Positions 1 through 64,000 of a stretch of DNA of 64,000 bases are shown here, piece by piece. The notes under the pieces were generated by a model that made no database searches, had not been told where the DNA came from, and saw only the letters and a program-made list of their open reading frames with translations. This DNA is from Lachnospiraceae bacterium (GTDB lineage: Bacteria; Bacillota; Clostridia; Lachnospirales; Lachnospiraceae), in contig JAILMB010000050.1 in the NCBI GenBank assembly GCA_024692825.1, positions 686 to 64,685 on the forward strand. The letters run 5' to 3'. The first letter of the stretch is position 1. Every line of letters starts with the position of its first letter. Position numbers and translations under genes: made by a program.

Positions 1-36
1 CAAGGGTTTTTTTGAACGTTAGGAAAAGAGTTTAGT

Positions 37-744
37 TTGGCAGATTTAAAAGAATTTGAAAGTAAAATTAAATATGAATTTCAAGATAAAAGTCTTTTGA
101 AGCATGCATTGATTCATTCTTCTTATGCAAATGAAAAGCATATGAAGAAGTTTTCTGATAATGAAAAGTTAGAGTTTTTGGGCGATGCAGTTTTGGAACT
201 TGTTTCAAGTGAGTTTTTGTTCAATACCTATACAGAGTTATCAGAAGGAGATTTATCAAAACTCCGTGCCTCATTGGTTTGTGAACCAACTCTTGCTTAT
301 TGTACAAAGGCCATTGATTTGGACAAGTATGTATATTTAGGTAATGGTGAAGAACGAACGGGAGGACGTCAGAGAAAGTCTATTTTATCAGATGCATTAG
401 AAGCAGTTATTGGCGCAATCTTCTTAGATGGCGGAATCGAAAAGGCAAAGGCTTTTATCTTAGAATTTATATTAACGGATATTGAGCATAAGCGCTTATT
501 CCATGACAGTAAGACAACCTTGCAGGAAGTAACACAGGCAAAGTTTTCTGAAGGGGTGACCTATGTCATCGTTTCTGAAAATGGACCGGACCATGCCAAA
601 GAGTATGGGGTTCAGGCACTGGTTGGAAGTGAGGTCCTTGGAGAGGGAAAGGGCTCTTCTAAAAAAGCTGCAGAGCAGGAAGCTGCCTATCAGGCACTTT
701 TGAAACTCCACATGGAAAATAAGATTAATATTGTAAATAAATAA
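37..744 (+). CDS. rnc: Ribonuclease III
   Basis: 235 aa with a TTG start. Carries the RNase III signature NEKLEFLGDAVLE and a C-terminal dsRBD (KKAAEQEAAYQAL). Sits in the conserved rnc-smc-ftsY order. Confidence 0.9.
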   Translation: MADLKEFESKIKYEFQDKSLLKHALIHSSYANEKHMKKFSDNEKLEFLGDAVLELVSSEFLFNTYTELSEGDLSKLRASLVCEPTLAYCTKAIDLDKYVYLGNGEERTGGRQRKSILSDALEAVIGAIFLDGGIEKAKAFILEFILTDIEHKRLFHDSKTTLQEVTQAKFSEGVTYVIVSENGPDHAKEYGVQALVGSEVLGEGKGSSKKAAEQEAAYQALLKLHMENKINIVNK

Positions 745-761
745 TAGGGTAGAGGTAAGGA

Positions 762-3700
762 ATGTATCTTAAAAGTATTGAATTGCACGGATTTAAATCC
801 TTTGCTAATAAAATAGTGTTGGAATTTCATAACGGAATTACCGGTATCGTAGGACCAAACGGATCAGGAAAAAGTAATATTTCTGATGCGGTTCGTTGGG
901 TTCTAGGAGAACAGTCTGCAAAACAGTTGCGTGGTGCTTCCATGCAGGATGTTATTTTCGCGGGTACAGAAAACCGTAAGCCTTTGAGCTTTTCTTATGT
1001 TGCCATTACCATGGACAATTCTGATCATTTACTCCCAGTAGATTTTGACGAAGTAACAGTTGCCAGACGAGTATATCGATCTGGTGAATCTGAATATTTA
1101 TTAAATGGAACCCCTTGCCGATTAAAGGACGTAAACGAGTTGTTTTACGATACCGGTATTGGTAAGGAAGGTTATTCTATTATTGGACAGGGTCAAATTG
1201 AGCGAATTCTTTCAGGAAAACCGGAAGAACGACGTGAGTTATTTGATGAAGCTGCTGGTATTGTTAAGTTTAAAAAGAGAAAAGCTGCAGCTCAAAAGCA
1301 ATTAGATCAGGAACAGGAAAACCTTGTTCGTGTAAACGATATTTTAGGCGAATTGGAACGTCAGGTTGGACCTTTGGAACGTCAGGCACAGACAGCCAAA
1401 GAGTACTTAAAGAAAAAAGAAGAATTAAAGACCTTAGACGTTAACATGTTCTTAATTGAAATTGAACGTTTAACCAAAGAACTTCAGGAGATTACGGACA
1501 ACGCCGCTGTAGCGCAGGGACAGTTGGAAGAAACCAATAAAGAAAATGAGAAAATCAAATCTCAATATGCTTCTTTGGAAGAAGAAATCGAAAAGATGGA
1601 TGAAAAGATTGAATCCATTCGAAAGAATCAAAATGAGTCTACCTTAGCAAAAGGTAAATTAGAGACTCAGATTCAGTTATTAGAAGGCCAGATTAAAATG
1701 GCGGAATCTTCTGATGAGAACCTTGAAATGCGCCGTGGTGCAATTCTTGCAGAACAGGAAGAACATCAGGAAGAAAAGAACAAGTACTTAAAAGAAAAAG
1801 AAGAACTTGAAGCACTTTTAGAAGAGGCTGTTGGACGTCTTCAAAAGGCTAAGGACTACTTCCAGAATATTGAAGATGAAATCAACCGCTGTAACAGTGG
1901 AATTGAAAATAATCAAAAAGAGATTATGGACCTTTTAAATAAAAAGGCAACCATTAAATCAGAAGAGCAAAAGTTCAATACTATGTTGGAGCAAACCAAC
2001 ATTAGAAAAGCCCAATTGAATCAACGATTGCTTGCCCGTAAGACAGAAGAAGATGGATTCTCTGCACAAGAGGCAAAAGCAAAAGAAGAGTATGACATTG
2101 TTACAAAAGAACTTGAAGACTTGAAGTTGAAAGAATCCGACATGCAAAAAGAGGTGATTTCTTTCCGCAACAAGTTAAAGGATGCAAATATTTCTTCTTT
2201 TAACAAACAAAAAGAATTAACTCAAAAGCAGTCAAGACTTGAGTCTTTAAAGAATATAGCGGAACGCTATGATGGATATGGAAATGCCATTAAAAAAGTA
2301 ATGGACCAAAAATCCAGCAATAAGGGATTGCTTGGCGTTGTAGCGGATTTAATTCACGTAGATAAAAAATACGAAACAGCCATTGAAACAGCCTTAGGTG
2401 GAAATATTCAAAATATTGTTACCGAGGATGAAGAAACGGCGAAAAAGATGATTTCCTACTTAAAGGAAAATCACTTTGGACGAGCTACCTTTTTACCACT
2501 TACTTCTGTAGACGGAAGAGGAAACTTCAAGAAAAAAGAAGTGTTGGATGAAAAGGGTGTTATTGGATTAGCCAACGAGCTAATTGATTGTGATAAAAAG
2601 TATGACGGTGTTATCGCATACTTAGTTGGTCGTGTAGTTGTAGTAGATCATATTGATAACGCCATTGCCCTTGCAAGAAAGAATAACTATTCTTTACATA
2701 TTGTTACCCTAGAAGGTGAATATTTATCACCGGGTGGTTCTATGGCAGGTGGTTCCTTTAAGCATAAGGGAAATCTTTTAAGCAGAAACCGCGAGATTGA
2801 ACAGTTAGAAAAAGAAATCACAGACATCGAAAAGGAAGTCTCAGATTTAAAGAATCGTCAAGAAGAATTAGAGACAGCAATTGCACTTCATACTGACGAT
2901 TTAAAAGAACTTCAGTCTGATATTTCTCAAAAGGCACTCTCTCAAAATACTGCGAAGTTAAACTATGAAAGAGCAGTTTCTCAAAAGGAAGAAAGCCTTA
3001 AGGTTGCAGAAACCCTTCATGAGGAAGGAGCTGACATTGAACGTCAGATTCAGGGAATTGATGCTAATAAAAAACAAATTGTTCTTGATATGGAAGAAGC
3101 TGAGAAGCGAGAAGAACAGTTAAAGAAAGAAATCACAGAATTCCAGGAGAAGTTAGACGAGCAGACCTACATGGAAACATCAGCAAATCGTAATGTTGCT
3201 GAAGTTCAGGTAGAGGAAGCTTCTGCAAGACAAAAGGTTACCTTCGTAGATGAAAACCTGACTCGTGTTGAGAATGAACTTCAAAAAGATCAAAGAGATT
3301 TAGCTGATTTAGATCGTCAATCCAAAGATGCAAAGGTGGATGCTCAAAGAAAGAGAAATGATATTGAGTCTATTAAGGCCACCATTTCTGCTGCAGATGA
3401 TACCTTTAAAGCCTTAGAAGATGAATTAAAGGAATCTCTTTTAAAGAAGGAAGAGATGTCAAAGAGTTACAAAGGTTTCTTTGATAAAAAAGAAGAGATT
3501 TCAAAAGAAATTTCCCGTTTGGAAAAAGAGATTTATCGTTTGGATACTCAGCGTGAAAAAGCACAGGATGCCATTGAGTATCAGAATAATTACATGTGGA
3601 ATGAGTATGAGTTAACTCTTCATGCAGCCATGGAATTAAAGAATCCTGAGTACAACAATGGGGATGAAATGAGAAAGACCATTTCTAGTTTACGAGATGA

Positions 3701-4322
3701 TATTCGCCGTATGGGTAATGTCAATGTAAATGCCATTGAAGAATACAAAGAAATTTCTGAACGTTATACCTTCTTAAAGAATCAGCATGACGATTTAATT
3801 GAGTCGAAGGAACGTTTAAGTGGAATTATCGATGAGTTAGACAAGGGAATGCGTGAGCAGTTCTCTGCCAGATTTGAAGATATTAAAACGGAATTTGACA
3901 AGGCCTTTAAAGAATTGTTCGGTGGAGGAAAAGGTACTCTTGAACTGGTTGAGGGAGAGGATATTCTTGAAACCGGAATTAAGATTATTGCTCAGCCACC
4001 AGGAAAGAAATTACAGAATATGATGCAGTTATCCGGTGGTGAAAAGTCTTTAACCGCAATTGCACTGTTATTTGCAATTCAGAATTTAAAACCATCTCCA
4101 TTCTGTCTCTTAGACGAGATTGAAGCTGCCTTAGATGATTCTAACGTAGATCGATTTGCGAAGTACTTAAATAAACTGACTAAAAACACACAGTTTATTA
4201 TTATTACACACCGTCGTGGTACCATGACTGCTGCAGACCGTCTATACGGTATTACCATGCAGGAAAAAGGTATTTCTACTTTGGTATCTGTAAACTTAAT
4301 AGAAAATGATTTAGAGGATTAA
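762..4322 (+). CDS. smc: Chromosome segregation protein SMC
   Basis: 1186 aa. N-terminal Walker A GPNGSGKSN, long coiled coils, a hinge region, and C-terminal signature LSGGEKSL plus Walker B LLDEIEAALD. Confidence 0.96.
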   Translation: MYLKSIELHGFKSFANKIVLEFHNGITGIVGPNGSGKSNISDAVRWVLGEQSAKQLRGASMQDVIFAGTENRKPLSFSYVAITMDNSDHLLPVDFDEVTVARRVYRSGESEYLLNGTPCRLKDVNELFYDTGIGKEGYSIIGQGQIERILSGKPEERRELFDEAAGIVKFKKRKAAAQKQLDQEQENLVRVNDILGELERQVGPLERQAQTAKEYLKKKEELKTLDVNMFLIEIERLTKELQEITDNAAVAQGQLEETNKENEKIKSQYASLEEEIEKMDEKIESIRKNQNESTLAKGKLETQIQLLEGQIKMAESSDENLEMRRGAILAEQEEHQEEKNKYLKEKEELEALLEEAVGRLQKAKDYFQNIEDEINRCNSGIENNQKEIMDLLNKKATIKSEEQKFNTMLEQTNIRKAQLNQRLLARKTEEDGFSAQEAKAKEEYDIVTKELEDLKLKESDMQKEVISFRNKLKDANISSFNKQKELTQKQSRLESLKNIAERYDGYGNAIKKVMDQKSSNKGLLGVVADLIHVDKKYETAIETALGGNIQNIVTEDEETAKKMISYLKENHFGRATFLPLTSVDGRGNFKKKEVLDEKGVIGLANELIDCDKKYDGVIAYLVGRVVVVDHIDNAIALARKNNYSLHIVTLEGEYLSPGGSMAGGSFKHKGNLLSRNREIEQLEKEITDIEKEVSDLKNRQEELETAIALHTDDLKELQSDISQKALSQNTAKLNYERAVSQKEESLKVAETLHEEGADIERQIQGIDANKKQIVLDMEEAEKREEQLKKEITEFQEKLDEQTYMETSANRNVAEVQVEEASARQKVTFVDENLTRVENELQKDQRDLADLDRQSKDAKVDAQRKRNDIESIKATISAADDTFKALEDELKESLLKKEEMSKSYKGFFDKKEEISKEISRLEKEIYRLDTQREKAQDAIEYQNNYMWNEYELTLHAAMELKNPEYNNGDEMRKTISSLRDDIRRMGNVNVNAIEEYKEISERYTFLKNQHDDLIESKERLSGIIDELDKGMREQFSARFEDIKTEFDKAFKELFGGGKGTLELVEGEDILETGIKIIAQPPGKKLQNMMQLSGGEKSLTAIALLFAIQNLKPSPFCLLDEIEAALDDSNVDRFAKYLNKLTKNTQFIIITHRRGTMTAADRLYGITMQEKGISTLVSVNLIENDLED

Positions 4323-4324
4323 TT

Positions 4325-5263
4325 ATGGCAGAAGAGAAAAAAGGATTCTTCCAGAAACTCATAGCTGGATTAACAAAAACGAGAGATAATTTTGTGAAAA
4401 ACATGGACTATGTCTTTCGTGGATTTACCAACATTGACGAAGAGTTTTATGAAGAACTGGAAGAGATTTTAATATCTGGTGATATTGGTGTACGTACAAC
4501 AGAAGAGATATTAGATGATCTTCGAGGAAAGGTAAAAGAACAAAAAATTAAAGAACCTGCAGATTGTAAAGCTCTTTTAATTGATAGTATTAAAGAGCAG
4601 ATGGATATTGGTGATGCTGCTTATGAATTTGAAAACAAAACCTCTGTGATTCTAGTGGTTGGTGTCAATGGTGTTGGCAAAACTACAACCATCGGAAAAC
4701 TGGCATCGAAGTTTAAAGCCCAAGGGAAAAAGGTGGTGCTTGCAGCAGCAGATACATTCCGGGCAGCGGCAGGAGATCAGTTAAAAGAATGGGCGAACCG
4801 TGCAGGGGTAGAAATCATCGGTGGTCAGGAAGGAAGTGACCCGGCTGCAGTTGTTTATGATGCCCTTCAATCTGCTAAGGCAAAAAAAGCAGATATTCTA
4901 TTAATTGATACAGCAGGAAGATTACACAATAAGAAAAACCTCATGGATGAACTTGGAAAGATCAATCGCATTGTTTCTAAGGAATATCCAGAAGCCTATA
5001 GAGAGACCTTGGTTGTAGTAGATGCAACAACAGGGCAAAACGCTTTGGTACAGGCCAAGGAGTTTTCGGAAGTAACAGATTTATCCGGTATTGTACTTAC
5101 GAAGATGGATGGCTCTGCAAAGGGTGGTATTGCCGTAGCAATTCAATCAGAACTTCATATTCCGGTGAAGTATATTGGAGTTGGTGAAACGGTAGATGAT
5201 TTGGAAAAATTCAATGCGGACCAATTTGTGGAAGCATTGTTTTATACAAAGGAAAATGCTTAA
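4325..5263 (+). CDS. ftsY: Signal recognition particle receptor FtsY
   Basis: 312 aa. SRP-GTPase motifs GVNGVGKTTT, DTAGR and TKMDG. Lies immediately after smc. Confidence 0.95.
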   Translation: MAEEKKGFFQKLIAGLTKTRDNFVKNMDYVFRGFTNIDEEFYEELEEILISGDIGVRTTEEILDDLRGKVKEQKIKEPADCKALLIDSIKEQMDIGDAAYEFENKTSVILVVGVNGVGKTTTIGKLASKFKAQGKKVVLAAADTFRAAAGDQLKEWANRAGVEIIGGQEGSDPAAVVYDALQSAKAKKADILLIDTAGRLHNKKNLMDELGKINRIVSKEYPEAYRETLVVVDATTGQNALVQAKEFSEVTDLSGIVLTKMDGSAKGGIAVAIQSELHIPVKYIGVGETVDDLEKFNADQFVEALFYTKENA

Positions 5264-5294
5264 TCTTTATTAAGCAGGGAAAGAAGGAAAAAAG

Positions 5295-6506
5295 ATGTTA
5301 GAAAAAAAAGATTTTGACGAGGCTTGTAGTGTTGTAGATAAGGTGCGTCTTGAAACAAAGCTTATTTACAGCGAATTTATGAGCGAAAAAACCGGAGCAA
5401 ATGTTTATTTGAAACCGGAAAACATGCAGTTTACAGGTGCTTATAAGTTGAGAGGTGCTTATTATAAAATAAGTACTCTATCAGACGAGGAACGAAGCAG
5501 AGGATTAATTACCGCTTCTGCAGGAAATCATGCTCAGGGAGTTGCCTATGCTGCAAAGAAATTTGGTGTGAAAGCGACCATCGTAATGCCAACTACCACA
5601 CCTTTAATTAAGGTGAATCGTACCAAAAGCTATGGAGCTGAAGTGGTTTTAGTTGGGGATGTTTATGATGAAGCCTGCGAATATGCCCTAAAACTTGCAG
5701 AAGAAAAGGGACTTACCTTTATTCATCCATTTGATGATTTGGCAGTTGCAACAGGTCAGGGTACCATTGCAATGGAGATTATTAAGGAATTACCTTTGGT
5801 TGATTATATTTTGGTACCAATTGGTGGTGGCGGATTAGCCACAGGAGTTTCTACCTTAGCCAAATTAATCAATCCTAAAATTAAAGTAATTGGTGTAGAA
5901 CCTACCGGAGCAGCTTGTATGAAAGCTTCTTTGGAAAAGGGAGAGGTAGTTACCCTTCCTACAGCAAATACAATTGCAGATGGTACTGCAGTTAAGACAC
6001 CGGGAAAGAATATTTTCCCATACTTAAAGAAGAATCTGGATGAGATTATTACAGTAGATGATGATGAATTAATCGGTGCCTTTTTAGATATGGTAGAAAA
6101 CCATAAGATGATTGTAGAAAACTCTGGTTTACTAACCTTTGCTGCAGCTACTAAGCTAAAGGCAAAAGGAAAGAATGTGGTTTGTATTTTATCTGGCGGC
6201 AATATGGATGTCATTACCATGTCATCCGTTGTACAGCAGGGATTAATTTTTAGAGATCGTATTTTTACGGTTTCTGTATTACTTCCTGATAAGCCAGGTC
6301 AGTTAGCAGCTGTTTCCCAGACCATTGCTGATGTACAGGGAAATGTTATCAAACTCGAACATAACCAGTTTGTATCTACCAACCGTAATGTTGAAGTGGA
6401 ACTTCGCATTACCTTAGAAGCATTTGGTAAAGAACATAAAGAACAGATTTTAGATGCCCTTGATAAGGGTGGCTATAAACCAAAGATTGTAAGAACCAGT
6501 TTATAA
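5295..6506 (+). CDS. ilvA: Threonine ammonia-lyase (threonine dehydratase), short form with C-terminal ACT-like domain
   Basis: 403 aa. PLP-lysine motif FTGAYKLRGA and glycine loop GGGGL. The C-terminal ~80 aa resemble a regulatory ACT domain. Confidence 0.85.
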   Translation: MLEKKDFDEACSVVDKVRLETKLIYSEFMSEKTGANVYLKPENMQFTGAYKLRGAYYKISTLSDEERSRGLITASAGNHAQGVAYAAKKFGVKATIVMPTTTPLIKVNRTKSYGAEVVLVGDVYDEACEYALKLAEEKGLTFIHPFDDLAVATGQGTIAMEIIKELPLVDYILVPIGGGGLATGVSTLAKLINPKIKVIGVEPTGAACMKASLEKGEVVTLPTANTIADGTAVKTPGKNIFPYLKKNLDEIITVDDDELIGAFLDMVENHKMIVENSGLLTFAAATKLKAKGKNVVCILSGGNMDVITMSSVVQQGLIFRDRIFTVSVLLPDKPGQLAAVSQTIADVQGNVIKLEHNQFVSTNRNVEVELRITLEAFGKEHKEQILDALDKGGYKPKIVRTSL

Positions 6507-6509
6507 TTT

Positions 6510-6878
6510 ATGAAAAAGAATGATATTATTTTAATCTTAATTATATTGGTCATAAGTGGAGCCGGACTTTTTGTATTACATGCTACAAAAAGTTCCGGTT
6601 CTTTTGTGAAGATAACCGTTGATGGAAATGTTGTGGCAACCTATGATTTGTCGGTGAATCAAACCTATGAGTTAGAAGGGTATGAAGGGGGCTATAACAT
6701 TCTTGTAATCGAAAATGGAGAAGCTTATTTTCGGGAGGCGGACTGTCCTGATTTGGTTTGCGTAAAATCAGGAAAGATTCATAAGGTAGGAGAGACCATT
6801 GTTTGTTTGCCCCATCGGGTGGTAGCAGAAATTGTAAATGAAGGAGAAGATGCCGAAGTTGATACGGTGTCACAATAG
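6510..6878 (+). CDS. NusG domain II-containing (DUF1312-type) membrane-anchored protein
   Basis: 122 aa. N-terminal signal anchor and the characteristic CPDLVCV...CLPHRV motif of this family. Paired with a Gx transporter gene, as is typical. Confidence 0.6.
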   Translation: MKKNDIILILIILVISGAGLFVLHATKSSGSFVKITVDGNVVATYDLSVNQTYELEGYEGGYNILVIENGEAYFREADCPDLVCVKSGKIHKVGETIVCLPHRVVAEIVNEGEDAEVDTVSQ

Positions 6879-6880
6879 GA

Positions 6881-7378
6881 ATGAAGAGTAGGAAAATTGC
6901 AATGTATGGCCTATTGATTGCCCTGGCCTTTGTTTTGAGTTATTTAGAAAGCTTAATTCCGGTGTTTATTGCAGTGCCTGGAGTAAAACTGGGCTTAACG
7001 AATTTAGTGGTCTTAATCGCCTTTGTTCGACTGGGCAAAAAAGATGCCTTTATCATTAATGTCATACGAATTCTTTTGGTGGGATTTACCTTTGGGAATA
7101 CCTATTCTCTTTTGTATAGTTTGGCAGGTGGTATTTTAAGCTACCTTGCCATGCTTTTGTTATGGAAAAGAAAGTCCTTTAGTTTACTGGGAGTATCTGT
7201 AGCAGGTGGAGTTTGCCACAATATCGGACAGATATTAGTAGCCATGACTGTCTTAGAGACGGGGGCATTGATTTATTACCTTCCAATTCTTATGATATCA
7301 GGTACCATTGCTGGAATTCTTGTTGGAATTCTATGCAAAGAGGTAATCAAACGTCTGCCCCGGAATTTAGATTCGTAA
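6881..7378 (+). CDS. Gx transporter family protein (formerly 'heptaprenyl diphosphate synthase component I'-like)
   Basis: 165 aa polytopic membrane protein with the family-typical PGVKLGLTNLVVL segment. Starts 2 nt after the NusG-II gene. Confidence 0.6.
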   Translation: MKSRKIAMYGLLIALAFVLSYLESLIPVFIAVPGVKLGLTNLVVLIAFVRLGKKDAFIINVIRILLVGFTFGNTYSLLYSLAGGILSYLAMLLLWKRKSFSLLGVSVAGGVCHNIGQILVAMTVLETGALIYYLPILMISGTIAGILVGILCKEVIKRLPRNLDS

Positions 7379-8677
7379 TTATTTATTTGAAATTGATGAA
7401 AGGGTTTCGTAGAAAGTAGGGTAGGAAATGTCCACACACTCCGGATGATCGAGTGTGGTCTCCCCATTGGCACATAAAGATGCAATGGCAAAGGACATAG
7501 CAATTCTATGATCCATATAGGTATGAATGTTGGCTCCGTAAAAGAAATCGGAGCCTTTTTTGTTTGATTGGCCGTGGATGATCATTCCATCATCAAGGGC
7601 TTCACAAGAAACGCCCATAGCAGATAGATTCTCAATGACCGTATCAATTCGGTTACTTTCTTTTACTTTTAGTTCGCTGGCATCTTTTATGATGGTATCT
7701 CCCTTTGCACAGGCTGCCATTACAGCAATTACAGGAATCTCATCAATAAGGGTAGGGATGAGATCACCGGAAATCTCACAACCAGCCAGATCTGATGTAG
7801 TGATATGCAAATCGCAAACTTCTTCTCCGGAAACAATTCGTCTATTTAAAAATTCTAAAGACGCACCCATAGTCTTTGCGACGTGAAGGATACCGGCTCT
7901 TGTAGGGTTTGTATTTACATTTTCAATGAGCAAATCTGCATTTGGACAAATTGCGCCTGCAACAATAAAATAAGCGGCACTGGAAATATCTCCGGGAACG
8001 GAAATCTTTTGTCCATATAATTTTGGATTTGGGGTAATGGTTGCTGTTGTACCAAGAGATGTCACATTGGCACCAAAGCCATTAAGCATTAACTCGGTGT
8101 GATTTCTTGAAAGTACAGGTTCTGTAACAGATGTTTCTGAATCAGCATAAAGACCTGCCAAAAGTACACAGGATTTTACCTGGGCAGAGGCAACGTTTGA
8201 CTCGTAAGAGATACCTTTTAATCCATTTGTAGCTGGAGAAATTCGAAGAGGAGCGCAATCATTTCCTTTTAGGGAGGTGATATTGCTTCCCATTTGTAAG
8301 AGAGGCGTCATAATTCGCTTCATTGGTCTTTTTTGAATAGATTCATCCCCGTTTAATTCGCTGATAAAGGGTTGACCGGCTAGAATTCCGCTAATGAGTC
8401 TTGTAGTGGTTCCGCTGTTTCCTACATCTAACATGTTCGTTGGAGCTGATAGTCCATGAAGTCCTTTCCCGTGAATGGTCACATGTTCTCCTTCGTGTGT
8501 AATGGAAATTCCCATGCTTCGAAAACAGTTCATGGTAGAGATACAGTCGGCTCCGTTTAAAAAGCCATCTAATTCTGTAATTCCTTCGGAGATGGCACCA
8601 AACATGATTCCTCTGTGGGAAATGGATTTGTCTCCGGGTACTTTAATTTTTCCTTTAAGTGAAGTAATTCTTTTCAT
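7379..8677 (-). CDS. aroA: 3-phosphoshikimate 1-carboxyvinyltransferase (EPSP synthase)
   Basis: 432 aa with the N-terminal VPGDKSISHR, LDVGNSGTTTRL and full-length EPSP synthase resemblance. Confidence 0.95.
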   Translation of the reverse strand: MKRITSLKGKIKVPGDKSISHRGIMFGAISEGITELDGFLNGADCISTMNCFRSMGISITHEGEHVTIHGKGLHGLSAPTNMLDVGNSGTTTRLISGILAGQPFISELNGDESIQKRPMKRIMTPLLQMGSNITSLKGNDCAPLRISPATNGLKGISYESNVASAQVKSCVLLAGLYADSETSVTEPVLSRNHTELMLNGFGANVTSLGTTATITPNPKLYGQKISVPGDISSAAYFIVAGAICPNADLLIENVNTNPTRAGILHVAKTMGASLEFLNRRIVSGEEVCDLHITTSDLAGCEISGDLIPTLIDEIPVIAVMAACAKGDTIIKDASELKVKESNRIDTVIENLSAMGVSCEALDDGMIIHGQSNKKGSDFFYGANIHTYMDHRIAMSFAIASLCANGETTLDHPECVDISYPTFYETLSSISNK

Positions 8678-8699
8678 TTTGAGTAATCTTTTCTTTCTA

Positions 8700-9815
8700 T
8701 TAATCTACGGTATGTACGCCGTATGAATTTTTCTGGAGTAGATCTTTGGCTTTTTGAAGGTCTTCTTTTGATGCCATCTCAATATGTAGTACACCAGCTT
8801 CATACTCACGGTTATTTACAATGCCGATATTTTTGATACTTAAATTTTCGGAAGCCAATAGGGTTGCAATTTTGGCAATTCCACCAGTTTCGTCCTTTAA
8901 ATCACAGTATAATTCGAAGCTAACAGGTAAAACACCGGTTTTTTTCAATGGCAGGGAATCCCGGTAGTCCTTGGCTTCTGAAAACAGTTCTAAGAGCCTC
9001 TTTTCGTCGGAGTCCATAACGGCTGATTCAAAATCTGACAGCTGATTTTTATACAGTGAAATCAGGGTTAAGATTTCTTCCTTGTTCTCTAAACAGATAT
9101 TTTGCCACATTACAGGAGAGGAGGAGGAGATTCTTGTAATGTCTTTAAATCCTCCGGCCGCAATTGTTTTTAAAGTCTGATCTTTGGTTTCATTATTTTT
9201 TACTAAATTTACGAGGGCAGCACTCATTATATGCGGAAAATGAGAAATGGCTGCTGTGGCAAAATCGTGTTCTTTGCAACTAAGGCGAAGAGGAATCGCT
9301 CCAAGGGATTGGATTAACTCATAAAAGTCCTGCAAAATCCCTTCGTCTTTAAATCCTTCTGATGTAATAATGTAGTAGGCGTTTTCCAATAAATCAGCAG
9401 AAGCATTGTGAAAGCCGATTTTTTCAGAACCAGTCATAGGATGTCCGCCGATGAAATGATCTTCTAGACCTAAGTCTGAAACAGCCTTATGAATATCTCC
9501 TTTGACACTTCCTACATCTGTAAGTATACAGGTCGGCTTTAAATAAGGTTTTAGCTGCTTTAGATAATCAATATTTACTTTTACCGGGGAGCATAAAAAA
9601 ACAAGATCGAAGGAGCCAAAGTTCTCTAAAGGTATAAAATCTTTGTTTTGAATCACACCTTCCTCATAGGCTTCTTCTAAAGTTTCTTTGTGAAATGCAT
9701 GGGCATATATTTGAATGGAAGGGTCAGTTTTCAAAAGTGCTTTTGCAATGGAACCTCCGATTAACCCTAATCCAATAAATCCAACAGTTTTAATTTCCAA
9801 TCTTTTTTCCTCCAA
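8700..9815 (-). CDS. tyrA: Prephenate dehydrogenase with C-terminal ACT domain
   Basis: 371 aa with a TTG start preceded by AAGGAAG. Rossmann motif GLGLIGGS and HPMTGSE motif. Lies upstream of aroA on the same strand. Confidence 0.9.
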   Translation of the reverse strand: MEEKRLEIKTVGFIGLGLIGGSIAKALLKTDPSIQIYAHAFHKETLEEAYEEGVIQNKDFIPLENFGSFDLVFLCSPVKVNIDYLKQLKPYLKPTCILTDVGSVKGDIHKAVSDLGLEDHFIGGHPMTGSEKIGFHNASADLLENAYYIITSEGFKDEGILQDFYELIQSLGAIPLRLSCKEHDFATAAISHFPHIMSAALVNLVKNNETKDQTLKTIAAGGFKDITRISSSSPVMWQNICLENKEEILTLISLYKNQLSDFESAVMDSDEKRLLELFSEAKDYRDSLPLKKTGVLPVSFELYCDLKDETGGIAKIATLLASENLSIKNIGIVNNREYEAGVLHIEMASKEDLQKAKDLLQKNSYGVHTVD

Positions 9816-10011
9816 ATTCTTCCTTATTTTATCGTATTTATAGGGATTTTAAAAGGATAAGAGAGAATGGAAAATAAAATTAGAAAAAATATAATAATTT
9901 TCATTGTTTTCTGAAAGTGAGTTGGGTAAAATTGAATTAACAGATTAAATATACGACCAAAGGAGCAGTTGTTTGCAAACTTTGTAGACTCGTAGGAAAT
10001 GGGGGACCGGC

Positions 10012-12099
10012 ATGAAAGTTTTTACTACAGACAAGATACGTAACATTGTTTTATTGGGACATTCCGGAGCGGGGAAGACTTCCCTGGTAGAGTCCATGGC
10101 ATATTTGTCAGGACTTACGAACCGGGCAGGAAAGGTAGAGGACGGAAATACCATCAGTGACTATGATGCTTCTGAAATCAAACGTAAGCTTTCGATTCAG
10201 ACATCCATAATTCCAATTCTTTGGGAAGATTGCAAATTGAATATTTTAGACACTCCGGGCTCCATTGATTTCGTGGGAGAGGTAGAAGAGGCACTTACAG
10301 CTGCAGATGCAGCTATCATTGTAGTTTCCGGTAAAGACGGTGTTGGTGTTGGTACCAGACTTGCTTGGGAGAAATGCGAAAAATATCACCTGCCTCGTAT
10401 GTTTTTCGTTACGGGGATGGATATTGACGAGGTTTCTTATAAGCAGGTCATTTTAGATTTACAGGAACTTTATGGAAAACGAATTGCACCTTTCCATTTA
10501 CCAGTTCGTGAAAATGGAGAGTTTATTGGATATGTAAATGTTATTCAGCAGAGGGCAAAGCGCTGGAAGGAAGATGGAACGGTTGAAAAAATGGACGTTC
10601 CCGATTATTCCATGGAATACTTAGAGACCTATCGTGAAGCTTTAATGGAATCCGTTGCAGAAACATCCGAAGAGTTTATGGATCGCTACTTTAATGGAGA
10701 AGAGTTTTCTGATGATGAAATCCGTCAGGCACTTCGTGTAAATGTTTCCGAGGGAAGTATTGTTCCGGTCCTTATGGGTTCAAACACCCTGAATAGAGGT
10801 ATGTATACTCTTATGGTAGACATGGTGAAATATCTGCCGGGTCCGGATAAGAGAGAATGTGCAGGCATAAATGCTACTTCCAATGACGTATTTGAAGCAA
10901 ATTACGATTTTTCAAAGGCAAAGTCAGCCTATGTATTTAAAACCATTGTGGATCCATTTGTAGGAAAGTACTCCCTGATTAAGGTAAACTCAGGAGTTAT
11001 TAAAACAGACGATGTCTTGTATAACCAACATAAGGATACGGAAGAAAAAATTGGAAAACTCTATGTATTATGTGGTTCTAAAGCTGAAGAAGTAAAAGAA
11101 CTCCACGCAGGAGATATTGGAGCCTTAAGTAAGTTATCCAAAGTAACTACCACAGATTCTCTATCTACAAAGGCCAATCCGATACTTTATATTCGAACTG
11201 GAATTCCTACTCCGTATACCTGCATGAGATATAAACCGCTTAACAAGGGGGACGAGGAAAAGGCTGCTGCAGGATTAGCAAAATTAGCCCAGGAGGATTT
11301 AACCATAAAGGTGAAAAATGATGGAGAGAACCATCAGACTTTACTCTATGGTATTTCGGAGCAACATTTGGATGTAGTTGTTGATAAGTTAAAAGAAAAA
11401 TACAAAGTAGAGATTGAGTTATCACGACCAAAGATTGCATACAAAGAGACCATTCGTGGCAAATGCGATGTGGAGTACAAGTATAAAAAGCAGTCAGGCG
11501 GTCATGGCCAATATGGTCATGTAAAGATGACTTTTGAACCATTAGGTGACACGGAAAAGAACTTTGAATTTTCTCAAACAGTGGTAGGTGGAGCTGTACC
11601 AAAGAACTATTTCCCTGCAGTTGAAAAGGGATTAGAGGAAGGCTGTAAAAAGGGACCTTTGGCAGCTTATCCGGTAGTTGGAATTAAGGCGAATCTATAT
11701 GATGGCAGTTACCATGCAGTAGATTCTTCAGAAATGGCCTTTAAGACAGCAGCGATTCAATGTTTGAAGAAGGGTATTTTAGAAGCAAAGCCCGTGTTAT
11801 TAGAACCTGTTTCTGAATTAAAGGTATTGATACCGGATGATAAAACCGGTGATGTCATGGGAGATTTAAATAAACGTCACGGTAAGGTGACAGGCATGAA
11901 TCCTGTGGAAGGTCAAAAAACAGAAATTGTTTGCGAGATTCCAGACTCTGAATTGTTTGGATATGGAACCACCCTTCGTTCATTAACAGGAGGCGAGGGT
12001 ACATTCTCTTATGAATTCTTGAGCTATCAACAAGCACCTGGGGATATTCAAGAAAAAGAAATTGAACACAGAAAGAGCAAGCTAGAAGAAGACGAATAG
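10012..12099 (+). CDS. Elongation factor G paralogue (EF-G2-type translational GTPase)
   Basis: 695 aa. G1 is GHSGAGKTSL, the EF-G-2 style rather than the canonical AHIDAGKTT. G3 is DTPG, and all five EF-G domains are recognisable. It is not in an rpsL-rpsG-fusA-tuf context. Confidence 0.88.
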   Translation: MKVFTTDKIRNIVLLGHSGAGKTSLVESMAYLSGLTNRAGKVEDGNTISDYDASEIKRKLSIQTSIIPILWEDCKLNILDTPGSIDFVGEVEEALTAADAAIIVVSGKDGVGVGTRLAWEKCEKYHLPRMFFVTGMDIDEVSYKQVILDLQELYGKRIAPFHLPVRENGEFIGYVNVIQQRAKRWKEDGTVEKMDVPDYSMEYLETYREALMESVAETSEEFMDRYFNGEEFSDDEIRQALRVNVSEGSIVPVLMGSNTLNRGMYTLMVDMVKYLPGPDKRECAGINATSNDVFEANYDFSKAKSAYVFKTIVDPFVGKYSLIKVNSGVIKTDDVLYNQHKDTEEKIGKLYVLCGSKAEEVKELHAGDIGALSKLSKVTTTDSLSTKANPILYIRTGIPTPYTCMRYKPLNKGDEEKAAAGLAKLAQEDLTIKVKNDGENHQTLLYGISEQHLDVVVDKLKEKYKVEIELSRPKIAYKETIRGKCDVEYKYKKQSGGHGQYGHVKMTFEPLGDTEKNFEFSQTVVGGAVPKNYFPAVEKGLEEGCKKGPLAAYPVVGIKANLYDGSYHAVDSSEMAFKTAAIQCLKKGILEAKPVLLEPVSELKVLIPDDKTGDVMGDLNKRHGKVTGMNPVEGQKTEIVCEIPDSELFGYGTTLRSLTGGEGTFSYEFLSYQQAPGDIQEKEIEHRKSKLEEDE

Positions 12100-12126
12100 T
12101 AGTAAGAGAGTATCGAACTAGAAAGT

Positions 12127-13695
12127 GTGAGAATTATGAGAAAATACGTAGGCATAACCATAGGACCAATCACAAATGCACTGCAATATGCGAAAGATCC
12201 GCAATCACTATGGTTTGCCTGCGCTATTTTTTCGGAAATTTCCAGAGAGTTATGTGAATTAATTACTGCGCCAAACTGTTCCTTTGAGGAGGTTGTAATC
12301 TACACTCCTTACTATTTTCACGGTATGAAGATTGACGATGGTGTTGCAAAGACCCATGATCGAATCATCTTTTCTGCGGAACATGTGGAGAATCATGTAA
12401 TTGATAAAATGATTGAACTTGTAAAAGAAGATGTTTGTGATTTATTCCCTGTGGAATATCAATCCCAAGAGTACCGACAATTCTTAAAAGACTATTTCCA
12501 AATCAAATATATTTGCTTAGAAGAAAATAATGAGTTAAATCACAATTGCATGATGACCATTTATCCTTATTTACATGATATGGAGTCCATGCAAAAGGGA
12601 AATACTGAGACCTTTTTGAATCCATTTTATGATTTGTTTGGCCTTGGTGAGGATACTCGAAGTTTTCGTATAATGACATCACCCATTGCACATCTGGTAA
12701 AAAAAGGGTCTGCTCAGTTTTTTAATCTTCGGGGAGAGTTTAAAACTGTTGCAGAAATCGCTAATCCAAAACTACCGGAGGGCAGGAAAAAAGCTCCCTA
12801 TTATTGCCTTGTTCGATGCAATGGGGACAATATTGATATGTTGCTCCGTGGATTTTCCGATAATAAAAAGATTATTTCTTTTTCAGTAGCCTGTTTACAA
12901 CACTCCATTACTACTTCGGAACTGATTCGAATGTTTGGAGGATTAACGGTATATGCCGGTGGAGATGAGTGCTTCTTCTTTGCACCTTTAGTAGGGATGG
13001 ATGGTTCTACGATTTTTGAATTGTGCCAAAGAATTCAGCAAAAGTTTTACACCTTTATGAAAAACCATTTGCCCTGGTCTAATATTCCAACCCTGTCTTT
13101 TGGAGTCTCCATCCAGAGAAATACTCATGATGCCTATGATGTGTTTGTGGAAACAGGTAAATTATTGGATGTGGCAAAGCAAATCAGCGATAAGAACAAC
13201 ACAGCAGTTCGCATTACCAATAAAAGCAGAAGCGAATGTATTGTTGTAAACAATCAGGACATTGATGCCTTTTTGGATATCTTCAAAGCAAACCTTGATA
13301 TTATGGATGGAATGATTACCACAGAACGAAAGAAGAATCAGCTTTCCGAGACCATTGCATTAATTGACGAGTATGAAAACATTATTATGTCCATTAGTGA
13401 AATGGCAAAAAATGGAAATCTATCTCCAGAGGAATACTTTAAGTCTGTTTCTTCCATTTTCCAGGGAGGAACATTGGAACGTTCTCCTGAGGAGTTAAAG
13501 AATCTATTGATTTTGTACTACAAACGTCTGGTTCGAAAGCCTAGAGGTATTTGGGTACCAAAAATCGATGAGGTCACTGGAAAGTATTTAAAAGCCAACC
13601 ATTACAATGCAGAGGATGGTAGTATTGGAGTCTTTGAAGAAATCCTAAATATGAAGGAAGATATTCTTGAATTAAAGGAGGAGTACACTCCCTAG
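12127..13695 (+). CDS. Cas10/Cmr2-like palm-domain (GGDEF-like) nucleotide polymerase/cyclase lacking an HD domain; orphan, with no cas neighbours
   Basis: 522 aa. The start may be GTG 12127 or ATG 12136.
- The N-terminus ITIGPITNALQYAKDPQSLWFACAIFS resembles the Cmr2_N signature (GPVQxFIxxAR..DLWxGSxLLS).
- CNGDNID (nt 12823-12837) is a palm metal-binding D-x-x-D.
- About 45 aa later comes VYAGGDECFFFAP (GGDE at nt 12958-12969).
- Then SFGVSIQ...AYDV...LLDVAK follows, as in Cas10 palm 2.
- The C-terminus is a helical tail.
Family assignment was made by eye only. Confidence 0.6.
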   Translation: MRIMRKYVGITIGPITNALQYAKDPQSLWFACAIFSEISRELCELITAPNCSFEEVVIYTPYYFHGMKIDDGVAKTHDRIIFSAEHVENHVIDKMIELVKEDVCDLFPVEYQSQEYRQFLKDYFQIKYICLEENNELNHNCMMTIYPYLHDMESMQKGNTETFLNPFYDLFGLGEDTRSFRIMTSPIAHLVKKGSAQFFNLRGEFKTVAEIANPKLPEGRKKAPYYCLVRCNGDNIDMLLRGFSDNKKIISFSVACLQHSITTSELIRMFGGLTVYAGGDECFFFAPLVGMDGSTIFELCQRIQQKFYTFMKNHLPWSNIPTLSFGVSIQRNTHDAYDVFVETGKLLDVAKQISDKNNTAVRITNKSRSECIVVNNQDIDAFLDIFKANLDIMDGMITTERKKNQLSETIALIDEYENIIMSISEMAKNGNLSPEEYFKSVSSIFQGGTLERSPEELKNLLILYYKRLVRKPRGIWVPKIDEVTGKYLKANHYNAEDGSIGVFEEILNMKEDILELKEEYTP

Positions 13696-13701
13696 TTAAC
13701 C

Positions 13702-13729
13702 TTGACAAATAAGCCCCTTATGATAAAAT
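13702..13729 (+). promoter_or_regulatory. Sigma-A type promoter for leuS
   Basis: TTGACA (13702-13707), 16-nt spacer, extended -10 TGaTAAAAT (13721-13729). Lies about 45 nt upstream of the leuS ATG. Confidence 0.55.
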
Positions 13730-13774
13730 TTTTAAGATTTAAGATTTTTATCATTAGGAGGATTGGAATAAAAG

Positions 13775-16198
13775 ATGGCTCAGGCATATAATCACCATAC
13801 GGTGGAAAAGAAATGGCAGAAATACTGGGAGGAGCACGAAACATTTAAGACAGACGTTTGGGATTTTTCAAAACCGAAATACTACGCTCTAGATATGTTT
13901 CCATACCCTTCAGGAGTAGGATTGCATGCTGGTCATCCCGAAGGATATACAGCAACTGATATTATGTCTCGTATGAAGAGAATGCAGGGATATAACGTAT
14001 TACACCCAATGGGATATGATTCCTTTGGTCTTCCTGCAGAGCAGTATGCTGTTACAACAGGAAATCATCCTAATGGATTTACAGAAAAGAATATAGAAAC
14101 ATTTTCAAAACAGTTGAAAGAACTTGGATTTGACTACGATTGGTCCAAGCTTCTTGCAACTTCAGATCCCTCATTTTACAAGTGGACACAGTGGATTTTT
14201 AAGAAGCTCTACGAAAAAGGTTATGCAAAGCATATTGATATGCCTGTAAACTGGTGCGAAGAGCTTGGTACTGTATTGTCAAATGATGAGGTCATTGATG
14301 GAAAGTCAGAGCGTGGTGGTTACCCGGTTGTTAAAAAGATGATGAAGCAGTGGGTAATTGATCAGCAGTCTTTTGCGGAAGAATTGCTTTCAGGATTAGA
14401 TGAGATTGACTGGCCGGAATCCACAAAAGAAATCCAACGTAACTGGATTGGTAAATCAACCGGTGTTGAAGTTGATTTTTCGATTGAAGGTGGTGGAGAG
14501 TTCTCTATTTTCACAACCTGTATTGAAACCATTTATGGTATTACCTTTATGGTATTGGCTCCCGATGGAGAAATTACAAAGAGCTTATTGGATCGAGTAG
14601 AAAATCGTGAAGAAGCAGAAGCTTATATTGCTGAAACTGCTAAGAAGAACGATTTGGATCGTACTGATTTAAATAAAACAAAGTCAGGTTGCCCATTAAA
14701 GGGAATTTATGCTATCAATCCTGTAAATGGACGTAAAGTACCTGTATTTATTGGTGACTTCGTATTAGCAAGCTACGGAACCGGTGCTGTTATGGCCGTT
14801 CCTACACATGATCAAAGAGACTTTGAGTATGCACAGGCCCATGGGCTTGAATATATTCAGGTAATCGATGGAGAAGGAGTAGATGTTTCTTCTCATGCGT
14901 TTGAAAAACAGGATTACCTTGGAAAGGGCTGTAAGCTTATTAATTCTGAAGAGTTTAATGGTCTCACAGTAGAAGAAGCAAAGCCGGCTATCACAAAGAA
15001 ACTTGTTGATATGGGTGTTGCAAGAGAAAAGGTAAACTATCACTTCCGTGAATGGATTTTTGCAAGACAAAGATATTGGGGCGAGCCAGTACCTTGCGTT
15101 TACAAAGAGGATGGAAGTATTGAATTTGTTCCTGATGAGGAATTACCGGTAATCCTTCCTGAGTTAGAGGACTATAAGGGTAAAAATGGTCAGGCTCCAT
15201 TAGAGAATGCCACTGAGTGGAAACAGTACGATAAGAATGGCTTAAAGGGAGTTCGTGAAACCTCTACTATGCCTGGTTCAGCCGGATCTTCTTGGTATTA
15301 CCTAAGATATATTGATCCAAACAATAACGATGAATTTGCAAATCAAGAGTTGTTAAAGCACTGGATGCCTGTAGATTTATATGTAGGTGGACCTGAGCAT
15401 GCAGTTGGACATTTGATTTATTCAAGAATCTGGAATCGTTTCTTATATAACGAGGGATTGTCTCCAGTGAAGGAACCATTCAAAAAGTTAGTACATCAGG
15501 GAATGATTCTTGGTGAGAATGGTATTAAGATGGGAAAACGTTTCCCTGAATTTGTTGTAAATCCTAGCGATATCGTAAGAGATTACGGTGCAGATACCCT
15601 TCGTTTATATGAAATGTTTATGGGACCTTTAGAGGTTTCTAAACCTTGGAATTCAAACAATGTAACCGGAGCAAAGAAGTTCATTAACCGTGTTTATACC
15701 TTCTTCTCTGAATCGGAGAATCTGACCGATGAAAATGATGGTACATTGGAAAAGATTTATCATCAGACCGTTCGTAAGGTTACAAATGACTTTGAAGAGC
15801 TAGGCTACAATACAGCTATTTCGCAGATGATGATTTTTGTAAATGCTGTTTATAAAGCAGGAAGCTGCTACAGAGAATACGCTGAAAACTTCATTAAGAT
15901 GTTCTCTTGCATTTGCCCTCATATTGGTGAAGAGATTTGGGAGATTATGGGACATAATGAGACTATTGCTTACGAATCTTGGCCAACTTATGATGAGTCA
16001 AAATGTGTGGAAGATACCATTGAGATTGCTGTTCAGATTAATGGTAAGGTGAAAGCCACAATTGCAATTGGAAAAGATGATCCAAAAGATGATGTCATTG
16101 CAAAGGGCAAAGAAGCTATTTCCGATAAGCTTGAGGGATTAAACATTGTAAAAGAGATTTACGTTCCAGGAAGAATCGTAAATATTGTAGCAAAATAA
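13775..16198 (+). CDS. leuS: Leucine--tRNA ligase
   Basis: 807 aa. HIGH-type motif PYPSGVGLHAGHPEGY, KMSKS-equivalent KMGKR, and CP1 editing domain. Confidence 0.97.
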   Translation: MAQAYNHHTVEKKWQKYWEEHETFKTDVWDFSKPKYYALDMFPYPSGVGLHAGHPEGYTATDIMSRMKRMQGYNVLHPMGYDSFGLPAEQYAVTTGNHPNGFTEKNIETFSKQLKELGFDYDWSKLLATSDPSFYKWTQWIFKKLYEKGYAKHIDMPVNWCEELGTVLSNDEVIDGKSERGGYPVVKKMMKQWVIDQQSFAEELLSGLDEIDWPESTKEIQRNWIGKSTGVEVDFSIEGGGEFSIFTTCIETIYGITFMVLAPDGEITKSLLDRVENREEAEAYIAETAKKNDLDRTDLNKTKSGCPLKGIYAINPVNGRKVPVFIGDFVLASYGTGAVMAVPTHDQRDFEYAQAHGLEYIQVIDGEGVDVSSHAFEKQDYLGKGCKLINSEEFNGLTVEEAKPAITKKLVDMGVAREKVNYHFREWIFARQRYWGEPVPCVYKEDGSIEFVPDEELPVILPELEDYKGKNGQAPLENATEWKQYDKNGLKGVRETSTMPGSAGSSWYYLRYIDPNNNDEFANQELLKHWMPVDLYVGGPEHAVGHLIYSRIWNRFLYNEGLSPVKEPFKKLVHQGMILGENGIKMGKRFPEFVVNPSDIVRDYGADTLRLYEMFMGPLEVSKPWNSNNVTGAKKFINRVYTFFSESENLTDENDGTLEKIYHQTVRKVTNDFEELGYNTAISQMMIFVNAVYKAGSCYREYAENFIKMFSCICPHIGEEIWEIMGHNETIAYESWPTYDESKCVEDTIEIAVQINGKVKATIAIGKDDPKDDVIAKGKEAISDKLEGLNIVKEIYVPGRIVNIVAK

Positions 16199-16210
16199 TA
16201 TTACATATTG

Positions 16211-16242
16211 AGGTGGCTGTTTTTACAACCACCTTAAATTTT
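16211..16242 (+). terminator. Candidate intrinsic terminator after leuS
   Basis: Hairpin AGGTGGCTGT-TTTT-ACAACCACCT (9 of 10 bp paired), followed by TAAATTTT. The U-tract is interrupted. Confidence 0.4.
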
Positions 16243-16256
16243 GAAAGGAAAAGATT

Positions 16257-17465
16257 ATGTCAAAAATTGAAATGAAAACTCCATTGGTTGAGATGGACGG
16301 AGATGAAATGACCAGAATTCTCTGGCAGATGATTAAAGATGAGTTAATTACTCCTTTTGTAGATTTAAAAAGCGAGTACTATGATCTTGGCTTAAAGCAT
16401 AGAAATGAAACCAATGATCAGGTAACAATTGATTCTGCAGAAGCTACCAAAAAATATGGTGTTGCTGTAAAGTGCGCAACCATTACTCCAAACGCTGCTA
16501 GAGTAGAAGAGTATGATTTAAAAGAAATGTGGAAGTCTCCAAATGGAACCATCCGAGCAATTTTAGACGGAACCGTATTTCGTGCTCCAATTATCGTTAA
16601 AGGAATTGAGCCTTGCGTAAAGAATTGGAAGAAACCAATTACCATTGCCCGTCATGCTTATGGTGATGTATATAAAGCATCAGAAATGAAGATTCCGGGA
16701 CCTGGAAAGGTAGAGCTTGTTTATACAAGAGAAGATGGAACAGAAGAAAGAGAATTGATTCATAATTTCACTAAAGCTGGTGTTATCCAGGGACAGCACA
16801 ACCTCTGTGATTCTATTGAAAGTTTTGCAAGAAGCTGTTTTAACTTTGCTTTAGATACAAAGCAGGATTTATGGTTTGCAACAAAGGATACCATCTCAAA
16901 AAAATATGATCATACCTTTAAAGATATTTTCCAGGAAATCTTTGATAAAGAGTACAAAGAAAAATTTGAAGCAGCAAACATTGAATATTTCTATACATTA
17001 ATTGATGATGCTGTAGCTCGTGTTATGAAGTCTGAAGGGGGATTTATCTGGGCATGTAAAAACTATGACGGAGATGTAATGAGTGATATGCTTTCTTCAG
17101 CCTTTGGTTCACTTGCCATGATGACTTCTGTACTAGTATCTCCTCAGGGATACTTCGAATATGAAGCAGCACATGGAACTGTACAGCGTCACTATTACAA
17201 ACACTTAAAGGGAGAAGAAACATCTACAAACTCTGTTGCAACAATTTTTGCATGGAGTGGAGCTTTAAGAAAACGTGGCGAGTTAGATGAACTTCCTGAG
17301 CTTATGAAATTTGCCGACAACTTGGAAAAAGCATGTATCGAAACCATTGAATCCGGAAAAATGACTGGAGATTTGGCTCGTATTACTTCTTTAGAAAATC
17401 CAAGTGTCTTAAACAGTAAAGATTTTATTATCGCGATTCGTGAAACTTTAGAATCTTATGATTAA
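16257..17465 (+). CDS. icd: NADP-dependent isocitrate dehydrogenase, eukaryotic-like (IDH1-type) homodimeric form
   Basis: 402 aa. Strong resemblance to IDH1-type enzymes ([28 protein letters not shown]). Confidence 0.93.
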
Positions 17466-17476
17466 GGAGTAAGATT

Positions 17477-19402
17477 ATGATTTTAACCTGTCAAAATTTA
17501 AAGGTTGCATTCGGAGATGATGTGTTATTTCAAAATGTATCCTTTCAAATTCGTGAGCAGGAGCATGTGGCCATCGTTGGTCCAAACGGTTGTGGTAAAT
17601 CAACACTTTTGAAGGTGATTACATCGGAGCTCTCCCCGTCGGAGGGCTCCGTTACGTTTGGAAAAGATGTAACTTATGGATATTTAGCTCAGTATCAGGA
17701 TGTGGATATTGAGGAAGATATTTATCATCATGTGCTTCACGCCAATGAAGAAATCCTTCGCTTAGAACAGGAACTTTTGGATATGGAAGGTTCCTTGAAG
17801 GAAGTGGAAGGTAGTGAGCTAGAGACACTTTTAAATCGCTACCACGAAAAACAGCATAGTTTTGAATTAATGGGTGGCTCTTCTTATCGGAGTGAAGTAA
17901 CTGGTGTATTAAAGGGCCTTGGTTTTATAGAAGAGGATTTCACAAAGACCATGGACCAACTGTCCGGTGGACAAAAAACACGGGTGAATTTAGCCCGATT
18001 GTTGATGCAAAAGCCAGATTTACTTTTGTTGGATGAGCCCATTAACCACCTGGATTTAGCATCCATTGAATGGTTGGAAAACTTTTTGCTAAATTACAAA
18101 GGAGCAGTTTTAATTGTTGCCCACGATCGGTATTTTTTGGATCACATTGTGGAAACCGTTATTGATTTGTCTTTTCAAACAGCAAAAAGTTATAAAGGGA
18201 ATTATTCTGCCTTTTCAGAACAAAAACGACTTGTGATGCTAACAAGACAACGGGAATTTGAAAAGCAACAAAAAGAGATTGCTCATCAGGAGGAAGTTAT
18301 TACAAAACTTCGTCAGTTCAATCGTGAAAAATCCATTAAACGTGCGGACTCTCGAGTAAAGCAGCTGGAAAAAATGGATAAGGTGGAAAAATTAACAGAA
18401 AAAGATACGGCGATGAAAATTAATTTAGAGCCTGATTCTGTTAGTGGAAACGACGTTTTAACAGTGGAACATTTACAAAAAGCCTTTGATCAACAGGCTT
18501 TATTTTCAGATGTCTCTTTTGAAATCCACAGAGGAGAACATGTAGCATTACTTGGAGACAATGGAACTGGAAAAACCACAATTTTAAAAATTTTAAATGA
18601 TAAAATCTCCGCAGATGGTGGTAAGGTGAAAATCGGTACAGGGGTTCATATTGCTTACTACGATCAGGAACAACAACAGTTAAATGATGAAAACACGTTG
18701 TTTGATGAATTAAAGGATTCTTATCCGAATTTGACAGATACAAAAGTGCGTAATGTACTAGCTGCCTTTTTATTTACAGGAGATGATGCCTTTAAAAAGA
18801 TTTCGGCTTTATCCGGTGGAGAAAGAGGTCGTGTGTCCCTGGCAAAACTCATGCTTTCCGGAGCAAATTTTTTGATTTTAGATGAGCCTACAAACCATTT
18901 GGATATGGAGAGTAAGGATATTTTAGAATCCGCCTTGAATGGATTTTCGGGAACGGTATTTTATGTATCTCACGATCGATATTTTATCAATCAAACAGCT
19001 CATCGCATTTTAGAACTAAGAGATGAGACCCTTTATTCCTACCTTGGAAACTATGATTACTATTTATCAAAACGTGATGAAGCGGTATATCAGGGACAAA
19101 AAGAAGAAAATGTGGAGGAAACTGTTGAAGAAGTTTCTCTTGGAAAACTCTCCTGGGAAGAACAAAAAAAGGCTGAGGCTGCAAAAAGAAAAATTCAAAA
19201 TCAAATCTCGAAAATAGAAGAAGAGATTGAAGCAAAAGAAACTCGTATTTCAGAGATTGATGAAATGTTTATGGATGAAGAAACTGCAAAGAATTCAGCG
19301 AAACTAAACGAACTTTCTGCAGAGCAAAAAAAATTGCAGGAATCATTAGCAGAGTTGTATGAAAAGTGGGAAGAGTTAAATGATGAAATCCCTGTTGTGT
19401 GA
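17477..19402 (+). CDS. ABC-F family ATPase (translation-associated; two ABC domains, no TMD)
   Basis: 641 aa. Two Walker A motifs (GPNGCGKST, GDNGTGKTT), two signatures (LSGGQK, LSGGER), an inter-domain linker and a charged C-terminal coiled coil. Confidence 0.9.
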   Translation: MILTCQNLKVAFGDDVLFQNVSFQIREQEHVAIVGPNGCGKSTLLKVITSELSPSEGSVTFGKDVTYGYLAQYQDVDIEEDIYHHVLHANEEILRLEQELLDMEGSLKEVEGSELETLLNRYHEKQHSFELMGGSSYRSEVTGVLKGLGFIEEDFTKTMDQLSGGQKTRVNLARLLMQKPDLLLLDEPINHLDLASIEWLENFLLNYKGAVLIVAHDRYFLDHIVETVIDLSFQTAKSYKGNYSAFSEQKRLVMLTRQREFEKQQKEIAHQEEVITKLRQFNREKSIKRADSRVKQLEKMDKVEKLTEKDTAMKINLEPDSVSGNDVLTVEHLQKAFDQQALFSDVSFEIHRGEHVALLGDNGTGKTTILKILNDKISADGGKVKIGTGVHIAYYDQEQQQLNDENTLFDELKDSYPNLTDTKVRNVLAAFLFTGDDAFKKISALSGGERGRVSLAKLMLSGANFLILDEPTNHLDMESKDILESALNGFSGTVFYVSHDRYFINQTAHRILELRDETLYSYLGNYDYYLSKRDEAVYQGQKEENVEETVEEVSLGKLSWEEQKKAEAAKRKIQNQISKIEEEIEAKETRISEIDEMFMDEETAKNSAKLNELSAEQKKLQESLAELYEKWEELNDEIPVV

Positions 19403-19403
19403 G

Positions 19404-19421
19404 TTGTTAAATGTTTGACAA
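19404..19421 (+). promoter_or_regulatory. Rex operator (ROP box) upstream of rex
   Basis: TTGTTAAATGTTTGACAA compared with the clostridial Rex consensus TTGTTAA-N4-TTAACAA gives 13 of 14 specified positions. It overlaps the -35 element of the rex promoter. Confidence 0.6.
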
Positions 19422-19443
19422 TAATAGTAAAACATCTTATACT
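19415..19443 (+). promoter_or_regulatory. Sigma-A type promoter for rex
   Basis: TTGACA (19415-19420), 17-nt spacer, TATACT (19438-19443). Lies about 32 nt upstream of the rex ATG. Confidence 0.6.
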
Positions 19444-19475
19444 TTTGTAATAGAAATAGCACGAGAGGAACGGAA

Positions 19476-20099
19476 ATGGAACGAGAAATATCGCAAGCCG
19501 TAATTCGCAGAATGCCTAGATACTATCGCTATTTAGGTGAATTATTGGATTCAAATGTGGAAAGAATTTCATCAAACGAGCTTTCAAAGTTAATGCATGT
19601 AACTGCGTCTCAAATTCGTCAGGATTTGAATAATTTTGGTGGATTTGGACAACAGGGCTATGGCTATAATGTAAAGTTTTTGCATGACGAGATCGGTAAG
19701 ATTTTAGGACTGAATCAGATGCACAATGTTATTCTTATTGGTGCAGGTAACTTAGGTCAGGCCATTGCAAACTATGTTAATTTCGAGAGATTGTCCTTTC
19801 GAATGATTGGATTATTTGATGTAAATGAAGCAAAAGTAGGTAAGACTGTAAGTGGTGTAGAAGTACATCATATGAGTGAATTGCAGGATTTTTTAATGAA
19901 TAATCGTGTAGATATTGCAGCTCTTACACTACCAAAGGATAATGCGGAAAAAGTTGCAGAAGAATTAGTAGAACTGGGAATTACCGCAATTTGGAATTTT
20001 GCCCATGTGGATTTGGAAGTTCCAGAAAATGTGGTGGTTCAGAACGTACATCTATCAGACAGTTTAATGCAACTTTCCTATAATATTACTCAGATTTAA
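19476..20099 (+). CDS. rex: Redox-sensing transcriptional repressor Rex
   Basis: 207 aa. N-terminal winged helix (RRMPRYYRYL, SSNELS...TASQIRQDL) and Rossmann motif GAGNLGQA. Confidence 0.93.
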   Translation: MEREISQAVIRRMPRYYRYLGELLDSNVERISSNELSKLMHVTASQIRQDLNNFGGFGQQGYGYNVKFLHDEIGKILGLNQMHNVILIGAGNLGQAIANYVNFERLSFRMIGLFDVNEAKVGKTVSGVEVHHMSELQDFLMNNRVDIAALTLPKDNAEKVAEELVELGITAIWNFAHVDLEVPENVVVQNVHLSDSLMQLSYNITQI

Positions 20100-20109
20100 G
20101 GAGTTTATT

Positions 20110-20823
20110 ATGGATGAGAAGCAATTTGTAGATGCCCTAAAAGCAAGGCATATTCCAACCTTAGTATTAGATCAAAAATGGCATCGGTTATTTGCCATTA
20201 GCGGCAAACCCGATAATATAAAGACCTTAGAAGTAGAGGAAAAGGAAATCCTTGTACGTCAGGGACATTTGAATCAGGAACTTCGTGAATTAAAGAAGAT
20301 TAAAAATGATTTAATGAAGGGTATTGTTGACAATATGGAAGGGGCTGATGCAAATAAAGCTACAGCTGAAAGTGAAAAGAAACTTTCCGACAACAAACGC
20401 CTTTTAAATGAAACAAATGATAAAATCGATGCAGACGAAGATGAGTTGATGGAGATTCCAAAGCTTCTAAAAGAGAAGAATGACGAACTTATGCTAGCCA
20501 CCATGAACTTTTGCTATGCCAGACTTCGTACCAACGCATCGGAAGCAAAAGAAATCACAGAGTGGATTACAAATGTTCGTATTGAATTAAAGAAGAACAT
20601 TATTAAAAAACAAAATCGTGAAATCAACAATAAGGAAATCTATTCTTACTTACATGATTTGTTTGGTAAAGATGTAATGCAGTTATTCGATGTTCATTAT
20701 GATGAGCAGGAACTTCCTATTGGTTCATCGCAGCCTGAGGTTTCTTCTACAGTTAAGAAGAAGGAAGAAAAAGAAGCAAACAAAGATCGTACTACGAACT
20801 TTGATGTAAAAAAAGAGGAATAA
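20110..20823 (+). CDS. Hypothetical coiled-coil protein with K/E-rich tail
   Basis: 237 aa ORF 10 nt after rex, with good coding appearance and predicted coiled coil. I do not recognise a family. Confidence 0.5.
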   Translation: MDEKQFVDALKARHIPTLVLDQKWHRLFAISGKPDNIKTLEVEEKEILVRQGHLNQELRELKKIKNDLMKGIVDNMEGADANKATAESEKKLSDNKRLLNETNDKIDADEDELMEIPKLLKEKNDELMLATMNFCYARLRTNASEAKEITEWITNVRIELKKNIIKKQNREINNKEIYSYLHDLFGKDVMQLFDVHYDEQELPIGSSQPEVSSTVKKKEEKEANKDRTTNFDVKKEE

Positions 20824-20837
20824 AATGGTATGATAGA

Positions 20838-20865
20838 AGTGTCTTGCAATGCAAGGCACTTTTTT
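20838..20865 (+). terminator. Intrinsic terminator after the rex-linked ORF
   Basis: 10-bp stem AGTGTCTTGC/GCAAGGCACT (one G-U pair), 3-nt loop, then TTTTT. Confidence 0.55.
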
Positions 20866-20878
20866 AAGGAGGAAGAGG

Positions 20879-22378
20879 ATGCAACACATTTTAAATGGAA
20901 AAGAAATGCACAGTTGCGACGAAACACTGATCAGGGAGTTTAAGGTGCCTTCTTTGGTGTTGATGGAAAAAGCAGCTCTTCGTGTGTATGACTATGTTTT
21001 ATCTCATTATACAAAAGAATCTATAATAGGAATTGTCTGTGGCCCTGGTAATAACGGAGCAGATGGATTGGCGGTAGGTCGATTACTGTTTGACGATGGC
21101 TATAATGTGAAGCTTTATTTATGCTGTGAAAAGGATAAATTTTCTTCGGATGAAAAGCGCCAATATGAAATGGCCCTCTCTTATGAGGTTCCGTTTTGCA
21201 GTGATATTTTGGAATTAAAAACAGCAGATGTGATTTTAGATGCCATTTTTGGTACCGGATTGAGCCGGGAAATTGACGGTCATTATAAGGAGGTAATCAC
21301 TACAATCAATGAGTTTTCAGGAGATAAGATTGCCATTGATATTCCAAGTGGTGTTTCTGCAGATGATGGAAAAATCCTAGGTTGTGCCATTAAATGCAAT
21401 GCTACAGTTACCTTTGCCTATTATAAACTTGGACAGTTACTATATCCCGGAAAAAGCTATTGTGGATCTGTAGAAAAGTATGATATTGGAATTTCAAAAC
21501 GAAGTTTCTCAGATAAAAAAATGGGTGTTTTGGCTCTTGATAAAGAAGATATTTCAAAACTGTACCCAAAGAGAGAGGGAGATTCTCATAAGGGGAGTTT
21601 TGGAAAAGTTCTGGTGGTAGCCGGTTCAAAAAACATGGCTGGAGCTGCGCTGTTTTGTGCAAAATCCTGCTATTTAATGGGAGCTGGATTAGTTAAGATT
21701 TATACAGAGGAATCCAATCGTCAAATCCTTCAAACTTCTTTGCCGGAGGCTTTGTTATGTACTTATGAGAACCGAATAAATGAAGATGAGTTAGAATCGG
21801 CTCTTGCCTGGGCAGATGTGGTGATACTTGGACCTGGCTTGTCGGAAGAAACACTTCAGTCTAAAATTGCAAAATTTGTATTGGATCATGTAGGCGGTCC
21901 CATGGTAGTGGATGCCGATGGACTAAACTATATTTCTAAACATAAAAACCTTTTGAAACGACCTCATATGGAAATGGTATTGACTCCTCATTTAGGAGAA
22001 ATGAGTCGTTTGATTGATGAGCCGGTTTCTTATATCAAGGAAAACAAACTATCTGTTTCCGAAGAGTTTTCTATTTACAACAATGTGGTACTTGCTCTAA
22101 AGGATGCAGTAACTATTACAGCAAGGCCTTATTTACAGAGCTTTATAAACATGTCAGGAAATAATGGAATGGCAACGGCAGGAAGTGGAGATGTATTGTC
22201 AGGAATGATTGGTGGACTCATGGCTCTTGGCATGAAGGGAGAAGATGCGGCACCTCTTGGAGTTTATCTCCATGGCTTATGCGGAGATGCTGCTGCAATA
22301 AAAAAAGGAAAAGCCTCCCTTATGGCTTCCGATATTTTAGAAGAGATTCCTTTTCTACTGAAGGAATTTGTATTATAA
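20879..22378 (+). CDS. nnr: Bifunctional NAD(P)H-hydrate repair enzyme (epimerase / ADP-dependent dehydratase)
   Basis: YjeF_N segment (CGPGNNGADG) plus carbohydrate-kinase-like C-terminus (GSGDVLSG). I prefer the start at ATG 20879, which has a GGAGGAAGAGG RBS. The tracked ORF start at 20849 lies inside the terminator hairpin. Confidence 0.88.
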   Translation: MQHILNGKEMHSCDETLIREFKVPSLVLMEKAALRVYDYVLSHYTKESIIGIVCGPGNNGADGLAVGRLLFDDGYNVKLYLCCEKDKFSSDEKRQYEMALSYEVPFCSDILELKTADVILDAIFGTGLSREIDGHYKEVITTINEFSGDKIAIDIPSGVSADDGKILGCAIKCNATVTFAYYKLGQLLYPGKSYCGSVEKYDIGISKRSFSDKKMGVLALDKEDISKLYPKREGDSHKGSFGKVLVVAGSKNMAGAALFCAKSCYLMGAGLVKIYTEESNRQILQTSLPEALLCTYENRINEDELESALAWADVVILGPGLSEETLQSKIAKFVLDHVGGPMVVDADGLNYISKHKNLLKRPHMEMVLTPHLGEMSRLIDEPVSYIKENKLSVSEEFSIYNNVVLALKDAVTITARPYLQSFINMSGNNGMATAGSGDVLSGMIGGLMALGMKGEDAAPLGVYLHGLCGDAAAIKKGKASLMASDILEEIPFLLKEFVL

Positions 22379-22418
22379 TTGTGGGTAATCTAAAAATTTA
22401 GTGTGAGGATACAGAATT

Positions 22419-23591
22419 ATGAAATATAATCGTGTTTACGCCAAGGTGGATTTGGATAATGTACTTTGGAATGTGAAACGCATGAAAGAACGATTAAAAG
22501 ACGAAACAAAAATTGTAGCTGTAATTAAGGCAGATGGCTATGGACATGGATGTGTACCCATTGCAGTTACACTAGAAGATGAAGATGATATTTGGGGGTT
22601 TGCTGTTGCAACTGCAGAAGAGGCAGTGGAACTTCGCAATGCTTCCATAAAAAAACCGATTTTAATTTTAGGATATTCTTTTGAGGATTCCTATGAAGAA
22701 CTTGTTAAAAATGATGTTTGTCCTACCATATTTACCTATGATATGGCAAAAAAATACTCCGATTGTGGAGTGAAACTAAATAAGTATGTAAAATGTCATA
22801 TTAAGATTGATACGGGCATGAGCCGTATCGGTTATCAGGTGTGCAAAGAGTCAGTTGATGAAATCAAAAAAATAGCTGCTTTGCCAAACATTTTGATGGA
22901 TGGAATCTTTACTCATTTTGCAAGATCCGATGAAAAGGATAAACATTCTACGGATGAGCAGTTTGAGAAGTTTATGTCTATGGTGGATGCCTTAGAAAAA
23001 GAAGGTGTGACATTTAAGAATCGCCATTGCGCCAACTCTGCAGCCATCTTGGAATACCCAAAGGCCAGTTTGGATTTAGCCAGAGCCGGGATTATTCTCT
23101 ATGGACTTTGGCCTTCCGATGAAGTGGTTCGAGATATCGATTTAAAACCTGCTTTATCTTTATATTCCCATGTTGTTCATATTAAAACCTTAGAAAAAGG
23201 TCGATGCATCAGTTATGGTGGAACCGTTACTTTGGAAAAAGATACGGTTGTAGCTACTATTCCTGTGGGATATGCTGACGGATATTGTAGAGGTTTATCA
23301 TCAAAGGGATATGTTTTGATCCGTGGGAAAAAAGCCCCTATTTTAGGCCGAGTATGCATGGATCAGTTCATGGTAGATGTATCAGATATTGAAGGCGTAA
23401 GCGTACTAGATCAAGTGGTTCTTGTTGGAAAGGATGGTAAGGAAGAGATTACCTTAGAAGAACTTGGAGAGTTGTCTGGCAGATTCAATTACGAATTTGC
23501 GTGCGATTTGGGAATGCGTATTCCACGCTTGTATTATAGAAACGGAGAATTAGTGGAAATCAAAGGCTATCAGTCCTTTGATCAAATGTAA
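22419..23591 (+). CDS. alr: Alanine racemase
   Basis: 390 aa. PLP-lysine motif AVIKADGYGHG and C-terminal MDQFMVD. Confidence 0.93.
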   Translation: MKYNRVYAKVDLDNVLWNVKRMKERLKDETKIVAVIKADGYGHGCVPIAVTLEDEDDIWGFAVATAEEAVELRNASIKKPILILGYSFEDSYEELVKNDVCPTIFTYDMAKKYSDCGVKLNKYVKCHIKIDTGMSRIGYQVCKESVDEIKKIAALPNILMDGIFTHFARSDEKDKHSTDEQFEKFMSMVDALEKEGVTFKNRHCANSAAILEYPKASLDLARAGIILYGLWPSDEVVRDIDLKPALSLYSHVVHIKTLEKGRCISYGGTVTLEKDTVVATIPVGYADGYCRGLSSKGYVLIRGKKAPILGRVCMDQFMVDVSDIEGVSVLDQVVLVGKDGKEEITLEELGELSGRFNYEFACDLGMRIPRLYYRNGELVEIKGYQSFDQM

Positions 23592-23605
23592 ATCGGAGGA
23601 AGATT

Positions 23606-24913
23606 ATGTTGCCTGGGATATGCGGCTTAGTAATAGTGATTGTGTTTGCACTTCAGATTATTTCAAGTCTGTTTTATTTTACTGTGGACGAATTAAACGA
23701 TACAGATTTTTCTGAAGATGATGAAAATAAGACTTACTATGATTACTACACAGATGATTATTTTAAAGTTAAAGGTACTTTTTTATCCGTAGTAATCACA
23801 GGGGTGTTTGCATCAGGCCTTTCTGTTTATTTTATATGGAAATTTATTGAGTCCCACATTGTAGCAAGTCATATGCATTACTTGTTATTGTATTGTCTAT
23901 TTGTAGGAGTTCTTTATATTTTATATTTAGGGGTGGGAATTTTTGTCCCGTATCACCTGTCATCAAAAGACGCCAAAAAAGTTTTTTTAAAATTAAAGAA
24001 ATGGTATTGGGGAATTGAGACTGTATTTTCTCCTATGAGAGTAATTGCAAATGGTATTTCCATACCGGTTTCCATTCTTTTTGGTGTGGATCCCAGAAAA
24101 GAAATTGATGATGTTACAGAAGAAGATGTTATCGATTTGATCAATGAAGGTCATGAACAGGGAGTGTTTAAGGCTTCCGAAGCTACTATGATTCAAAACA
24201 TTTTTGAATTTGATGATAAAATAGCAAGAGACATTATGATCAATCGTAAAAACGTCTGCGCCTTAGATGGAGATGGCACCTTAAAGGATGCCATTCGTTT
24301 CTTCAATGATAACCATTATTCAAGAATTCCTGTCTATATTGAGGATTTAGATCATATTATTGGAATTATCCATATGAAGGAGATATTAAAATACTCCTCC
24401 AGAACAGATTTGTATAATCGAAAGATTCGGGATTTAGCAGATATTATGTATACTCCTGAATTTGTCCCCGAGACCCATGGAATTCATACGCTGTTTACCC
24501 AGATGCAGTTGTCTAAGAGTCATTTGATTGTAGTAGTAGACGAATATGGTCAGATGTCAGGGATTGTCTCAATGGAAGATATCCTAGAGGAAATCGTGGG
24601 TAATATCGAAGATGAACATGATGTAGAAGATGAAAGCGTACTTGAATTACCAAAGGACGAGTACTTAATGCATGGTTCTACGGATATGGATGAGGTTATG
24701 GAAAAACTAAACCTTTCCATAGACGACTGTGAGTTTGAAACCTTAAACGGTTTTTTGACCAACTTATTGGGAGAAGTCCCAAAGGATGGCGAAAAATATG
24801 AGATTTCATACGAAAACTATTTATTCCATGTCTTAGGCGTGGAGAATAAAATCGTGACAGATGTTCGAGTTTGCCCTCTGGAAGAGGGAAGTTGTCTTGA
24901 ACAAGATGTCTAA
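23606..24913 (+). CDS. CNNM/DUF21-CBS-CorC_HlyC family membrane protein (hemolysin-family, putative Mg/Co efflux-related)
   Basis: 435 aa. N-terminal TM domain, CBS pair (IMINRKNV..., HLIVVVDEYGQMSGIVSMEDILEEIVG) and C-terminal CorC domain. Confidence 0.85.
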   Translation: MLPGICGLVIVIVFALQIISSLFYFTVDELNDTDFSEDDENKTYYDYYTDDYFKVKGTFLSVVITGVFASGLSVYFIWKFIESHIVASHMHYLLLYCLFVGVLYILYLGVGIFVPYHLSSKDAKKVFLKLKKWYWGIETVFSPMRVIANGISIPVSILFGVDPRKEIDDVTEEDVIDLINEGHEQGVFKASEATMIQNIFEFDDKIARDIMINRKNVCALDGDGTLKDAIRFFNDNHYSRIPVYIEDLDHIIGIIHMKEILKYSSRTDLYNRKIRDLADIMYTPEFVPETHGIHTLFTQMQLSKSHLIVVVDEYGQMSGIVSMEDILEEIVGNIEDEHDVEDESVLELPKDEYLMHGSTDMDEVMEKLNLSIDDCEFETLNGFLTNLLGEVPKDGEKYEISYENYLFHVLGVENKIVTDVRVCPLEEGSCLEQDV

Positions 24914-24956
24914 AAATGATAGAATTTTAAAAGAGAAAGATGAAGGAGATTAAAAA

Positions 24957-25685
24957 ATGTCAGGACATTCAAAGTTTGCCAATATTAAGCATAAGAAAGA
25001 GAAAAACGATGCGGCAAAAGGAAAGATTTTTACCATTATAGGAAGAGAAATTGCAGTAGCAGTTAAAGAAGGTGGTCCAGATCCAGAAAATAACAGTCGT
25101 CTTCGCGATGTAATTGCAAAGGCAAAATCCAATAACATGCCAAACGATACCATTGAAAGAGGTATCAAAAAGGCTGCAGGTGATATGGGTTCTGTTAATT
25201 ACGAATCTGTTACCTATGAAGGATATGGTCCTAGCGGAACTGCTATTATTGTTAAGGCACTTACAGATAATAAAAACCGTACAGCAGCCAATGTTAGAAA
25301 CTGCTTTACAAAAGGTCACGGCAGCATTGGTACACAGGGCTGTGTATCTTACATGTTCGATGAAAAGGGACAGATTATCGTTGCAAAAGAAGATTGTGAT
25401 TTGGATGCAGACGATTTAATGATGATGGCTTTAGATGCTGGAGCAGAAGACTTTAATGAAGAAGAAGACAGCTTCGAGATCTTGACTGCACCAGAAGATT
25501 TTTCAGCTGTTCGTGAAGCATTAGAAAAAGAGAATATCAAGATGGCTGATGCGGAAGTTACTATGCTTCCTCAGACTTATGTAACTCTTGATGATGAAGA
25601 AGATATCACTTGCATCAATCGTATTCTTGACTTATTAGATGAAGACGATGATGTTCAGGAAGTATTCCATAATTGGGATGAATAA
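24957..25685 (+). CDS. yebC: YebC/PmpR family DNA-binding transcriptional regulator
   Basis: 242 aa. The [14 protein letters not shown] start is diagnostic of the family. Confidence 0.93.
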
Positions 25686-25709
25686 TTTAGTTTAATGGAG
25701 AAGGGGATA

Positions 25710-27161
25710 ATGAGAAAGATTCTATTTGCAGCCAGTGAGTGTGTTCCATTTGTTAAAACCGGTGGATTAGCCGACGTCGTTGGAGCACTTCCCAAAGAAT
25801 TCTTTAAAGAGGATTGGGATATTCGTGTAGTAATGCCAAATTATACATGCATACCACCAGAGTATCGTGATAATTTTAGATTTGTAACCAGTTTTAATTT
25901 AGGCATGGGCCCGTTTATAGGTGAAAAGTACTGTGGAGTTATGGAGTACGAATACCAGGGCATTACCTATTACTTTATTGATAATCTAGAGTATTTTGAA
26001 TGCTTTTATCCATACGGTGATATGCGCTACGATATGGAGAAGTTCACATATTTTGATAAGGCTGTTTTATCCATGCTTCCGCTGGTAAATTTCCAACCGG
26101 ATTTGATTCACTGTCATGATTGGCAGACAGGCTTAATCCCTGTTTATTTAAAAACTGAGTTTCAGGCAAATCCGTTCTTCTGGAATATGAAGAGTATTAT
26201 GACTATTCACAACCTTAAATTCCAGGGCGTATGGGATGTAAAGACCTTACAGGGATTGTCAGGATTGCCAATGGAGTTGTTTACTCCGGATAAGCTTGAA
26301 TACAATAAGACCGGTAATATGCTTAAAGGCGGATTGGTTTATGCAGACTACATTACCACCGTTAGTGGTACTTACGCAGATGAAATTCAGACTCCATACT
26401 ATGGAGAGGGCTTAGATGGATTGTTAGGATCTCGTCACTTTGATATGCAGGGTATTATCAATGGAATAGATTATGAATCATATAACCCGGCTACGGATCC
26501 AAAGCTCTATAAGAACTACGATTTAGCTTCCTTTAGAAAGAACAAAAAAATCAATAAAGAACGTCTTCAGGAAGATTTGGATTTGTGTATCGATCCAAAG
26601 AAGTATATGATTGGTCTGGTTTCTAGATTGACAGATCAAAAGGGACTGGATTTGATCAATTACTGTATGGAAGGAATTGTGGATGACAATACTCAGTTGG
26701 TTGTCATTGGTACCGGTGAAAGCAGATATGAAAATATGTTCCGTCACTATGCTTGGAAGTATCCGGATCGTGTTTCCGCAAATATTTGTTATTCTGATGA
26801 TTTGGCAAGAAAGTTGTATGCTGCGGCAGATGCTTTCTTAATGCCTTCTAGATTTGAACCATGTGGTTTGACTCAGCTGATTTCATTCCGATATGGAACA
26901 GTTCCAATCGTTAGAGAAACAGGCGGTTTAAAGGACACAGTAGTTGCTTATAATGAGTATGAACATACGGGGGACGGATTCTCATTCTGCAATTACAATG
27001 GTGATGAGATGTTAAACACCATTAATTATTCAAAGTACATTTACTTTGAAAAGAAAGTTCAATGGAATAAGATGGTGGAGAGAGGAATGCAAAAAGATTA
27101 TTCCTGGTCCGCTTCAAAGTTCCAATATGAAGGTTTATACAAATATTTAATTGGATTTTAA
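25710..27161 (+). CDS. glgA: Glycogen synthase (ADP-glucose type)
   Basis: The start MRKILFAASECVPFVKTGGLADV is the typical GlgA N-terminus, with a GGAGAAGGGG RBS upstream. The tracked ORF begins 15 nt earlier, at 25695. Confidence 0.93.
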   Translation: MRKILFAASECVPFVKTGGLADVVGALPKEFFKEDWDIRVVMPNYTCIPPEYRDNFRFVTSFNLGMGPFIGEKYCGVMEYEYQGITYYFIDNLEYFECFYPYGDMRYDMEKFTYFDKAVLSMLPLVNFQPDLIHCHDWQTGLIPVYLKTEFQANPFFWNMKSIMTIHNLKFQGVWDVKTLQGLSGLPMELFTPDKLEYNKTGNMLKGGLVYADYITTVSGTYADEIQTPYYGEGLDGLLGSRHFDMQGIINGIDYESYNPATDPKLYKNYDLASFRKNKKINKERLQEDLDLCIDPKKYMIGLVSRLTDQKGLDLINYCMEGIVDDNTQLVVIGTGESRYENMFRHYAWKYPDRVSANICYSDDLARKLYAAADAFLMPSRFEPCGLTQLISFRYGTVPIVRETGGLKDTVVAYNEYEHTGDGFSFCNYNGDEMLNTINYSKYIYFEKKVQWNKMVERGMQKDYSWSASKFQYEGLYKYLIGF

Positions 27162-27170
27162 ATCATAAAA

Positions 27171-27199
27171 AGGGGTTGCTTAGGCAACCTCTTTTTTTT
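27171..27199 (+). terminator. Intrinsic terminator after glgA
   Basis: 9-bp stem AGGGGTTGC/GCAACCTCT, loop TTAG, followed by TTTTTTT. Confidence 0.75.
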
Positions 27200-27254
27200 A
27201 TCGACATCTAGTTGCTAAAAATTGTTAAAGTACAATATTTTGTGTTTTTTCATA

Positions 27255-27283
27255 ATGACTTTTATGGGTATTTATGGTATATT
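27255..27283 (+). promoter_or_regulatory. Candidate promoter for ftsK
   Basis: ATGACT (weak -35), 17-nt spacer, extended -10 TGgTATATT (27275-27283). Confidence 0.35.
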
Positions 27284-27352
27284 AGTCACGGTAAAGTTTG
27301 CTATTTTGGGATGATATGGCCAAACATAAATTTTAGATAAGGAAGAGTATAG

Positions 27353-30088
27353 ATGGCAACCCAAACAAAAGGGAAAAAGAGTAATAATTCAAAAAAGAAA
27401 ACAACCACAACGAAAAAAACAGCTGGTAAACAGACAGGAAAGAAACAAAGTCCTAGAACAGCTGCGTCAAAAAAGAATGTGGAAGTACAGGCTGCCAATA
27501 GTGTAGTTTCATCAGAAGTGATTCTATGGGTGACACTTGGAGCCAGCGTATTATTGTTTTTAGGGGATTTAGGCTTTGGAGGAATTGTAGGCGATACAGT
27601 CAGTCGATTTTTCTTTGGCCTTTTTGGTGTACTTTCCTATATTTTCCCCTTTGCACTTATTTATTGTGTTTTCTTTTTGGTATCAAATAAAGAAAACCAG
27701 GTTGCAGTGGCAAAGGTAGTGTCTGCTGTATTTTTATTTTTGTTTTTAATTACCTTTGTGGATTTAATGCTTCGAAAAGAAAATGTAATTGCTCCTTCTC
27801 TGGCCTATTTATATGGATATGAGAATAAGAGTGGAGGAGGCTTCTTTGGAGGAGCCCTGGCTTTTACTTTGGTTAGAGGATTTGGTTTAGTAGGCGCTTA
27901 TGTAATCGATGTCATTGGAATGATTATTTCCATTGTGTTGATTACAGAAAAATCAGCGTTTAAATTCCTTGAGAATAAATCAAAACATCAAAAGATTCGC
28001 AATGAAATGCGCCGAAAAGAAAAACAAAAACAACGAGAATTACGGCGTCAGGAAATTATGCGGGAAAAGGAAGAGCGGCAAAGAGAGGCTGCTTTAGCCA
28101 AAAAGAATGAAGAGAAAAAGCCTCGGGTTCAAATGAAATCAGAGGGAGTTAGTTTTTCTACAAAAATTGAAGAAAAAACCGGTTCTTCTGACGACATGAA
28201 TGAGCTTAATATTAATATTTACAATGCTTCTTCAGAAGTGGAAGAAGTGAACCGTGTACCACTTACATCCAATACACCTTCGAAATCTACTATTACTCAG
28301 GAAGCGGGTTCTAATAACAGCACTTTGGGGAATGCAGATAAAGATGTAACGGAACACTTCGAAGAAGAAAGACCGGTAGAAGCAAAACCTGTGTCAGAGC
28401 CAAAGATTCATATGGCAGAACCGGTAGAAATTAAAACCGTAGATGAGACACCGGAGGTTTCTCAAGAAGAAGCTGTCTCTATGAATTCTTCTAATGTGGC
28501 ATCTCGACCAAGATCTACAAAAGAAACAAGAGCGGAAGCAGAGACAGAGGCAAATAAGGTTTCAGATGAAATCGCCAGCAAAAAAACAGAAGTGAAGAAA
28601 GAGTATGTTTTCCCAACTGTGGATTTATTAAATCCTCCAAAGGGTGGCGGTTCTAAGAATACGAGAGAAGTGTTACAGGAAACTGCTACGAAACTGGAAG
28701 ACACTCTTCGTAACTTTGGCGTAAATGTTACAGTTACAGATGTAAGCTGTGGACCTGCTGTTACAAGATATGAACTACAGCCGGAAACCGGTGTAAAGGT
28801 TTCTCGAATTACAAATTTGGCAGATGATATAAAGCTGAATCTTGCAGCTACAGATATTCGTATTGAAGCTCCAATTCCCGGCAAATCTGCTGTTGGTATT
28901 GAAGTGCCAAATAAAGAGGCAGTTATGGTTACCATTCGTGAACTTATGGAATCTAGTGAATTCCATAAAGCAAAGTCTAAAATTGCCTTTGCTGCAGGTA
29001 GAGATATTGGTGGAAACGTTATTATTTCAGACATTGGTAAAATGCCACACTTATTAATTGCAGGTTCTACGGGATCTGGTAAATCTGTTTGTATTAATAC
29101 CATCATTATGAGTATCCTATTTAAGGCGTCTCCAGATGAAGTAAAACTCATTATGATTGATCCAAAGGTGGTAGAGTTATCTGTTTATAACGGAATCCCA
29201 CATCTATTGATTCCTGTTGTTACAGATCCGAAAAAGGCAGCCGGAGCCCTCCATTGGGCAGTTAGTGAAATGACAGATCGTTATCAAAAGTTTGCTGAGG
29301 CTGGCGTAAGAGATATGGCTGGCTTTAATGCAAAGATTAAAAATGGTCAAATCACTTTGGCAAATGGAGATAAAACTGAGGCGGAGAAAATGCCTCAGAT
29401 TGTAGTTATCGTAGATGAGTTGGCAGATCTTATGATGGTTTCTTCCAAAGAAGTGGAAGAGGCAATCTGTCGTTTGGCTCAATTGGCAAGAGCGGCCGGT
29501 ATTCATTTGATTATTGCAACACAACGTCCATCTGTTAACGTTATTACAGGATTGATTAAGGCCAATATGCCTTCTCGAGTTGCTTTTGCAGTTACATCAG
29601 GTGTAGATTCTAGAACCATCCTTGATATGGTAGGAGCAGAAAAACTCCTTGGAAAAGGTGATATGCTTTATTATCCACAAGGATTTACCAAGCCTCTTCG
29701 TGTACAGGGTGCCTTTGTTTCTGATGGTGAGGTATCGAAGGTTGTTTCATTTATAAAAGATCATATGGGTGAGTCTACTTACGATGATTCCATTCAAAGT
29801 AAGATTGATTCTTCTGCCAGTTCGGATTCGCCAAGCTCTGCTTTTTCAAATGATGGAGATGGTGATGATAAAGATACTTATTTTGCTGATGCAGCAAGGC
29901 TGATTATCGAAAAGGAAAAAGGTTCTATCGGTATGTTACAGCGTAATTTTAAAATTGGATTTAATAGAGCTGCTCGTATTATGGATCAGTTGGAAGATGC
30001 TGGAATTGTTGGTCCAGAGGAGGGTACAAAACCAAGAAAGGTTTTGGTTACTTTGGATCAGTTAAATGATATGGTTTCAGGTATGTAA
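27353..30088 (+). CDS. ftsK: DNA translocase FtsK/SpoIIIE
   Basis: 911 aa. K/T-rich N-terminus, 4 TM segments, long charged low-complexity linker, motor domain (Walker A GSTGSGKS, VVIVDELADLM) and C-terminal gamma winged helix. Confidence 0.93.
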   Translation: MATQTKGKKSNNSKKKTTTTKKTAGKQTGKKQSPRTAASKKNVEVQAANSVVSSEVILWVTLGASVLLFLGDLGFGGIVGDTVSRFFFGLFGVLSYIFPFALIYCVFFLVSNKENQVAVAKVVSAVFLFLFLITFVDLMLRKENVIAPSLAYLYGYENKSGGGFFGGALAFTLVRGFGLVGAYVIDVIGMIISIVLITEKSAFKFLENKSKHQKIRNEMRRKEKQKQRELRRQEIMREKEERQREAALAKKNEEKKPRVQMKSEGVSFSTKIEEKTGSSDDMNELNINIYNASSEVEEVNRVPLTSNTPSKSTITQEAGSNNSTLGNADKDVTEHFEEERPVEAKPVSEPKIHMAEPVEIKTVDETPEVSQEEAVSMNSSNVASRPRSTKETRAEAETEANKVSDEIASKKTEVKKEYVFPTVDLLNPPKGGGSKNTREVLQETATKLEDTLRNFGVNVTVTDVSCGPAVTRYELQPETGVKVSRITNLADDIKLNLAATDIRIEAPIPGKSAVGIEVPNKEAVMVTIRELMESSEFHKAKSKIAFAAGRDIGGNVIISDIGKMPHLLIAGSTGSGKSVCINTIIMSILFKASPDEVKLIMIDPKVVELSVYNGIPHLLIPVVTDPKKAAGALHWAVSEMTDRYQKFAEAGVRDMAGFNAKIKNGQITLANGDKTEAEKMPQIVVIVDELADLMMVSSKEVEEAICRLAQLARAAGIHLIIATQRPSVNVITGLIKANMPSRVAFAVTSGVDSRTILDMVGAEKLLGKGDMLYYPQGFTKPLRVQGAFVSDGEVSKVVSFIKDHMGESTYDDSIQSKIDSSASSDSPSSAFSNDGDGDDKDTYFADAARLIIEKEKGSIGMLQRNFKIGFNRAARIMDQLEDAGIVGPEEGTKPRKVLVTLDQLNDMVSGM

Positions 30089-30119
30089 TTGTAGTAAGTG
30101 AAAAAAGGAGACAGACATC

Positions 30120-31790
30120 ATGAAAAGTGATATCGAAATCGCACAGGAAGCGGTAATGCTTCCAATCACGGAAGTGGCAAAGACCATTGGTATTGAGGCA
30201 GATGATTTGGAATTGTACGGAAAGTACAAAGCGAAATTATCCCAGGAATTAATGGATAAGACCAAGAACAACAAAGATGGTAAGTTAGTCTTGGTAACAG
30301 CTATTAATCCAACCCCAGCAGGAGAAGGTAAAACAACAACTTCCGTTGGCTTGGGACAGGCTTTTGGGAAGATGAATAAAAAAGCCATTTTAGCTTTGCG
30401 TGAGCCTTCTTTAGGACCTTGTTTTGGTATTAAAGGTGGAGCTGCAGGTGGTGGATATGCACAGGTTGTACCTATGGAAGATTTAAATCTTCATTTTACC
30501 GGTGATTTTCATGCAATCACTTCAGCAAACAACTTATTGGCTGCACTTTTAGATAACCACATTCAACAGGGCAATGAACTTGGTATTGATCCAAGACAGG
30601 TAGTTTGGAAACGTTGCGAAGATATGAATGATCGTGCTCTTCGAAACGTGGTAGTTGGACTTGGAGCAAAAGCAGATGGAATGGTTCGTGAAGATCATTT
30701 CGTTATTACAGTTGCATCTGAAATCATGGCAATTTTCTGCCTGGCAACTGATTTAGATGATTTAAGAGAACGTCTTGGAAAGATTATTGTAGCTTACAAC
30801 TTCAAGGGTGAACCTGTTACGGCAAAGGATTTACAGGCAGTGGGAGCTATGATGGCACTGTTAAAGGATGCATTCGCACCTAACCTGATTCAAACCTTAG
30901 AGCATACACCTGCATTGATTCATGGTGGTCCTTTCGCAAATATTGCTCATGGATGTAACTCTGTGCGTGCTACAAAAGCTGCAATGAAATTAGCTGATAT
31001 CGTCGTAACAGAAGCTGGATTTGGTGCTGATTTAGGAGCGGAAAAGTTCTTTGATATTAAGTGCCGTATGTCAGGTCTTACTCCGGATGCTGTTGTACTT
31101 GTAGCTACAATCCGTGCACTAAAATACAATGGTGGAGTACCAAAGGATCAGTTGTCTGATGAAAATTTAGATGCTTTAAAGAAGGGCATTGTAAATCTTG
31201 AAAAGCATATTGAAAACTTACAAAAATACAATGTACCGATTGTTGTTACATTAAATTCCTTTGTGACAGATTCTGAGGCAGAAACGGATTTTGTTCGTAC
31301 ATTCTGTGAAGAAAGAGGATGTGAATTTGCTCTTTCTGAAGTTTGGGAAAAAGGTGGAGAAGGCGGAATAGCCTTAGCTGAAAAAGTCCTTGATGTTTTG
31401 GAAAACAAGGAATCACACTTTAAGCCATTATACGAAGACTCACTGAGCTTAAAGGAAAAGATAGAGTGTGTAGCAAAAGAAATCTATGGAGCAGATGGAG
31501 TGGAATATTCACCTGCTGCCCTTAGAAGCTTAGATAAATTAGAATCTCTTGGTATGGGAAATTGTCCAGTATGTATGGCAAAAACGCAGTATTCACTTTC
31601 AGATGATGCCAAGAAATTAGGAAGACCTGAGGGATTTCATGTTTCTGTTCGTGAAGTATATCCTTCAGCAGGAGCAGGATTTGTGGTTTGTGTCTTAGGT
31701 TCTATTATGACCATGCCTGGACTTCCAAAGTCACCTGCTGCCCATCGAATTGATGTGAATTCAGAGGGAGTTATTACTGGATTGTTTTAA
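30120..31790 (+). CDS. fhs: Formate--tetrahydrofolate ligase
   Basis: 556 aa. [10 protein letters not shown] motif and full-length FTHFS resemblance. Confidence 0.96.
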
Positions 31791-31811
31791 TTAGTTTTAG
31801 GAGAGAAGTGT

Positions 31812-32906
31812 ATGAAATGTCCTTTTTGCAATAGTGAAATTGAAGAGGGAAGTTTGTATTGCAACCATTGCGGAAGTCCCATGCAAGTGGTGCCGGATTA
31901 TAACGTCCTTGAGGATGATGTACTTCCGTCTATGTTGGACAGTACAAAAAAGAAACCGGTTAATCCAGAAGAGAAAAAAGAAATCGAAAAACACCTTAAT
32001 AAGCGATGGATTATCATTGTTTCCATTTTATTAACTGCTATTTTAGGTGGTTTTATAGGGACTTTTATTTATACCCATTCCTTTTCTTATTACTGTAAAA
32101 AGGCAGAAACTTCTTACATACAAGAGGATTATACAATGGCCATTTCACTCTATGGGAATGCTCTAAAACAAAGGGAAACTGTTGAGGTCTATATAGGCCT
32201 TGGAAAAGCACAACAGGCCTTAGAGTATTACGATGAGGCGGAGCATTCCTATTTGAAGGCCTATGAACTAAATAATAAAAACGAAGAAGTGATTTTGTTA
32301 TTGTCCCTTCTCTATGAAGAGACAAATGACTATGAGGCTATGGAAGAGTTACTCTCCATGGATTTAACAAGCCAACAGCTTGAAATTGTAAATGAATATG
32401 CAATTTCAGGGCCAAAGTTTTCTCTGAAAAGTGGCACCTATACAGATGATATTGAAATTGCTATTACGGGAAAGAAAGGGTATGAGATTTATTACACCCT
32501 AGATGGAACGGAACCATCTTCTCACAATGGGGTGTTATATGAAGAACCGATTACCATTTCAAAACAGGGAACGACCATTGTCAGTGCTGTTTGCGTAAAT
32601 GAAAATGGAAAATATGGAGTTGTGTCAAAAGAAACCTATGAAATAACATATGTAGCTCCAAGCGCTCCTGCTCTTAGTCCTACAGGAGGACGTCTTACAA
32701 AGGAGACCTATGTTACCATTTCTTGCGATGTGGAAGATGGAGACATTTACTACACTTGGGATGGAACGGTTCCTACCACCAATTCCTCTCGATATACAGG
32801 ACCGATTTTGGTACCAGAAGGAAACAATGTTTTATCTGTTATTGTAATTGATAAACATGGAATGACTTCAAAAGTTGTGAAAGGAAATTATATTTATTAT
32901 CCGTAA
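31812..32906 (+). CDS. Zinc-ribbon / single-TM / TPR / 2x chitobiase-hexosaminidase-C-like beta-sandwich protein
   Basis: 364 aa. CPFC...CNHC zinc ribbon, TM helix (WIIIVSILLTAILGGFIGTFIY), TPR-like repeats, and two repeats of the ..IYYTLDGTEPS.. / ..IYYTWDGTVPT.. type. Confidence 0.6.
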   Translation: MKCPFCNSEIEEGSLYCNHCGSPMQVVPDYNVLEDDVLPSMLDSTKKKPVNPEEKKEIEKHLNKRWIIIVSILLTAILGGFIGTFIYTHSFSYYCKKAETSYIQEDYTMAISLYGNALKQRETVEVYIGLGKAQQALEYYDEAEHSYLKAYELNNKNEEVILLLSLLYEETNDYEAMEELLSMDLTSQQLEIVNEYAISGPKFSLKSGTYTDDIEIAITGKKGYEIYYTLDGTEPSSHNGVLYEEPITISKQGTTIVSAVCVNENGKYGVVSKETYEITYVAPSAPALSPTGGRLTKETYVTISCDVEDGDIYYTWDGTVPTTNSSRYTGPILVPEGNNVLSVIVIDKHGMTSKVVKGNYIYYP

Positions 32907-33385
32907 TGAAAACTACCATTGTTTGTGTTGGAAAAATAAAAGAAAAGTTTTATAGAGATGGAATTGCAGAGTATTCCAAACGACTTTCTAAATATACGAC
33001 CTTAAATATTGTTGAAGTGTCAGATGAAAAGACAAAGGAAAATCTCACAGACAATGAAAAGGATAAGATACTAGAAACGGAAGGAGAGAGGATTCTATCT
33101 AAGATTCCTGAATCTTCTTTTGTCATTACGCTGGATATAAAAGGCAAAAAATACGATTCCGTTGAATTCTCAAATTTTATAGAGAGTCAAATGAATCAGG
33201 GAAACAGTCATTTGGTTTTTGTAATCGGAGGCTCTCTTGGGTTATCCAAAGATGTAAAACAAAGGGCAAATGCGTCTATCAGCTTTTCCGATATGACTTT
33301 TCCACATCAACTTATGAGGGTGATTTTACTAGAACAGATTTATCGTGGATTTCGAATTATGAGAAATGAACCTTATCATAAATAG
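32906..33385 (+). CDS. rlmH: 23S rRNA (pseudouridine1915-N3)-methyltransferase
   Basis: 159 aa SPOUT family protein with VIGGSLGLS and the C-terminal EQIYRGFRI..NEPYHK. Confidence 0.93.
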   Translation: MKTTIVCVGKIKEKFYRDGIAEYSKRLSKYTTLNIVEVSDEKTKENLTDNEKDKILETEGERILSKIPESSFVITLDIKGKKYDSVEFSNFIESQMNQGNSHLVFVIGGSLGLSKDVKQRANASISFSDMTFPHQLMRVILLEQIYRGFRIMRNEPYHK

Positions 33386-33400
33386 CAGGGGAGAAACGCT

Positions 33401-34708
33401 ATGTATCGAATGTATGATTTAATAGAAAAGAAAAAGAACAACGAAGAACTCTCAAAAGAAGAGTTGCGTTTTATTGTAGAGGGATTTACGAATGGTTCTA
33501 TCCCGGACTATCAAATGTCAGCTTTTTTAATGGCAGTCTATTTTCAAGGAATGACAAAGCAGGAAACCTTTGAATTTACAATGGCCATGAAAGAATCCGG
33601 GGATGAGTTGGATCTATCTCAGATTTCCGGTGTGAAAGTTGACAAACACTCTACTGGTGGCGTGGGAGATAAAACCACTTTAGTGTTGGCCCCTATGATT
33701 GCTGCACTAAAGGTTCCTGTTGCAAAGATGTCTGGAAGAGGATTAGGTCATACAGGTGGTACCATTGATAAGTTAGAAGCCTTTCCGGAATTTATGACAT
33801 CTCTATCAGAAGAGAAATTTATTACAAATGTAAATACCTATAAAATCGCTGTAGCAGGTCAAACAAAAAATCTGGCTCCGGCAGATAAAAAAATATATGC
33901 CTTAAGGGATGCCACAGCCTGTGTCAATTCCATTCCTTTGATTGCCAGTTCCATTATGAGTAAAAAATTGGCTTCTGGCGCTGATGGAATTTGCTTAGAT
34001 GTCAAAGTCGGAAGTGGTGCCTTTATGAAAACCATTGAAGAGGCATCTCTTCTTGCAAACACCATGTTGGATATTGGGAAAGGGGCAGATAAACAGATTG
34101 TTTGTGTCCTTACTAATATGGATGAACCTTTGGGAAATGCAGTTGGAAATACCCTGGAGGTAATGGAAGCCATTGATGCATTACAGGGGAATGGACCAAA
34201 GGATTTAATGGAAGTGGTTTATACTCTAGGTAGTCAAATGCTACTTATGGCAAATGCCGCAGATAACGAAGAAAAAGCAAGGACATTATTGGAATCTACC
34301 ATATCAGATGGCTCTGCATTCCAAACCTTTTGCAAGTTTGTGGAAATTCAGGGTGGAAATCCAAAAGATTGCCTCCATATGAAGGATCTTTTAGATGTCA
34401 GCTACACAGAAGAAGTATACTTAGATTCGGATGGCTTTGTATCCTCCATTGATGCACAAAAAATCGGACACGCCTCCATGCTTATGGGCGGTGGAAGAGC
34501 AAATAAGGAAGATGTAATTGATTTAAGCGTAGGTGTTGTGCTTCATAAAAAAGTTGGAGATAGAATTTGTAAGGGAGACTCTATTGCAAGGGTTTATGGA
34601 AATGACAAAGACCGTTTAATGGCAGCTATAAATGAAGTAAAAGAAGCTTATTGCCTCACAAAGGATGAGGTAAAACCAAATAAAATGATACTAAATATAA
34701 TGAAGTAG
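33401..34708 (+). CDS. pdp: Pyrimidine-nucleoside phosphorylase
   Basis: 435 aa. DKHSTGGVGDKT and SGRGLGHTGGTIDKLE motifs. Confidence 0.93.
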   Translation: MYRMYDLIEKKKNNEELSKEELRFIVEGFTNGSIPDYQMSAFLMAVYFQGMTKQETFEFTMAMKESGDELDLSQISGVKVDKHSTGGVGDKTTLVLAPMIAALKVPVAKMSGRGLGHTGGTIDKLEAFPEFMTSLSEEKFITNVNTYKIAVAGQTKNLAPADKKIYALRDATACVNSIPLIASSIMSKKLASGADGICLDVKVGSGAFMKTIEEASLLANTMLDIGKGADKQIVCVLTNMDEPLGNAVGNTLEVMEAIDALQGNGPKDLMEVVYTLGSQMLLMANAADNEEKARTLLESTISDGSAFQTFCKFVEIQGGNPKDCLHMKDLLDVSYTEEVYLDSDGFVSSIDAQKIGHASMLMGGGRANKEDVIDLSVGVVLHKKVGDRICKGDSIARVYGNDKDRLMAAINEVKEAYCLTKDEVKPNKMILNIMK

Positions 34709-34718
34709 GGGAACTGTA

Positions 34719-35696
34719 TTGGAAAAAGAGATTTTAATGAATATTCCGGCTGAGCATTTGGAAAATTTGTTTGGCCAATTTGATCACAATATTAAAATTC
34801 TGGAAAATGGCTTAGGTGTTTCCACTGTAAATCGTGGTGATTCCGTGAAAATCATGGGTGAAGAAACAGCGGTAGAGGCTGCAAAAAATGTCATAAATGA
34901 ATTGATTCAATTATCCAAAAGAGGAAATACCATTTCAGAACAAAATGTTCGTTATGCCATGTCTGTTAAAGAAAATTTAGGGAACCATCCTTTAGTGAAG
35001 ATGGATGAGGATTTAATCTGTCATACTATTTCAGGAAAACCAGTAAAGCCTAAGACCTTAGGACAGAAAAAATATGTAGATGCCATTCGAAATAAGATGA
35101 TTGTCTTTGGCATGGGTCCGGCAGGAACAGGAAAGACTTATCTTGCAATGGCAATGGCAATTACTGCATTTCAGGCAGGTGAAGTCAGTCGTATTATTTT
35201 AACAAGACCAGCCATTGAAGCTGGGGAAAAGTTAGGATTTCTTCCGGGAGACTTACAAAGCAAGGTAGATCCTTACCTAAGACCTTTATATGATGCACTG
35301 TATCAAATTATGGGAGCGGAAAGTTTCCAAAGAAATATGGAAAAGGGCCTTATTGAAGTGGCTCCTCTTGCCTATATGAGAGGTCGAACCTTAGATAATG
35401 CTTTTATTATTTTGGATGAAGCACAAAATACCACACCGGCCCAAATGAAGATGTTTTTAACCCGTATAGGTTTTGGGTCTAAGGCAGTGATTACCGGTGA
35501 TGCGACACAAAAGGATTTGCCTGGGGGAAGCGTATCGGGATTAGATGTTGCATTAAAAGTATTAGCGAAGGTAGAGGACATTGGTATTTGTAAATTGACA
35601 GGAGATGATGTAGTAAGACATCCTTTAGTACAAAAGATTGTAAATGCCTATGAAAGCTATGAAAAGAATCAAAATAAAGGACGCAAAAAGAAATGA
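34719..35696 (+). CDS. phoH: PhoH family ATPase
   Basis: 325 aa (TTG start, with an alternative ATG 18 nt downstream). Walker A GPAGTGKT and FIILDEAQN. Confidence 0.93.
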   Translation: MEKEILMNIPAEHLENLFGQFDHNIKILENGLGVSTVNRGDSVKIMGEETAVEAAKNVINELIQLSKRGNTISEQNVRYAMSVKENLGNHPLVKMDEDLICHTISGKPVKPKTLGQKKYVDAIRNKMIVFGMGPAGTGKTYLAMAMAITAFQAGEVSRIILTRPAIEAGEKLGFLPGDLQSKVDPYLRPLYDALYQIMGAESFQRNMEKGLIEVAPLAYMRGRTLDNAFIILDEAQNTTPAQMKMFLTRIGFGSKAVITGDATQKDLPGGSVSGLDVALKVLAKVEDIGICKLTGDDVVRHPLVQKIVNAYESYEKNQNKGRKKK

Positions 35697-36880
35697 ATCT
35701 AGAAGAGAAAAAAATACCCCCAAAGAGATTCCTTTATCTTTTAGGAATGTTTTGGACCTCTGTTATCTGTGTCTTTATTTTGGCCTATGGAAAGAAACTA
35801 TTATTAGATCAGGCTCTTTGTCTTGTAACCTTGTTTAGTGCTTATTGGGTAGTAACCATTATTTCCATTATGCACCAGAGGCAGATTGGAAAATTTACTT
35901 ATAACGGAACCACGTATCGAAACCTGTTTATGGTTTCTTTAATCAGTTGGATTTTGATTATTGTAACATCTTATTTACCGGATTATTTCGGACCCATTTT
36001 ATTAATAGGATTTTTATTTGTTTCCGTATGCGAAAGCAGCTTATCCTTAGCTTCCTGCATTTTTATGGATTTGCTTTTTTGCTTTATAACAGGAAAGAAT
36101 AGTTATGTCTTGTATTGCTATTGCATTCTTTCTATTTTTGGAATCTTGTTTGCCTATTATTTAAAAGAACAAAAGCATGAAAAACGTATTATAAATTACT
36201 TTTTAATAGGATTGATTCAATTTGTAATACCTTGTATTTTTTATGATTTTTCCTACGGTAAGCTTGAGTTAAGTGCTATATTACAGTTTGTGGGACTTGC
36301 AGTTATTTATACCGTTATTATATACTTTGGTTTTGGGCTTCTTGTTTCTATGGATGAAAAAGAAGAAACAGTAGCTTATGAAACTTTTACGGATGATGAT
36401 TTTTCACTGTTACAGGATTTGAAGATGTTTTCCCAGGGAGAATATCTTCATGCAAAAAAAGTTTCCAAATTAGCAGGGGACTGCGCAAAGGAAATAGATG
36501 CAAATGAACTTTTATGCAGTTGCGCAGGATTGTACTACCACATCGGAATCTTAGATGGAGAGCCAATTATAGACAATGGAATTTCCATTGCTCAAAACAG
36601 ATGCCTTCCCTATCCTGTGGTAAAAATCATTAGCGAGTATGGTGGAATTTTAAATAAGCCTACTTCTCCAGAATCTGCCATAGTTCAGATTGTAGATTCT
36701 TTGGTATCAAAGGTAGAAGCCATTGGAGATACCATGGAGAGTTCCTGGAATCAGGAAATGCTTATTTATCAAACCTTTAATGAGTTTTCCAACGCAGGAA
36801 TGTATGATGAATCAGGTCTAACCATGAATCAGTTTTTAAAAATTCGTGATTGCCTCATTATAAAGGAGAATTTGCTATGA
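35693..36880 (+). CDS. PgpH/YqfF-like multi-TM protein with degenerate HD domain
   Basis: 395 aa. It has 7-8 TM helices and then an HD-domain-like region. Where PgpH-type proteins carry YHDIGK, this protein has YYHIGIL (nt 36533-36547). Where they carry the HHG motif, it has SEYGG (nt 36632-36646). It sits in the conserved phoH-X-ybeY position and has an ATGA overlap at both ends. Confidence 0.65.
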   Translation: MNLEEKKIPPKRFLYLLGMFWTSVICVFILAYGKKLLLDQALCLVTLFSAYWVVTIISIMHQRQIGKFTYNGTTYRNLFMVSLISWILIIVTSYLPDYFGPILLIGFLFVSVCESSLSLASCIFMDLLFCFITGKNSYVLYCYCILSIFGILFAYYLKEQKHEKRIINYFLIGLIQFVIPCIFYDFSYGKLELSAILQFVGLAVIYTVIIYFGFGLLVSMDEKEETVAYETFTDDDFSLLQDLKMFSQGEYLHAKKVSKLAGDCAKEIDANELLCSCAGLYYHIGILDGEPIIDNGISIAQNRCLPYPVVKIISEYGGILNKPTSPESAIVQIVDSLVSKVEAIGDTMESSWNQEMLIYQTFNEFSNAGMYDESGLTMNQFLKIRDCLIIKENLL

Positions 36881-37377
36881 CAATTGAAATTAGTGAAGAG
36901 GTATCAACATCATTTGATTTTGACATTGAAGAGATTGCTGCAAAGGTCATCAATGGAGTGTTAGATATAGAAAAATTTCCCTATGAAGCTTACGTTTCCT
37001 TAACTTTAGTTTCCGAAGAAGATATTAAAGAGATTAATCGAACCCAAAGGGATATGGACAAGGTAACGGATGTGTTGTCTTTTCCTATGATTCCATGGAC
37101 GTCAGCTGTAAATTACGAGGAATTGGATTCCTACAGTGATGTGTTTCATCCTGAAACAGGAGAAGCAATGCTTGGGGACATTGTTTTATGTGTTCCTAGA
37201 GTGATCAGCCAGGCAATGGAATATGGCCATTCGAATAAACGGGAATATGCTTTTTTGATTGCCCATAGTATGTTACATTTATTAGGTTATGATCATGAAG
37301 ATGAAAATGAACGTCTTGAAATGGAAGAACGTCAAAGAGAAATTTTAGAATATATTGGTATTACAAGGGAGGACTAA
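36877..37377 (+). CDS. ybeY: rRNA maturation endoribonuclease YbeY
   Basis: HSMLHLLGYDH zinc motif. The ATG at 36877 is preceded by AAAGGAGAA and overlaps the upstream stop (ATGA). The tracked ORF begins at 36850. Confidence 0.92.
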   Translation: MTIEISEEVSTSFDFDIEEIAAKVINGVLDIEKFPYEAYVSLTLVSEEDIKEINRTQRDMDKVTDVLSFPMIPWTSAVNYEELDSYSDVFHPETGEAMLGDIVLCVPRVISQAMEYGHSNKREYAFLIAHSMLHLLGYDHEDENERLEMEERQREILEYIGITRED

Positions 37378-37382
37378 TACAA

Positions 37383-38510
37383 ATGAAACTAGGTAAATTT
37401 AATTTATCAAAAAAACAACTTGGAATCATCATTGCTGCAATTGCAGTTATCGTTGTTCTTATTATTGTGATTGTTTCTGTTACAGGAAAGAAGAGCAATA
37501 ATGATCCAAAGGAAACAGCTGCTTCAGTTACAGAAGAGGAAGAAGTTGTGGATACCGGATTTACAAGTAAGTTAACCGGTGAAGATATGGCAGAGGAAAT
37601 TGCAAACAACAGACCAATTGCTGTAATGATAGAAAATACAGTAGATGCAATTCCTCAATATGGACTTAATTCTGCTGGTGTTGTTTATGAATGTCCAGTA
37701 GAAGGTGGATTAACAAGATTAATGGCAATCTTTGATAATTACTATGACTTAGAGCAGATTGGTAATGTTCGAAGCTGCCGTCCTTACTATGTATATTTCG
37801 CTAGAGAATTTGATGCTGTTTATGTTCATGTTGGCCAGAGTATTCATGGTGAAGTACTTTTAGCAACAGGAATTGTCGATGACTTAAATGCGTTAAAAGG
37901 TGCTGCAGCAAATATTACCTTCTTTAGAACATCTGAAAAGAAGGCACCTCATAACTGCTACGTATCTGCAGAGTCAGTTCTTGCCGGAATTGAAGCAGAA
38001 GGATATCGTACAACTTACGAAGATGGTTATACCGGTCATTATCAGTTTGCATCGAAGGATGCTCCTGAGACATTAGAAAGCGGAAGTGATTGTGCAGTTG
38101 TTTGCCCTTACTTCTTTAACAATGAACCTTACTTTATTTACAATGAGGAAACAGGTCTTTATGATCGTTATCAGTATGGAAAAGCTCAAACTGACGCTGT
38201 TGACGGAGAACAGATTTCCGTTAAGAATATTTTGTTCCAGACTTCTGCAACAGAGACCTCTCTCTTAGAAGAAACTCAGTACTTAAATATTCCTCTTGTT
38301 GGAAGTGGAGCAGGAAAGTACTTCACAAATGGAAAGATGATCGACGTTACATGGACAAAAGATTCTGATACTTCAGTTACCCATTATTATGATGCGTCAG
38401 GAAATGAAATCCAGTTAAACATCGGAAATACATGGGTTTGCTTAATCCAGTCTGAGTATATGGACAAGAATGAATACTATGCAACTGAGGAAGAATTTAA
38501 CAACCGTTAG
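37383..38510 (+). CDS. DUF3048 (YerB-like) domain-containing secreted/anchored protein
   Basis: 375 aa. N-terminal TM anchor and the family-typical RPIAVMIEN...PQYGL..AGVVYECPVEGGLTRLMAIF. Confidence 0.7.
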   Translation: MKLGKFNLSKKQLGIIIAAIAVIVVLIIVIVSVTGKKSNNDPKETAASVTEEEEVVDTGFTSKLTGEDMAEEIANNRPIAVMIENTVDAIPQYGLNSAGVVYECPVEGGLTRLMAIFDNYYDLEQIGNVRSCRPYYVYFAREFDAVYVHVGQSIHGEVLLATGIVDDLNALKGAAANITFFRTSEKKAPHNCYVSAESVLAGIEAEGYRTTYEDGYTGHYQFASKDAPETLESGSDCAVVCPYFFNNEPYFIYNEETGLYDRYQYGKAQTDAVDGEQISVKNILFQTSATETSLLEETQYLNIPLVGSGAGKYFTNGKMIDVTWTKDSDTSVTHYYDASGNEIQLNIGNTWVCLIQSEYMDKNEYYATEEEFNNR

Positions 38511-38521
38511 ATAGAATAACT

Positions 38522-40177
38522 ATGAGTAACAATAAAAATAACAACACAAATTTTTTGGTTCAAGGATCTATACTTGCAATCGCATCGATTATTAGCCGTA
38601 TTGTGGGACTTTTATACAGAGTCCCACTTACGGATATTATTGGTAAGACAGGAAATAATTATTACGGAACTGCTTTTGAAGTTTATAGTATTATTTTAAT
38701 TATTTCCTCATATAGTTTGCCGTTAGCTGTTTCAAAGCTAGTTGCGACCCGTATGGAAGCTGGACAGGTAAAAAATACCATGCGTGTGTTAAAGGGGGCA
38801 TTACTATTTGCAACATTTAGTGGTGGCCTGTTTATGGCAATTGTATTTTTTGGAGCTGACTTTTTTACGGGAATATTGCAAACTCCTTTAGCAAGTATTG
38901 CCTTGAGAGTTTTAGCGCCGGTTATTTTAATTGTTGCTGTTTTAGGTGTTTTCAGAGGGTTTTTCCAGGGCCTTCAAACTACCATGCCAAGTGCCATTTC
39001 ACAGATTATTGAGCAGATTATAAATGCAGTAGTATCAGTTGTTGCTGCTTATTTTCTTTTCGGATATGGAATGCGTATTGGCGGGGTATTAGGAGATTCC
39101 GAGGAATATGCTGCTGCCTATGGTGCGGCAGGTGGTACCCTTGGTACGGCAATAGGAGCATTAAGTGCTTTATTATTTATTCTCTTTATTTATTTTGTCT
39201 TTTACAAAAGATTTAAACGTAGAGTCATAAGGGATCATAAGCCCTATAAAGAATCCTATAAAACTATTTTTAAGATTCTTATTATGACTATTATTCCTGT
39301 GCTTTTAAGTACCACACTTTACAATATCAGTTCTATTTTAGATCAGGGTATATTTAAAAATATTGTAACCTTACAAGGCTATGACAAGAAGCTGATTTCT
39401 GAGTGGTGGGGCGTTTATACAGGACAGTATAAGGTTTTGATAAATGTACCGATTTCCATAGCCAGTGCCCTAGCAGCATCTTCGGTACCAACCCTTGCAG
39501 CTGCTTATCAAAGACAGGATCGCAAACAGATGCGAAGTCAGATTCACAGTGCTACTAGATTTATTATGATTATTGCCTTTCCTTGTACTATAGGGATGGC
39601 TGTTTTAGGTGGTCCTATTATGATGTTTTTATTTAACGATAGTGATCCTACCTCTGCAAAGATGATGACCTATGGTGCCATTGCAATTTTATTCTACTCC
39701 TTGTCTACCTTATCAAATGGGTTGTTACAGGGAATTAATCGATTGAAGATTCCGGTACAAAATGCGGCCATTGCTCTTGTATTACAGGCAATCTTTTTAA
39801 TTATTGCCTTAGAGGGATTTGATTTAAATGTATTTGCGGTGGTCTATGCAAATGCGTTCTATGCATTTTGCATGTGCGTCTTAAACCATATTGCAGTGGT
39901 TCGATATAGTGGAGTTCGTCAGAATATTCAAACTACCTATATTTTACCTTTTGTATCCTCTGTAATTATGGGAGTCATTGTTTTCCTGGTATACCAGGGT
40001 ATCCATTTTGTCACCCACAGCAATTCTATCGCTTGTGTGGTAGGTATTGTAGCCGGTGGATGTGCATATTTTATTATTATGCTTTTGGTAAAAGGAATCG
40101 GAAGAAAAGAACTTGCTCGTCTTCCTAAGGGAGATGTGTTGATTCATATTGCAGAAAGTTTACACCTGCTTTCATAA
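38522..40177 (+). CDS. MOP-superfamily flippase (SpoVB/MurJ/polysaccharide biosynthesis protein family)
   Basis: 551 aa with about 14 TM segments. The N-terminus (GSILAIASIISRIVGLLYRVPL) is typical of the family. Confidence 0.8.
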   Translation: MSNNKNNNTNFLVQGSILAIASIISRIVGLLYRVPLTDIIGKTGNNYYGTAFEVYSIILIISSYSLPLAVSKLVATRMEAGQVKNTMRVLKGALLFATFSGGLFMAIVFFGADFFTGILQTPLASIALRVLAPVILIVAVLGVFRGFFQGLQTTMPSAISQIIEQIINAVVSVVAAYFLFGYGMRIGGVLGDSEEYAAAYGAAGGTLGTAIGALSALLFILFIYFVFYKRFKRRVIRDHKPYKESYKTIFKILIMTIIPVLLSTTLYNISSILDQGIFKNIVTLQGYDKKLISEWWGVYTGQYKVLINVPISIASALAASSVPTLAAAYQRQDRKQMRSQIHSATRFIMIIAFPCTIGMAVLGGPIMMFLFNDSDPTSAKMMTYGAIAILFYSLSTLSNGLLQGINRLKIPVQNAAIALVLQAIFLIIALEGFDLNVFAVVYANAFYAFCMCVLNHIAVVRYSGVRQNIQTTYILPFVSSVIMGVIVFLVYQGIHFVTHSNSIACVVGIVAGGCAYFIIMLLVKGIGRKELARLPKGDVLIHIAESLHLLS

Positions 40178-40188
40178 AGGAGAACGCT

Positions 40189-41412
40189 ATGAGTTATGAT
40201 GTGCTTGTAATCGGAGGAGGAGCCTCTGGCATGATGGCAGCCATAGCTGCAAAGAAAAGTGGAGCAAAGGTTGGGATTCTTGAAAAGAATCCTCTCCTTG
40301 GAAAGAAGATTTTAGCTACCGGAAATGGTAGATGTAATTTTACCAATGAGTTTCAAGATGAGTCCTGTTACCGCAGTGGAAATCCCATACTTTCCAAAGA
40401 AGTATTAGAAGGATTCAATGTGGAACTTACCTTAATGGAGTTTTCAAAGATTGGCATTTTGGCGAAGTCGAAGGATGGATATTACTATCCTAGAAGCAAT
40501 CAGGCTGTTAGTGTACGTCATTGCTTTGAAAAAGCCATTCTTTCAAATGATATTGATTTTTTCCCAAATTCTGATGTGGTAAAAATCCAAACAAAAGAAG
40601 ATGGATTTCTTATTGAGACAAAAGAAACATCCTATGAAGGAAAGAAACTGATTCTTTGTACCGGTGGAAAAGCTTCTCCCAAAAGTGGTAGTGATGGAAG
40701 TGGATACAAATTTGCAAAAGGCATGGGACATCATATTATAAAACCTCTACCGGCTCTGGTTCAGCTTCATTGTAAGGAGAACTATTTTAAAAAATTAAAA
40801 GGGATTCGTTCCACAGGAAAGGTTTCTTTGCAAATTGATGGGGAAAAGGTGGCGTTTGACACAGGAGAGATTCAATTTACAAAAGACGGTATTTCAGGAA
40901 TTCCTGTATTTAATATTTCGCGATATGCAGTAAGAGCACTAGATCAAAAGAAGGATGTGGTTTGTTCCATAGACTTATTCCCGGATTTTACCTATGATGT
41001 GCTTTGTTCTCATTTAAGAAATCAGCTTATTTATCGAAGTTATCCTGTTACCATCTTAGATGGAATGATGGGAATGCTAAACGATCAGTTGATTCCGGTT
41101 CTTTTAAAGATTATGGGATTAAATGCCCTTGATTCTACAACGGTATTAGATGAACAGATGATTTTAGATATGGCATCCTTTTTAAAGGATTGGCAGGTTG
41201 TAATTGTTGGAAATCATGACTTTGAGTTTGCTCAGGTAACCAGTGGCGGAATCGACTTAAATGAAGTGAATCCCACAATGGAGTCGAAACTTCAAAAGGG
41301 ATTATTCTTTGCCGGAGAAGTATTGGATTTAGATGGTATTTGCGGAGGCTATAATCTGCAGTGGGCTTGGTCAAGTGGGTATATTGCAGGAAAAAACGCA
41401 GCGGAGCATTAA
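40189..41412 (+). CDS. HI0933/BaiN-family NAD(P)/FAD-dependent flavoprotein
   Basis: 407 aa. VIGGGASGMMAA dinucleotide motif, GNGRCN motif, and C-terminal FFAGEVLDLDGICGGYNLQWAWSSG. Confidence 0.85.
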   Translation: MSYDVLVIGGGASGMMAAIAAKKSGAKVGILEKNPLLGKKILATGNGRCNFTNEFQDESCYRSGNPILSKEVLEGFNVELTLMEFSKIGILAKSKDGYYYPRSNQAVSVRHCFEKAILSNDIDFFPNSDVVKIQTKEDGFLIETKETSYEGKKLILCTGGKASPKSGSDGSGYKFAKGMGHHIIKPLPALVQLHCKENYFKKLKGIRSTGKVSLQIDGEKVAFDTGEIQFTKDGISGIPVFNISRYAVRALDQKKDVVCSIDLFPDFTYDVLCSHLRNQLIYRSYPVTILDGMMGMLNDQLIPVLLKIMGLNALDSTTVLDEQMILDMASFLKDWQVVIVGNHDFEFAQVTSGGIDLNEVNPTMESKLQKGLFFAGEVLDLDGICGGYNLQWAWSSGYIAGKNAAEH

Positions 41413-41417
41413 GATAG

Positions 41418-43001
41418 ATGATAATTCTAAAACAGTTTAAGGTGCCGGTTACAAAGACACCCGAAGAAACATTAAGAGAAAAGATCATAAAAGAATTTAA
41501 GATTTCTAAAGAGGACCTAGAGACTGTAGAGATTCTTCGCCAGTCTGTAGATGCAAGAAAAAAGTCTAATTTATTTTATGTATACAATGTTTCCGTACAA
41601 CTGAAAAACAACGAAGATAAAATTTTAAAGAGAAAGTATAAGTTTAGCGTAGAGCCTTATTGCCCTACGCCTTATTCTGTTTCTGCAGCTTCTCAAAAGA
41701 ACAAAGGGAATATTGTAGTGATTGGAGCCGGTCCTGCCGGCTTGTTTGCTGCTTATTACTTAGCACTTTCCGGCTTAAAACCGATTCTATTGGAACGTGG
41801 AAAAAAGGTGGAAGAGCGTGAAGAGGATGTCTTAAATTTCTGGAAGGAAGGGAAACTGTTACTTTCTTCCAATGTGCAATTCGGTGAAGGAGGAGCGGGA
41901 ACTTTTTCCGATGGAAAATTAAACACTTTGGTAAAGGATAAAACCGGAAGAAATCGGTTTGTACTAGAAACCTTTGTGAAATTTGGAGCAGATGCATCCA
42001 TTCTCTACGACTTCAAACCTCATATTGGTACTGATGTTTTAATTACGGTAATTAGAAATTTGAGGAATGAACTACTTTCTTTGGGCTGTGAGATTCGCTT
42101 TGAAACAAAGGTTGAGGATTTTATCATTGAAGATCGAACATTAAAAGCTGTCCGATTGAAAAATGAAGAAGAAATCCCTTGTGAGGCCTGTGTATTAGCC
42201 ATTGGCCACAGTGCCAGAGATACCTTTGCTACCCTTTATCAAAGACAGGTAGATATGAAGGCAAAAGAATTTGCTATAGGTCTTCGCGTAGAGCATAAAA
42301 GAGACTTTATAGATGAGCACCAATATGGTCCTTATAAATCCATATTAGGGGCAGCACCTTATAAAGTTGCAACAAAGTTGGAAAATGGACGTGGAGTCTA
42401 CTCCTTTTGTATGTGCCCGGGAGGATATGTTGTTAATTCCTCTTCTGAAGAAGGCCTTTTAGCCGTAAACGGTATGAGCTATTCTGCCAGAGATGGCAAA
42501 AATTCAAATTCTGCCATTGTGGTTTCAGTGGGAAAAAATGAGTTTGATTTAAATGATCCTATGGCAGCGATTGCTTATCAGCGCTCCTTAGAGAAAAAAG
42601 CCTATGAATTAGGATCGGGAAAAATACCCCAGCAGTTATACGGAGATTTTCTTTGCAATAGACCTTCTAAAAGCTATGGAAGTTTTTCCTCTATGCATAA
42701 AGGAGATGCAGCATTTTGTGACTTGACTCCATTGTTTTCAAAGGATATTAAGGATTCATTTATAGAAGGAATGAATCGATTTGAACAAAAGATTTCTGGA
42801 TTTTCTAACGAAGAGATCATTCTATCAGGCGTAGAAAGCAGAACCTCATCTCCGGTTCGTATTACAAGAGATGAGAATTTTATATCGAATATTAAAGGCC
42901 TTTATCCCTGTGGCGAAGGGGCAGGATACGCAGGAGGAATCACCTCCGCTGCTATGGATGGGTTAAAAATCGGGGAAGAGATTGCTTCCCATTATGAATA
43001 G
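41418..43001 (+). CDS. FAD-dependent protein (COG2509-type uncharacterised dehydrogenase)
   Basis: 527 aa. N-terminal ferredoxin-like module, VIGAGPAGLFAA motif, GEGGAGTFSDGKL, and C-terminal PCGEGAGYAGGI. Confidence 0.8.
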   Translation: MIILKQFKVPVTKTPEETLREKIIKEFKISKEDLETVEILRQSVDARKKSNLFYVYNVSVQLKNNEDKILKRKYKFSVEPYCPTPYSVSAASQKNKGNIVVIGAGPAGLFAAYYLALSGLKPILLERGKKVEEREEDVLNFWKEGKLLLSSNVQFGEGGAGTFSDGKLNTLVKDKTGRNRFVLETFVKFGADASILYDFKPHIGTDVLITVIRNLRNELLSLGCEIRFETKVEDFIIEDRTLKAVRLKNEEEIPCEACVLAIGHSARDTFATLYQRQVDMKAKEFAIGLRVEHKRDFIDEHQYGPYKSILGAAPYKVATKLENGRGVYSFCMCPGGYVVNSSSEEGLLAVNGMSYSARDGKNSNSAIVVSVGKNEFDLNDPMAAIAYQRSLEKKAYELGSGKIPQQLYGDFLCNRPSKSYGSFSSMHKGDAAFCDLTPLFSKDIKDSFIEGMNRFEQKISGFSNEEIILSGVESRTSSPVRITRDENFISNIKGLYPCGEGAGYAGGITSAAMDGLKIGEEIASHYE

Positions 43002-43007
43002 ATTAGG

Positions 43008-45665
43008 ATGGAAATTATGGGCGAATATACACCAATGATGCAACAGTATCTGAAAACAAAAGAGGATTACAAAGACTGTATTTTATTTTACAGACTTGGT
43101 GATTTTTATGAGATGTTTTTTGACGATGCAAAGATTGTATCAAGAGAACTTGAACTTACACTGACAGGTAAGGCCTGCGGTATGGAAGAGCGTGCTCCCA
43201 TGTGCGGCGTACCTTTTCATGCAGTAGATAATTATTTGCCAAGACTGGTAAATAAGGGGTATAAGGTTGCAATCTGTGAACAGGTGGAAGATCCAAAGGA
43301 AGCTAAAGGAATTGTAAAAAGAGAAGTTATCCGTGTGGTAACACCTGGTACGAACATTGACTCCGCATCCTTAGATGAAACAAAGAATAATTTTATAATG
43401 TCTGTCGTATATCAAATTGATCGCTATGGACTTGCTTTCGCAGATGTATCTACAGGAGATTTCTTTTTAACAGAAGTGGACTCTAGTAGAAAACTATTTG
43501 ATGAATTAAACAAATACCATCCAACGGAACTGATTTGTAATGAAGCCTTTTTTATGAGTGGTATTTCTATTGATGAGCTAAGAAACCACTATCATTTGCT
43601 GGTAAGTTCCTTAGATGCCAGCTATTTTGAAGATAACTTTGTAAAAAGCCTTTTGCTTCGTCATTTTAAATGTTCTTCCCTTGAAGCACTTGGAATTGCT
43701 GATTTTCCAGCAGGCGTTGTAGCATCAGGTTCTTTACTTCAGTATTTAATGGATACGCAAAAAACAGAGCTTTCTCATATGAATCGTATCATTCCATATG
43801 TAAACGGAAATTATATGATGATTGATTCTTCCTCTAGAAGAAATCTAGAGCTGGTAGAAACCATGAGAGAAAAGGAAAAAAGAGGCTCTTTGCTTTGGGT
43901 CTTAGATAAGACAAAGACAGCCATGGGAGCAAGAACCCTTCGTTCTTTTATTGAACAGCCACTGATTGTAAAGGATGAAATTGTTAAAAGACAGGAAGGG
44001 GTTGCAGAGTTTAATAAACATCTCATTTCAAGAGAAGAACTTCGAGAATACTTAAATCCTGTTTATGATTTAGAGCGACTTATGACTCGTATTTCTTACC
44101 AATCCGCAAATCCTAGAGATTTGATTGCCTTCAAAAATTCCATTGGAGTTATTCCGGGAATAAAGGCAGTGCTTTCTGAGTTTAAAAGTGACATTATTAC
44201 TGGATTAAATGATGAACTTGATCCTTTGACAGATTTATATGCTCTTATTGATGAGGCAATTAAAGAGGATCCTCCTGTCTTAGTTCACGATGGTGGAATC
44301 GTAAAAGAAGGATTTAATGAGGAAGTGGATCGGCTGCGAAATGCCAAGACCGAAGGCAAGAGCTGGCTTGCAGAGTTAGAAGCCAAGGAAAAAGAAAAAA
44401 CGGATATTAAAAATCTTCGCATTAAATATAACAAGGTGTTTGGCTACTACTTAGAAGTTACAAATTCTTATTTGGATAAGGTTCCGGATTACTTTATTCG
44501 AAAACAAACGCTAACCAATGCAGAACGTTTTTATACCCCTGAGTTAAAAGAATTGGAAAATACCATTCTTGGAGCGGAAGAGCGATTGACTTCCCTAGAG
44601 TATGAACTTTATAAAAATATTTTGGATTCTATTAATTCACAGGTTTCCAGAATTCAAAAAACAGCTCGTGCCATTGCTCATTTAGATGTTTATCTGTCGC
44701 TTGCTTATGTAGCGGAAAAGAACCATTATGTTCGACCAAAGATTACAGAAGATGGAGCCATACGTATTGAAGGCGGAAGACATCCGGTAGTTGAAAAAAT
44801 GATGGACAATGATATGTTCATTAAAAACGATACGATTTTGGATGAAAAGAAGAATCGTGTATCCATAATTACAGGCCCAAATATGGCTGGTAAATCCACC
44901 TATATGAGACAGACGGCTTTGATTGTTTTGATGGCCCAAATCGGAAGCTTTGTTCCGGCGGATAAGGCAAGAATCGGTATTGTAGATCGTATTTTTACAA
45001 GAGTAGGAGCATCGGATGATTTGGCTTCCGGTCAGTCTACCTTTATGGTGGAAATGAATGAAGTGGCAAACATCCTAAAAAATGCCACCTCCAATTCGCT
45101 TTTGATTTTAGATGAAATCGGTCGAGGTACTTCCACCTTTGATGGTCTTTCCATTGCCTGGGCTGTGGTGGAGCATGTTGCCGATACCAAAATCCTAGGT
45201 GCAAAAACACTGTTTGCAACTCACTATCATGAATTGACAGAACTGGAAGGAAAATTAGATGGAGTCAACAACTATTGCATTGCTGTAAAAGAAAACGGTG
45301 ATGATATTGTATTCCTTCGTAAAATTGTTCCTGGTGGCGCAGATAAAAGTTATGGTATTCAGGTGGCAAAGCTTGCAGGAGTACCGGATTCCGTTACGGA
45401 TCGAGCAAAAGAAATTGTAAATGAATTAATCAAAAATGATATTGCTGACGTGGCAAGAAACATTGCCAATGAAAGCGCAGGTATAAAGACCAAACCTGTC
45501 ATTAAAACAGATGAAGTGGATTTGAATCAGATGACACTTTTTGATACCGTTTCTGATTCTGATATTATCCATGAAATCTCTGAACTTGATATTAAAAATC
45601 TAACTCCGATAGATGCATTGAACTTATTAAATGAACTTCAAAGTAAGGTGAATAATCGATGGTAG
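43008..45665 (+). CDS. mutS: DNA mismatch repair protein MutS
   Basis: 885 aa. TPMMQQY N-terminus, Walker A GPNMAGKST, and DEIGRGTSTFDG. Confidence 0.96.
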   Translation: MEIMGEYTPMMQQYLKTKEDYKDCILFYRLGDFYEMFFDDAKIVSRELELTLTGKACGMEERAPMCGVPFHAVDNYLPRLVNKGYKVAICEQVEDPKEAKGIVKREVIRVVTPGTNIDSASLDETKNNFIMSVVYQIDRYGLAFADVSTGDFFLTEVDSSRKLFDELNKYHPTELICNEAFFMSGISIDELRNHYHLLVSSLDASYFEDNFVKSLLLRHFKCSSLEALGIADFPAGVVASGSLLQYLMDTQKTELSHMNRIIPYVNGNYMMIDSSSRRNLELVETMREKEKRGSLLWVLDKTKTAMGARTLRSFIEQPLIVKDEIVKRQEGVAEFNKHLISREELREYLNPVYDLERLMTRISYQSANPRDLIAFKNSIGVIPGIKAVLSEFKSDIITGLNDELDPLTDLYALIDEAIKEDPPVLVHDGGIVKEGFNEEVDRLRNAKTEGKSWLAELEAKEKEKTDIKNLRIKYNKVFGYYLEVTNSYLDKVPDYFIRKQTLTNAERFYTPELKELENTILGAEERLTSLEYELYKNILDSINSQVSRIQKTARAIAHLDVYLSLAYVAEKNHYVRPKITEDGAIRIEGGRHPVVEKMMDNDMFIKNDTILDEKKNRVSIITGPNMAGKSTYMRQTALIVLMAQIGSFVPADKARIGIVDRIFTRVGASDDLASGQSTFMVEMNEVANILKNATSNSLLILDEIGRGTSTFDGLSIAWAVVEHVADTKILGAKTLFATHYHELTELEGKLDGVNNYCIAVKENGDDIVFLRKIVPGGADKSYGIQVAKLAGVPDSVTDRAKEIVNELIKNDIADVARNIANESAGIKTKPVIKTDEVDLNQMTLFDTVSDSDIIHEISELDIKNLTPIDALNLLNELQSKVNNRW

Positions 45666-47542
45666 AAACAAAGAGTATTGAACTTTTAAATCGGGAAACA
45701 ATTGATAAGATTGCTGCAGGAGAGGTAGTAGAACGACCGGCCTCTGTTGTAAAAGAATTAGTGGAAAATTCCATTGATGCCCATGCCAGTGCTATTACAG
45801 TGGAGATGAAAGACGGAGGCATTACCCTTCTTCGAGTTACAGATAACGGAGATGGAATCCGCCATGATGAAATTCAAAAAGCATTTTTGAGACATTCTAC
45901 CAGTAAAATACGTAGTGTAGAAGACTTAGATGACATTCGTTCCCTTGGCTTTCGAGGTGAGGCTCTGTCATCAATCTCTGCTGTTTCAAGAGTGGAATTG
46001 TTGACGAAGAAAAAGGATGAATTGACAGGCTCTTCCTATCGTATTGAAGGTGGAGAAGAAAAGGAGTTTAGTGAAATGGGAACTCCGGACGGAACGACCT
46101 TTTTTGTACGTCAGTTGTTTTACAATACTCCTGCCAGAAAGAAGTTTTTGAAATCCCCTATGACAGAGGGAAACTATGTTTCAGAAGTAGTGGAAAAACT
46201 AGCTATTTCTCATCCGGAGGTAGCATTTCGTTTGATTTCCAATGGATCTGAAAAATTCGCAACAGCCGGAAATGGAAATCTAAAAGATGTGATTTATCAG
46301 ATATATGGACGGGATATTACAAAAGAATTAATAGAAATCTCTGACGAGACTGCACATTTCCACGTTCATGGATATATTGGCTCCCCTTTGATTAATCGTG
46401 GAAACAGAGGCTATGAAAGCTTCTTTGTAAATGGTCGCTATGTGAAAAGTCAAACCTTAATGCGTTCGGTAGAAGCGGGGTATGAAGGCTTTTTGATGCA
46501 ACATCAATATCCCTTTGCAATTTTAAACTTGGATTTTTCTTCTCATGAAGTGGATGTAAATGTTCATCCTACAAAGCAGGAAGTGCGGTTTCAAAATAAT
46601 GATGTGATTGCTTGTGATTTAAAAGAATTAGTAGCGTTTAAACTAAAATATCGGGAAGATATTTCCACGGTTCCGTTAACGGAAGATGAGTCTTCGGAAA
46701 AGGAAGATGTGGCTATTAAAGGAGCAGAGCCTTTTGAAGTGAATCATCTGGCTGATTTTAAGGCACAGATTGAGGAAAACATTCTAAAAGACCAAGAAGA
46801 AGACAAGGCCATTGAGATTACAAAAGCATACCAGTCTATATCACTTGATTTAGAAGATAATATAAAGGCTGAAAAAACGGAAATGAAACAACCGACTTAT
46901 GAAGAAACCATAAGGACGGAAAAAACGAAATTTGTACAGCAGACCTTTTTGTCTGAAGAAAGCGTGAAACAGCATCGTATCATCGGTCAGGTCTTTGATA
47001 CCTTTTGGATGGTGGAATTTGATGATTGTCTCTACATTATTGACCAACATGCAGCCCACGAAAAAGTTCTCTTTGAACGAACCATGGCAAAGCTTAAGGA
47101 CAAGGTGATGACATCTCAGCAGATTTCCCCTCCGATTATTGTGTCTTTATCAGATATGGATTATACCCTTTTATTTGAAAATGAAGAAAGTTTCAAAAAA
47201 GTAGGTTATGAATTTTCATCCTTTGGAGGAAAGGAAGTTGCACTTACAGCCATTCCTGATAATCTCTATGGAATAGATGCAAAGGAGTTGTTTTTAAATA
47301 CCATTGCTTCTTTATCTGACCTTGGCAGAAGCTCAAGTTCCGATTTGATTTTGGAAAAAGTGGCATCCATGTCCTGCAAAGCAGCAGTAAAGGGCCATGA
47401 TCATTTATCGAGACCGGAGATAGAGACCTTGATTACGGATTTGTTATCTCTAGAAAATCCCTATCACTGTCCTCATGGAAGACCAACCATTGTTCGTATG
47501 ACTCACTATGAGTTAGACAAGAAATTTAAAAGGATATTGTAA
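45659..47542 (+). CDS. mutL: DNA mismatch repair protein MutL
   Basis: 627 aa. GHKL ATPase motifs (IAAGEVVERPASVVKELVENSIDA, DNGDGI, GFRGEAL) and a C-terminal endonuclease-type domain (QHAAHEK). Confidence 0.95.
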   Translation: MVETKSIELLNRETIDKIAAGEVVERPASVVKELVENSIDAHASAITVEMKDGGITLLRVTDNGDGIRHDEIQKAFLRHSTSKIRSVEDLDDIRSLGFRGEALSSISAVSRVELLTKKKDELTGSSYRIEGGEEKEFSEMGTPDGTTFFVRQLFYNTPARKKFLKSPMTEGNYVSEVVEKLAISHPEVAFRLISNGSEKFATAGNGNLKDVIYQIYGRDITKELIEISDETAHFHVHGYIGSPLINRGNRGYESFFVNGRYVKSQTLMRSVEAGYEGFLMQHQYPFAILNLDFSSHEVDVNVHPTKQEVRFQNNDVIACDLKELVAFKLKYREDISTVPLTEDESSEKEDVAIKGAEPFEVNHLADFKAQIEENILKDQEEDKAIEITKAYQSISLDLEDNIKAEKTEMKQPTYEETIRTEKTKFVQQTFLSEESVKQHRIIGQVFDTFWMVEFDDCLYIIDQHAAHEKVLFERTMAKLKDKVMTSQQISPPIIVSLSDMDYTLLFENEESFKKVGYEFSSFGGKEVALTAIPDNLYGIDAKELFLNTIASLSDLGRSSSSDLILEKVASMSCKAAVKGHDHLSRPEIETLITDLLSLENPYHCPHGRPTIVRMTHYELDKKFKRIL

Positions 47543-48486
47543 TGAAAAAACCTCTAGTAATTATAGCTGGTCCTACAGCTACCGGTAAAAGTAAATATTC
47601 GGTTCTGTTTTCCAAAAAACACAATGGGGCAGTCATTTCAGCAGATTCCATGCAGGTTTATAAACATATGGATATTGGGTCTGCAAAGATAACAAAAGAA
47701 GAGATGCAGGGAATAGATCACTATTTAGTGGATGTGTTAGAACCAAAGGAAGAGTTTCATGTTGCAAGATTTCAAAGTATGGCACAAGAAGCCTTAACAG
47801 ACATCTATCAAAAGAATGAGCTTCCTGTGGTTTGTGGTGGAACCGGATTTTATATTCAGGCTTTATTATACGGCATTGATTTTTCATCAGGAGAAGAAAA
47901 TACAGCTCTTCGAGATGAGCTTTTAACCTTTGCAAAAGAAAAAGGCGCCCATGCTCTTTTTGAACGGTTGCGTGAGATCGATCCAAAATCCTGTGAAACT
48001 ATTCATGAAAACAATGTTAAGCGGGTGATTCGCGCCATTGAATACTTTGAAATGACGAAAACTCCTATATCGAAACACAACGAAGAGGAACGGCAAAAAG
48101 AGTCCTTGTATAATTATGTCTTTTTTGTTCTAAATGATGATCGTCAAAAACTCTATGATGGCATAGAAAAGCGAGTAGATCTAATGGTAGAAAACGGCTT
48201 ATACGAGGAAGTAAAAGCCCTTCGGGATATGGGATATACAAAAGACTATGTTTCCATGCAGGGATTAGGATATAAAGAAGTGTTAGATGCTTTAGATGGA
48301 GAGATTTCCTTCGAAGAAGCCATTTATCGTATTAAAAGAGATACGAGACATTTTGCAAAGCGACAGTTGACCTGGTTTAAGAGGGAACGAGATGTCATCT
48401 GGATTGACAAAGAAAAGTTCCATTACAATGATGAAGAAATTCTTTCCTTTATGGAAAAGGAATGTGAAAAGAGGAATATTTTATGA
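47542..48486 (+). CDS. miaA: tRNA dimethylallyltransferase
   Basis: 314 aa. P-loop GPTATGKS, DSMQVYK and GGTGFY motifs. Confidence 0.95.
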   Translation: MKKPLVIIAGPTATGKSKYSVLFSKKHNGAVISADSMQVYKHMDIGSAKITKEEMQGIDHYLVDVLEPKEEFHVARFQSMAQEALTDIYQKNELPVVCGGTGFYIQALLYGIDFSSGEENTALRDELLTFAKEKGAHALFERLREIDPKSCETIHENNVKRVIRAIEYFEMTKTPISKHNEEERQKESLYNYVFFVLNDDRQKLYDGIEKRVDLMVENGLYEEVKALRDMGYTKDYVSMQGLGYKEVLDALDGEISFEEAIYRIKRDTRHFAKRQLTWFKRERDVIWIDKEKFHYNDEEILSFMEKECEKRNIL

Positions 48487-49775
48487 TAGATAAGTATGAA
48501 ATGTATGAAGAAATAGGCATTTCGAAAAAGGTTTATGAGTTTGGAGAAAAGGTTTTAAAAGAGCTGGAACCTCGATTTTTGGAGTTTGATAAAGTGGCTG
48601 AGTACAATCAGTTGAAAGTACTTCAGGCTATGAGAAAAAACAAGGTAAGTGCAGAATGCCTTCTTGGAACAACAGGATATGGCTACAACGATCTTGGCAG
48701 AGAAACTCTAGAGAAGGTTTATGCAGATACCTTTAAGGGAGAGGATGCTTTGGTTCGTCCTCAGATTACCTGTGGAACCCATGCCCTTGCACTGGCTTTA
48801 ATGTCAAATTTAAGACCGGGAGATGAACTCTTATCACCAGTAGGAAAGCCTTATGACACACTAGAAGAGGTAATTGGTATTCGACCTTCCCAGGGTTCTT
48901 TGGCAGAATATGGGGTTTCTTATCGTCAGGTGGATTTACTTTCCGATGGTTCCTTTGATTATGAAAATATTAAAAAGGCCATTAATGAAAAGACGAAATT
49001 AGTTACCATTCAACGTTCCAAAGGATATGCCATGCGTCCTTCTTTTTCCGTTGATCAGATTGGAGAGTTGATTCATTTTATCAAAGAGATTAAGCCGGAA
49101 GTCTTAGTTATGGTAGACAACTGCTACGGAGAATTTGTAGAGACAAAGGAACCTCTTGAAGTTGGAGCGGATATGATTGTAGGAAGCCTTATTAAAAATC
49201 CAGGAGGTGGATTGGCTCCAACAGGAGGTTATATTGTTGGTAAGAAAGAGTGTATTGAAAATGCTGCCCATCGATTGACATCTCCGGGACTTGGAAAAGA
49301 AGTAGGCGCTTCCCTTGGTATGAATCAAAGCTTATTCCAGGGATTTTTCATGGCACCAACCGTTACAAATTCAGCATTGAAGTCCTCTGTATTTGCAGCA
49401 AATCTATATGAGCGACTGGGATATTTTGTAGTGCCAAATGGCAGTGAATCTCGTCATGATATTATTCAGTCTGTGGAATTGAAATCCGAAGAAGCTTTGA
49501 TTGCATTTTGCAAAGGAATTCAGGCAGCAGCTCCTGTAGATAGTTATGTAACACCAGAGCCTTGGGATATGCCTGGATATGATGCAAAAGTAATTATGGC
49601 AGCAGGAGCATTTGTTCAGGGCTCATCCATTGAACTTTCTGCAGATGGACCTTTAAAAGAGCCTTACGCTGTGTATTTCCAGGGCGGATTAACCTGGTAT
49701 CACGGAAAAGTTGGAATCCTAATGTCCTTACAAAAACTTTGTGATGCGAACCTTGTTATGGATATTCCGTTATGA
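48483..49775 (+). CDS. Methionine gamma-lyase family (YnbB / 'aluminium resistance') PLP-dependent protein
   Basis: 430 aa. NQLKVLQA..., TTGYGYNDLGRETLE, LVRPQITCGTHA, and QRSKGY (PLP-lysine region). Confidence 0.8.
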   Translation: MIDKYEMYEEIGISKKVYEFGEKVLKELEPRFLEFDKVAEYNQLKVLQAMRKNKVSAECLLGTTGYGYNDLGRETLEKVYADTFKGEDALVRPQITCGTHALALALMSNLRPGDELLSPVGKPYDTLEEVIGIRPSQGSLAEYGVSYRQVDLLSDGSFDYENIKKAINEKTKLVTIQRSKGYAMRPSFSVDQIGELIHFIKEIKPEVLVMVDNCYGEFVETKEPLEVGADMIVGSLIKNPGGGLAPTGGYIVGKKECIENAAHRLTSPGLGKEVGASLGMNQSLFQGFFMAPTVTNSALKSSVFAANLYERLGYFVVPNGSESRHDIIQSVELKSEEALIAFCKGIQAAAPVDSYVTPEPWDMPGYDAKVIMAAGAFVQGSSIELSADGPLKEPYAVYFQGGLTWYHGKVGILMSLQKLCDANLVMDIPL

Positions 49776-49842
49776 TAAAATAACTAGGTTAAAAACATAA
49801 CTAATTCGACATAAACGTCGTTTTTATATCAGAGGAGGAATC

Positions 49843-50856
49843 ATGAGTAACGGTTACGGAATCGATTTGGGTACAGGGAATTTAAAAATCTATTCTCTTG
49901 CATCAGGAGAAGTTACAAATCAAAAAAATACCATTGCCATTGTAAACAAAAATGAAATGTATGCCTATGGTGATGATGCATATTCAATGTTTGAAAAGGC
50001 ACCTGAAACAATTAATGTTTCATTTCCAATTGTAAATGGAGTAATTGCAGATTTTGACAATATGCAAACAATGCTTTTAGAAGTTTTAGAGCATAATGTA
50101 AATGCTCGTTTAAAAGGATCAGATATTGTAATTGCAGTTCCTACAGATATTACAGAAGTAGAAAAGAAAGCATTTTACGATATGTTTGCCAAGACTAAAA
50201 TCAAGGCAAAGAGCATTTCTTTGTGTGAAAAGCCTTTAGCAGACGCCCTTGGAATGGATTTGGATATTACGGAACCAACAGGAGTTATGGTTGTAGATGT
50301 TGGTGCGGATACAACTGAGATTTCCGTTATTTCTTTAGGAGGATTGGTTCTTAGTGAATTATTACCTTATGGTGGAAACAAGTTAGATGAATCCATTGTG
50401 ACCTACTTAAAGAGAAAGTTTAATCTTTTGATTGGACAAAAGACTGCAAAGTCCTTAAAAGAAGAAATCGGTGCAGCAGTTGCCGGACAGAATGAAACAA
50501 TGCAGATTGTTGGTCGTGATGTGGTTTCCGGCCTTCCAATTGAAATGGATGTTGCTTCTGATATTGTATTTGAAGGTATCAAAGATGATTTAAATAACAT
50601 TTGTACCTCAATTAAAATGACGTTAGAGAAGGTTCCACCTGAACTTGCAAAGGATATTGTAAAATCTGGAATCTATTTAACTGGTGGCGGATCTTCTGTA
50701 AAGGAATTTGCTTCCTACATTACAACAGTGACAAATATTAAAGTAAATGTTGCTGAAAATGGAGAAGAAACCGTAGCGAAGGGACTTGGAAAAGTTTTAA
50801 GCGAAGAGAAATATCGTCGTTTTGGTTACAGCATGAAATCTAGAATTTTTAGTTAA
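49843..50856 (+). CDS. mreB: Rod shape-determining protein MreB (divergent)
   Basis: 337 aa actin-fold protein with GIDLGTGN, VNGVIADF, DVGADTTEISVISLGG and LTGGGS. Followed by mreC and mreD. Confidence 0.85.
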   Translation: MSNGYGIDLGTGNLKIYSLASGEVTNQKNTIAIVNKNEMYAYGDDAYSMFEKAPETINVSFPIVNGVIADFDNMQTMLLEVLEHNVNARLKGSDIVIAVPTDITEVEKKAFYDMFAKTKIKAKSISLCEKPLADALGMDLDITEPTGVMVVDVGADTTEISVISLGGLVLSELLPYGGNKLDESIVTYLKRKFNLLIGQKTAKSLKEEIGAAVAGQNETMQIVGRDVVSGLPIEMDVASDIVFEGIKDDLNNICTSIKMTLEKVPPELAKDIVKSGIYLTGGGSSVKEFASYITTVTNIKVNVAENGEETVAKGLGKVLSEEKYRRFGYSMKSRIFS

Positions 50857-50868
50857 CAGGAAGTTGCT

Positions 50869-51735
50869 ATGAGACAAAGAAATAAAATGACAATTCCAAC
50901 AGGTGGATTGTTTTTGGTTTTAATAACGATTTGTTTCATGCTTTTGGCTTTAAGCTATGTTACAGGCTTTTCTGGCGGACCGGTTCAGACCGTGGCAAAT
51001 TATATTTTTGTCCCTATGCAAAAAGGTTTGAACTTTATTGGAACAGGTATTACAGAAAGCACAAAGGATGCTAAGACAAAAGAAGAACTAATCGCCGAAA
51101 ACGAAAGCTTAACAGCTCAAGTAGAAGAACTTACTACTCAGCTTACTAATATGCAGTTACAGCAAGAAGAGCTGGAACGATTAGAAGAGCTGCATGATCT
51201 GGCTACAGATTATGGCAATTATAAAACCGTAGGGGCTCATGTAATCGCAAAAGGAACCAGTAACTGGTTTAATACCTTTACCATCGACAAAGGAACCAAT
51301 GATGGTGTTCAGGTTGATATGAACATTATTTCCGGAAGCGGTCTGGTAGGTATTGTAACGGAGGTTGGCCCAAGTTATGCAGTGGTTCGTTCCGTTATTG
51401 ATGACAATTCTTCTGTAAGCGCCATGATTCTTGCAACCTCTGATAATTGTATCGTCTCTGGTGATTTAGAGCTTATGACGAATAGCAATATGATTGAGCT
51501 TACAGACTTGGAAGATGTGGACAATGAAGTTGAAGTTGGTACAGCAGTAGTTACTTCAAATATCAGTAGTAGATTTTTACCGGGAATTTTAGTTGGTTAT
51601 GTGAGTGAGTTACATGAAGATGCCAACAATCTTACAAAATCCGGAACCATTACTCCTGTAGTTGATTTTAAACATTTACAGGAAGTATTAGTAATTTTGG
51701 AATTAAAGGAAACAGGAAAAACTGATGGAGATTAA
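50869..51735 (+). CDS. mreC: Rod shape-determining protein MreC
   Basis: 288 aa. TM anchor, coiled coil and beta-domain (GLVGIVTEVGPSYAVVRSVID). Confidence 0.85.
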   Translation: MRQRNKMTIPTGGLFLVLITICFMLLALSYVTGFSGGPVQTVANYIFVPMQKGLNFIGTGITESTKDAKTKEELIAENESLTAQVEELTTQLTNMQLQQEELERLEELHDLATDYGNYKTVGAHVIAKGTSNWFNTFTIDKGTNDGVQVDMNIISGSGLVGIVTEVGPSYAVVRSVIDDNSSVSAMILATSDNCIVSGDLELMTNSNMIELTDLEDVDNEVEVGTAVVTSNISSRFLPGILVGYVSELHEDANNLTKSGTITPVVDFKHLQEVLVILELKETGKTDGD

Positions 51736-52261
51736 ACCCATAGCAAAAAGAATATTGGCATATCTTCTCACAATGGTAGTGTACTTTTTGATTCATACCA
51801 GTGTGTTTCCTAACTTTCAGTTAGGCGGAATTGCACCAAATGTCATGGTGATTTTGGTTTCTGCCATTGGATTTATGAGAGGTGGAAATACAGCTCTTTT
51901 CATTGGAATGGGCTCAGGTATTTTACTGGATATGTTTTCTGGTACCTATTTTGGTATGTATGCTTTTATTTACCTTGTCATTGGGTTTGTAAACAGTGCC
52001 TTCCATCAGATCTTTTTTGGAGATGATATGAAGTTACCGCTATTTTTAATTGCAAGTAGTGACTTTGTATATGGTCTTATGATTTATGGATGCATTTATT
52101 TTATGCGTGCACGTTATGATTTTGGATTTTATTTATTAAATGTAATGATTCCAGAATTGGTATATACCGTATTGGTATCTTTATTGTTATATTTTCCTAT
52201 TTATTACTTAGAGCAGTGGTTAAATAAATCAGATAAGAGGAGCGAACGAAAACTTGTTTGA
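51725..52261 (+). CDS. mreD: Rod shape-determining protein MreD
   Basis: 178 aa polytopic membrane protein in the conserved position after mreC. Confidence 0.75.
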   Translation: MEIKPIAKRILAYLLTMVVYFLIHTSVFPNFQLGGIAPNVMVILVSAIGFMRGGNTALFIGMGSGILLDMFSGTYFGMYAFIYLVIGFVNSAFHQIFFGDDMKLPLFLIASSDFVYGLMIYGCIYFMRARYDFGFYLLNVMIPELVYTVLVSLLLYFPIYYLEQWLNKSDKRSERKLV

Positions 52262-55103
52262 GTGGCTGAATGATTTTAAAGATAGAATTTTTTCTTCACG
52301 TCTTACGGTAATGGTAAGTATTATGTCTTTATTTGCCGTTATTTTGTTAGGGCGTCTTTTTGTGTTGCAAATAGTAAGAGGTACGACCTATCAGGATAAC
52401 TATAATCTCTTAACCGAGAAAAAAGAAACAACGGAAGCTACAAGAGGAAATATTTATGATCGAAACGGGGAACTGTTAGCTTATAGTGAATTGGCGTATG
52501 CAGTTACCATTGAAGATAAGTTTTCAAATTATAGCACCGCTGATAAAAACGTAATGCTAAATGAGATTTTGTATGAAATTATTTCAAATCTCAATGCAAA
52601 CGGTGATGAAATCGACAATGATTTTGGAATTTACATAAATTCTGCTAATAAGTATTCTTTTGCCTCTTCTGGTACAGCCTTGCAACGATTCCGTGCCGAT
52701 GTATTTGGCTATGCCACCATTGATGAATTAAAATCAAAATCTCAGTCTAAGTATGGAATTGATGAAGCAAATGCCTCAGCGGAAGAAATCATGGAATATT
52801 TGTATGGAGAGTACAAGTATGAGATTTCAGAAGAGTACGAGGAAAGTATTCGCTATAAGATTGCTGTCATTCGTTACAACATGAGTTTGAACAACTATCA
52901 AAAATACATTTCCACTACCATTGCCTCAGATATTAGTGATGAATCCGTGGCTTATATAAAAGAACACGAAGCTGACTTTATGGGAGTTGAAGTGGAAGAG
53001 CAATCTGTCAGACGATATGTAGACAGTGTTTGTTTTTCAAATATCCTCGGTTATACCGGTAAGATTTCAACAGAGGAGTATGAAGAACTGTCGGAAGATA
53101 ATGATGATTACACCTTAAATGACATTATTGGTAAAAGTGGTATTGAACAGTATATGAATGAGTATCTTTCCGGTAAAAAAGGATACAACGTCGTATATGT
53201 TGATAACGTAGGTAATGTATTAAAAGAAGCAGAGTCAAAGGATGCTGTTTCCGGCGGAGATGTGTATCTTTCCATCGATAAGGATTTGACCGTGGCTACC
53301 TATAACCTCTTAGAGCAGGAGATAGCTGGTATTGTCTATTCTAAGATTCAAAATATCAAGGAATACAATTCCTCTTCTGATGATTCTTCTAATATCGTAA
53401 TCCCTATTTACGATGTGTATTATGCATTGATTAATAATAACTTAATCGATATTACAGCTTTAAATGCAGATGAAGCAAGCGACGTGGAAAAGGCCGTATA
53501 TTCTACTTATACCAATAAGTATGAGTCTGTTCTTTCCCAGTTAAAGAGTTTACTTTTAACAGATAGTCCTGCTGCATATTCTACCTTAACAGAAGAGTAT
53601 CAACAGTATAGTACATATATTGTAAAGACCTTAAGAAGTAATGAAGTATTACTTTCAGATTCTGTAGATACTACAGATGAGACCTATCAAAAGTGGTCCA
53701 ATGAAGAACTATCTGTGGAAGAGTATTTAAAATATTGTATTGAGAAAGACTGGGTTGATATAACAGTCTTTACACAAAAGTCTCTATACGTAGATACAGA
53801 TGAAATTTACGAAAGCTTAGTGGACTATATCCTTTCCGATGTACTGTCTTCAAAGGATTTTGAAAAATTAGTCTATCGATATGCCATCTTAAACGATGAG
53901 ATTTCCGGAAACCAGCTTTGTACAATCTTGTATGATCAGGGTTACTTGGAGTGGGATGAAGAGACGAGAAATAATCTTGCTTCCGGTTCTACTTCAGCTT
54001 ATGCCTTCTTAAAAGAAGAGATTCGAACCTTGGATATTACACCTGGAGAATTGGCCCTTGATCCATGTTCTGGTTCTTGTGTTGTCATAGATCCAAATAA
54101 TGGAGATGTATTGGCCTGTGTTTCTTATCCTGGATACGATAGCAATAAACTAGCCAACTCCGTAGATTCTTCTTACTATAGTCAGTTGGTTTACAATTTA
54201 GCCAATCCGTTATACAACCATGCGACACAGCAAAGAACGGCGCCCGGTTCTACCTTTAAGATGGTGTCTTCTGTGGCAGGTTTAGCAGAAAATGTAATTA
54301 CAACCACATCCACCATTACGGATTTAGGTGTATTTGATAAGGTATCCAACCAGCCAAAATGTTGGTATTACCCTAGTACCCATGGTTCCATTAACGTGTC
54401 AGAAGCCTTAAGAGATTCATGTAACTACTTTTTCTACGAAGTTGGTTGGGAATTGGCTGGCGGAAGCAGTTACAATGATGAACGGGGTATTGAAAAGATT
54501 CAAAAATACGCATCTATGTTTGGTTTAGATGAAAAAACCGGTGTGGAAATCGAAGAAAATACCCCTTCCATAGCTACAGAGTATCCGGTTATGGCTGCCA
54601 TCGGTCAGTCTGATAACAACTTTACAACAATTTCACTTGCCCGTTATGTTACTGCCATTGCAAATAATGGTACGGTTTATGATTTATCTCTTTTAGACCA
54701 TGTAACAGATTCCGAAGGTGAAACCTTAGAAGAGTATTCTTCCAGTGTGAAAAATACTGTAGATGTCTTAAATACCTCAGAATGGTCCGCTATTCACTAT
54801 GGAATGAGGATGGTAGTAGAGTCTTTGGAATGTTTTGATGGATTTAGTGTAGAGGTTGCTGGTAAAACAGGTACAGCTCAGCAGGTAACCACACGACCAA
54901 ACCACGCGTTATTTGTAGGATTTGCTCCATATGATAAACCGGAAGTTGCCATTGCAACACGTATTGCCTTTGGTTATACCTCTCATAATGCAGCTGAGGT
55001 TACGAAGAATATTCTAAGTGCCTACTTTGGTGTGGAAGATACAGAAAGTTTGATTAATGGAGAAGCTACAAGCAATACTTCATCAAATACAGTTACAGAT
55101 TAG
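52254..55103 (+). CDS. mrdA: Penicillin-binding protein 2 (class B transpeptidase) with expanded N-terminal module
   Basis: 949 aa with a TTG start. TM anchor, RGNIYDRNG, active-site STFK (nt 54249-54260), SDN-like and KTGTA motifs. Confidence 0.9.
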   Translation: MFEWLNDFKDRIFSSRLTVMVSIMSLFAVILLGRLFVLQIVRGTTYQDNYNLLTEKKETTEATRGNIYDRNGELLAYSELAYAVTIEDKFSNYSTADKNVMLNEILYEIISNLNANGDEIDNDFGIYINSANKYSFASSGTALQRFRADVFGYATIDELKSKSQSKYGIDEANASAEEIMEYLYGEYKYEISEEYEESIRYKIAVIRYNMSLNNYQKYISTTIASDISDESVAYIKEHEADFMGVEVEEQSVRRYVDSVCFSNILGYTGKISTEEYEELSEDNDDYTLNDIIGKSGIEQYMNEYLSGKKGYNVVYVDNVGNVLKEAESKDAVSGGDVYLSIDKDLTVATYNLLEQEIAGIVYSKIQNIKEYNSSSDDSSNIVIPIYDVYYALINNNLIDITALNADEASDVEKAVYSTYTNKYESVLSQLKSLLLTDSPAAYSTLTEEYQQYSTYIVKTLRSNEVLLSDSVDTTDETYQKWSNEELSVEEYLKYCIEKDWVDITVFTQKSLYVDTDEIYESLVDYILSDVLSSKDFEKLVYRYAILNDEISGNQLCTILYDQGYLEWDEETRNNLASGSTSAYAFLKEEIRTLDITPGELALDPCSGSCVVIDPNNGDVLACVSYPGYDSNKLANSVDSSYYSQLVYNLANPLYNHATQQRTAPGSTFKMVSSVAGLAENVITTTSTITDLGVFDKVSNQPKCWYYPSTHGSINVSEALRDSCNYFFYEVGWELAGGSSYNDERGIEKIQKYASMFGLDEKTGVEIEENTPSIATEYPVMAAIGQSDNNFTTISLARYVTAIANNGTVYDLSLLDHVTDSEGETLEEYSSSVKNTVDVLNTSEWSAIHYGMRMVVESLECFDGFSVEVAGKTGTAQQVTTRPNHALFVGFAPYDKPEVAIATRIAFGYTSHNAAEVTKNILSAYFGVEDTESLINGEATSNTSSNTVTD

Positions 55104-55105
55104 GA

Positions 55106-55786
55106 GTGATTTGTACTATGTCAGAATTAAGTGCCATCAAACTGAATTCCAAAGGAATGCAACTGTTATTAGATCCTGATTGTGACTTTGAGGATTTGGT
55201 AAAGGATGTTTGTTATAAATATCTACGGGGAAAAGAGTTTTTTGGAGAAAGAGAAATTATACTTGAAATCGTTGGCAGAGAGCTTTCACCTGTAGAAACA
55301 AGAGTCATTATTGAAGCCATTGAACTAAACTCTGGATTAGTAATTAAACTCTTACGAGAAAAAGACGGTTTAAACGATGCACTGATCTATAAAGAAATTG
55401 ATAAGTTTTATTATGAAAAAGCAATGGAAAATGCTAAAATAATAAGAGGTTGTGTTTCATCAGATTTAGACGAAGAATTATCCCTTTTAATTCTTGGAGA
55501 TATTAAAAGAAATGTAACCGTTACTTCAAAAGGCAGTGTGATTTGCCTTGGTAAGATTTATGGAAAAGTAATCTGTGGAAATAAAAAGGAACTGTCTTCT
55601 TTTGTTATTGCATCAGAGTTTCACAGTCCCGAGATTTTTGTTTGCGGCTATTCAAATGAAGCCTTATTTGAAGAAAAAAGTGGATTGTTTAAGAAAAAAG
55701 AGAAGAAGGGTGAATTAAAGTGTGTCAGTGTATTCCAGGACGAATTGATTCTGGAACCACTTGAAAATGGCATACTGTTTTCATAA
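55106..55786 (+). CDS. minC: Septum site-determining protein MinC (divergent)
   Basis: 226 aa (GTG at 55106, or more likely ATG at 55118). The C-terminal beta-helix aligns by eye to MinC (LLILGDIK...SVICLGKIYGKVICG...FVCGY). Confidence 0.65.
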   Translation: MICTMSELSAIKLNSKGMQLLLDPDCDFEDLVKDVCYKYLRGKEFFGEREIILEIVGRELSPVETRVIIEAIELNSGLVIKLLREKDGLNDALIYKEIDKFYYEKAMENAKIIRGCVSSDLDEELSLLILGDIKRNVTVTSKGSVICLGKIYGKVICGNKKELSSFVIASEFHSPEIFVCGYSNEALFEEKSGLFKKKEKKGELKCVSVFQDELILEPLENGILFS

Positions 55787-55792
55787 AAGACT

Positions 55793-56896
55793 ATGTTTCG
55801 TAATTATCGTTTAAAAAATTTCAATTTACCATTGGTACTATGTGTATTTGCTATTACCATTATTGGTATTTTAGTTATTGGAAGTGCGAATTCAGATTAC
55901 CAAAATAAACAGATTATCGGTATGCTGATTGGCGTTGTTGTTATGGTGATTGTAGCATTGATTGATTATGATTTTGTGCTGCAGTTCTATTGGCTTTTTT
56001 ATGTAGCTGTGATAGGACTATTAGGAGCGGTACTTGTATTTGGATCTTCATCAAAGGGTGCTACCAGATGGATTGATTTAGGAGTCATTCGATTCCAGCC
56101 ATCGGAATTGGCAAAGGTATTATTAGTATTGTTTTTTGCATATTATTTACCTCGCTATGTGGATGAGATTAACACCATAAAACGGATTGCAATTATTGCA
56201 GTGCTGGCTGGAATTCCGTTATTGTTGATTGAGGAAGAGCCGGATTTGTCCACTACCATTGTTACATTTTTAATTCTGGCATCTATGATTTTTTATTCCG
56301 GACTCAGTTATAAAATTGTAGTTCCCGTCATTGCTGCCGGAGTGATTGGAATTGTTGTAATTTTAATTGTACTTACTCATGGTGGAGCCTCACTTTTAGA
56401 GGGGTATCAAAATTATCGTATTTTAGCATGGCTATATCCCGATGACTATACGCAGTATTCTTATCAGCAACAAAACTCCATTATGGCCATTGGTTCAGGG
56501 CAGCTTCTGGGAAAAGGCCTTTACAATGAGAGTATTGAATCAGTTAAAAATGGTAATTATATTTCAGAACCTCAGACGGACTTTATTTTTGCCGTTGCAG
56601 GAGAAGAACTTGGCTTTGTAGGAGCAATTATTATTATTGGTTTGCTATTTGCAGTTACCTTACTTTGTTTAAAAACAGCAAAGAAGGCAAAGGATATGTC
56701 TGGTCAGTTGATTTGTGTTGGAATTGCTTCCATTATTGGATATCAGACCTTTGTAAATATCTGTGTAGTAACAGGTATGTTTCCAAATACTGGTTTAACC
56801 CTTCCGTTTATGAGTTATGGTCTTACCTCTTTGGTGACGCTGTATTTTGGTATTGGATTTGTGTTAAACGTCAGTTTACAAGCTAAGAAGTATTAA
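55793..56896 (+). CDS. rodA: Peptidoglycan glycosyltransferase RodA (SEDS family)
   Basis: 367 aa with 10 TM segments. FQPSELAK, EPDLSTT, PQTDFIFAVAGEELGF and GLTLPFMSYG motifs. Confidence 0.9.
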   Translation: MFRNYRLKNFNLPLVLCVFAITIIGILVIGSANSDYQNKQIIGMLIGVVVMVIVALIDYDFVLQFYWLFYVAVIGLLGAVLVFGSSSKGATRWIDLGVIRFQPSELAKVLLVLFFAYYLPRYVDEINTIKRIAIIAVLAGIPLLLIEEEPDLSTTIVTFLILASMIFYSGLSYKIVVPVIAAGVIGIVVILIVLTHGGASLLEGYQNYRILAWLYPDDYTQYSYQQQNSIMAIGSGQLLGKGLYNESIESVKNGNYISEPQTDFIFAVAGEELGFVGAIIIIGLLFAVTLLCLKTAKKAKDMSGQLICVGIASIIGYQTFVNICVVTGMFPNTGLTLPFMSYGLTSLVTLYFGIGFVLNVSLQAKKY

Positions 56897-56915
56897 AAGA
56901 TAAAGGAGAAGGCAC

Positions 56916-57311
56916 ATGAATATTGGGTTAGTTGCTCACGATTCAAAAAAGAAATTAATGCAAAATTTTTGCATTGCCTATAGGGGAGTGCTTTCACGAA
57001 ACGATTTATTTGCCACCGGTACAACAGGTCGTTTAGTAGAAGAAGCTACAAACCTTACGGTACATAAATATCTATCTGGTCACTTGGGTGGAACTCAGCA
57101 ATTGGGAGCTCAGATTGAACATAATCAGATTGATCTTGTTATCTTTTTGAGAGATCCTCTGCAGGCAAAATCTCATGAGCCAGATGTAAATAGTATTGTG
57201 CGTTTGTGCGATGCTCACAATATCCCTTTAGCTACAAATTTAGCTACAGCGGAATTATTAATTATGTCATTAGATCGAGGAGACCTTGAGTGGCGTGAAA
57301 TGTATAAATAA
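56916..57311 (+). CDS. mgsA: Methylglyoxal synthase
   Basis: 131 aa. LVAHDSKK, ATGTTG and the PHEPDV-like SHEPDV motifs. Confidence 0.93.
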   Translation: MNIGLVAHDSKKKLMQNFCIAYRGVLSRNDLFATGTTGRLVEEATNLTVHKYLSGHLGGTQQLGAQIEHNQIDLVIFLRDPLQAKSHEPDVNSIVRLCDAHNIPLATNLATAELLIMSLDRGDLEWREMYK

Positions 57312-58275
57312 GATTTTAAGTGTTGCAGTTATAGCAGCAGTTCTTTTGAATTTCTGCGGCTGCGGAAAAGTAAATGTTAAAAATCCATATTCTTTATATG
57401 AAGATTCCTATACCTACGGATTAGTAGCAAATGCTCCGGTGTCATCATCAAATCTGATGGCTTCTTCACTCTGTGTTACAGATGGAACCGACTTTGGCTT
57501 AGAAGCTGTTGATAGTCAAGTGTGTGAAGGGGCAGGTCTTTTTAATACGGATACCGGTCAGATTCTCTATTCACAAAATGTCTTAGGAAAGTTATATCCA
57601 GCAAGTACCACAAAAATGCTTACAGCTTATGTGGCTTTAAAATATGGCGATTTAGACCAGGAGATTACCGTATCAGAAGATGCCTGTGATCAAAGTAGTG
57701 ATTCCTCTATATGTAATTTAAATCCCGGAGATGTCTTAACCTTAAGACAGCTGTTATATGGCCTTATGTTACGAAGCGGAAATGATGCAGCCATTGCCAT
57801 TGCTGAAGGAGTTGGAGGAGATGTAGCTTCCTTTGTGGAACTTATGAATACAGAAGCAAAGAAGCTAGGGGCAACCCATTCTCACTTTGTAACTCCAAAT
57901 GGACTCCATGACGAAGATCACTATACCACTATCTATGACATGTATTTGATTTCTTATGCGGCCTTATCCTATAATGAGATAACTGAAATTCTTCAGACTG
58001 TAAACTATGATGTTTTATACAAAAATAGTGCAGGAGAAGAACAACAGCAGTCCTGGGCAAATACCTGTGGGTATTTATCAGGATCTTATAAATCACCGGA
58101 AGGTATTACTATTATTGGTGGAAAGACAGGTACCACAAATCCTGCTGGATATTGTCTGGTTTGTTACTGTACAAACGAAAGAAATGAGCATATGATTTCC
58201 ATTGTATATCATGCTGATTGCAGAGGAAACTTATATCTATTAATGAATGAAATCCTTTATCAGTTTGGACGATAA
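57286..58275 (+). CDS. D-alanyl-D-alanine carboxypeptidase (peptidase S11), probable lipoprotein
   Basis: ASTTKMLT (SxxK), SGND (SxN) and KTGTT motifs. The N-terminal signal has FCGC cysteines. The start is uncertain: TTG 57286, or GTG 57295 downstream of GAGGAGA. Confidence 0.85.
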
Positions 58276-58298
58276 GGAAGAAAGAGAGGAGTTTATTT

Positions 58299-59315
58299 AT
58301 GGCTATTTTAGTTACTGGAGGAGCTGGATTTATCGGTTCACATACTTGCGTGGAGTTATTAAATGCCAATTATGAAGTAGTTGTCTTAGACAATCTTCAC
58401 AATGCCAGTGAAAAATCTTTGGAAAGAGTGAAGGAACTCACTGGAAAAGAAGTGAAGTTTTACAAAGGGGATATTTTAGATCGTGATATCTTAAATAAAG
58501 TCTTTGCAGAAAATAAGATTGATAGTTGTATTCACTTCGCCGGTTTAAAAGCAGTAGGTGAGTCTGTTCAAAAGCCGTGGGAATACTACGAAAACAATAT
58601 TGCCGGTACTTTAACGCTTGTAGATGTTATGAGACAGAACAATTGTAAGAATATTATTTTCTCATCATCAGCTACCGTTTATGGAAATCCTGCACAGATT
58701 CCAATTACAGAGCAGTGCCCTAAAGGACAGTGCACCAATCCTTATGGATGGACAAAATCTATGTTAGAGCAGATTTTATCAGATATTCAAAAGGCTGATC
58801 AGGAGTGGAACGTTGTGTTACTTCGTTACTTCAATCCAATTGGAGCTCATCCATCAGGACGTATGGGAGAAAATCCTAACGGTATTCCAAATAACTTAAT
58901 GCCATATATTACTCAGGTTGCCATCGGTAAGCTTCCTGAACTTGGTGTATTTGGCAATGACTATGATACTCCGGATGGAACCGGTGTAAGAGATTACATT
59001 CATGTAGTAGATTTAGCTGTTGGTCATGTAGCAGCATTAAAGAAGATTGAAGAAAAAGCAGGTCTTAAGATTTACAATCTTGGTACAGGAGTTGGATACA
59101 GTGTATTAGATATTGTAAAGAACTTCGAAGAGGCAAATGGAATTAAGATTCCTTATCAGATAAAACCTCGTCGTGCAGGAGATATTGCTACCTGTTATTC
59201 CGATGCTACTTTAGCAAAGGAAGAGTTAGGATGGACAGCAAAATATGGCATTAAAGAAATGTGTGCTGATTCATGGAGATGGCAGAAAAACAACCCCAAT
59301 GGTTATGATGATTAA
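58299..59315 (+). CDS. galE: UDP-glucose 4-epimerase
   Basis: 338 aa [12 protein letters not shown], the YGWTK (YxxxK) catalytic motif, and full-length GalE resemblance. Confidence 0.95.
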
Positions 59316-59343
59316 TTAATCATCAAAATATTTAAAAAAGTGC

Positions 59344-59372
59344 TTGCATTTCAAGTTCACTTATAGTAATAT
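59344..59372 (+). promoter_or_regulatory. Candidate promoter for tRNA-Glu
   Basis: TTGCAT (59344-59349), 17-nt spacer, TAATAT (59367-59372). Lies about 33 nt upstream of the tRNA 5' end. Confidence 0.45.
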
Positions 59373-59404
59373 CCTATTGTTGTGTTTTAACAGCATAAGG
59401 ATAT

Positions 59405-59476
59405 GGTTCCTTGGTCAAGCGGTTAAGACGTCGCCCTCTCACGGCGAAAACAGGGGTTCGATTCCCCTAGGAACTG
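59405..59476 (+). tRNA. tRNA-Glu (anticodon CUC)
   Basis: Folded by hand as a cloverleaf:
- acceptor GGTTCCT/AGGAACT (G1-U72 wobble);
- D arm GTC-AAGCGGTTAA-GAC;
- anticodon stem TCGCC/GGCGA with loop CT-CTC-AC;
- variable loop AAAC;
- T arm AGGGG-TTCGATT-CCCCT;
- discriminator G.
CCA is not encoded. Confidence 0.9.
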
Positions 59477-59484
59477 TTGTAAAG

Positions 59485-59518
59485 AAGACTCCCAAGTATT
59501 TACTTGGGAGTCTTTCTT
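59485..59518 (+). terminator. Intrinsic terminator after tRNA-Glu
   Basis: Perfect inverted repeat AAGACTCCCAAGT / ACTTGGGAGTCTT around a short ATTT centre, followed by T-rich TCTT. Confidence 0.65.
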
Positions 59519-59551
59519 ACATATATTAATATAAAAAAAGAAAGGCAGTAT

Positions 59552-60016
59552 ATGTCAAAAAAAGAAGAGTACGAAAAGCGTACAGAAGAGTACATGTTGC
59601 CCATCGTTGAAAAACGTGGCTTTGAACTCTATGACGTTGAGTTCGTAAAAGAAGGAAATGATTATTACTTGCGAGCATACATTGAAAAGCCAGGTGGAAT
59701 TACTATCAATGACTGTGTAGATGTTAGTCGTGAAATGAATGAAATCCTGGACAAGGAAGATTATATTAAGGAAGCTTATATTTTTGAGGTTTCATCTCCT
59801 GGATTAGATCGACCTTTGAAAAAGGATAAGGATTTTGAGCGTAATCTAGGAAAAAAAGTAGATCTTAAGACCTATAAAGCCTTTGATAAACAAAAAGAAT
59901 TTACCGGTATTTTATCAAGTTATGATAAAGAGTCTGTTACCATTACCTTCGAAGATGGAGATTTTACTTTTTCAAGAAAAGATATCTCAATGATTCGATT
60001 AAGTATAGATTTTTAA
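59552..60016 (+). CDS. rimP: Ribosome maturation factor RimP
   Basis: Start MSKKEEYEK. It has the VSSPGLDRPL motif and precedes nusA. The tracked ORF start (59504) lies inside the terminator hairpin. Confidence 0.9.
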   Translation: MSKKEEYEKRTEEYMLPIVEKRGFELYDVEFVKEGNDYYLRAYIEKPGGITINDCVDVSREMNEILDKEDYIKEAYIFEVSSPGLDRPLKKDKDFERNLGKKVDLKTYKAFDKQKEFTGILSSYDKESVTITFEDGDFTFSRKDISMIRLSIDF

Positions 60017-60042
60017 TTTCTTATTTATAAAGGAGGCAAAAA

Positions 60043-61167
60043 ATGGATAAGAAAGAATTGTTGTTAGCGTTAAACACAGTTGAAAATGAAAAAAGCATCG
60101 ATAAGGATTCCTTGATTGAAGCAATTAAAGGTTCTATCTTAAATGCATGTAAGCAGTATTTTGGAACTGCAGAAAATATTTCTGTTGAAATTGATGCTAC
60201 TACTGGAGAGAATCACGTATATGCATCTAAGAAGGTTGTTGATCAGAAAGACTTACAGGATGAAGCTCTTGAACTTACATTAGAAGAAGCTCATGAAATC
60301 AACAGCGGTTTAGAATTAGGTGATGTAGTTCGTATTGAAATTGATACTAAGAGCTTTGGACGTATCGTTACAAATTCTTCAAAGAATATGATTATTCAAA
60401 AGATTCGTGAAGATGAAAGAAATACAATCTACAATGAGTTCTATGAGAAAGAACATCAGGTTGTAACTGGTATTGTACAGCGTTACAGTGGAGACAATAT
60501 CTCTATTAACCTTGGTAAGGCTGATGCTATTCTTACAAAGAACGAGCAGATTGAAGGAGAACATTACAAACCTACAGATCGTATTAAGGTTTATATCCTT
60601 GAAGTTCGTAATACACAAAAGGGATTACGTATGAGAGTGTCTCGTACACATCCTGAACTTGTGAAAAAGTTATTTGAAGAAGAAGTTACAGAAGTTCGTG
60701 ATGGAATTGTTGAAATCAAAGCTATTGCCAGAGAAGCTGGTAATAGAAGTAAGATTGCAGTTTGGTCAAATGATCCGGATGTAGATCCTGTTGGAGCTTG
60801 TGTAGGTATGAACGGTAGCCGTGTAAATGCTATTGTATCTGAACTTCACAATGAAAAAATCGATATTATCAATTGGGATGAAAATCCTGCTTACTTAATT
60901 CAAAATGCTCTTTCACCTGCAATGGTAATTTCAGTTATTGCCGATTCAGATGAAAAGTCAGCAAAAGTAGTTGTTCCTGATGATCAGTTGTCACTTGCAA
61001 TTGGTATGAAGGGTCAGAATGCTAGACTTGCAGCAAGATTAACAGGATTTAAGATTGATATTAAGTCTGAAACTCAGGCAAGAGAGTCTGGAGACTTCAT
61101 TGAGTATGATGAAGAGTATGAAGACGAGTATTATGATGAAGAATACTATGACAACGAAGAAGAATAA
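60043..61167 (+). CDS. nusA: Transcription termination/antitermination factor NusA
   Basis: 374 aa. N-terminal domain, S1 domain, two KH domains (GACVGMNGSRV, LAIGMKGQNARLA) and an acidic Y/E-rich tail. Confidence 0.95.
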   Translation: MDKKELLLALNTVENEKSIDKDSLIEAIKGSILNACKQYFGTAENISVEIDATTGENHVYASKKVVDQKDLQDEALELTLEEAHEINSGLELGDVVRIEIDTKSFGRIVTNSSKNMIIQKIREDERNTIYNEFYEKEHQVVTGIVQRYSGDNISINLGKADAILTKNEQIEGEHYKPTDRIKVYILEVRNTQKGLRMRVSRTHPELVKKLFEEEVTEVRDGIVEIKAIAREAGNRSKIAVWSNDPDVDPVGACVGMNGSRVNAIVSELHNEKIDIINWDENPAYLIQNALSPAMVISVIADSDEKSAKVVVPDDQLSLAIGMKGQNARLAARLTGFKIDIKSETQARESGDFIEYDEEYEDEYYDEEYYDNEEE

Positions 61168-61423
61168 ACCCTTAAGAAAATGTATCGGCTGTAACGAAAT
61201 GAAAGAAAAACATCTTTTGATTCGTATTGCAAAGATTTCAGATGACGAATTTCAATTCGATGAATCCGGAAAAATAAACGGCCGGGGAGCATATATTTGC
61301 AAAAACAAAGAGTGTTTGGAAAAAGCAATGAAAAATAAGGGATTAGAACGATCTTTTAAATGTAAAATTTCAATTGACCTTTATGATAGATTAGAGCAGG
61401 AGCTTAGAACGTATGAAGCCTGA
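61148..61423 (+). CDS. ylxR: YlxR/RnpM family RNA-binding protein (DUF448)
   Basis: Starts MTTKKNKPLRKCIGCNEMKEK, with GRGAYIC. This start gives a 20-nt overlap with the nusA 3' end. The tracked ORF start (61055) would put a further 93 nt inside nusA. Confidence 0.85.
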   Translation: MTTKKNKPLRKCIGCNEMKEKHLLIRIAKISDDEFQFDESGKINGRGAYICKNKECLEKAMKNKGLERSFKCKISIDLYDRLEQELRTYEA

Positions 61424-61730
61424 TAAAGTATTATCTATGCTTGGTATTGCGAAAAAAGCCGGCAACTTGAAATCTGGTTCTTTTCAAGTAGAGGAAGCAG
61501 TAAAAAGTCAAACGGCCTATTTGGTAATTGGAGCAACAGACGGTAGTGATCGTCGTAAAAAAGATATTACAAACATGTGTGAGTTTTACGAGACAGATTA
61601 CTTTTTCTATGGAACAAAAGAAGAGTTAGGCAAATGTATCGGAAAAGAGTACACAGCGCTGGTTGCTGTTACAGATGAGAAACTTGCAAAGTCTATTGTA
61701 GACAAAATTGATATCAAATCTTATAGATAG
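61413..61730 (+). CDS. L7Ae/L30e-family RNA-binding protein (YlxQ-like)
   Basis: 105 aa. LGIAKKAGNLKSG motif, in the conserved position between ylxR and infB. Confidence 0.85.
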   Translation: MKPDKVLSMLGIAKKAGNLKSGSFQVEEAVKSQTAYLVIGATDGSDRRKKDITNMCEFYETDYFFYGTKEELGKCIGKEYTALVAVTDEKLAKSIVDKIDIKSYR

Positions 61731-61741
61731 GAGGATTTTAG

Positions 61742-64000
61742 ATGGCTAAATTGAAAATTAAGGAATTAGCTGATGAAATCGGCATTAATAGTAAGGACAT
61801 AATTCAGTTTTTAAATGACAACGGAATTGAGGCAAAATCTTCAACAAAGGGTCTTGAAGATGAGCAGATTGAAATGGTTCGTAATAAGTTTTCTTCTGCA
61901 TCTTCTAATAAGGCTGAATCAAATTCTGAAAATAAGGCATCCCTAGATACAAAATCGGAAGAAGGGGCTGAGGATAAGCCTAAGAAAAAGAAGAATATTT
62001 CCGTTGTGGTTAACACTGGAAATTCAAGATATAACAAAAATTCCAACAACCGTAGACGTGATGATAGAAATCAGAGACAAAACAATGATCGAAGATCTTC
62101 ACAGGGTGGAAACCGTCCTCAGAGAAATGAGAACAAACCTCAGACATTTTCACCTATTAAGCCACGTCCAATGAGTGAGAGAACCGTTCGACCTCAGGCC
62201 ACACGCGTACAGCCAGAGGAAACAATGGAAAAGAAAGAAAATCAGACAAGTGCACCTAAGAAGGAATTTACAAATAATAACAATCGTCCTAACGATAGAA
62301 AACCTTCTAACAATCGTGGAAATGATCGTGGAAACGACCGCAATAACAATTTCAACAAGGACAATCGTCAAAATAATAGAAATAATGAGAGAAGTAATGA
62401 TCGTTCAAATGATCGTAACAACGATAGAAACTTCTCAAAAGATCGCAATCGAAACAATAACGCACCTGCTATGCAGGAAAACGCTAAACCTAAGGACGCT
62501 AATAGAGATCGTGATAACAGCAAGAAGAAGCATGGCACAAACAGAGATCATGATGCATTAGGCAAGAAACAGGAGCGTTACGTAAACCTTGAGAAAAACG
62601 GTGGTAAGAAGAAACAGAAGTATAAGAAAGAAACTCCTACTAGAAACGAGGATGAAATTCTTACCATTTCACTTCCTGAAAGAATTACCATTAAAGAATT
62701 AGCTGAAAAGATGTTGGTTCAGCCTTCAGAAATTGTTAAGAAACTCTTTATGAAAGGCCAGATGGTTACTGTAAACCAGGCAGTTGATTATGATCAGGCA
62801 GAAGAAATTGCTTTAGAGTTTAACTGCGTTTGTGAGCAGGAAGAAAAGGTAGATGTTATTGCTGAATTATTAAAAGAGGATGAAGAGGATCCAAAGGATT
62901 TAGTTGCTCGTCCTCCTGTAGTTTGTGTAATGGGTCACGTTGACCACGGTAAAACATCCCTTTTGGATGCAATTCGTGATACAAGAGTTACAGATAGAGA
63001 AGCCGGTGGTATTACTCAGAAGATCGGTGCTTATGGCGTTTCTATTAACGGCCAGAAGATTACCTTCTTAGATACACCAGGACATGAAGCGTTTACTGCT
63101 ATGCGTATGCGTGGAGCTTCTTCTACAGATATTGCAATCTTAGTTGTTGCTGCTGATGATGGTGTTATGCCTCAGACAGTAGAAGCTATTAACCATGCCA
63201 AGGCTGCTGGTATTGAAATCATTGTTGCTATTAACAAGATTGATAAGCCAAATGCGAATGTAGAACGTGTTAAACAGGAATTGTCTGAATATGAACTTAT
63301 TCCTTCTGATTGGGGCGGATCTACTGAATTTGTACCGGTTTCTGCTCATACCCATGAAGGTATTGATGACTTATTAGAGACTATTCTTTTAACTGCAGAA
63401 ATCTTAGAGTTAAAGGCAAATCCTAAGCGTAATGCCCGTGGTCTTTGTGTGGAAGCAGAGCTTGATAAGGGTCGTGGTGTAGTTGCTACTGTATTAGTAC
63501 AAAAAGGTACCCTTCATGTTGGTGATCCTGTTGCAGCAGGAAGTTCTTACGGTAAGGTTCGTGCTATGATCGATGAGCATGGACGCAATGTAAAGAAGGC
63601 AGGCCCTTCTACAGCTGTTGAGATTTTAGGTTTAAGTGAAGTTCCAAATGCAGGTGAAATCTTCGTTGCAATGGACAATGAAAAAGAAGCTCGTACCTTT
63701 GCTGAAACATTTGTTGCTGAAAATAAGAATAAGTTAATTGAAGAAACCAGAAGCAGAATGAGTTTAGATGATATCTTCTCTCAGATTCAGGCTGGTAACT
63801 TAAAAGAATTAGACTTAATTGTAAAAGCAGACGTACAGGGTTCTGTAGAAGCAGTGAAACAGTCTTTAGAGAAATTATCAAACGACGAAGTTGTAGTTAA
63901 GGTTATTCATGGTGGCGTTGGTGCCATTAATGAAAGCGATGTTATTTTAGCATCTGCTTCAAATGCGATTATTATCGGATTTAATGTTCGTCCAGACCCA
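61742..64000 (+). CDS. infB: Translation initiation factor IF-2 (3'-truncated by window end)
   Basis: The frame is open from ATG 61742 to the window end and is absent from the ORF track because it has no stop codon. It encodes [14 protein letters not shown]..., a long N/R/D-rich linker, and then the G domain ([24 protein letters not shown]). Confidence 0.95.
62040..62530 (+). repeat. In-frame low-complexity N/D/R-rich coding repeats in the IF-2 N-terminal linker
   Basis: The translation contains reiterated NDR/NNR units ([41 protein letters not shown]...). The DNA shows imperfect aat-gat-cgt reiterations. Confidence 0.6.

Follow-up and report, generated by a model that had tools for sequence, protein, structure and literature searches.

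The window (the whole stretch of 64,000 nucleotides that was analyzed) carries, in one orientation, the gene for an EF-G-like translational GTPase paralogue, a Cas10/Cmr2-like gene and leuS, with promoter-like sites upstream of the first and the last of these (Table 1).

Table 1. Features of the EF-G-like/Cas10-like/leuS region, with the CRISPR loci used for comparison
Feature	Position	Strand	Remarks
Candidate promoter of EF-G-like gene, TGGAAA-16-TATAAT	9868..9895	+	10/12 in consensus scan; pattern match alone
EF-G-like translational GTPase paralogue	10012..12099	+	695 aa; all five EF-G domains; Pfam and NCBIfam matches
Junction, EF-G-like stop to conserved Cas10-like ATG	12100..12135	+	No terminator, no promoter; 4-33 nt in relatives
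Solo HD-less Cas10/Cmr2-like gene	12136..13695	+	519 aa from ATG; 522 aa from GTG at 12127
leuS promoter, TTGACA-16-TG-n-TAAAAT	13702..13729	+	Best promoter match of the region, 11/12 in consensus scan
Inverted repeat, 20-nt arms and 3-nt loop	13716..13758	+	Spans leuS -10 element and leader to ribosome-binding site
leuS, leucyl-tRNA synthetase	13775..16198	+	807 aa; ancestral downstream neighbor of EF-G-like gene
Type III-D genes of the same genome	contigs C279 and C84		Cas10d, Cas5/Cas7 fusions, Csx19, RT-Cas1
Cmr2 comparison loci	L013, L029, L046, L048, L050, L051		In type III-B operons

The G1 motif GHSGAGKT, which the first-pass annotation of the window had claimed for the GTPase, is present, but the EF-G2 label that it had attached to the protein was not sustained. 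The ORF scored 576.8 bits against the EF-G2 model (cut-off, 890), reached the cut-off of neither curated EF-G2 model, and instead matched NCBIfam NF009381 (PRK12740.1-5) over residues 1 to 691 with 835.6 bits (cut-off, 583). Nor is it a canonical EF-G (fusA, TIGR00484), for which the score of 604.8 bits lies below the cut-off of 659.4; a canonical fusA is found besides the EF-G-like paralogue in the related genomes G005 and G009. The five-domain architecture and the noncanonical G1 are shared with EF-G2 of the Thermus or Bacteroides type and with NF009381, but the window protein differs from EF-G2 paralogues in its scores, in its G3 and G4 motifs and in its conserved gene-order partner, which is leuS and not a Cas10. 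In an alignment that included its orthologues and the canonical G005 fusA, which has DTPGH and NKMD, the protein reads DTPGS in G3, so that the catalytic His is missing, and TGMD instead of NKMD in G4. Since it lacks both the catalytic His and NKxD, it is not an ordinary translocase. The ORF ends in GAA TAG TAG TAA, as had been noted in the first pass; the corresponding genes of relatives end in one stop, which suggests that this triple stop, not being conserved, is probably due to chance.

The product of the second gene is publicly annotated as a "hypothetical protein." It consists of an N-terminal Cmr2_N/palm1-like lobe, a palm2 at about aa 225 to 359 (GTG numbering) and a helical C-terminal domain. 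The ORF matched the palm2 family PF22335 (Cas10-Cmr2_palm2; 4.1e-18, 66.2 bits against a cut-off of 27) and PADLOC Cas10b (7.8e-25), and its matches to TIGR02577 and TIGR02578 fell below their cut-offs. A profile search of the PDB paired the protein with the HD-less Cmr2 9lq5_B at 1e-61. When the AF2 model (pLDDT, 83; pTM, 0.82) was submitted to Foldseek, all 50 matches listed were Cas10-family large subunits (Cmr2/Csm1) or effector complexes containing one, and the best among the matches listed was again 9lq5_B (1.2e-16; TM, 0.54), which places the protein in the Cas10 fold. With HD-less type III-B Cmr2 (e.g., 9lq5 chain B), the protein has in common the length class of about 500 aa, the domain order, the fold, the N-terminal GITIGPI, the GK-HDR motifs, palm2, G-G-D and K356; it differs from type III-B Cmr2 in its place outside a cas operon, its identity of at most 37%, its very long branch, and the presence of NxD, GGDE and changed P-L and K-x-S positions. 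A word-based search recovered the Cas10-like family as 12 clusters at 67 to 100% identity, followed by a drop to ≤35%, and an exhaustive HMMER search of 1.84 billion representatives returned one 50% cluster and a fragment, followed by identities of ≤37%. All of the nearest Cas10 relatives checked (6/6) sit in complete type III-B operons (Cas6/Cmr1-6), which points to an origin of the Cas10-like gene in type III-B.

The first-pass annotation had described a Cas10-like ORF 27 nt downstream of the EF-G-like gene on the same strand, a gap devoid of hairpins and promoters, and a sigma-A-type leuS promoter 7 nt after the Cas10-like stop, all of which was borne out by our scans. The ORF (12127 to 13695, +) opens with a GTG at 12127, 27 nt from the EF-G-like stop, and since all homologues start with M[KR][KT]YVGITIGPI, a shared N terminus that maps to the ATG at 12136, the true gap is probably 36 nt. 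Neither a promoter-like site nor a + strand terminator-like site was found in the gap by consensus scan, and the RNA fold of the junction was no better than that of shuffled sequences (z = 0.5). Because the gap is 4 to 36 nt long, in the same orientation and without terminator or promoter in every carrier locus, the EF-G-like and Cas10-like genes are very probably cotranscribed; transcription would start at the candidate promoter upstream of the EF-G-like gene, with read-through beyond the pair. The leuS promoter is kept in 6/6 Cas10-like loci despite the saturation of synonymous sites, and it is recognizable in G002 and G009, both of which lack that gene; in relatives, the Cas10-like stop codon falls within its -35 hexamer. 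The scan revealed no terminator 3' of the Cas10-like gene, so that read-through into leuS is likely and the unit is not cleanly one of two genes. Thus, where a transcription unit of EF-G plus the Cas10-like gene and a separately transcribed leuS had been proposed, the probable cotranscription of the pair and a conserved promoter belonging to leuS stand, whereas the clean two-gene limit and the full separation of leuS do not. No RNA family was matched in Rfam at an E value of ≤0.1 across positions 9500 to 16500. The public sequencing runs listed as carrying the locus derive from DNA of animal and bovine gut, with no RNA run among them. Four runs that were compared with the region yielded contigs only; one of the runs, labeled metatranscriptomic but probably of DNA, reached a short stretch of the EF-G-like gene, left the Cas10-like gene uncovered and is uninformative on expression or cotranscription.

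The EF-G-like gene is far more widespread than its Cas10-like neighbor. Of 41 related genomes, 34 gave a match to it at E ≤ 1e-150, almost always with no Cas10 beside it, whereas the Cas10-like neighbor is confined to members of one narrow clade and to a single conserved gene-order block, with the EF-G-like gene and leuS on its flanks in all carriers. The EF-G-like gene directly adjoins leuS in five genomes from four families (G002, G009, G024, G042 and G046), and the two are co-oriented and no more than 20 kb apart in G006 to G008, G011, G013, G014 and G037. As judged from gene order, an EF-G-like gene followed by leuS is the ancestral arrangement in this order of Clostridia. Within the genus, the slot between them is empty or holds CstA, ABC transporters, cobalt transporters or the Cas10-like gene. 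Where Lachnospiraceae relatives lack the insertion, a terminator hairpin and the leuS promoter separate the two genes; the hairpins of G002 and G009 are strong and are followed by the same leuS promoter, whereas the Cas10-like loci have no hairpin. In a sub-clade of one uncultured Lachnospiraceae genus of gut and rumen, a single HD-less Cmr2 gene (type III-B Cas10) fills precisely the interval from the EF-G-like stop to the leuS -35 element and takes the place of that terminator. With the terminator replaced by the insertion, the Cas10-like gene would be the second cistron of a transcript that begins with the EF-G-like gene, and transcription would continue from it into leuS, which retains its own promoter. 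We place the probability of this reading, namely, that a solo Cmr2 was inserted into an old EF-G-like/leuS pair, is independent of CRISPR and is not part of an EF-G module, at about 0.6. The pairing of the EF-G-like and Cas10-like genes, on this evidence, looks like an accident of the insertion site. Neither direct repeats nor ends of mobile elements were detected on the flanks of the Cas10-like gene in a repeat search, and its GC content is 37.2%, versus 37.5% for the window. In a search for a donor, the genes upstream of the window-type leuS in five other genera shared nothing with the window, and the identity profile of leuS against G002 had no clear mosaic breakpoint.

The ATP-binding motifs of the Cas10 Palm2 domain are DxD, GGDD and KxxxK (PMC8287949). 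In the Cas10-like clade, DxD has become NGD (NxD) in 11/11 members, with loss of a first D that is present in 108/108 other Cmr2 homologues and retention of the second, and GGDD has become GGDE, again in 11/11 members, at a second D that is found in 108/108 other homologues. The clade thereby carries D232N, D281E and changes of P335 and L336 at columns that are invariant (108/108) in other Cmr2 proteins, as well as K365N (column, 106/108) and a changed S367 (column, 107/108), and the P-L and K-x-S motifs are lost. The new residues are fixed across the clade, D234, G278-G279-D280 and K356 are kept, and in the family tree no internal branch is longer than the stem of the clade (1.69 substitutions per site versus a median internal branch of 0.089). 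We read the gene as an exapted solo Cas10 that has left its CRISPR system. Tentatively, its product is most likely a stand-alone nucleotide-binding palm protein, independent of crRNA and target RNA, in which nucleotidyl transfer would be altered, weak or constitutive. Almost as likely is that it only binds nucleotide or another partner, without catalysis. A Cas10 palm that binds nucleotide through DxD, GGDD and KxxxK without cyclase activity has a precedent in LdCsm1, a type III-A Cas10 from Lactobacillus that has lost cOA synthesis and has ATP as a ligand (PMC8287949). LdCsm1, however, is a subunit of an RNA-guided complex and has an HD nuclease domain, whereas the window protein is solo and has none. 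The remodeled clade also offers a natural experiment for separating the Cas10 residues needed for catalysis from those needed for regulation of the complex.

To our knowledge, the minimal mCpol enzymes of Panoptes are the only described stand-alone relatives of Cas10. These are constitutive stand-alone Cas10-palm cyclases (PMC12657230, PMC12657218), and mCpol (minimal CRISPR polymerase, PF18182) resembles the window protein in having a Cas10-type palm without crRNA or RAMP partners (PMC12657230). A comparable guard, in which constitutive synthesis of a cyclic nucleotide by the solo Cas10 restrains an effector encoded elsewhere and so protects against phage, would agree with the finding of no RNA-guided partners in three of the four carriers (G003 to G005) and with the retained D234, GGD and K356, but is unlikely on several counts. 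Whereas mCpol is a minimal dimerizing palm encoded next to a 2TM-beta or CARF-TM effector, the window protein has the full two-lobed Cmr2 architecture, gave no match to PF18182 at an E value of ≤1 and has DxD changed to NxD. Moreover, no 2TM-beta or CARF-TM effector gene adjoins it in the carriers, where the flanks are the EF-G-like gene and leuS, and the gene lies outside a defense island, among housekeeping neighbors and with a composition like that of the core genome. A Cmr2 found alone in a housekeeping operon would mean that CRISPR polymerases have left CRISPR by a second route, independent of that of mCpol. That a full-length Cas10/Cmr2 was domesticated into such an operon, downstream of an EF-G paralogue deficient in GTPase activity and upstream of leuS, with the NxD/GGDE pocket of a translation-tied stand-alone nucleotide signal synthase or sensor, is similarly doubtful; if true, it would be a cellular, nondefense use of Cas10, distinct from mCpol/Panoptes.

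The first-pass annotation had raised, as speculation, a functional module of the EF-G-like GTPase and a Cas10-like cyclase, with the ribosome state sensed by the former controlling synthesis of a nucleotide messenger by the latter. Such a module would be a new kind of sensor, but the comparative evidence is against it, and we consider it improbable. It would fit the co-orientation and short gap without terminator or promoter in every carrier, the purifying selection on both genes and an EF-G-like protein that lacks the catalytic His and NKxD; a functional coupling acquired after the insertion would likewise fit the close spacing, down to 4 nt in two loci, and the persistence of the pair while synonymous sites diverged to saturation. 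Against it stand the restriction of the pairing to one clade inside one synteny block, the wide occurrence of the EF-G-like gene without a Cas10 neighbor and with leuS as its ancestral partner, and the variable slot within the genus. Adjacency of the Cas10-like family to EF-G genes, which had itself been proposed as the comparative check, did not recur in independent contexts, a result that in substance agrees with the refuting outcome named in the first pass. The suggested role of a nucleotide cyclase coupled to translation status likewise lost ground, since the cyclase motifs are altered (NxD and GGDE) and there is no adjacency beyond the one clade. A search of G000 and G002 to G005 for CARF or SAVED receptors (Cas_APE2256, PF09651; Csx1_HEPN, PF09455; SAVED, PF18145) gave no match, a weak negative: two of the families were also silent in control genomes, and the genomes of the genus are incomplete MAGs (53 to 88% complete), for which the absence of RAMP or effector genes is weak evidence.

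At least 11 clusters have intact Cas10-like ORFs of full length, and dN/dS is 0.03 to 0.15, with synonymous sites near saturation, which is similar to the values for the adjacent tyrA. The Cas10-like gene is thus a real gene kept by purifying selection, as is also acting on the EF-G-like gene. The single cas gene without partners, the long stem branch and the loss of family-invariant residues could suggest that the gene is left over from a degraded Cmr operon, without function and not yet decayed, but the intact ORFs, the low dN/dS despite near-saturation and the new residues fixed within the clade make this very unlikely; a pseudogene or decaying remnant was rejected because dN/dS is far below 1.

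Four carriers were scored for CRISPR partners (G000, which is the genome of the window, and G003, G004 and G005); G001, whose contig breaks off within the EF-G-like gene, was left out. Only G000 yielded RAMP genes (PF03787), with none found in the other three (MAGs that are 82 to 88% complete), and those of G000 belong to a type III-D system with its own Cas10d. The Cas10-like gene is not a member of a cas operon, its neighbors being the EF-G-like gene and leuS, with no Cmr3-6 gene or CRISPR array nearby, and the Cmr3-6 proteins of the nearest operon (G030), used in tblastn against the genome of the window, matched only the Cas10-like gene itself. That the protein serves in trans as the large subunit of a type III complex from another locus, for instance the III-D system of its own genome, is the least likely reading of all, given the Cas10d of that system, the three carriers that have the solo gene and no RAMP genes found, the lack of Cmr3-6 homologues and the loss of residues invariant in operon-encoded Cmr2. 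What remains is an orphan full-length Cas10 that is under purifying selection, for which no RNA-guided partners could be detected in the majority of carriers, and whose catalytic pocket has been systematically rebuilt.

Two minor observations concern leuS. Inverted repeats resembling that of the window were seen by eye in the leuS leaders of the G005 type and of G002, and a switch of the leuS lineage co-occurs with the Cas10-like insertion.

The product of the Cas10-like gene (ORF 2), labeled at NCBI as a hypothetical protein of a Lachnospiraceae metagenome-assembled genome (MAG), is a Cas10/Cmr2 protein. It matched PF22335 (4e-18) and the PADLOC Cas10b model (8e-25, residues 6 to 367), and a profile of ORF 2 and its homologs matched the HD-less Cmr2 of PDB 9lq5 at 1e-61. 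The HD domain was likewise missing from ORF 2 and its nearest relatives. When an AlphaFold2 model (pLDDT 83, pTM 0.82) was used as a Foldseek query, all 50 matches listed were Cas10-family large subunits (Cmr2 or Csm1) or effector complexes containing one.

The first-pass annotation proposed that this gene forms a functional module with the EF-G-like gene (ORF 1) upstream. When their adjacency was followed across genomes, it was confined to one clade. A search of 61 related genomes recovered the Cas10-like protein from the genome under study and from three congeneric species (68 to 77% identity); beyond these it matched only a Cmr2 of another genus, at 32% identity, and one further sequence, weakly and in part. 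A word-based search of 5.8 billion proteins returned 12 clusters at 67 to 100% identity and then matches at 35% or less; an exhaustive HMMER search of 1.84 billion representatives returned one 50% cluster and a fragment, followed by matches at 37% or less. The gene order aroA, tyrA, EF-G-like, Cas10-like, leuS was common to all clade loci, and in the carrier G003 the EF-G-like C terminus likewise lay upstream of the Cas10-like gene. This identical order indicated a single inherited synteny block and not a repeated association. All six of the nearest outgroup proteins that were looked up were encoded within Cas6/Cmr1/Cmr2/Cmr3/Cmr4/Cmr5/Cmr6 operons.

Linkage of the EF-G-like gene, which was detected in 34 of 41 related genomes, was derived by combining its coordinates with those of leuS (ORF 3). 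leuS was immediately 3' of the EF-G-like gene in five genomes from four families (G002, of the same genus, G009, G024, G042, and G046) and on the same strand 2 to 19 kb away in seven others (G006, G007, G008, G011, G013, G014, and G037). This same-strand pair is widely conserved (window 10012 to 16198; loci L032, L036, L037, L038, and L039 of related genomes), and we know of no described reason for the linkage. The slot between the two genes varied within the genus: G002 had no gene there, G007 had CstA, G006 ABC transporters, and G008 cobalt transport genes. In G002 and G009, a strong hairpin followed the EF-G-like gene and preceded a leuS promoter recognizably the same as that of the window. 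This terminator hairpin was missing at all six loci with a Cas10-like gene, where the leuS promoter was nearly identical base for base despite saturated synonymous sites. At most of the six, the -35 hexamer contained the Cas10-like stop codon; in the window the promoter began 7 nt past that stop. Hairpin loss together with a retained promoter indicated that insertion of the Cas10-like gene fell exactly between the EF-G-like stop and the promoter and replaced the terminator, which also explains the operon-like appearance of the pair. Since the pairing amounts to one synteny block and the ancestral neighbor of the EF-G-like gene is leuS, the proposed module was not supported.

Two leuS lineages, about 50% identical, occupy the same locus in the genus with similar promoters (window and G002, L032 5503 to 7923). 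The window type (74 to 100% identity, also present in some other genera) turned up in precisely those species that carry the Cas10-like gene, and this correspondence suggests that one replacement event brought both.

Coordinates of features around the Cas10-like gene (window numbering)
Feature	Position	Strand	Basis
EF-G-like gene (ORF 1)	10012-12099	+	ORF call
Cas10-like gene (ORF 2)	12127-13695	+	ORF call
leuS promoter, TTGACA-16-TAAAAT with upstream TG	13702-13729	+	top promoter match in 9700-16400
20-nt inverted repeat	13716-13758		
leuS (ORF 3)	13775-16198	+	ORF call

The ORFs, triple stop, 27-nt gap without signals, and leuS promoter had all been described correctly from sequence. The EF-G-like ORF ended in GAA TAG TAG TAA, and a possible GTG start of the Cas10-like ORF lay 27 nt on. 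Every Cas10-like homolog began with M[KR][KT]YVGITIGPI, which aligned with an ATG at 12136, so that the true gap is likely 36 nt. The triple stop was absent from relatives and was therefore treated as chance. No promoter-like or terminator-like site was found in the gap, which folded no better than shuffled sequence (z = 0.5). Cotranscription of the EF-G-like and Cas10-like genes, as first suggested, is plausible; closure of the unit before leuS is not, because replacement of the terminator implies that transcription would read through from the Cas10-like gene into leuS.

The inverted repeat covers the leuS -10 element and the leader as far as the ribosome-binding site, and comparable repeats occur at the leuS leader of relatives, including G002. 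It could serve as an operator or else fold as a hairpin in read-through transcripts alone. The leuS leader is only about 45 nt in the Lachnospiraceae family of the window; in other families it is about 300 nt with a T-box-like sequence (AGAGTGGTACCGCG; L037 2800 to 3175, L038 4290 to 4620, and L039 4150 to 4665). An Rfam search of window positions 9500 to 16500 found no T-box.

All five EF-G domains were present in ORF 1 by family profile search. It scored 835.6 bits against the EF-G subfamily model NF009381 of NCBIfam (cutoff, 583), 604.8 against the canonical EF-G equivalog (below the 659.4 cutoff), and below the cutoffs of both curated EF-G2 models. A separate canonical fusA in the relatives G005 and G009 indicated that ORF 1 is a paralog; none was among the assembled contigs of the 83%-complete MAG under study. 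In an alignment with orthologs and G005 fusA, G1 was GHSGAGKT, G3 was DTPGS (DTPGY in orthologs and DTPGH in fusA), and G4 was TGMD where fusA has NKMD. Across ORF 1 and its orthologs, DTPG[S/Y] replaced DTPGH and [TN][GD]MD replaced NKMD (residues 80 to 90 and 130 to 140 of ORF 1), departures indicating that these proteins have neither the catalytic histidine nor the guanine-specificity motif of translational GTPases. Another contig of the same genome (C220, 17250 to 19823) carries an 858-codon open frame whose product, a GTPase of TetM-like or ribosomal-protection-like type (ILAHVDAGKTTL), has a long extension at its C terminus.

The Cas10-like gene itself is an orphan, remodeled, and selected Cmr2 of moderate interest. 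Its pairwise Nei-Gojobori dN/dS was 0.03 to 0.15 (for less saturated pairs, 0.05 at a dS of 1.5 and 0.15 at a dS of 0.08), compared with 0.07 to 0.28 for tyrA and 0.02 to 0.05 for the EF-G-like gene and leuS, and its GC content equaled that of its surroundings, indicating that selection has kept the gene and that it is not a recent one. Within the genus, RAMP genes were found only in the genome under study, where they formed part of a type III-D system, scattered in fragments over other contigs, with its own Cas10d and RT-Cas1. No RAMP match was found in G003, G004, and G005, solo-gene carriers that are only 82 to 88% complete, and no homologs of Cmr3 to Cmr6 from the nearest operon were found in the genome under study. 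Two short contigs, C279 (L025) and C84 (L026), carry the III-D fragments: a Cas10d C terminus, a Cas5/Cas7 fusion, Cas7 proteins, Csx19, and an RT-Cas1 fusion. No other type III system was seen in the genus.

Among the internal branches of a 119-homolog tree, the stem of the Cas10-like clade was the longest, at 1.69 substitutions per site (median, 0.089). At columns invariant or nearly so in 108 other proteins, D232N (DxD to NxD), D281E (GGDD to GGDE), G237D, and K365N were fixed in the clade, P335 and L336 were changed, and S367 was variable; D234, G278, G279, D280, Y337, and K356 were retained. In Cas10 Palm2, ATP is bound by the DxD, GGDD, and KxxxK motifs (PMC8287949). One Cas10 is known to bind ATP yet make no cyclic oligoadenylate (cOA) (PMC8287949). 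The Cas10-like protein may be a stand-alone nucleotide binder whose transferase activity is altered or constitutive, a reading to which we assign a probability of about 40%. That it only binds is a serious contender. The mCpol protein of Panoptes, a stand-alone Cas10 relative, synthesizes cyclic nucleotides constitutively and adjoins its effector (PMC12657230); the Cas10-like protein, in contrast, is a full Cmr2 without an mCpol profile match, its gene has no adjacent effector, and a Panoptes-like guard appears unlikely. A signal coupled to EF-G is more doubtful still, with adjacency inherited as one block. The small remaining probability is divided between CRISPR use in trans, with RAMP genes seen in one genome of the genus, and a dead remnant, which sits poorly with the evidence of selection.

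Metagenomes from the guts of animals, including cattle, contained this DNA. One of the nearest type III-B operons (L029, 1 to 17527) has TraG/T4SS coupling-protein genes at both flanks, suggesting that these HD-less Cmr systems may move with conjugative elements and that the Cas10-like gene may originally have been acquired in this way.

Follow-up and report, generated by a model that had tools for sequence, protein, structure and literature searches.

[quoted passage not shown] What, then, is a Cas10-like gene doing between an elongation factor G (EF-G) paralog and leuS in a Lachnospiraceae genome? An earlier note on this DNA, a 64-kb stretch referred to here as the window, had described such a gene as an HD-less Cas10/Cmr2 homolog with intact catalytic motifs and proposed that it had been co-opted for a role outside of CRISPR interference. 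To our knowledge, the miniature mCpol is the only characterized stand-alone relative of Cas10. Surveys of Cas10 deliberately exclude "solo Cas10" matches (PMC10600005).

The open frame (12127–13695, + strand, 522 codons, GTG-initiated) is present exactly as the earlier note had claimed, and the N-terminal IGPI...LWF...FS segment, GDNID (12823–12837), and GGDE (12958–12969) are found at the coordinates it gave. The likelier start is ATG 12136, which agrees with the identical NCBI MAG protein P0001 and with the MKKYVG start of the orthologs. Residues of the protein are numbered in the 522-codon frame (from GTG 12127). The gene and its domains are listed below, with identities for the clade of genes that lack CRISPR partners (the orphans).

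12136..13695, + strand: orphan HD-less Cas10/Cmr2-like gene, 519 aa from ATG 12136, open frame from GTG 12127
12136..12606, + strand: Palm1 (acceptor-site) domain, aa 4–160, with the N-terminal TIGPI strand; mean pairwise identity of the orphans 78%
12799..13206, + strand: Palm2 (donor/catalytic) domain, aa 225–360, PF22335; mean pairwise identity of the orphans 83%
13207..13692, + strand: C-terminal helical D4 (Cas11-like) domain, aa 361–522; mean identity of the orphans 65%, the least constrained part

Profile and structure searches of the kind proposed in the earlier note both give similarity to Cas10/Cmr2 that is well past chance. The protein matches the Pfam family Cas10-Cmr2_palm2 (PF22335) over aa 225–359 (66.2 bits against a cutoff of 27, E = 4e-18) and the PADLOC Cas10b model across aa 6–367 (E = 8e-25), and a profile of its family finds Bacteroides fragilis Cas10 (9lq5_B) as the best match in the PDB (E = 7.5e-61). 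Pfam Cmr2_N by itself is sub-threshold (13 bits, E = 0.1), but the N-terminal Palm1 strand is still supported by the PADLOC match and by the family profile, whose N-terminal ∼160 positions align with residues 1–161 of B. fragilis Cas10 (E = 1.9e-17). The NCBIfam equivalog cutoffs for type III-B Cmr2 and type III-A Csm1 are missed (34 against 79.4 for TIGR02577; 31.9 against 170 for TIGR02578), and Pfam gives no match at E ≤ 10 in this protein to PF18182 (mCpol) or PF00990 (GGDEF domain). An AF2 model (pLDDT 85.8, pTM 0.88) has the Palm1-linker-Palm2-helical D4 architecture of solved Cas10 structures, with the two-palm fold wholly kept. Foldseek places the model closest to 9lq5_B, a type III-B Cas10 (E = 1e-18, TM 0.72), and all 50 of the 50 matches listed are Cas10, Cmr2, or Csm1 chains. 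Based on these results, the frame encodes a genuine full-length Cas10/Cmr2 that, as stated earlier, has no HD domain. The description of it as much shorter than canonical Cas10 is misleading, as ∼500 aa is normal for its HD-less type III-B subfamily. In the D4 domain, the orphans have a clade-specific insertion, and the KHSGQ motif of their relatives is absent.

To look for CRISPR partners, custom HMMs of Cmr1/3/4/5/6, Cas6, CorA, and the CARF nuclease were built from 60–72 loci. Of the 82 loci that contain a Cas10 relative, a set that includes three from the orphan clade, 60–72 have these partners. None of the HMMs found a match in six frames of the 64-kb window (best E ≥ 0.04), and there was no match to Cmr1/3/4/5/6, Cas6, or CorA, and no CRISPR array, in six other syntenic orphan loci (L001, L003, L007, and L095–97). 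The CorA HMM matches in 60 of the 82 loci and in neither the window nor the other orphan loci. TRF detected no tandem or CRISPR repeats in the window, and Rfam yielded a single distant tRNA and no T-box or other RNA element near the gene. The large ORFs of the window are housekeeping genes by Pfam, except for three that have no match, and no CorA, CARF, SAVED, TIR, or 2TM effector or SAM-AMP–degrading enzyme was found nearby. The earlier observation that nothing else in the window is CRISPR-related thus holds by annotation, repeat search, and six-frame HMM search. Among the 82 fetched loci, the orphan clade alone is without all of the partners. An exhaustive search of 1.84e9 representatives returned one orphan cluster and a fragment, and a metagenome scan added three further orphan loci, all with identical synteny. 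From these results, we conclude that the gene is truly an orphan within the window and the six syntenic loci.

The gene lies among housekeeping and translation genes, as originally described, and its synteny and motifs are common to all seven orphan loci, a point that the earlier note had suggested checking across related genomes. Its immediate surroundings are as follows.

10012..12099, + strand: EF-G paralog, NCBIfam NF009381, ending 36 nt before the start of the Cas10-like gene
13702..13729, + strand: strong promoter of the sigma-70-like type, TTGACA-16-TAAAAT plus a TG extension, within the 79 nt that separate the gene from leuS
13775..16198, + strand: leuS, which bounds the variable slot on its downstream side

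No terminator-like site was found between the EF-G paralog and the Cas10-like gene, and the paralog is probably its transcriptional host; the promoter ahead of leuS is conserved in L001, L003, and the relative L086. In sister genomes, the slot between the EF-G paralog and leuS is empty (L086, placed outside of the orphan clade by the identity of its EF-G) or holds an Flg_new protein (L088–92) or a GGDEF-EAL protein (L093). Because the same slot is empty or occupied by unrelated genes in these genomes, the association with EF-G and leuS looks positional. A search of the empty slot for gene remnants by tblastn gave nothing better than E ∼1. Three closer connections were considered and set aside. 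Functional coupling to the EF-G paralog is weakened by the occurrence of this paralog (∼75% identity) throughout the Lachnospiraceae without a Cas10-like gene. Co-acquisition with leuS was dropped, since the leuS of the window is of a common Butyrivibrio-like type (87–89% identity) that also stands beside a different slot gene in L093. Homology to the GGDEF-EAL gene that fills the slot in L093 was rejected, as the two genes have no BLAST similarity. The family contains two leuS types; the leuS that occupies this position in L086 and L090 is only ∼50% identical to that of the orphan clade.

The orphans fall into a single narrow clade from uncultured gut Lachnospiraceae, and their gene is under purifying selection. 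All 12 protein clusters and all seven loci of this clade retain an uninterrupted reading frame, and dN/dS for the gene is 0.07–0.14, similar to that of aroA, although these are rough values with dS saturated. Conservation is highest in the two palm domains, and 53–62% of palm and linker positions do not vary among the orphans. The partner-less housekeeping synteny is found at seven loci that span 67–83% identity, and the GC content of the gene (37.2%) is close to the window mean (37.5%).

The nearest relatives (∼30% identity) belong to CorA-associated type III-B operons of the SAM-AMP signaling type; that of a relative with 32% identity encodes CARF-PDDEXK, Cas6, Cmr1, Cas10, Cmr3, Cmr4, Cmr5, Cmr6, and CorA. 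In B. fragilis Cas10, D70 and E151 are the SAM-site residues (PMC10600005). The predicted counterparts of these residues, and a lysine pair, are encoded at the following positions.

12358..12360, + strand: codon of D78, equivalent to B. fragilis Cas10 D70, the acidic residue of the SAM-acceptor site; invariant in the orphans, Asp in 175 of 182 relatives
12583..12585, + strand: codon of E153, equivalent to B. fragilis Cas10 E151, the second acidic residue of the SAM site; invariant in the orphans, Glu in 177 of 182 relatives
13177..13194, + strand: K351...K356 pair, conserved in the orphans and their relatives

K351 and K356 are predicted to bind the triphosphate, as their spacing is that of K420/K425 in type III-D2 Cas10, and the other putative donor-ATP residues (F252, S253, Y276, and GGD280) are kept with them. 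The lineage of origin makes SAM-AMP and not cyclic oligoadenylate (cOA). Given this ancestry and the retention of D78 and E153, chemistry or binding linked to SAM is a likelier function than a cOA cyclase; the proposal that the gene was co-opted outside of CRISPR is, as such, the reading we favor.

The metal-binding center differs from that of the relatives in two motifs.

12820..12837, + strand: beta1 motif of Palm2, N232-G-D-N-I-D237; D-G-D-x-M-G in the relatives
12958..12969, + strand: GGDE in the turn of the beta2/beta3 hairpin, aa 278–281; GGDD in 182 of 182 relatives

Mg in the type III-D2 SAM-AMP synthase is coordinated by D286, the carbonyl of G287, D347, and E348; the beta1 Asp, D286, bridges both Mg ions, and D286A abolishes activity (PMC13294483). 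We took the beta1 register from this work (PMC13294483) and from structural work on Enterococcus italicus; the B. fragilis motif D279-G280-D281-S-M-G284 agrees with the III-D2 register, and beta1 spans aa 225–233 in the AF2 model. By this register, the bridging ligand is the residue that precedes the Gly, so GDNID would not be the pair of metal-binding Asp residues it had been taken for, and N232 would occupy the position of the lost Asp, an assignment made from the motif register and predicted secondary structure rather than by residue-level superposition. Position 232 is Asp in all 182 relatives and in 124 of 124 distant representatives but Asn in all 16 orphan entries; position 237 is Gly in 166 of the 182 relatives and position 281 is Asp in every one of them, and these are Asp and Glu, respectively, in 16 of 16 orphan entries. 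None of the 124 distant Cas10 representatives has these changes, whereas in the orphans N232, D237, and E281 are unchanged throughout, which answers the question of motif conservation raised in the earlier note. D234 is invariant in orphans and relatives alike. The claim of intact catalytic motifs therefore stands for GGDE, which is a natural and essential active motif in the III-D2 SAM-AMP synthase (PMC13294483), but not for beta1, where an Asp found in 306 of 306 relatives is Asn in every orphan. The complete two-metal set of a beta1 Asp and GGD(D/E) is accordingly broken at Asn232.

D237 appears to replace the Gly at +5 of the relatives' beta1 motif, and the two-metal center seems to have been rebuilt in a clade-specific manner by D232N, G237D, and D281E. 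Net charge is conserved across the three changes, and all are fixed in the orphans rather than drifting, which looks like rebuilding rather than decay. The amide oxygen of Asn can still bind Mg2+, and the newly gained D237 and longer E281 could compensate for the loss of Asp at position 232. With a site that looks rebuilt, an invariant D234, and possible compensation by D237 and E281, real catalytic activity may have been kept. Our best reading is that the protein would bind ATP and SAM at a remodeled metal center, catalysis being only a possibility.

On balance, we think it somewhat probable that this is a domesticated (exapted) Cas10 with a role outside of CRISPR. The HD-less large subunit of a CorA-associated SAM-AMP type III-B system would have entered the variable slot between the EF-G paralog and leuS in an ancestor shared by this narrow group of uncultured gut Lachnospiraceae. 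All of its Cmr, Cas6, CorA, and CRISPR partners would have been lost, and purifying selection would have preserved the gene by itself, with transcription probably driven by the EF-G promoter. The role of an RNA-guided, complex-activated synthase would have been abandoned, leaving a palm protein that would bind ATP and SAM on its own. With its altered metal site, this protein may sense a ligand while turning over little or nothing, or it may be an adenylyl-transferase, slow or constitutive, in which the geometry of the metals has changed; we lean slightly toward the sensor. Host physiology, and not CRISPR interference, would be the target of its output. Outside of the complex, Cas10 subunits produce little if any cOA (PMC13398931).

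A decaying, functionless remnant of a type III-B locus that has broken down would explain both the missing partners and the substituted catalytic Asp, but the selection data effectively refute it: the frame is intact across the clade, dN/dS is comparable to that of aroA, the palm and linker regions are rich in invariant positions, the neighborhood contains no cas debris, and the GC content is fully ameliorated. It is also improbable, if a little less so, that the gene encodes a displaced subunit still dedicated to CRISPR, with the remaining genes of its type III-B effector located elsewhere in the genome. Our view of this genome is limited to 64 kb, and the full Cas10 architecture is kept, D4 included; however, the protein has only ∼30–35% identity to any partnered Cas10, partners adjoin cas10 in most of the loci surveyed, the partner-less synteny is repeated in all seven orphan loci, the metal-site changes and the loss of KHSGQ are never seen in partnered Cas10s, and D4 is the least constrained domain.

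A more serious, although still doubtful, alternative is an active stand-alone second-messenger synthase, constitutive or conditional, that makes SAM-AMP from ATP and SAM, or pppApA, cOA, or another adenylylated product, at a remodeled but functional two-metal site and signals to an unlinked receptor. The use of GGDE by the III-D2 synthase, the conservation of all ATP and SAM contacts, and the charge-conserving, invariant nature of the three metal-site changes are consistent with such an enzyme, as is the GGDEF-EAL signaling protein that the sister lineage L093 has in the same slot. In addition, mCpol is a Cas10-like palm enzyme that is constitutively active alone, and isolated Thermococcus onnurineus Cas10 adenylylates alcohols in a GGDD-dependent manner (PMC13398931). 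Against it, the residue replaced by Asn here is the one that bridges both Mg ions in III-D2, where D286A is inactive, and 0 of 306 relatives tolerate the change; isolated full-length Cas10s are normally near-inactive without their complex, and none of the effectors or SAM-AMP–degrading enzymes sought lies nearby.

Beyond the favored account of exaptation, we offer as a speculation that this is the first Cas10 recruited to ordinary cell physiology. Descended from a SAM-AMP synthase but standing alone, expressed along with an EF-G paralog, and using a rebuilt metal center, it could supply a constitutive SAM- or ATP-derived signal or report SAM/ATP status to translation, the stress response, or a similar process. 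In such a role, the signature protein of type III systems would be put to a use that is neither defensive nor RNA-guided. What the data present is a full-length Cas10 long kept alone under selection in a housekeeping operon, with an active-site signature found in 0 of 306 relatives. If it is active, SAM-AMP–like or new adenylylated signals would extend beyond immunity; as a ligand sensor, it would instead be a clear natural case of a CRISPR enzyme turned pseudoenzyme. Either way, it provides a compact, partner-free protein in which to study the Cas10 palm pocket alone, and the N232/D237/E281 triad is a ready-made mutation set with which to probe the two-metal center.

Among known systems, B. 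fragilis Cmr2, the SAM-AMP synthase of a CorA-associated type III-B system (PDB 9LQ5–9LQ8; Chi et al. 2023), is likewise HD-less and ∼500–600 aa long, and it shares with the orphan the Palm1-linker-Palm2-D4 fold (TM 0.72), the N-terminal GPI strand, the D70/E151-type SAM pair, the contacts to ATP adenine and triphosphate, and the GGD motif. Unlike Cas10 of CorA-associated III-B systems, the orphan has no Cmr1/3/4/5/6, Cas6, CRISPR, CorA, or SAM-AMP–degrading genes nearby, has NGDxID in place of DGDxMG and GGDE in place of GGDD, has lost KHSGQ and gained the D4 insertion, is only ∼17–30% identical, and lies in a chromosomal housekeeping context rather than a defense or mobile one. Type III-D2 Cas10, a SAM-AMP/SAM-AMP2 synthase (PDB 9WXH; PMC13294483), has the GGDE catalytic motif of the orphan and uses SAM as the acceptor, as the orphan's predicted SAM site suggests for it also. 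The III-D2 enzyme, however, keeps the beta1 Asp D286 where the orphan has Asn232, holds SAM by E8/Q186 instead of a D70/E151-type pair, and works within a Cas7x3/Cas7-5 complex, whereas the orphan is partner-less.

The mCpol protein of Panoptes (PDB 9NWN; PMC12657230) resembles the orphan as a Cas10-related palm protein found outside of a CRISPR effector complex and with no guide RNA. It is a small single-palm homodimer (PF18182) that synthesizes 2'3'-c-di-AMP and, in defense islands, invariably accompanies a 2TM-beta toxin; the orphan, in contrast, has two palms and D4 in 519 aa, no PF18182 match, no adjacent effector, and housekeeping synteny. Palm domains, degenerate GGDEF domains among them, can serve as receptors for nucleotides; one example is the GGDEF of GGDEF-EAL proteins, which binds GTP. 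These receptors keep nucleotide binding after the loss of a metal-ligand carboxylate and take on a regulatory role, which is a likeness to the orphan in logic only. In Cas10 itself, Palm1 is typically catalytically inactive (PMC4762429). Unlike the degenerate GGDEF receptors, the orphan has no GGDEF Pfam match, and the GGD(E) half of its site is still intact.

The Cas10-like gene and the regulatory site that follows it occupy these positions in the window.

12127-13695, + strand: Cas10-like open reading frame, the open frame beginning at a GTG

within 13696-13774: leuS promoter-like site with a near-consensus extended -10 (TTGACA-16-TG-TAAAAT), conserved in L001, L003, and L086 (loci fetched from other genomes)

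The reading frame and all motifs quoted from it in the earlier note were found where that note had placed them. The ATG at 12136 is the likelier start; it gives 519 aa, as annotated for P0001 (an identical protein from a Lachnospiraceae MAG), and the N termini of orthologues agree with it. Residue numbers used here count from the GTG. The Pfam Cas10-Cmr2_palm2 model matched the product with 66 bits (gathering score, 27), and the PADLOC Cas10b model matched residues 6-367 (E=8e-25). Such profile scores lie well outside what a chance likeness to Cas10 would give. Scores against the NCBIfam equivalogs for Cmr2 and Csm1 fell far short of the cutoffs, which indicates a divergent family member and not a standard Cmr2. 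An AlphaFold2 model made from a 22-sequence alignment was confident (pLDDT 85.8, pTM 0.88) and predicts a full Cas10 fold; all 50 of the Foldseek matches listed from the PDB were Cas10, Cmr2, or Csm1 chains, and the top match among them was B. fragilis Cas10 (9lq5_B, TM 0.72). The proposal that this protein is a Cas10/Cmr2 homologue was thus borne out, and its homology assigns it to that superfamily. It has no HD domain, as had been noted; the description of it as much shorter than canonical Cas10 is misleading, since ∼500 aa is the usual length in the HD-less subfamily.

Homologues fell into two tiers separated by a wide gap, with 12 clusters at 67-100% identity (the orphan clade) and all others at ∼24-38% (the relatives). 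The operon around one 32% relative, at locus L004, consists of genes for CARF-PDDEXK, Cas6, Cmr1, Cas10, Cmr3, Cmr4, Cmr5, Cmr6, and CorA. Among 82 fetched loci with a Cas10 relative, including 3 orphan-clade loci, the flanks contained Cmr3 in 72, Cmr4 in 71, Cmr6 in 69, Cmr1 in 66, and Cmr5 and CorA in 60 each. Judged by gene content, the arrangement in the relatives is the CorA-associated type III-B architecture. The B. fragilis representative of these systems makes SAM-AMP, not cyclic oligoadenylate, and its SAM acceptor site is defined by a pair of acidic residues, D70 and E151 (PMC10600005). Their counterparts in the aligned window protein are D78 and E153, which do not vary among the orphans and scarcely vary among the relatives. 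Sequence comparison therefore traces the window protein to the CorA-associated type III-B lineage.

The L004 operon, which contains both the CARF-PDDEXK nuclease and CorA, has genes for TraG/T4SS coupling proteins and FtsH-like AAA proteases on its flanks (736-6442 and 17987-21527); these neighbours suggest that it rides on a conjugative element. Directly past its CorA gene is a 176-aa ORF (16081-16611) without a PADLOC model match that recurs in 21 type III-B loci and could encode a SAM-AMP-degrading or accessory protein. The type III-B relatives conserve a KHSGQ motif immediately past Palm2; the orphans all have N-K-x-R-x there (window 13219-13233, aa 365-369), a change that could reflect loss of a contact with the complex.

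When HMMs for Cmr1, Cmr3, Cmr4, Cmr5, Cmr6, Cas6, CorA, and the CARF-PDDEXK nuclease, made from the relatives' operons, were run against six frames of the window, they returned noise only (best E ≥ 0.04); the Cas10 HMM matched the ORF at 4e-121. No tandem or CRISPR-like repeats were found in the window, the sole Rfam match was one tRNA, and, except for three without a match, the large ORFs are core housekeeping genes by Pfam (rnc, smc, ftsY, ilvA, aroA, tyrA, an EF-G paralogue, leuS, icd, an ABC-F protein, rex, alr, ftsK, fhs, mutS, mutL, miaA, mreBCD, PBP, rodA, nusA, and others). The statement that nothing else in the window is CRISPR-related stands. Seven independent orphan-clade loci were identified (the window, L001/L002, L003, L007, L095, L096, and L097), none with a Cmr or CorA partner, and wherever the contig extends their order is aroA(-), tyrA(-), EF-G paralogue, cas10-like, leuS, icd, ABC-F, rex. 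Within the visible DNA of the window and the other orphan-clade loci, all of the partners have been lost. Records that name a host point to animal guts: L007 is from red deer, and the L001 sample bears the label WOLF17. An exhaustive HMMER search over 1.84 billion representative proteins returned only one cluster and one fragment of the orphan clade, and a pattern scan of 185,579 representative genomes found at least one further species with the gene.

All substantial genes from the EF-G paralogue to the window end are on the + strand (10012-62561), ∼52 kb of uninterrupted co-orientation. ORFs of 395 aa (35693-36880, between phoH and ybeY) and 237 aa (20110-20823, just past rex) have no Pfam or NCBIfam match; by position and size, a Pfam-less ORF of 234-236 aa also comes after rex in L001, L086, and L093. 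In L003, an Abi_2 (abortive infection) gene is inserted along with an ORF of 137 aa between a heptaprenyl-synthase-like gene and aroA (3452-5205); this small defence-related insertion lies within a few kb of the Cas10-like gene and is absent in the window.

In the type III-D2 SAM-AMP synthase, two Mg2+ are held by D286, the G287 carbonyl, D347, and E348, and the phosphates by main-chain amides (K289, F290, and G291); its motif is naturally GGDE, and D286A, D347A, and E348A are each inactive (PMC13294483). In E. italicus Csm1 the corresponding residues are D530 and, from the catalytic GGDD, D584 (PMC11734703). The register D(+0)-G(+1)-x-x-hydrophobic(+4)-G(+5), in which the first Asp is the bridging ligand, fits the D-G-D-x-M-G of the relatives (D279-G280-D281-S-M-G284 in B. 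fragilis). The AlphaFold beta1 strand spans residues 225-233, with residues 232-233 at its C-terminal end, the place of the ligand. N232 was placed at the bridging-ligand position from this motif register and the predicted secondary structure rather than a superposition of structures, so GDNID, previously read as the palm Asp pair, is not the canonical pair.

Position 232 is Asp in 182 of 182 relatives and Asn in 16 of 16 orphan entries; position 281 is Asp in 182 of 182 relatives and Glu in all orphans; and position 237, Gly in 166 of the 182, is Asp in all orphans. Neither Asn at 232 nor GGDE occurs in any of 124 more distant full-length representatives. The rest of the pocket is retained (D234, F252, S253, Y276, G278, G279, D280, K351, K356, D78, and E153), so that the predicted ATP and SAM sites are conserved. 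The claim of intact catalytic motifs therefore holds for GGDE, which the III-D2 precedent makes compatible with catalysis, and fails at beta1, where N232, on which the earlier note did not remark, replaces the carboxylate that bridges the two metals; the motifs are fixed among the orphans, with Asn232, Glu281, and Asp237 differing from the relatives. Together, these alignments indicate a clade-specific remodelling of the predicted metal centre. Because the three changes are fixed and net charge is kept, the site looks more like a rebuilt than a decayed one.

Pairwise dN/dS for the Cas10-like gene was 0.07-0.14, similar to the neighbouring aroA (0.09-0.13) and above leuS or icd (0.015-0.04), all rough values because dS is saturated. 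Every copy is full length, and mean pairwise identity among orphans is 78% in Palm1, 83% in Palm2, and 65% in the C-terminal D4 (Cas11-like) domain. The gene is under purifying selection, and these data effectively exclude a decaying relic.

Between the EF-G paralogue and leuS, Lachnospiraceae lineages differ in gene content. In L086 (EF-G 83% identical; 6008-6196), the gap holds a terminator-like hairpin and the leuS promoter with no gene between; in Roseburia-like genomes (L088-92; L088 3565-4863, L090 9115-10419), a 432-434-aa Flg_new-repeat protein; and in L093 (leuS 89% identical; 4485-6800), a membrane GGDEF-EAL protein with degenerate motifs (DINFFK, GGDQF) whose gene start abuts the EF-G stop. 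The backbone (tyrA, EF-G, slot, leuS, icd, ABC-F, rex) is older than the Cas10-like gene, and this differing content makes the gap (window 12100-13774) a variable slot, so mere position is the simplest account of the Cas10-like gene's proximity to translation genes. Related lineages thus have two different palm-type nucleotide-signalling proteins, Cas10-like and GGDEF-EAL, in one slot. The Cas10-like gene starts 36 nt past the EF-G stop with no terminator-like site between them in the window, and the strong leuS promoter-like site comes after it; transcription from the EF-G promoter is therefore probable. At 37.2%, the gene's G+C content is the same as the mean of the window. No Rfam match to a T-box leader was found ahead of leuS (13696-13774). 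Two leuS types, ∼50% identical, occupy one syntenic position in different Lachnospiraceae (window 13775-16198; L086 6197-8617; L090 10657-13074) between EF-G and icd genes that are 74-88% identical; the window leuS is of the Butyrivibrio-like type (87-89% identity), and the pattern suggests xenologous replacement in one set of lineages.

We propose that the window protein would no longer be an RNA-activated subunit and would act by itself, as a palm protein that binds ATP and SAM, its binding predicted from conserved residues. We lean slightly toward a protein that senses ligands and turns over weakly or not at all, on the following grounds. Degenerate palm domains in other proteins act as nucleotide receptors. 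In III-D2, the closest enzyme that has been studied, activity disappears when the bridging Asp is lost, isolated Cas10 subunits are in general near-inactive when the complex is absent (PMC13398931), and Cas10 Palm1 is typically predicted to be catalytically inactive (PMC4762429). A stand-alone, possibly constitutive synthase with a new metal geometry is a less probable but quite plausible rival reading, favoured by the fixed, charge-conserving substitutions, the GGDE of the III-D2 enzyme, alcohol adenylylation that depends on GGDD in isolated T. onnurineus Cas10, and the precedent of mCpol as a constitutive enzyme (PMC12657230). A displaced subunit of a CRISPR system is very improbable given the partner-less synteny conserved across orphan loci and active-site changes unique to the orphans.

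Surveys recognise "solo Cas10" proteins and then filter them out (PMC10600005), and our full-text literature searches found no account of an orphan Cas10 that is chromosomal, conserved, and remodelled at its active site. Compared with known systems, the window protein does not class by its visible gene context as a type III-B effector subunit, as no partners are present in the window or the orphan loci, nor is it a complete SAM-AMP synthase, since the beta1 Asp is missing and there is no CorA, and it belongs to neither the mCpol nor the GGDEF cyclase family.
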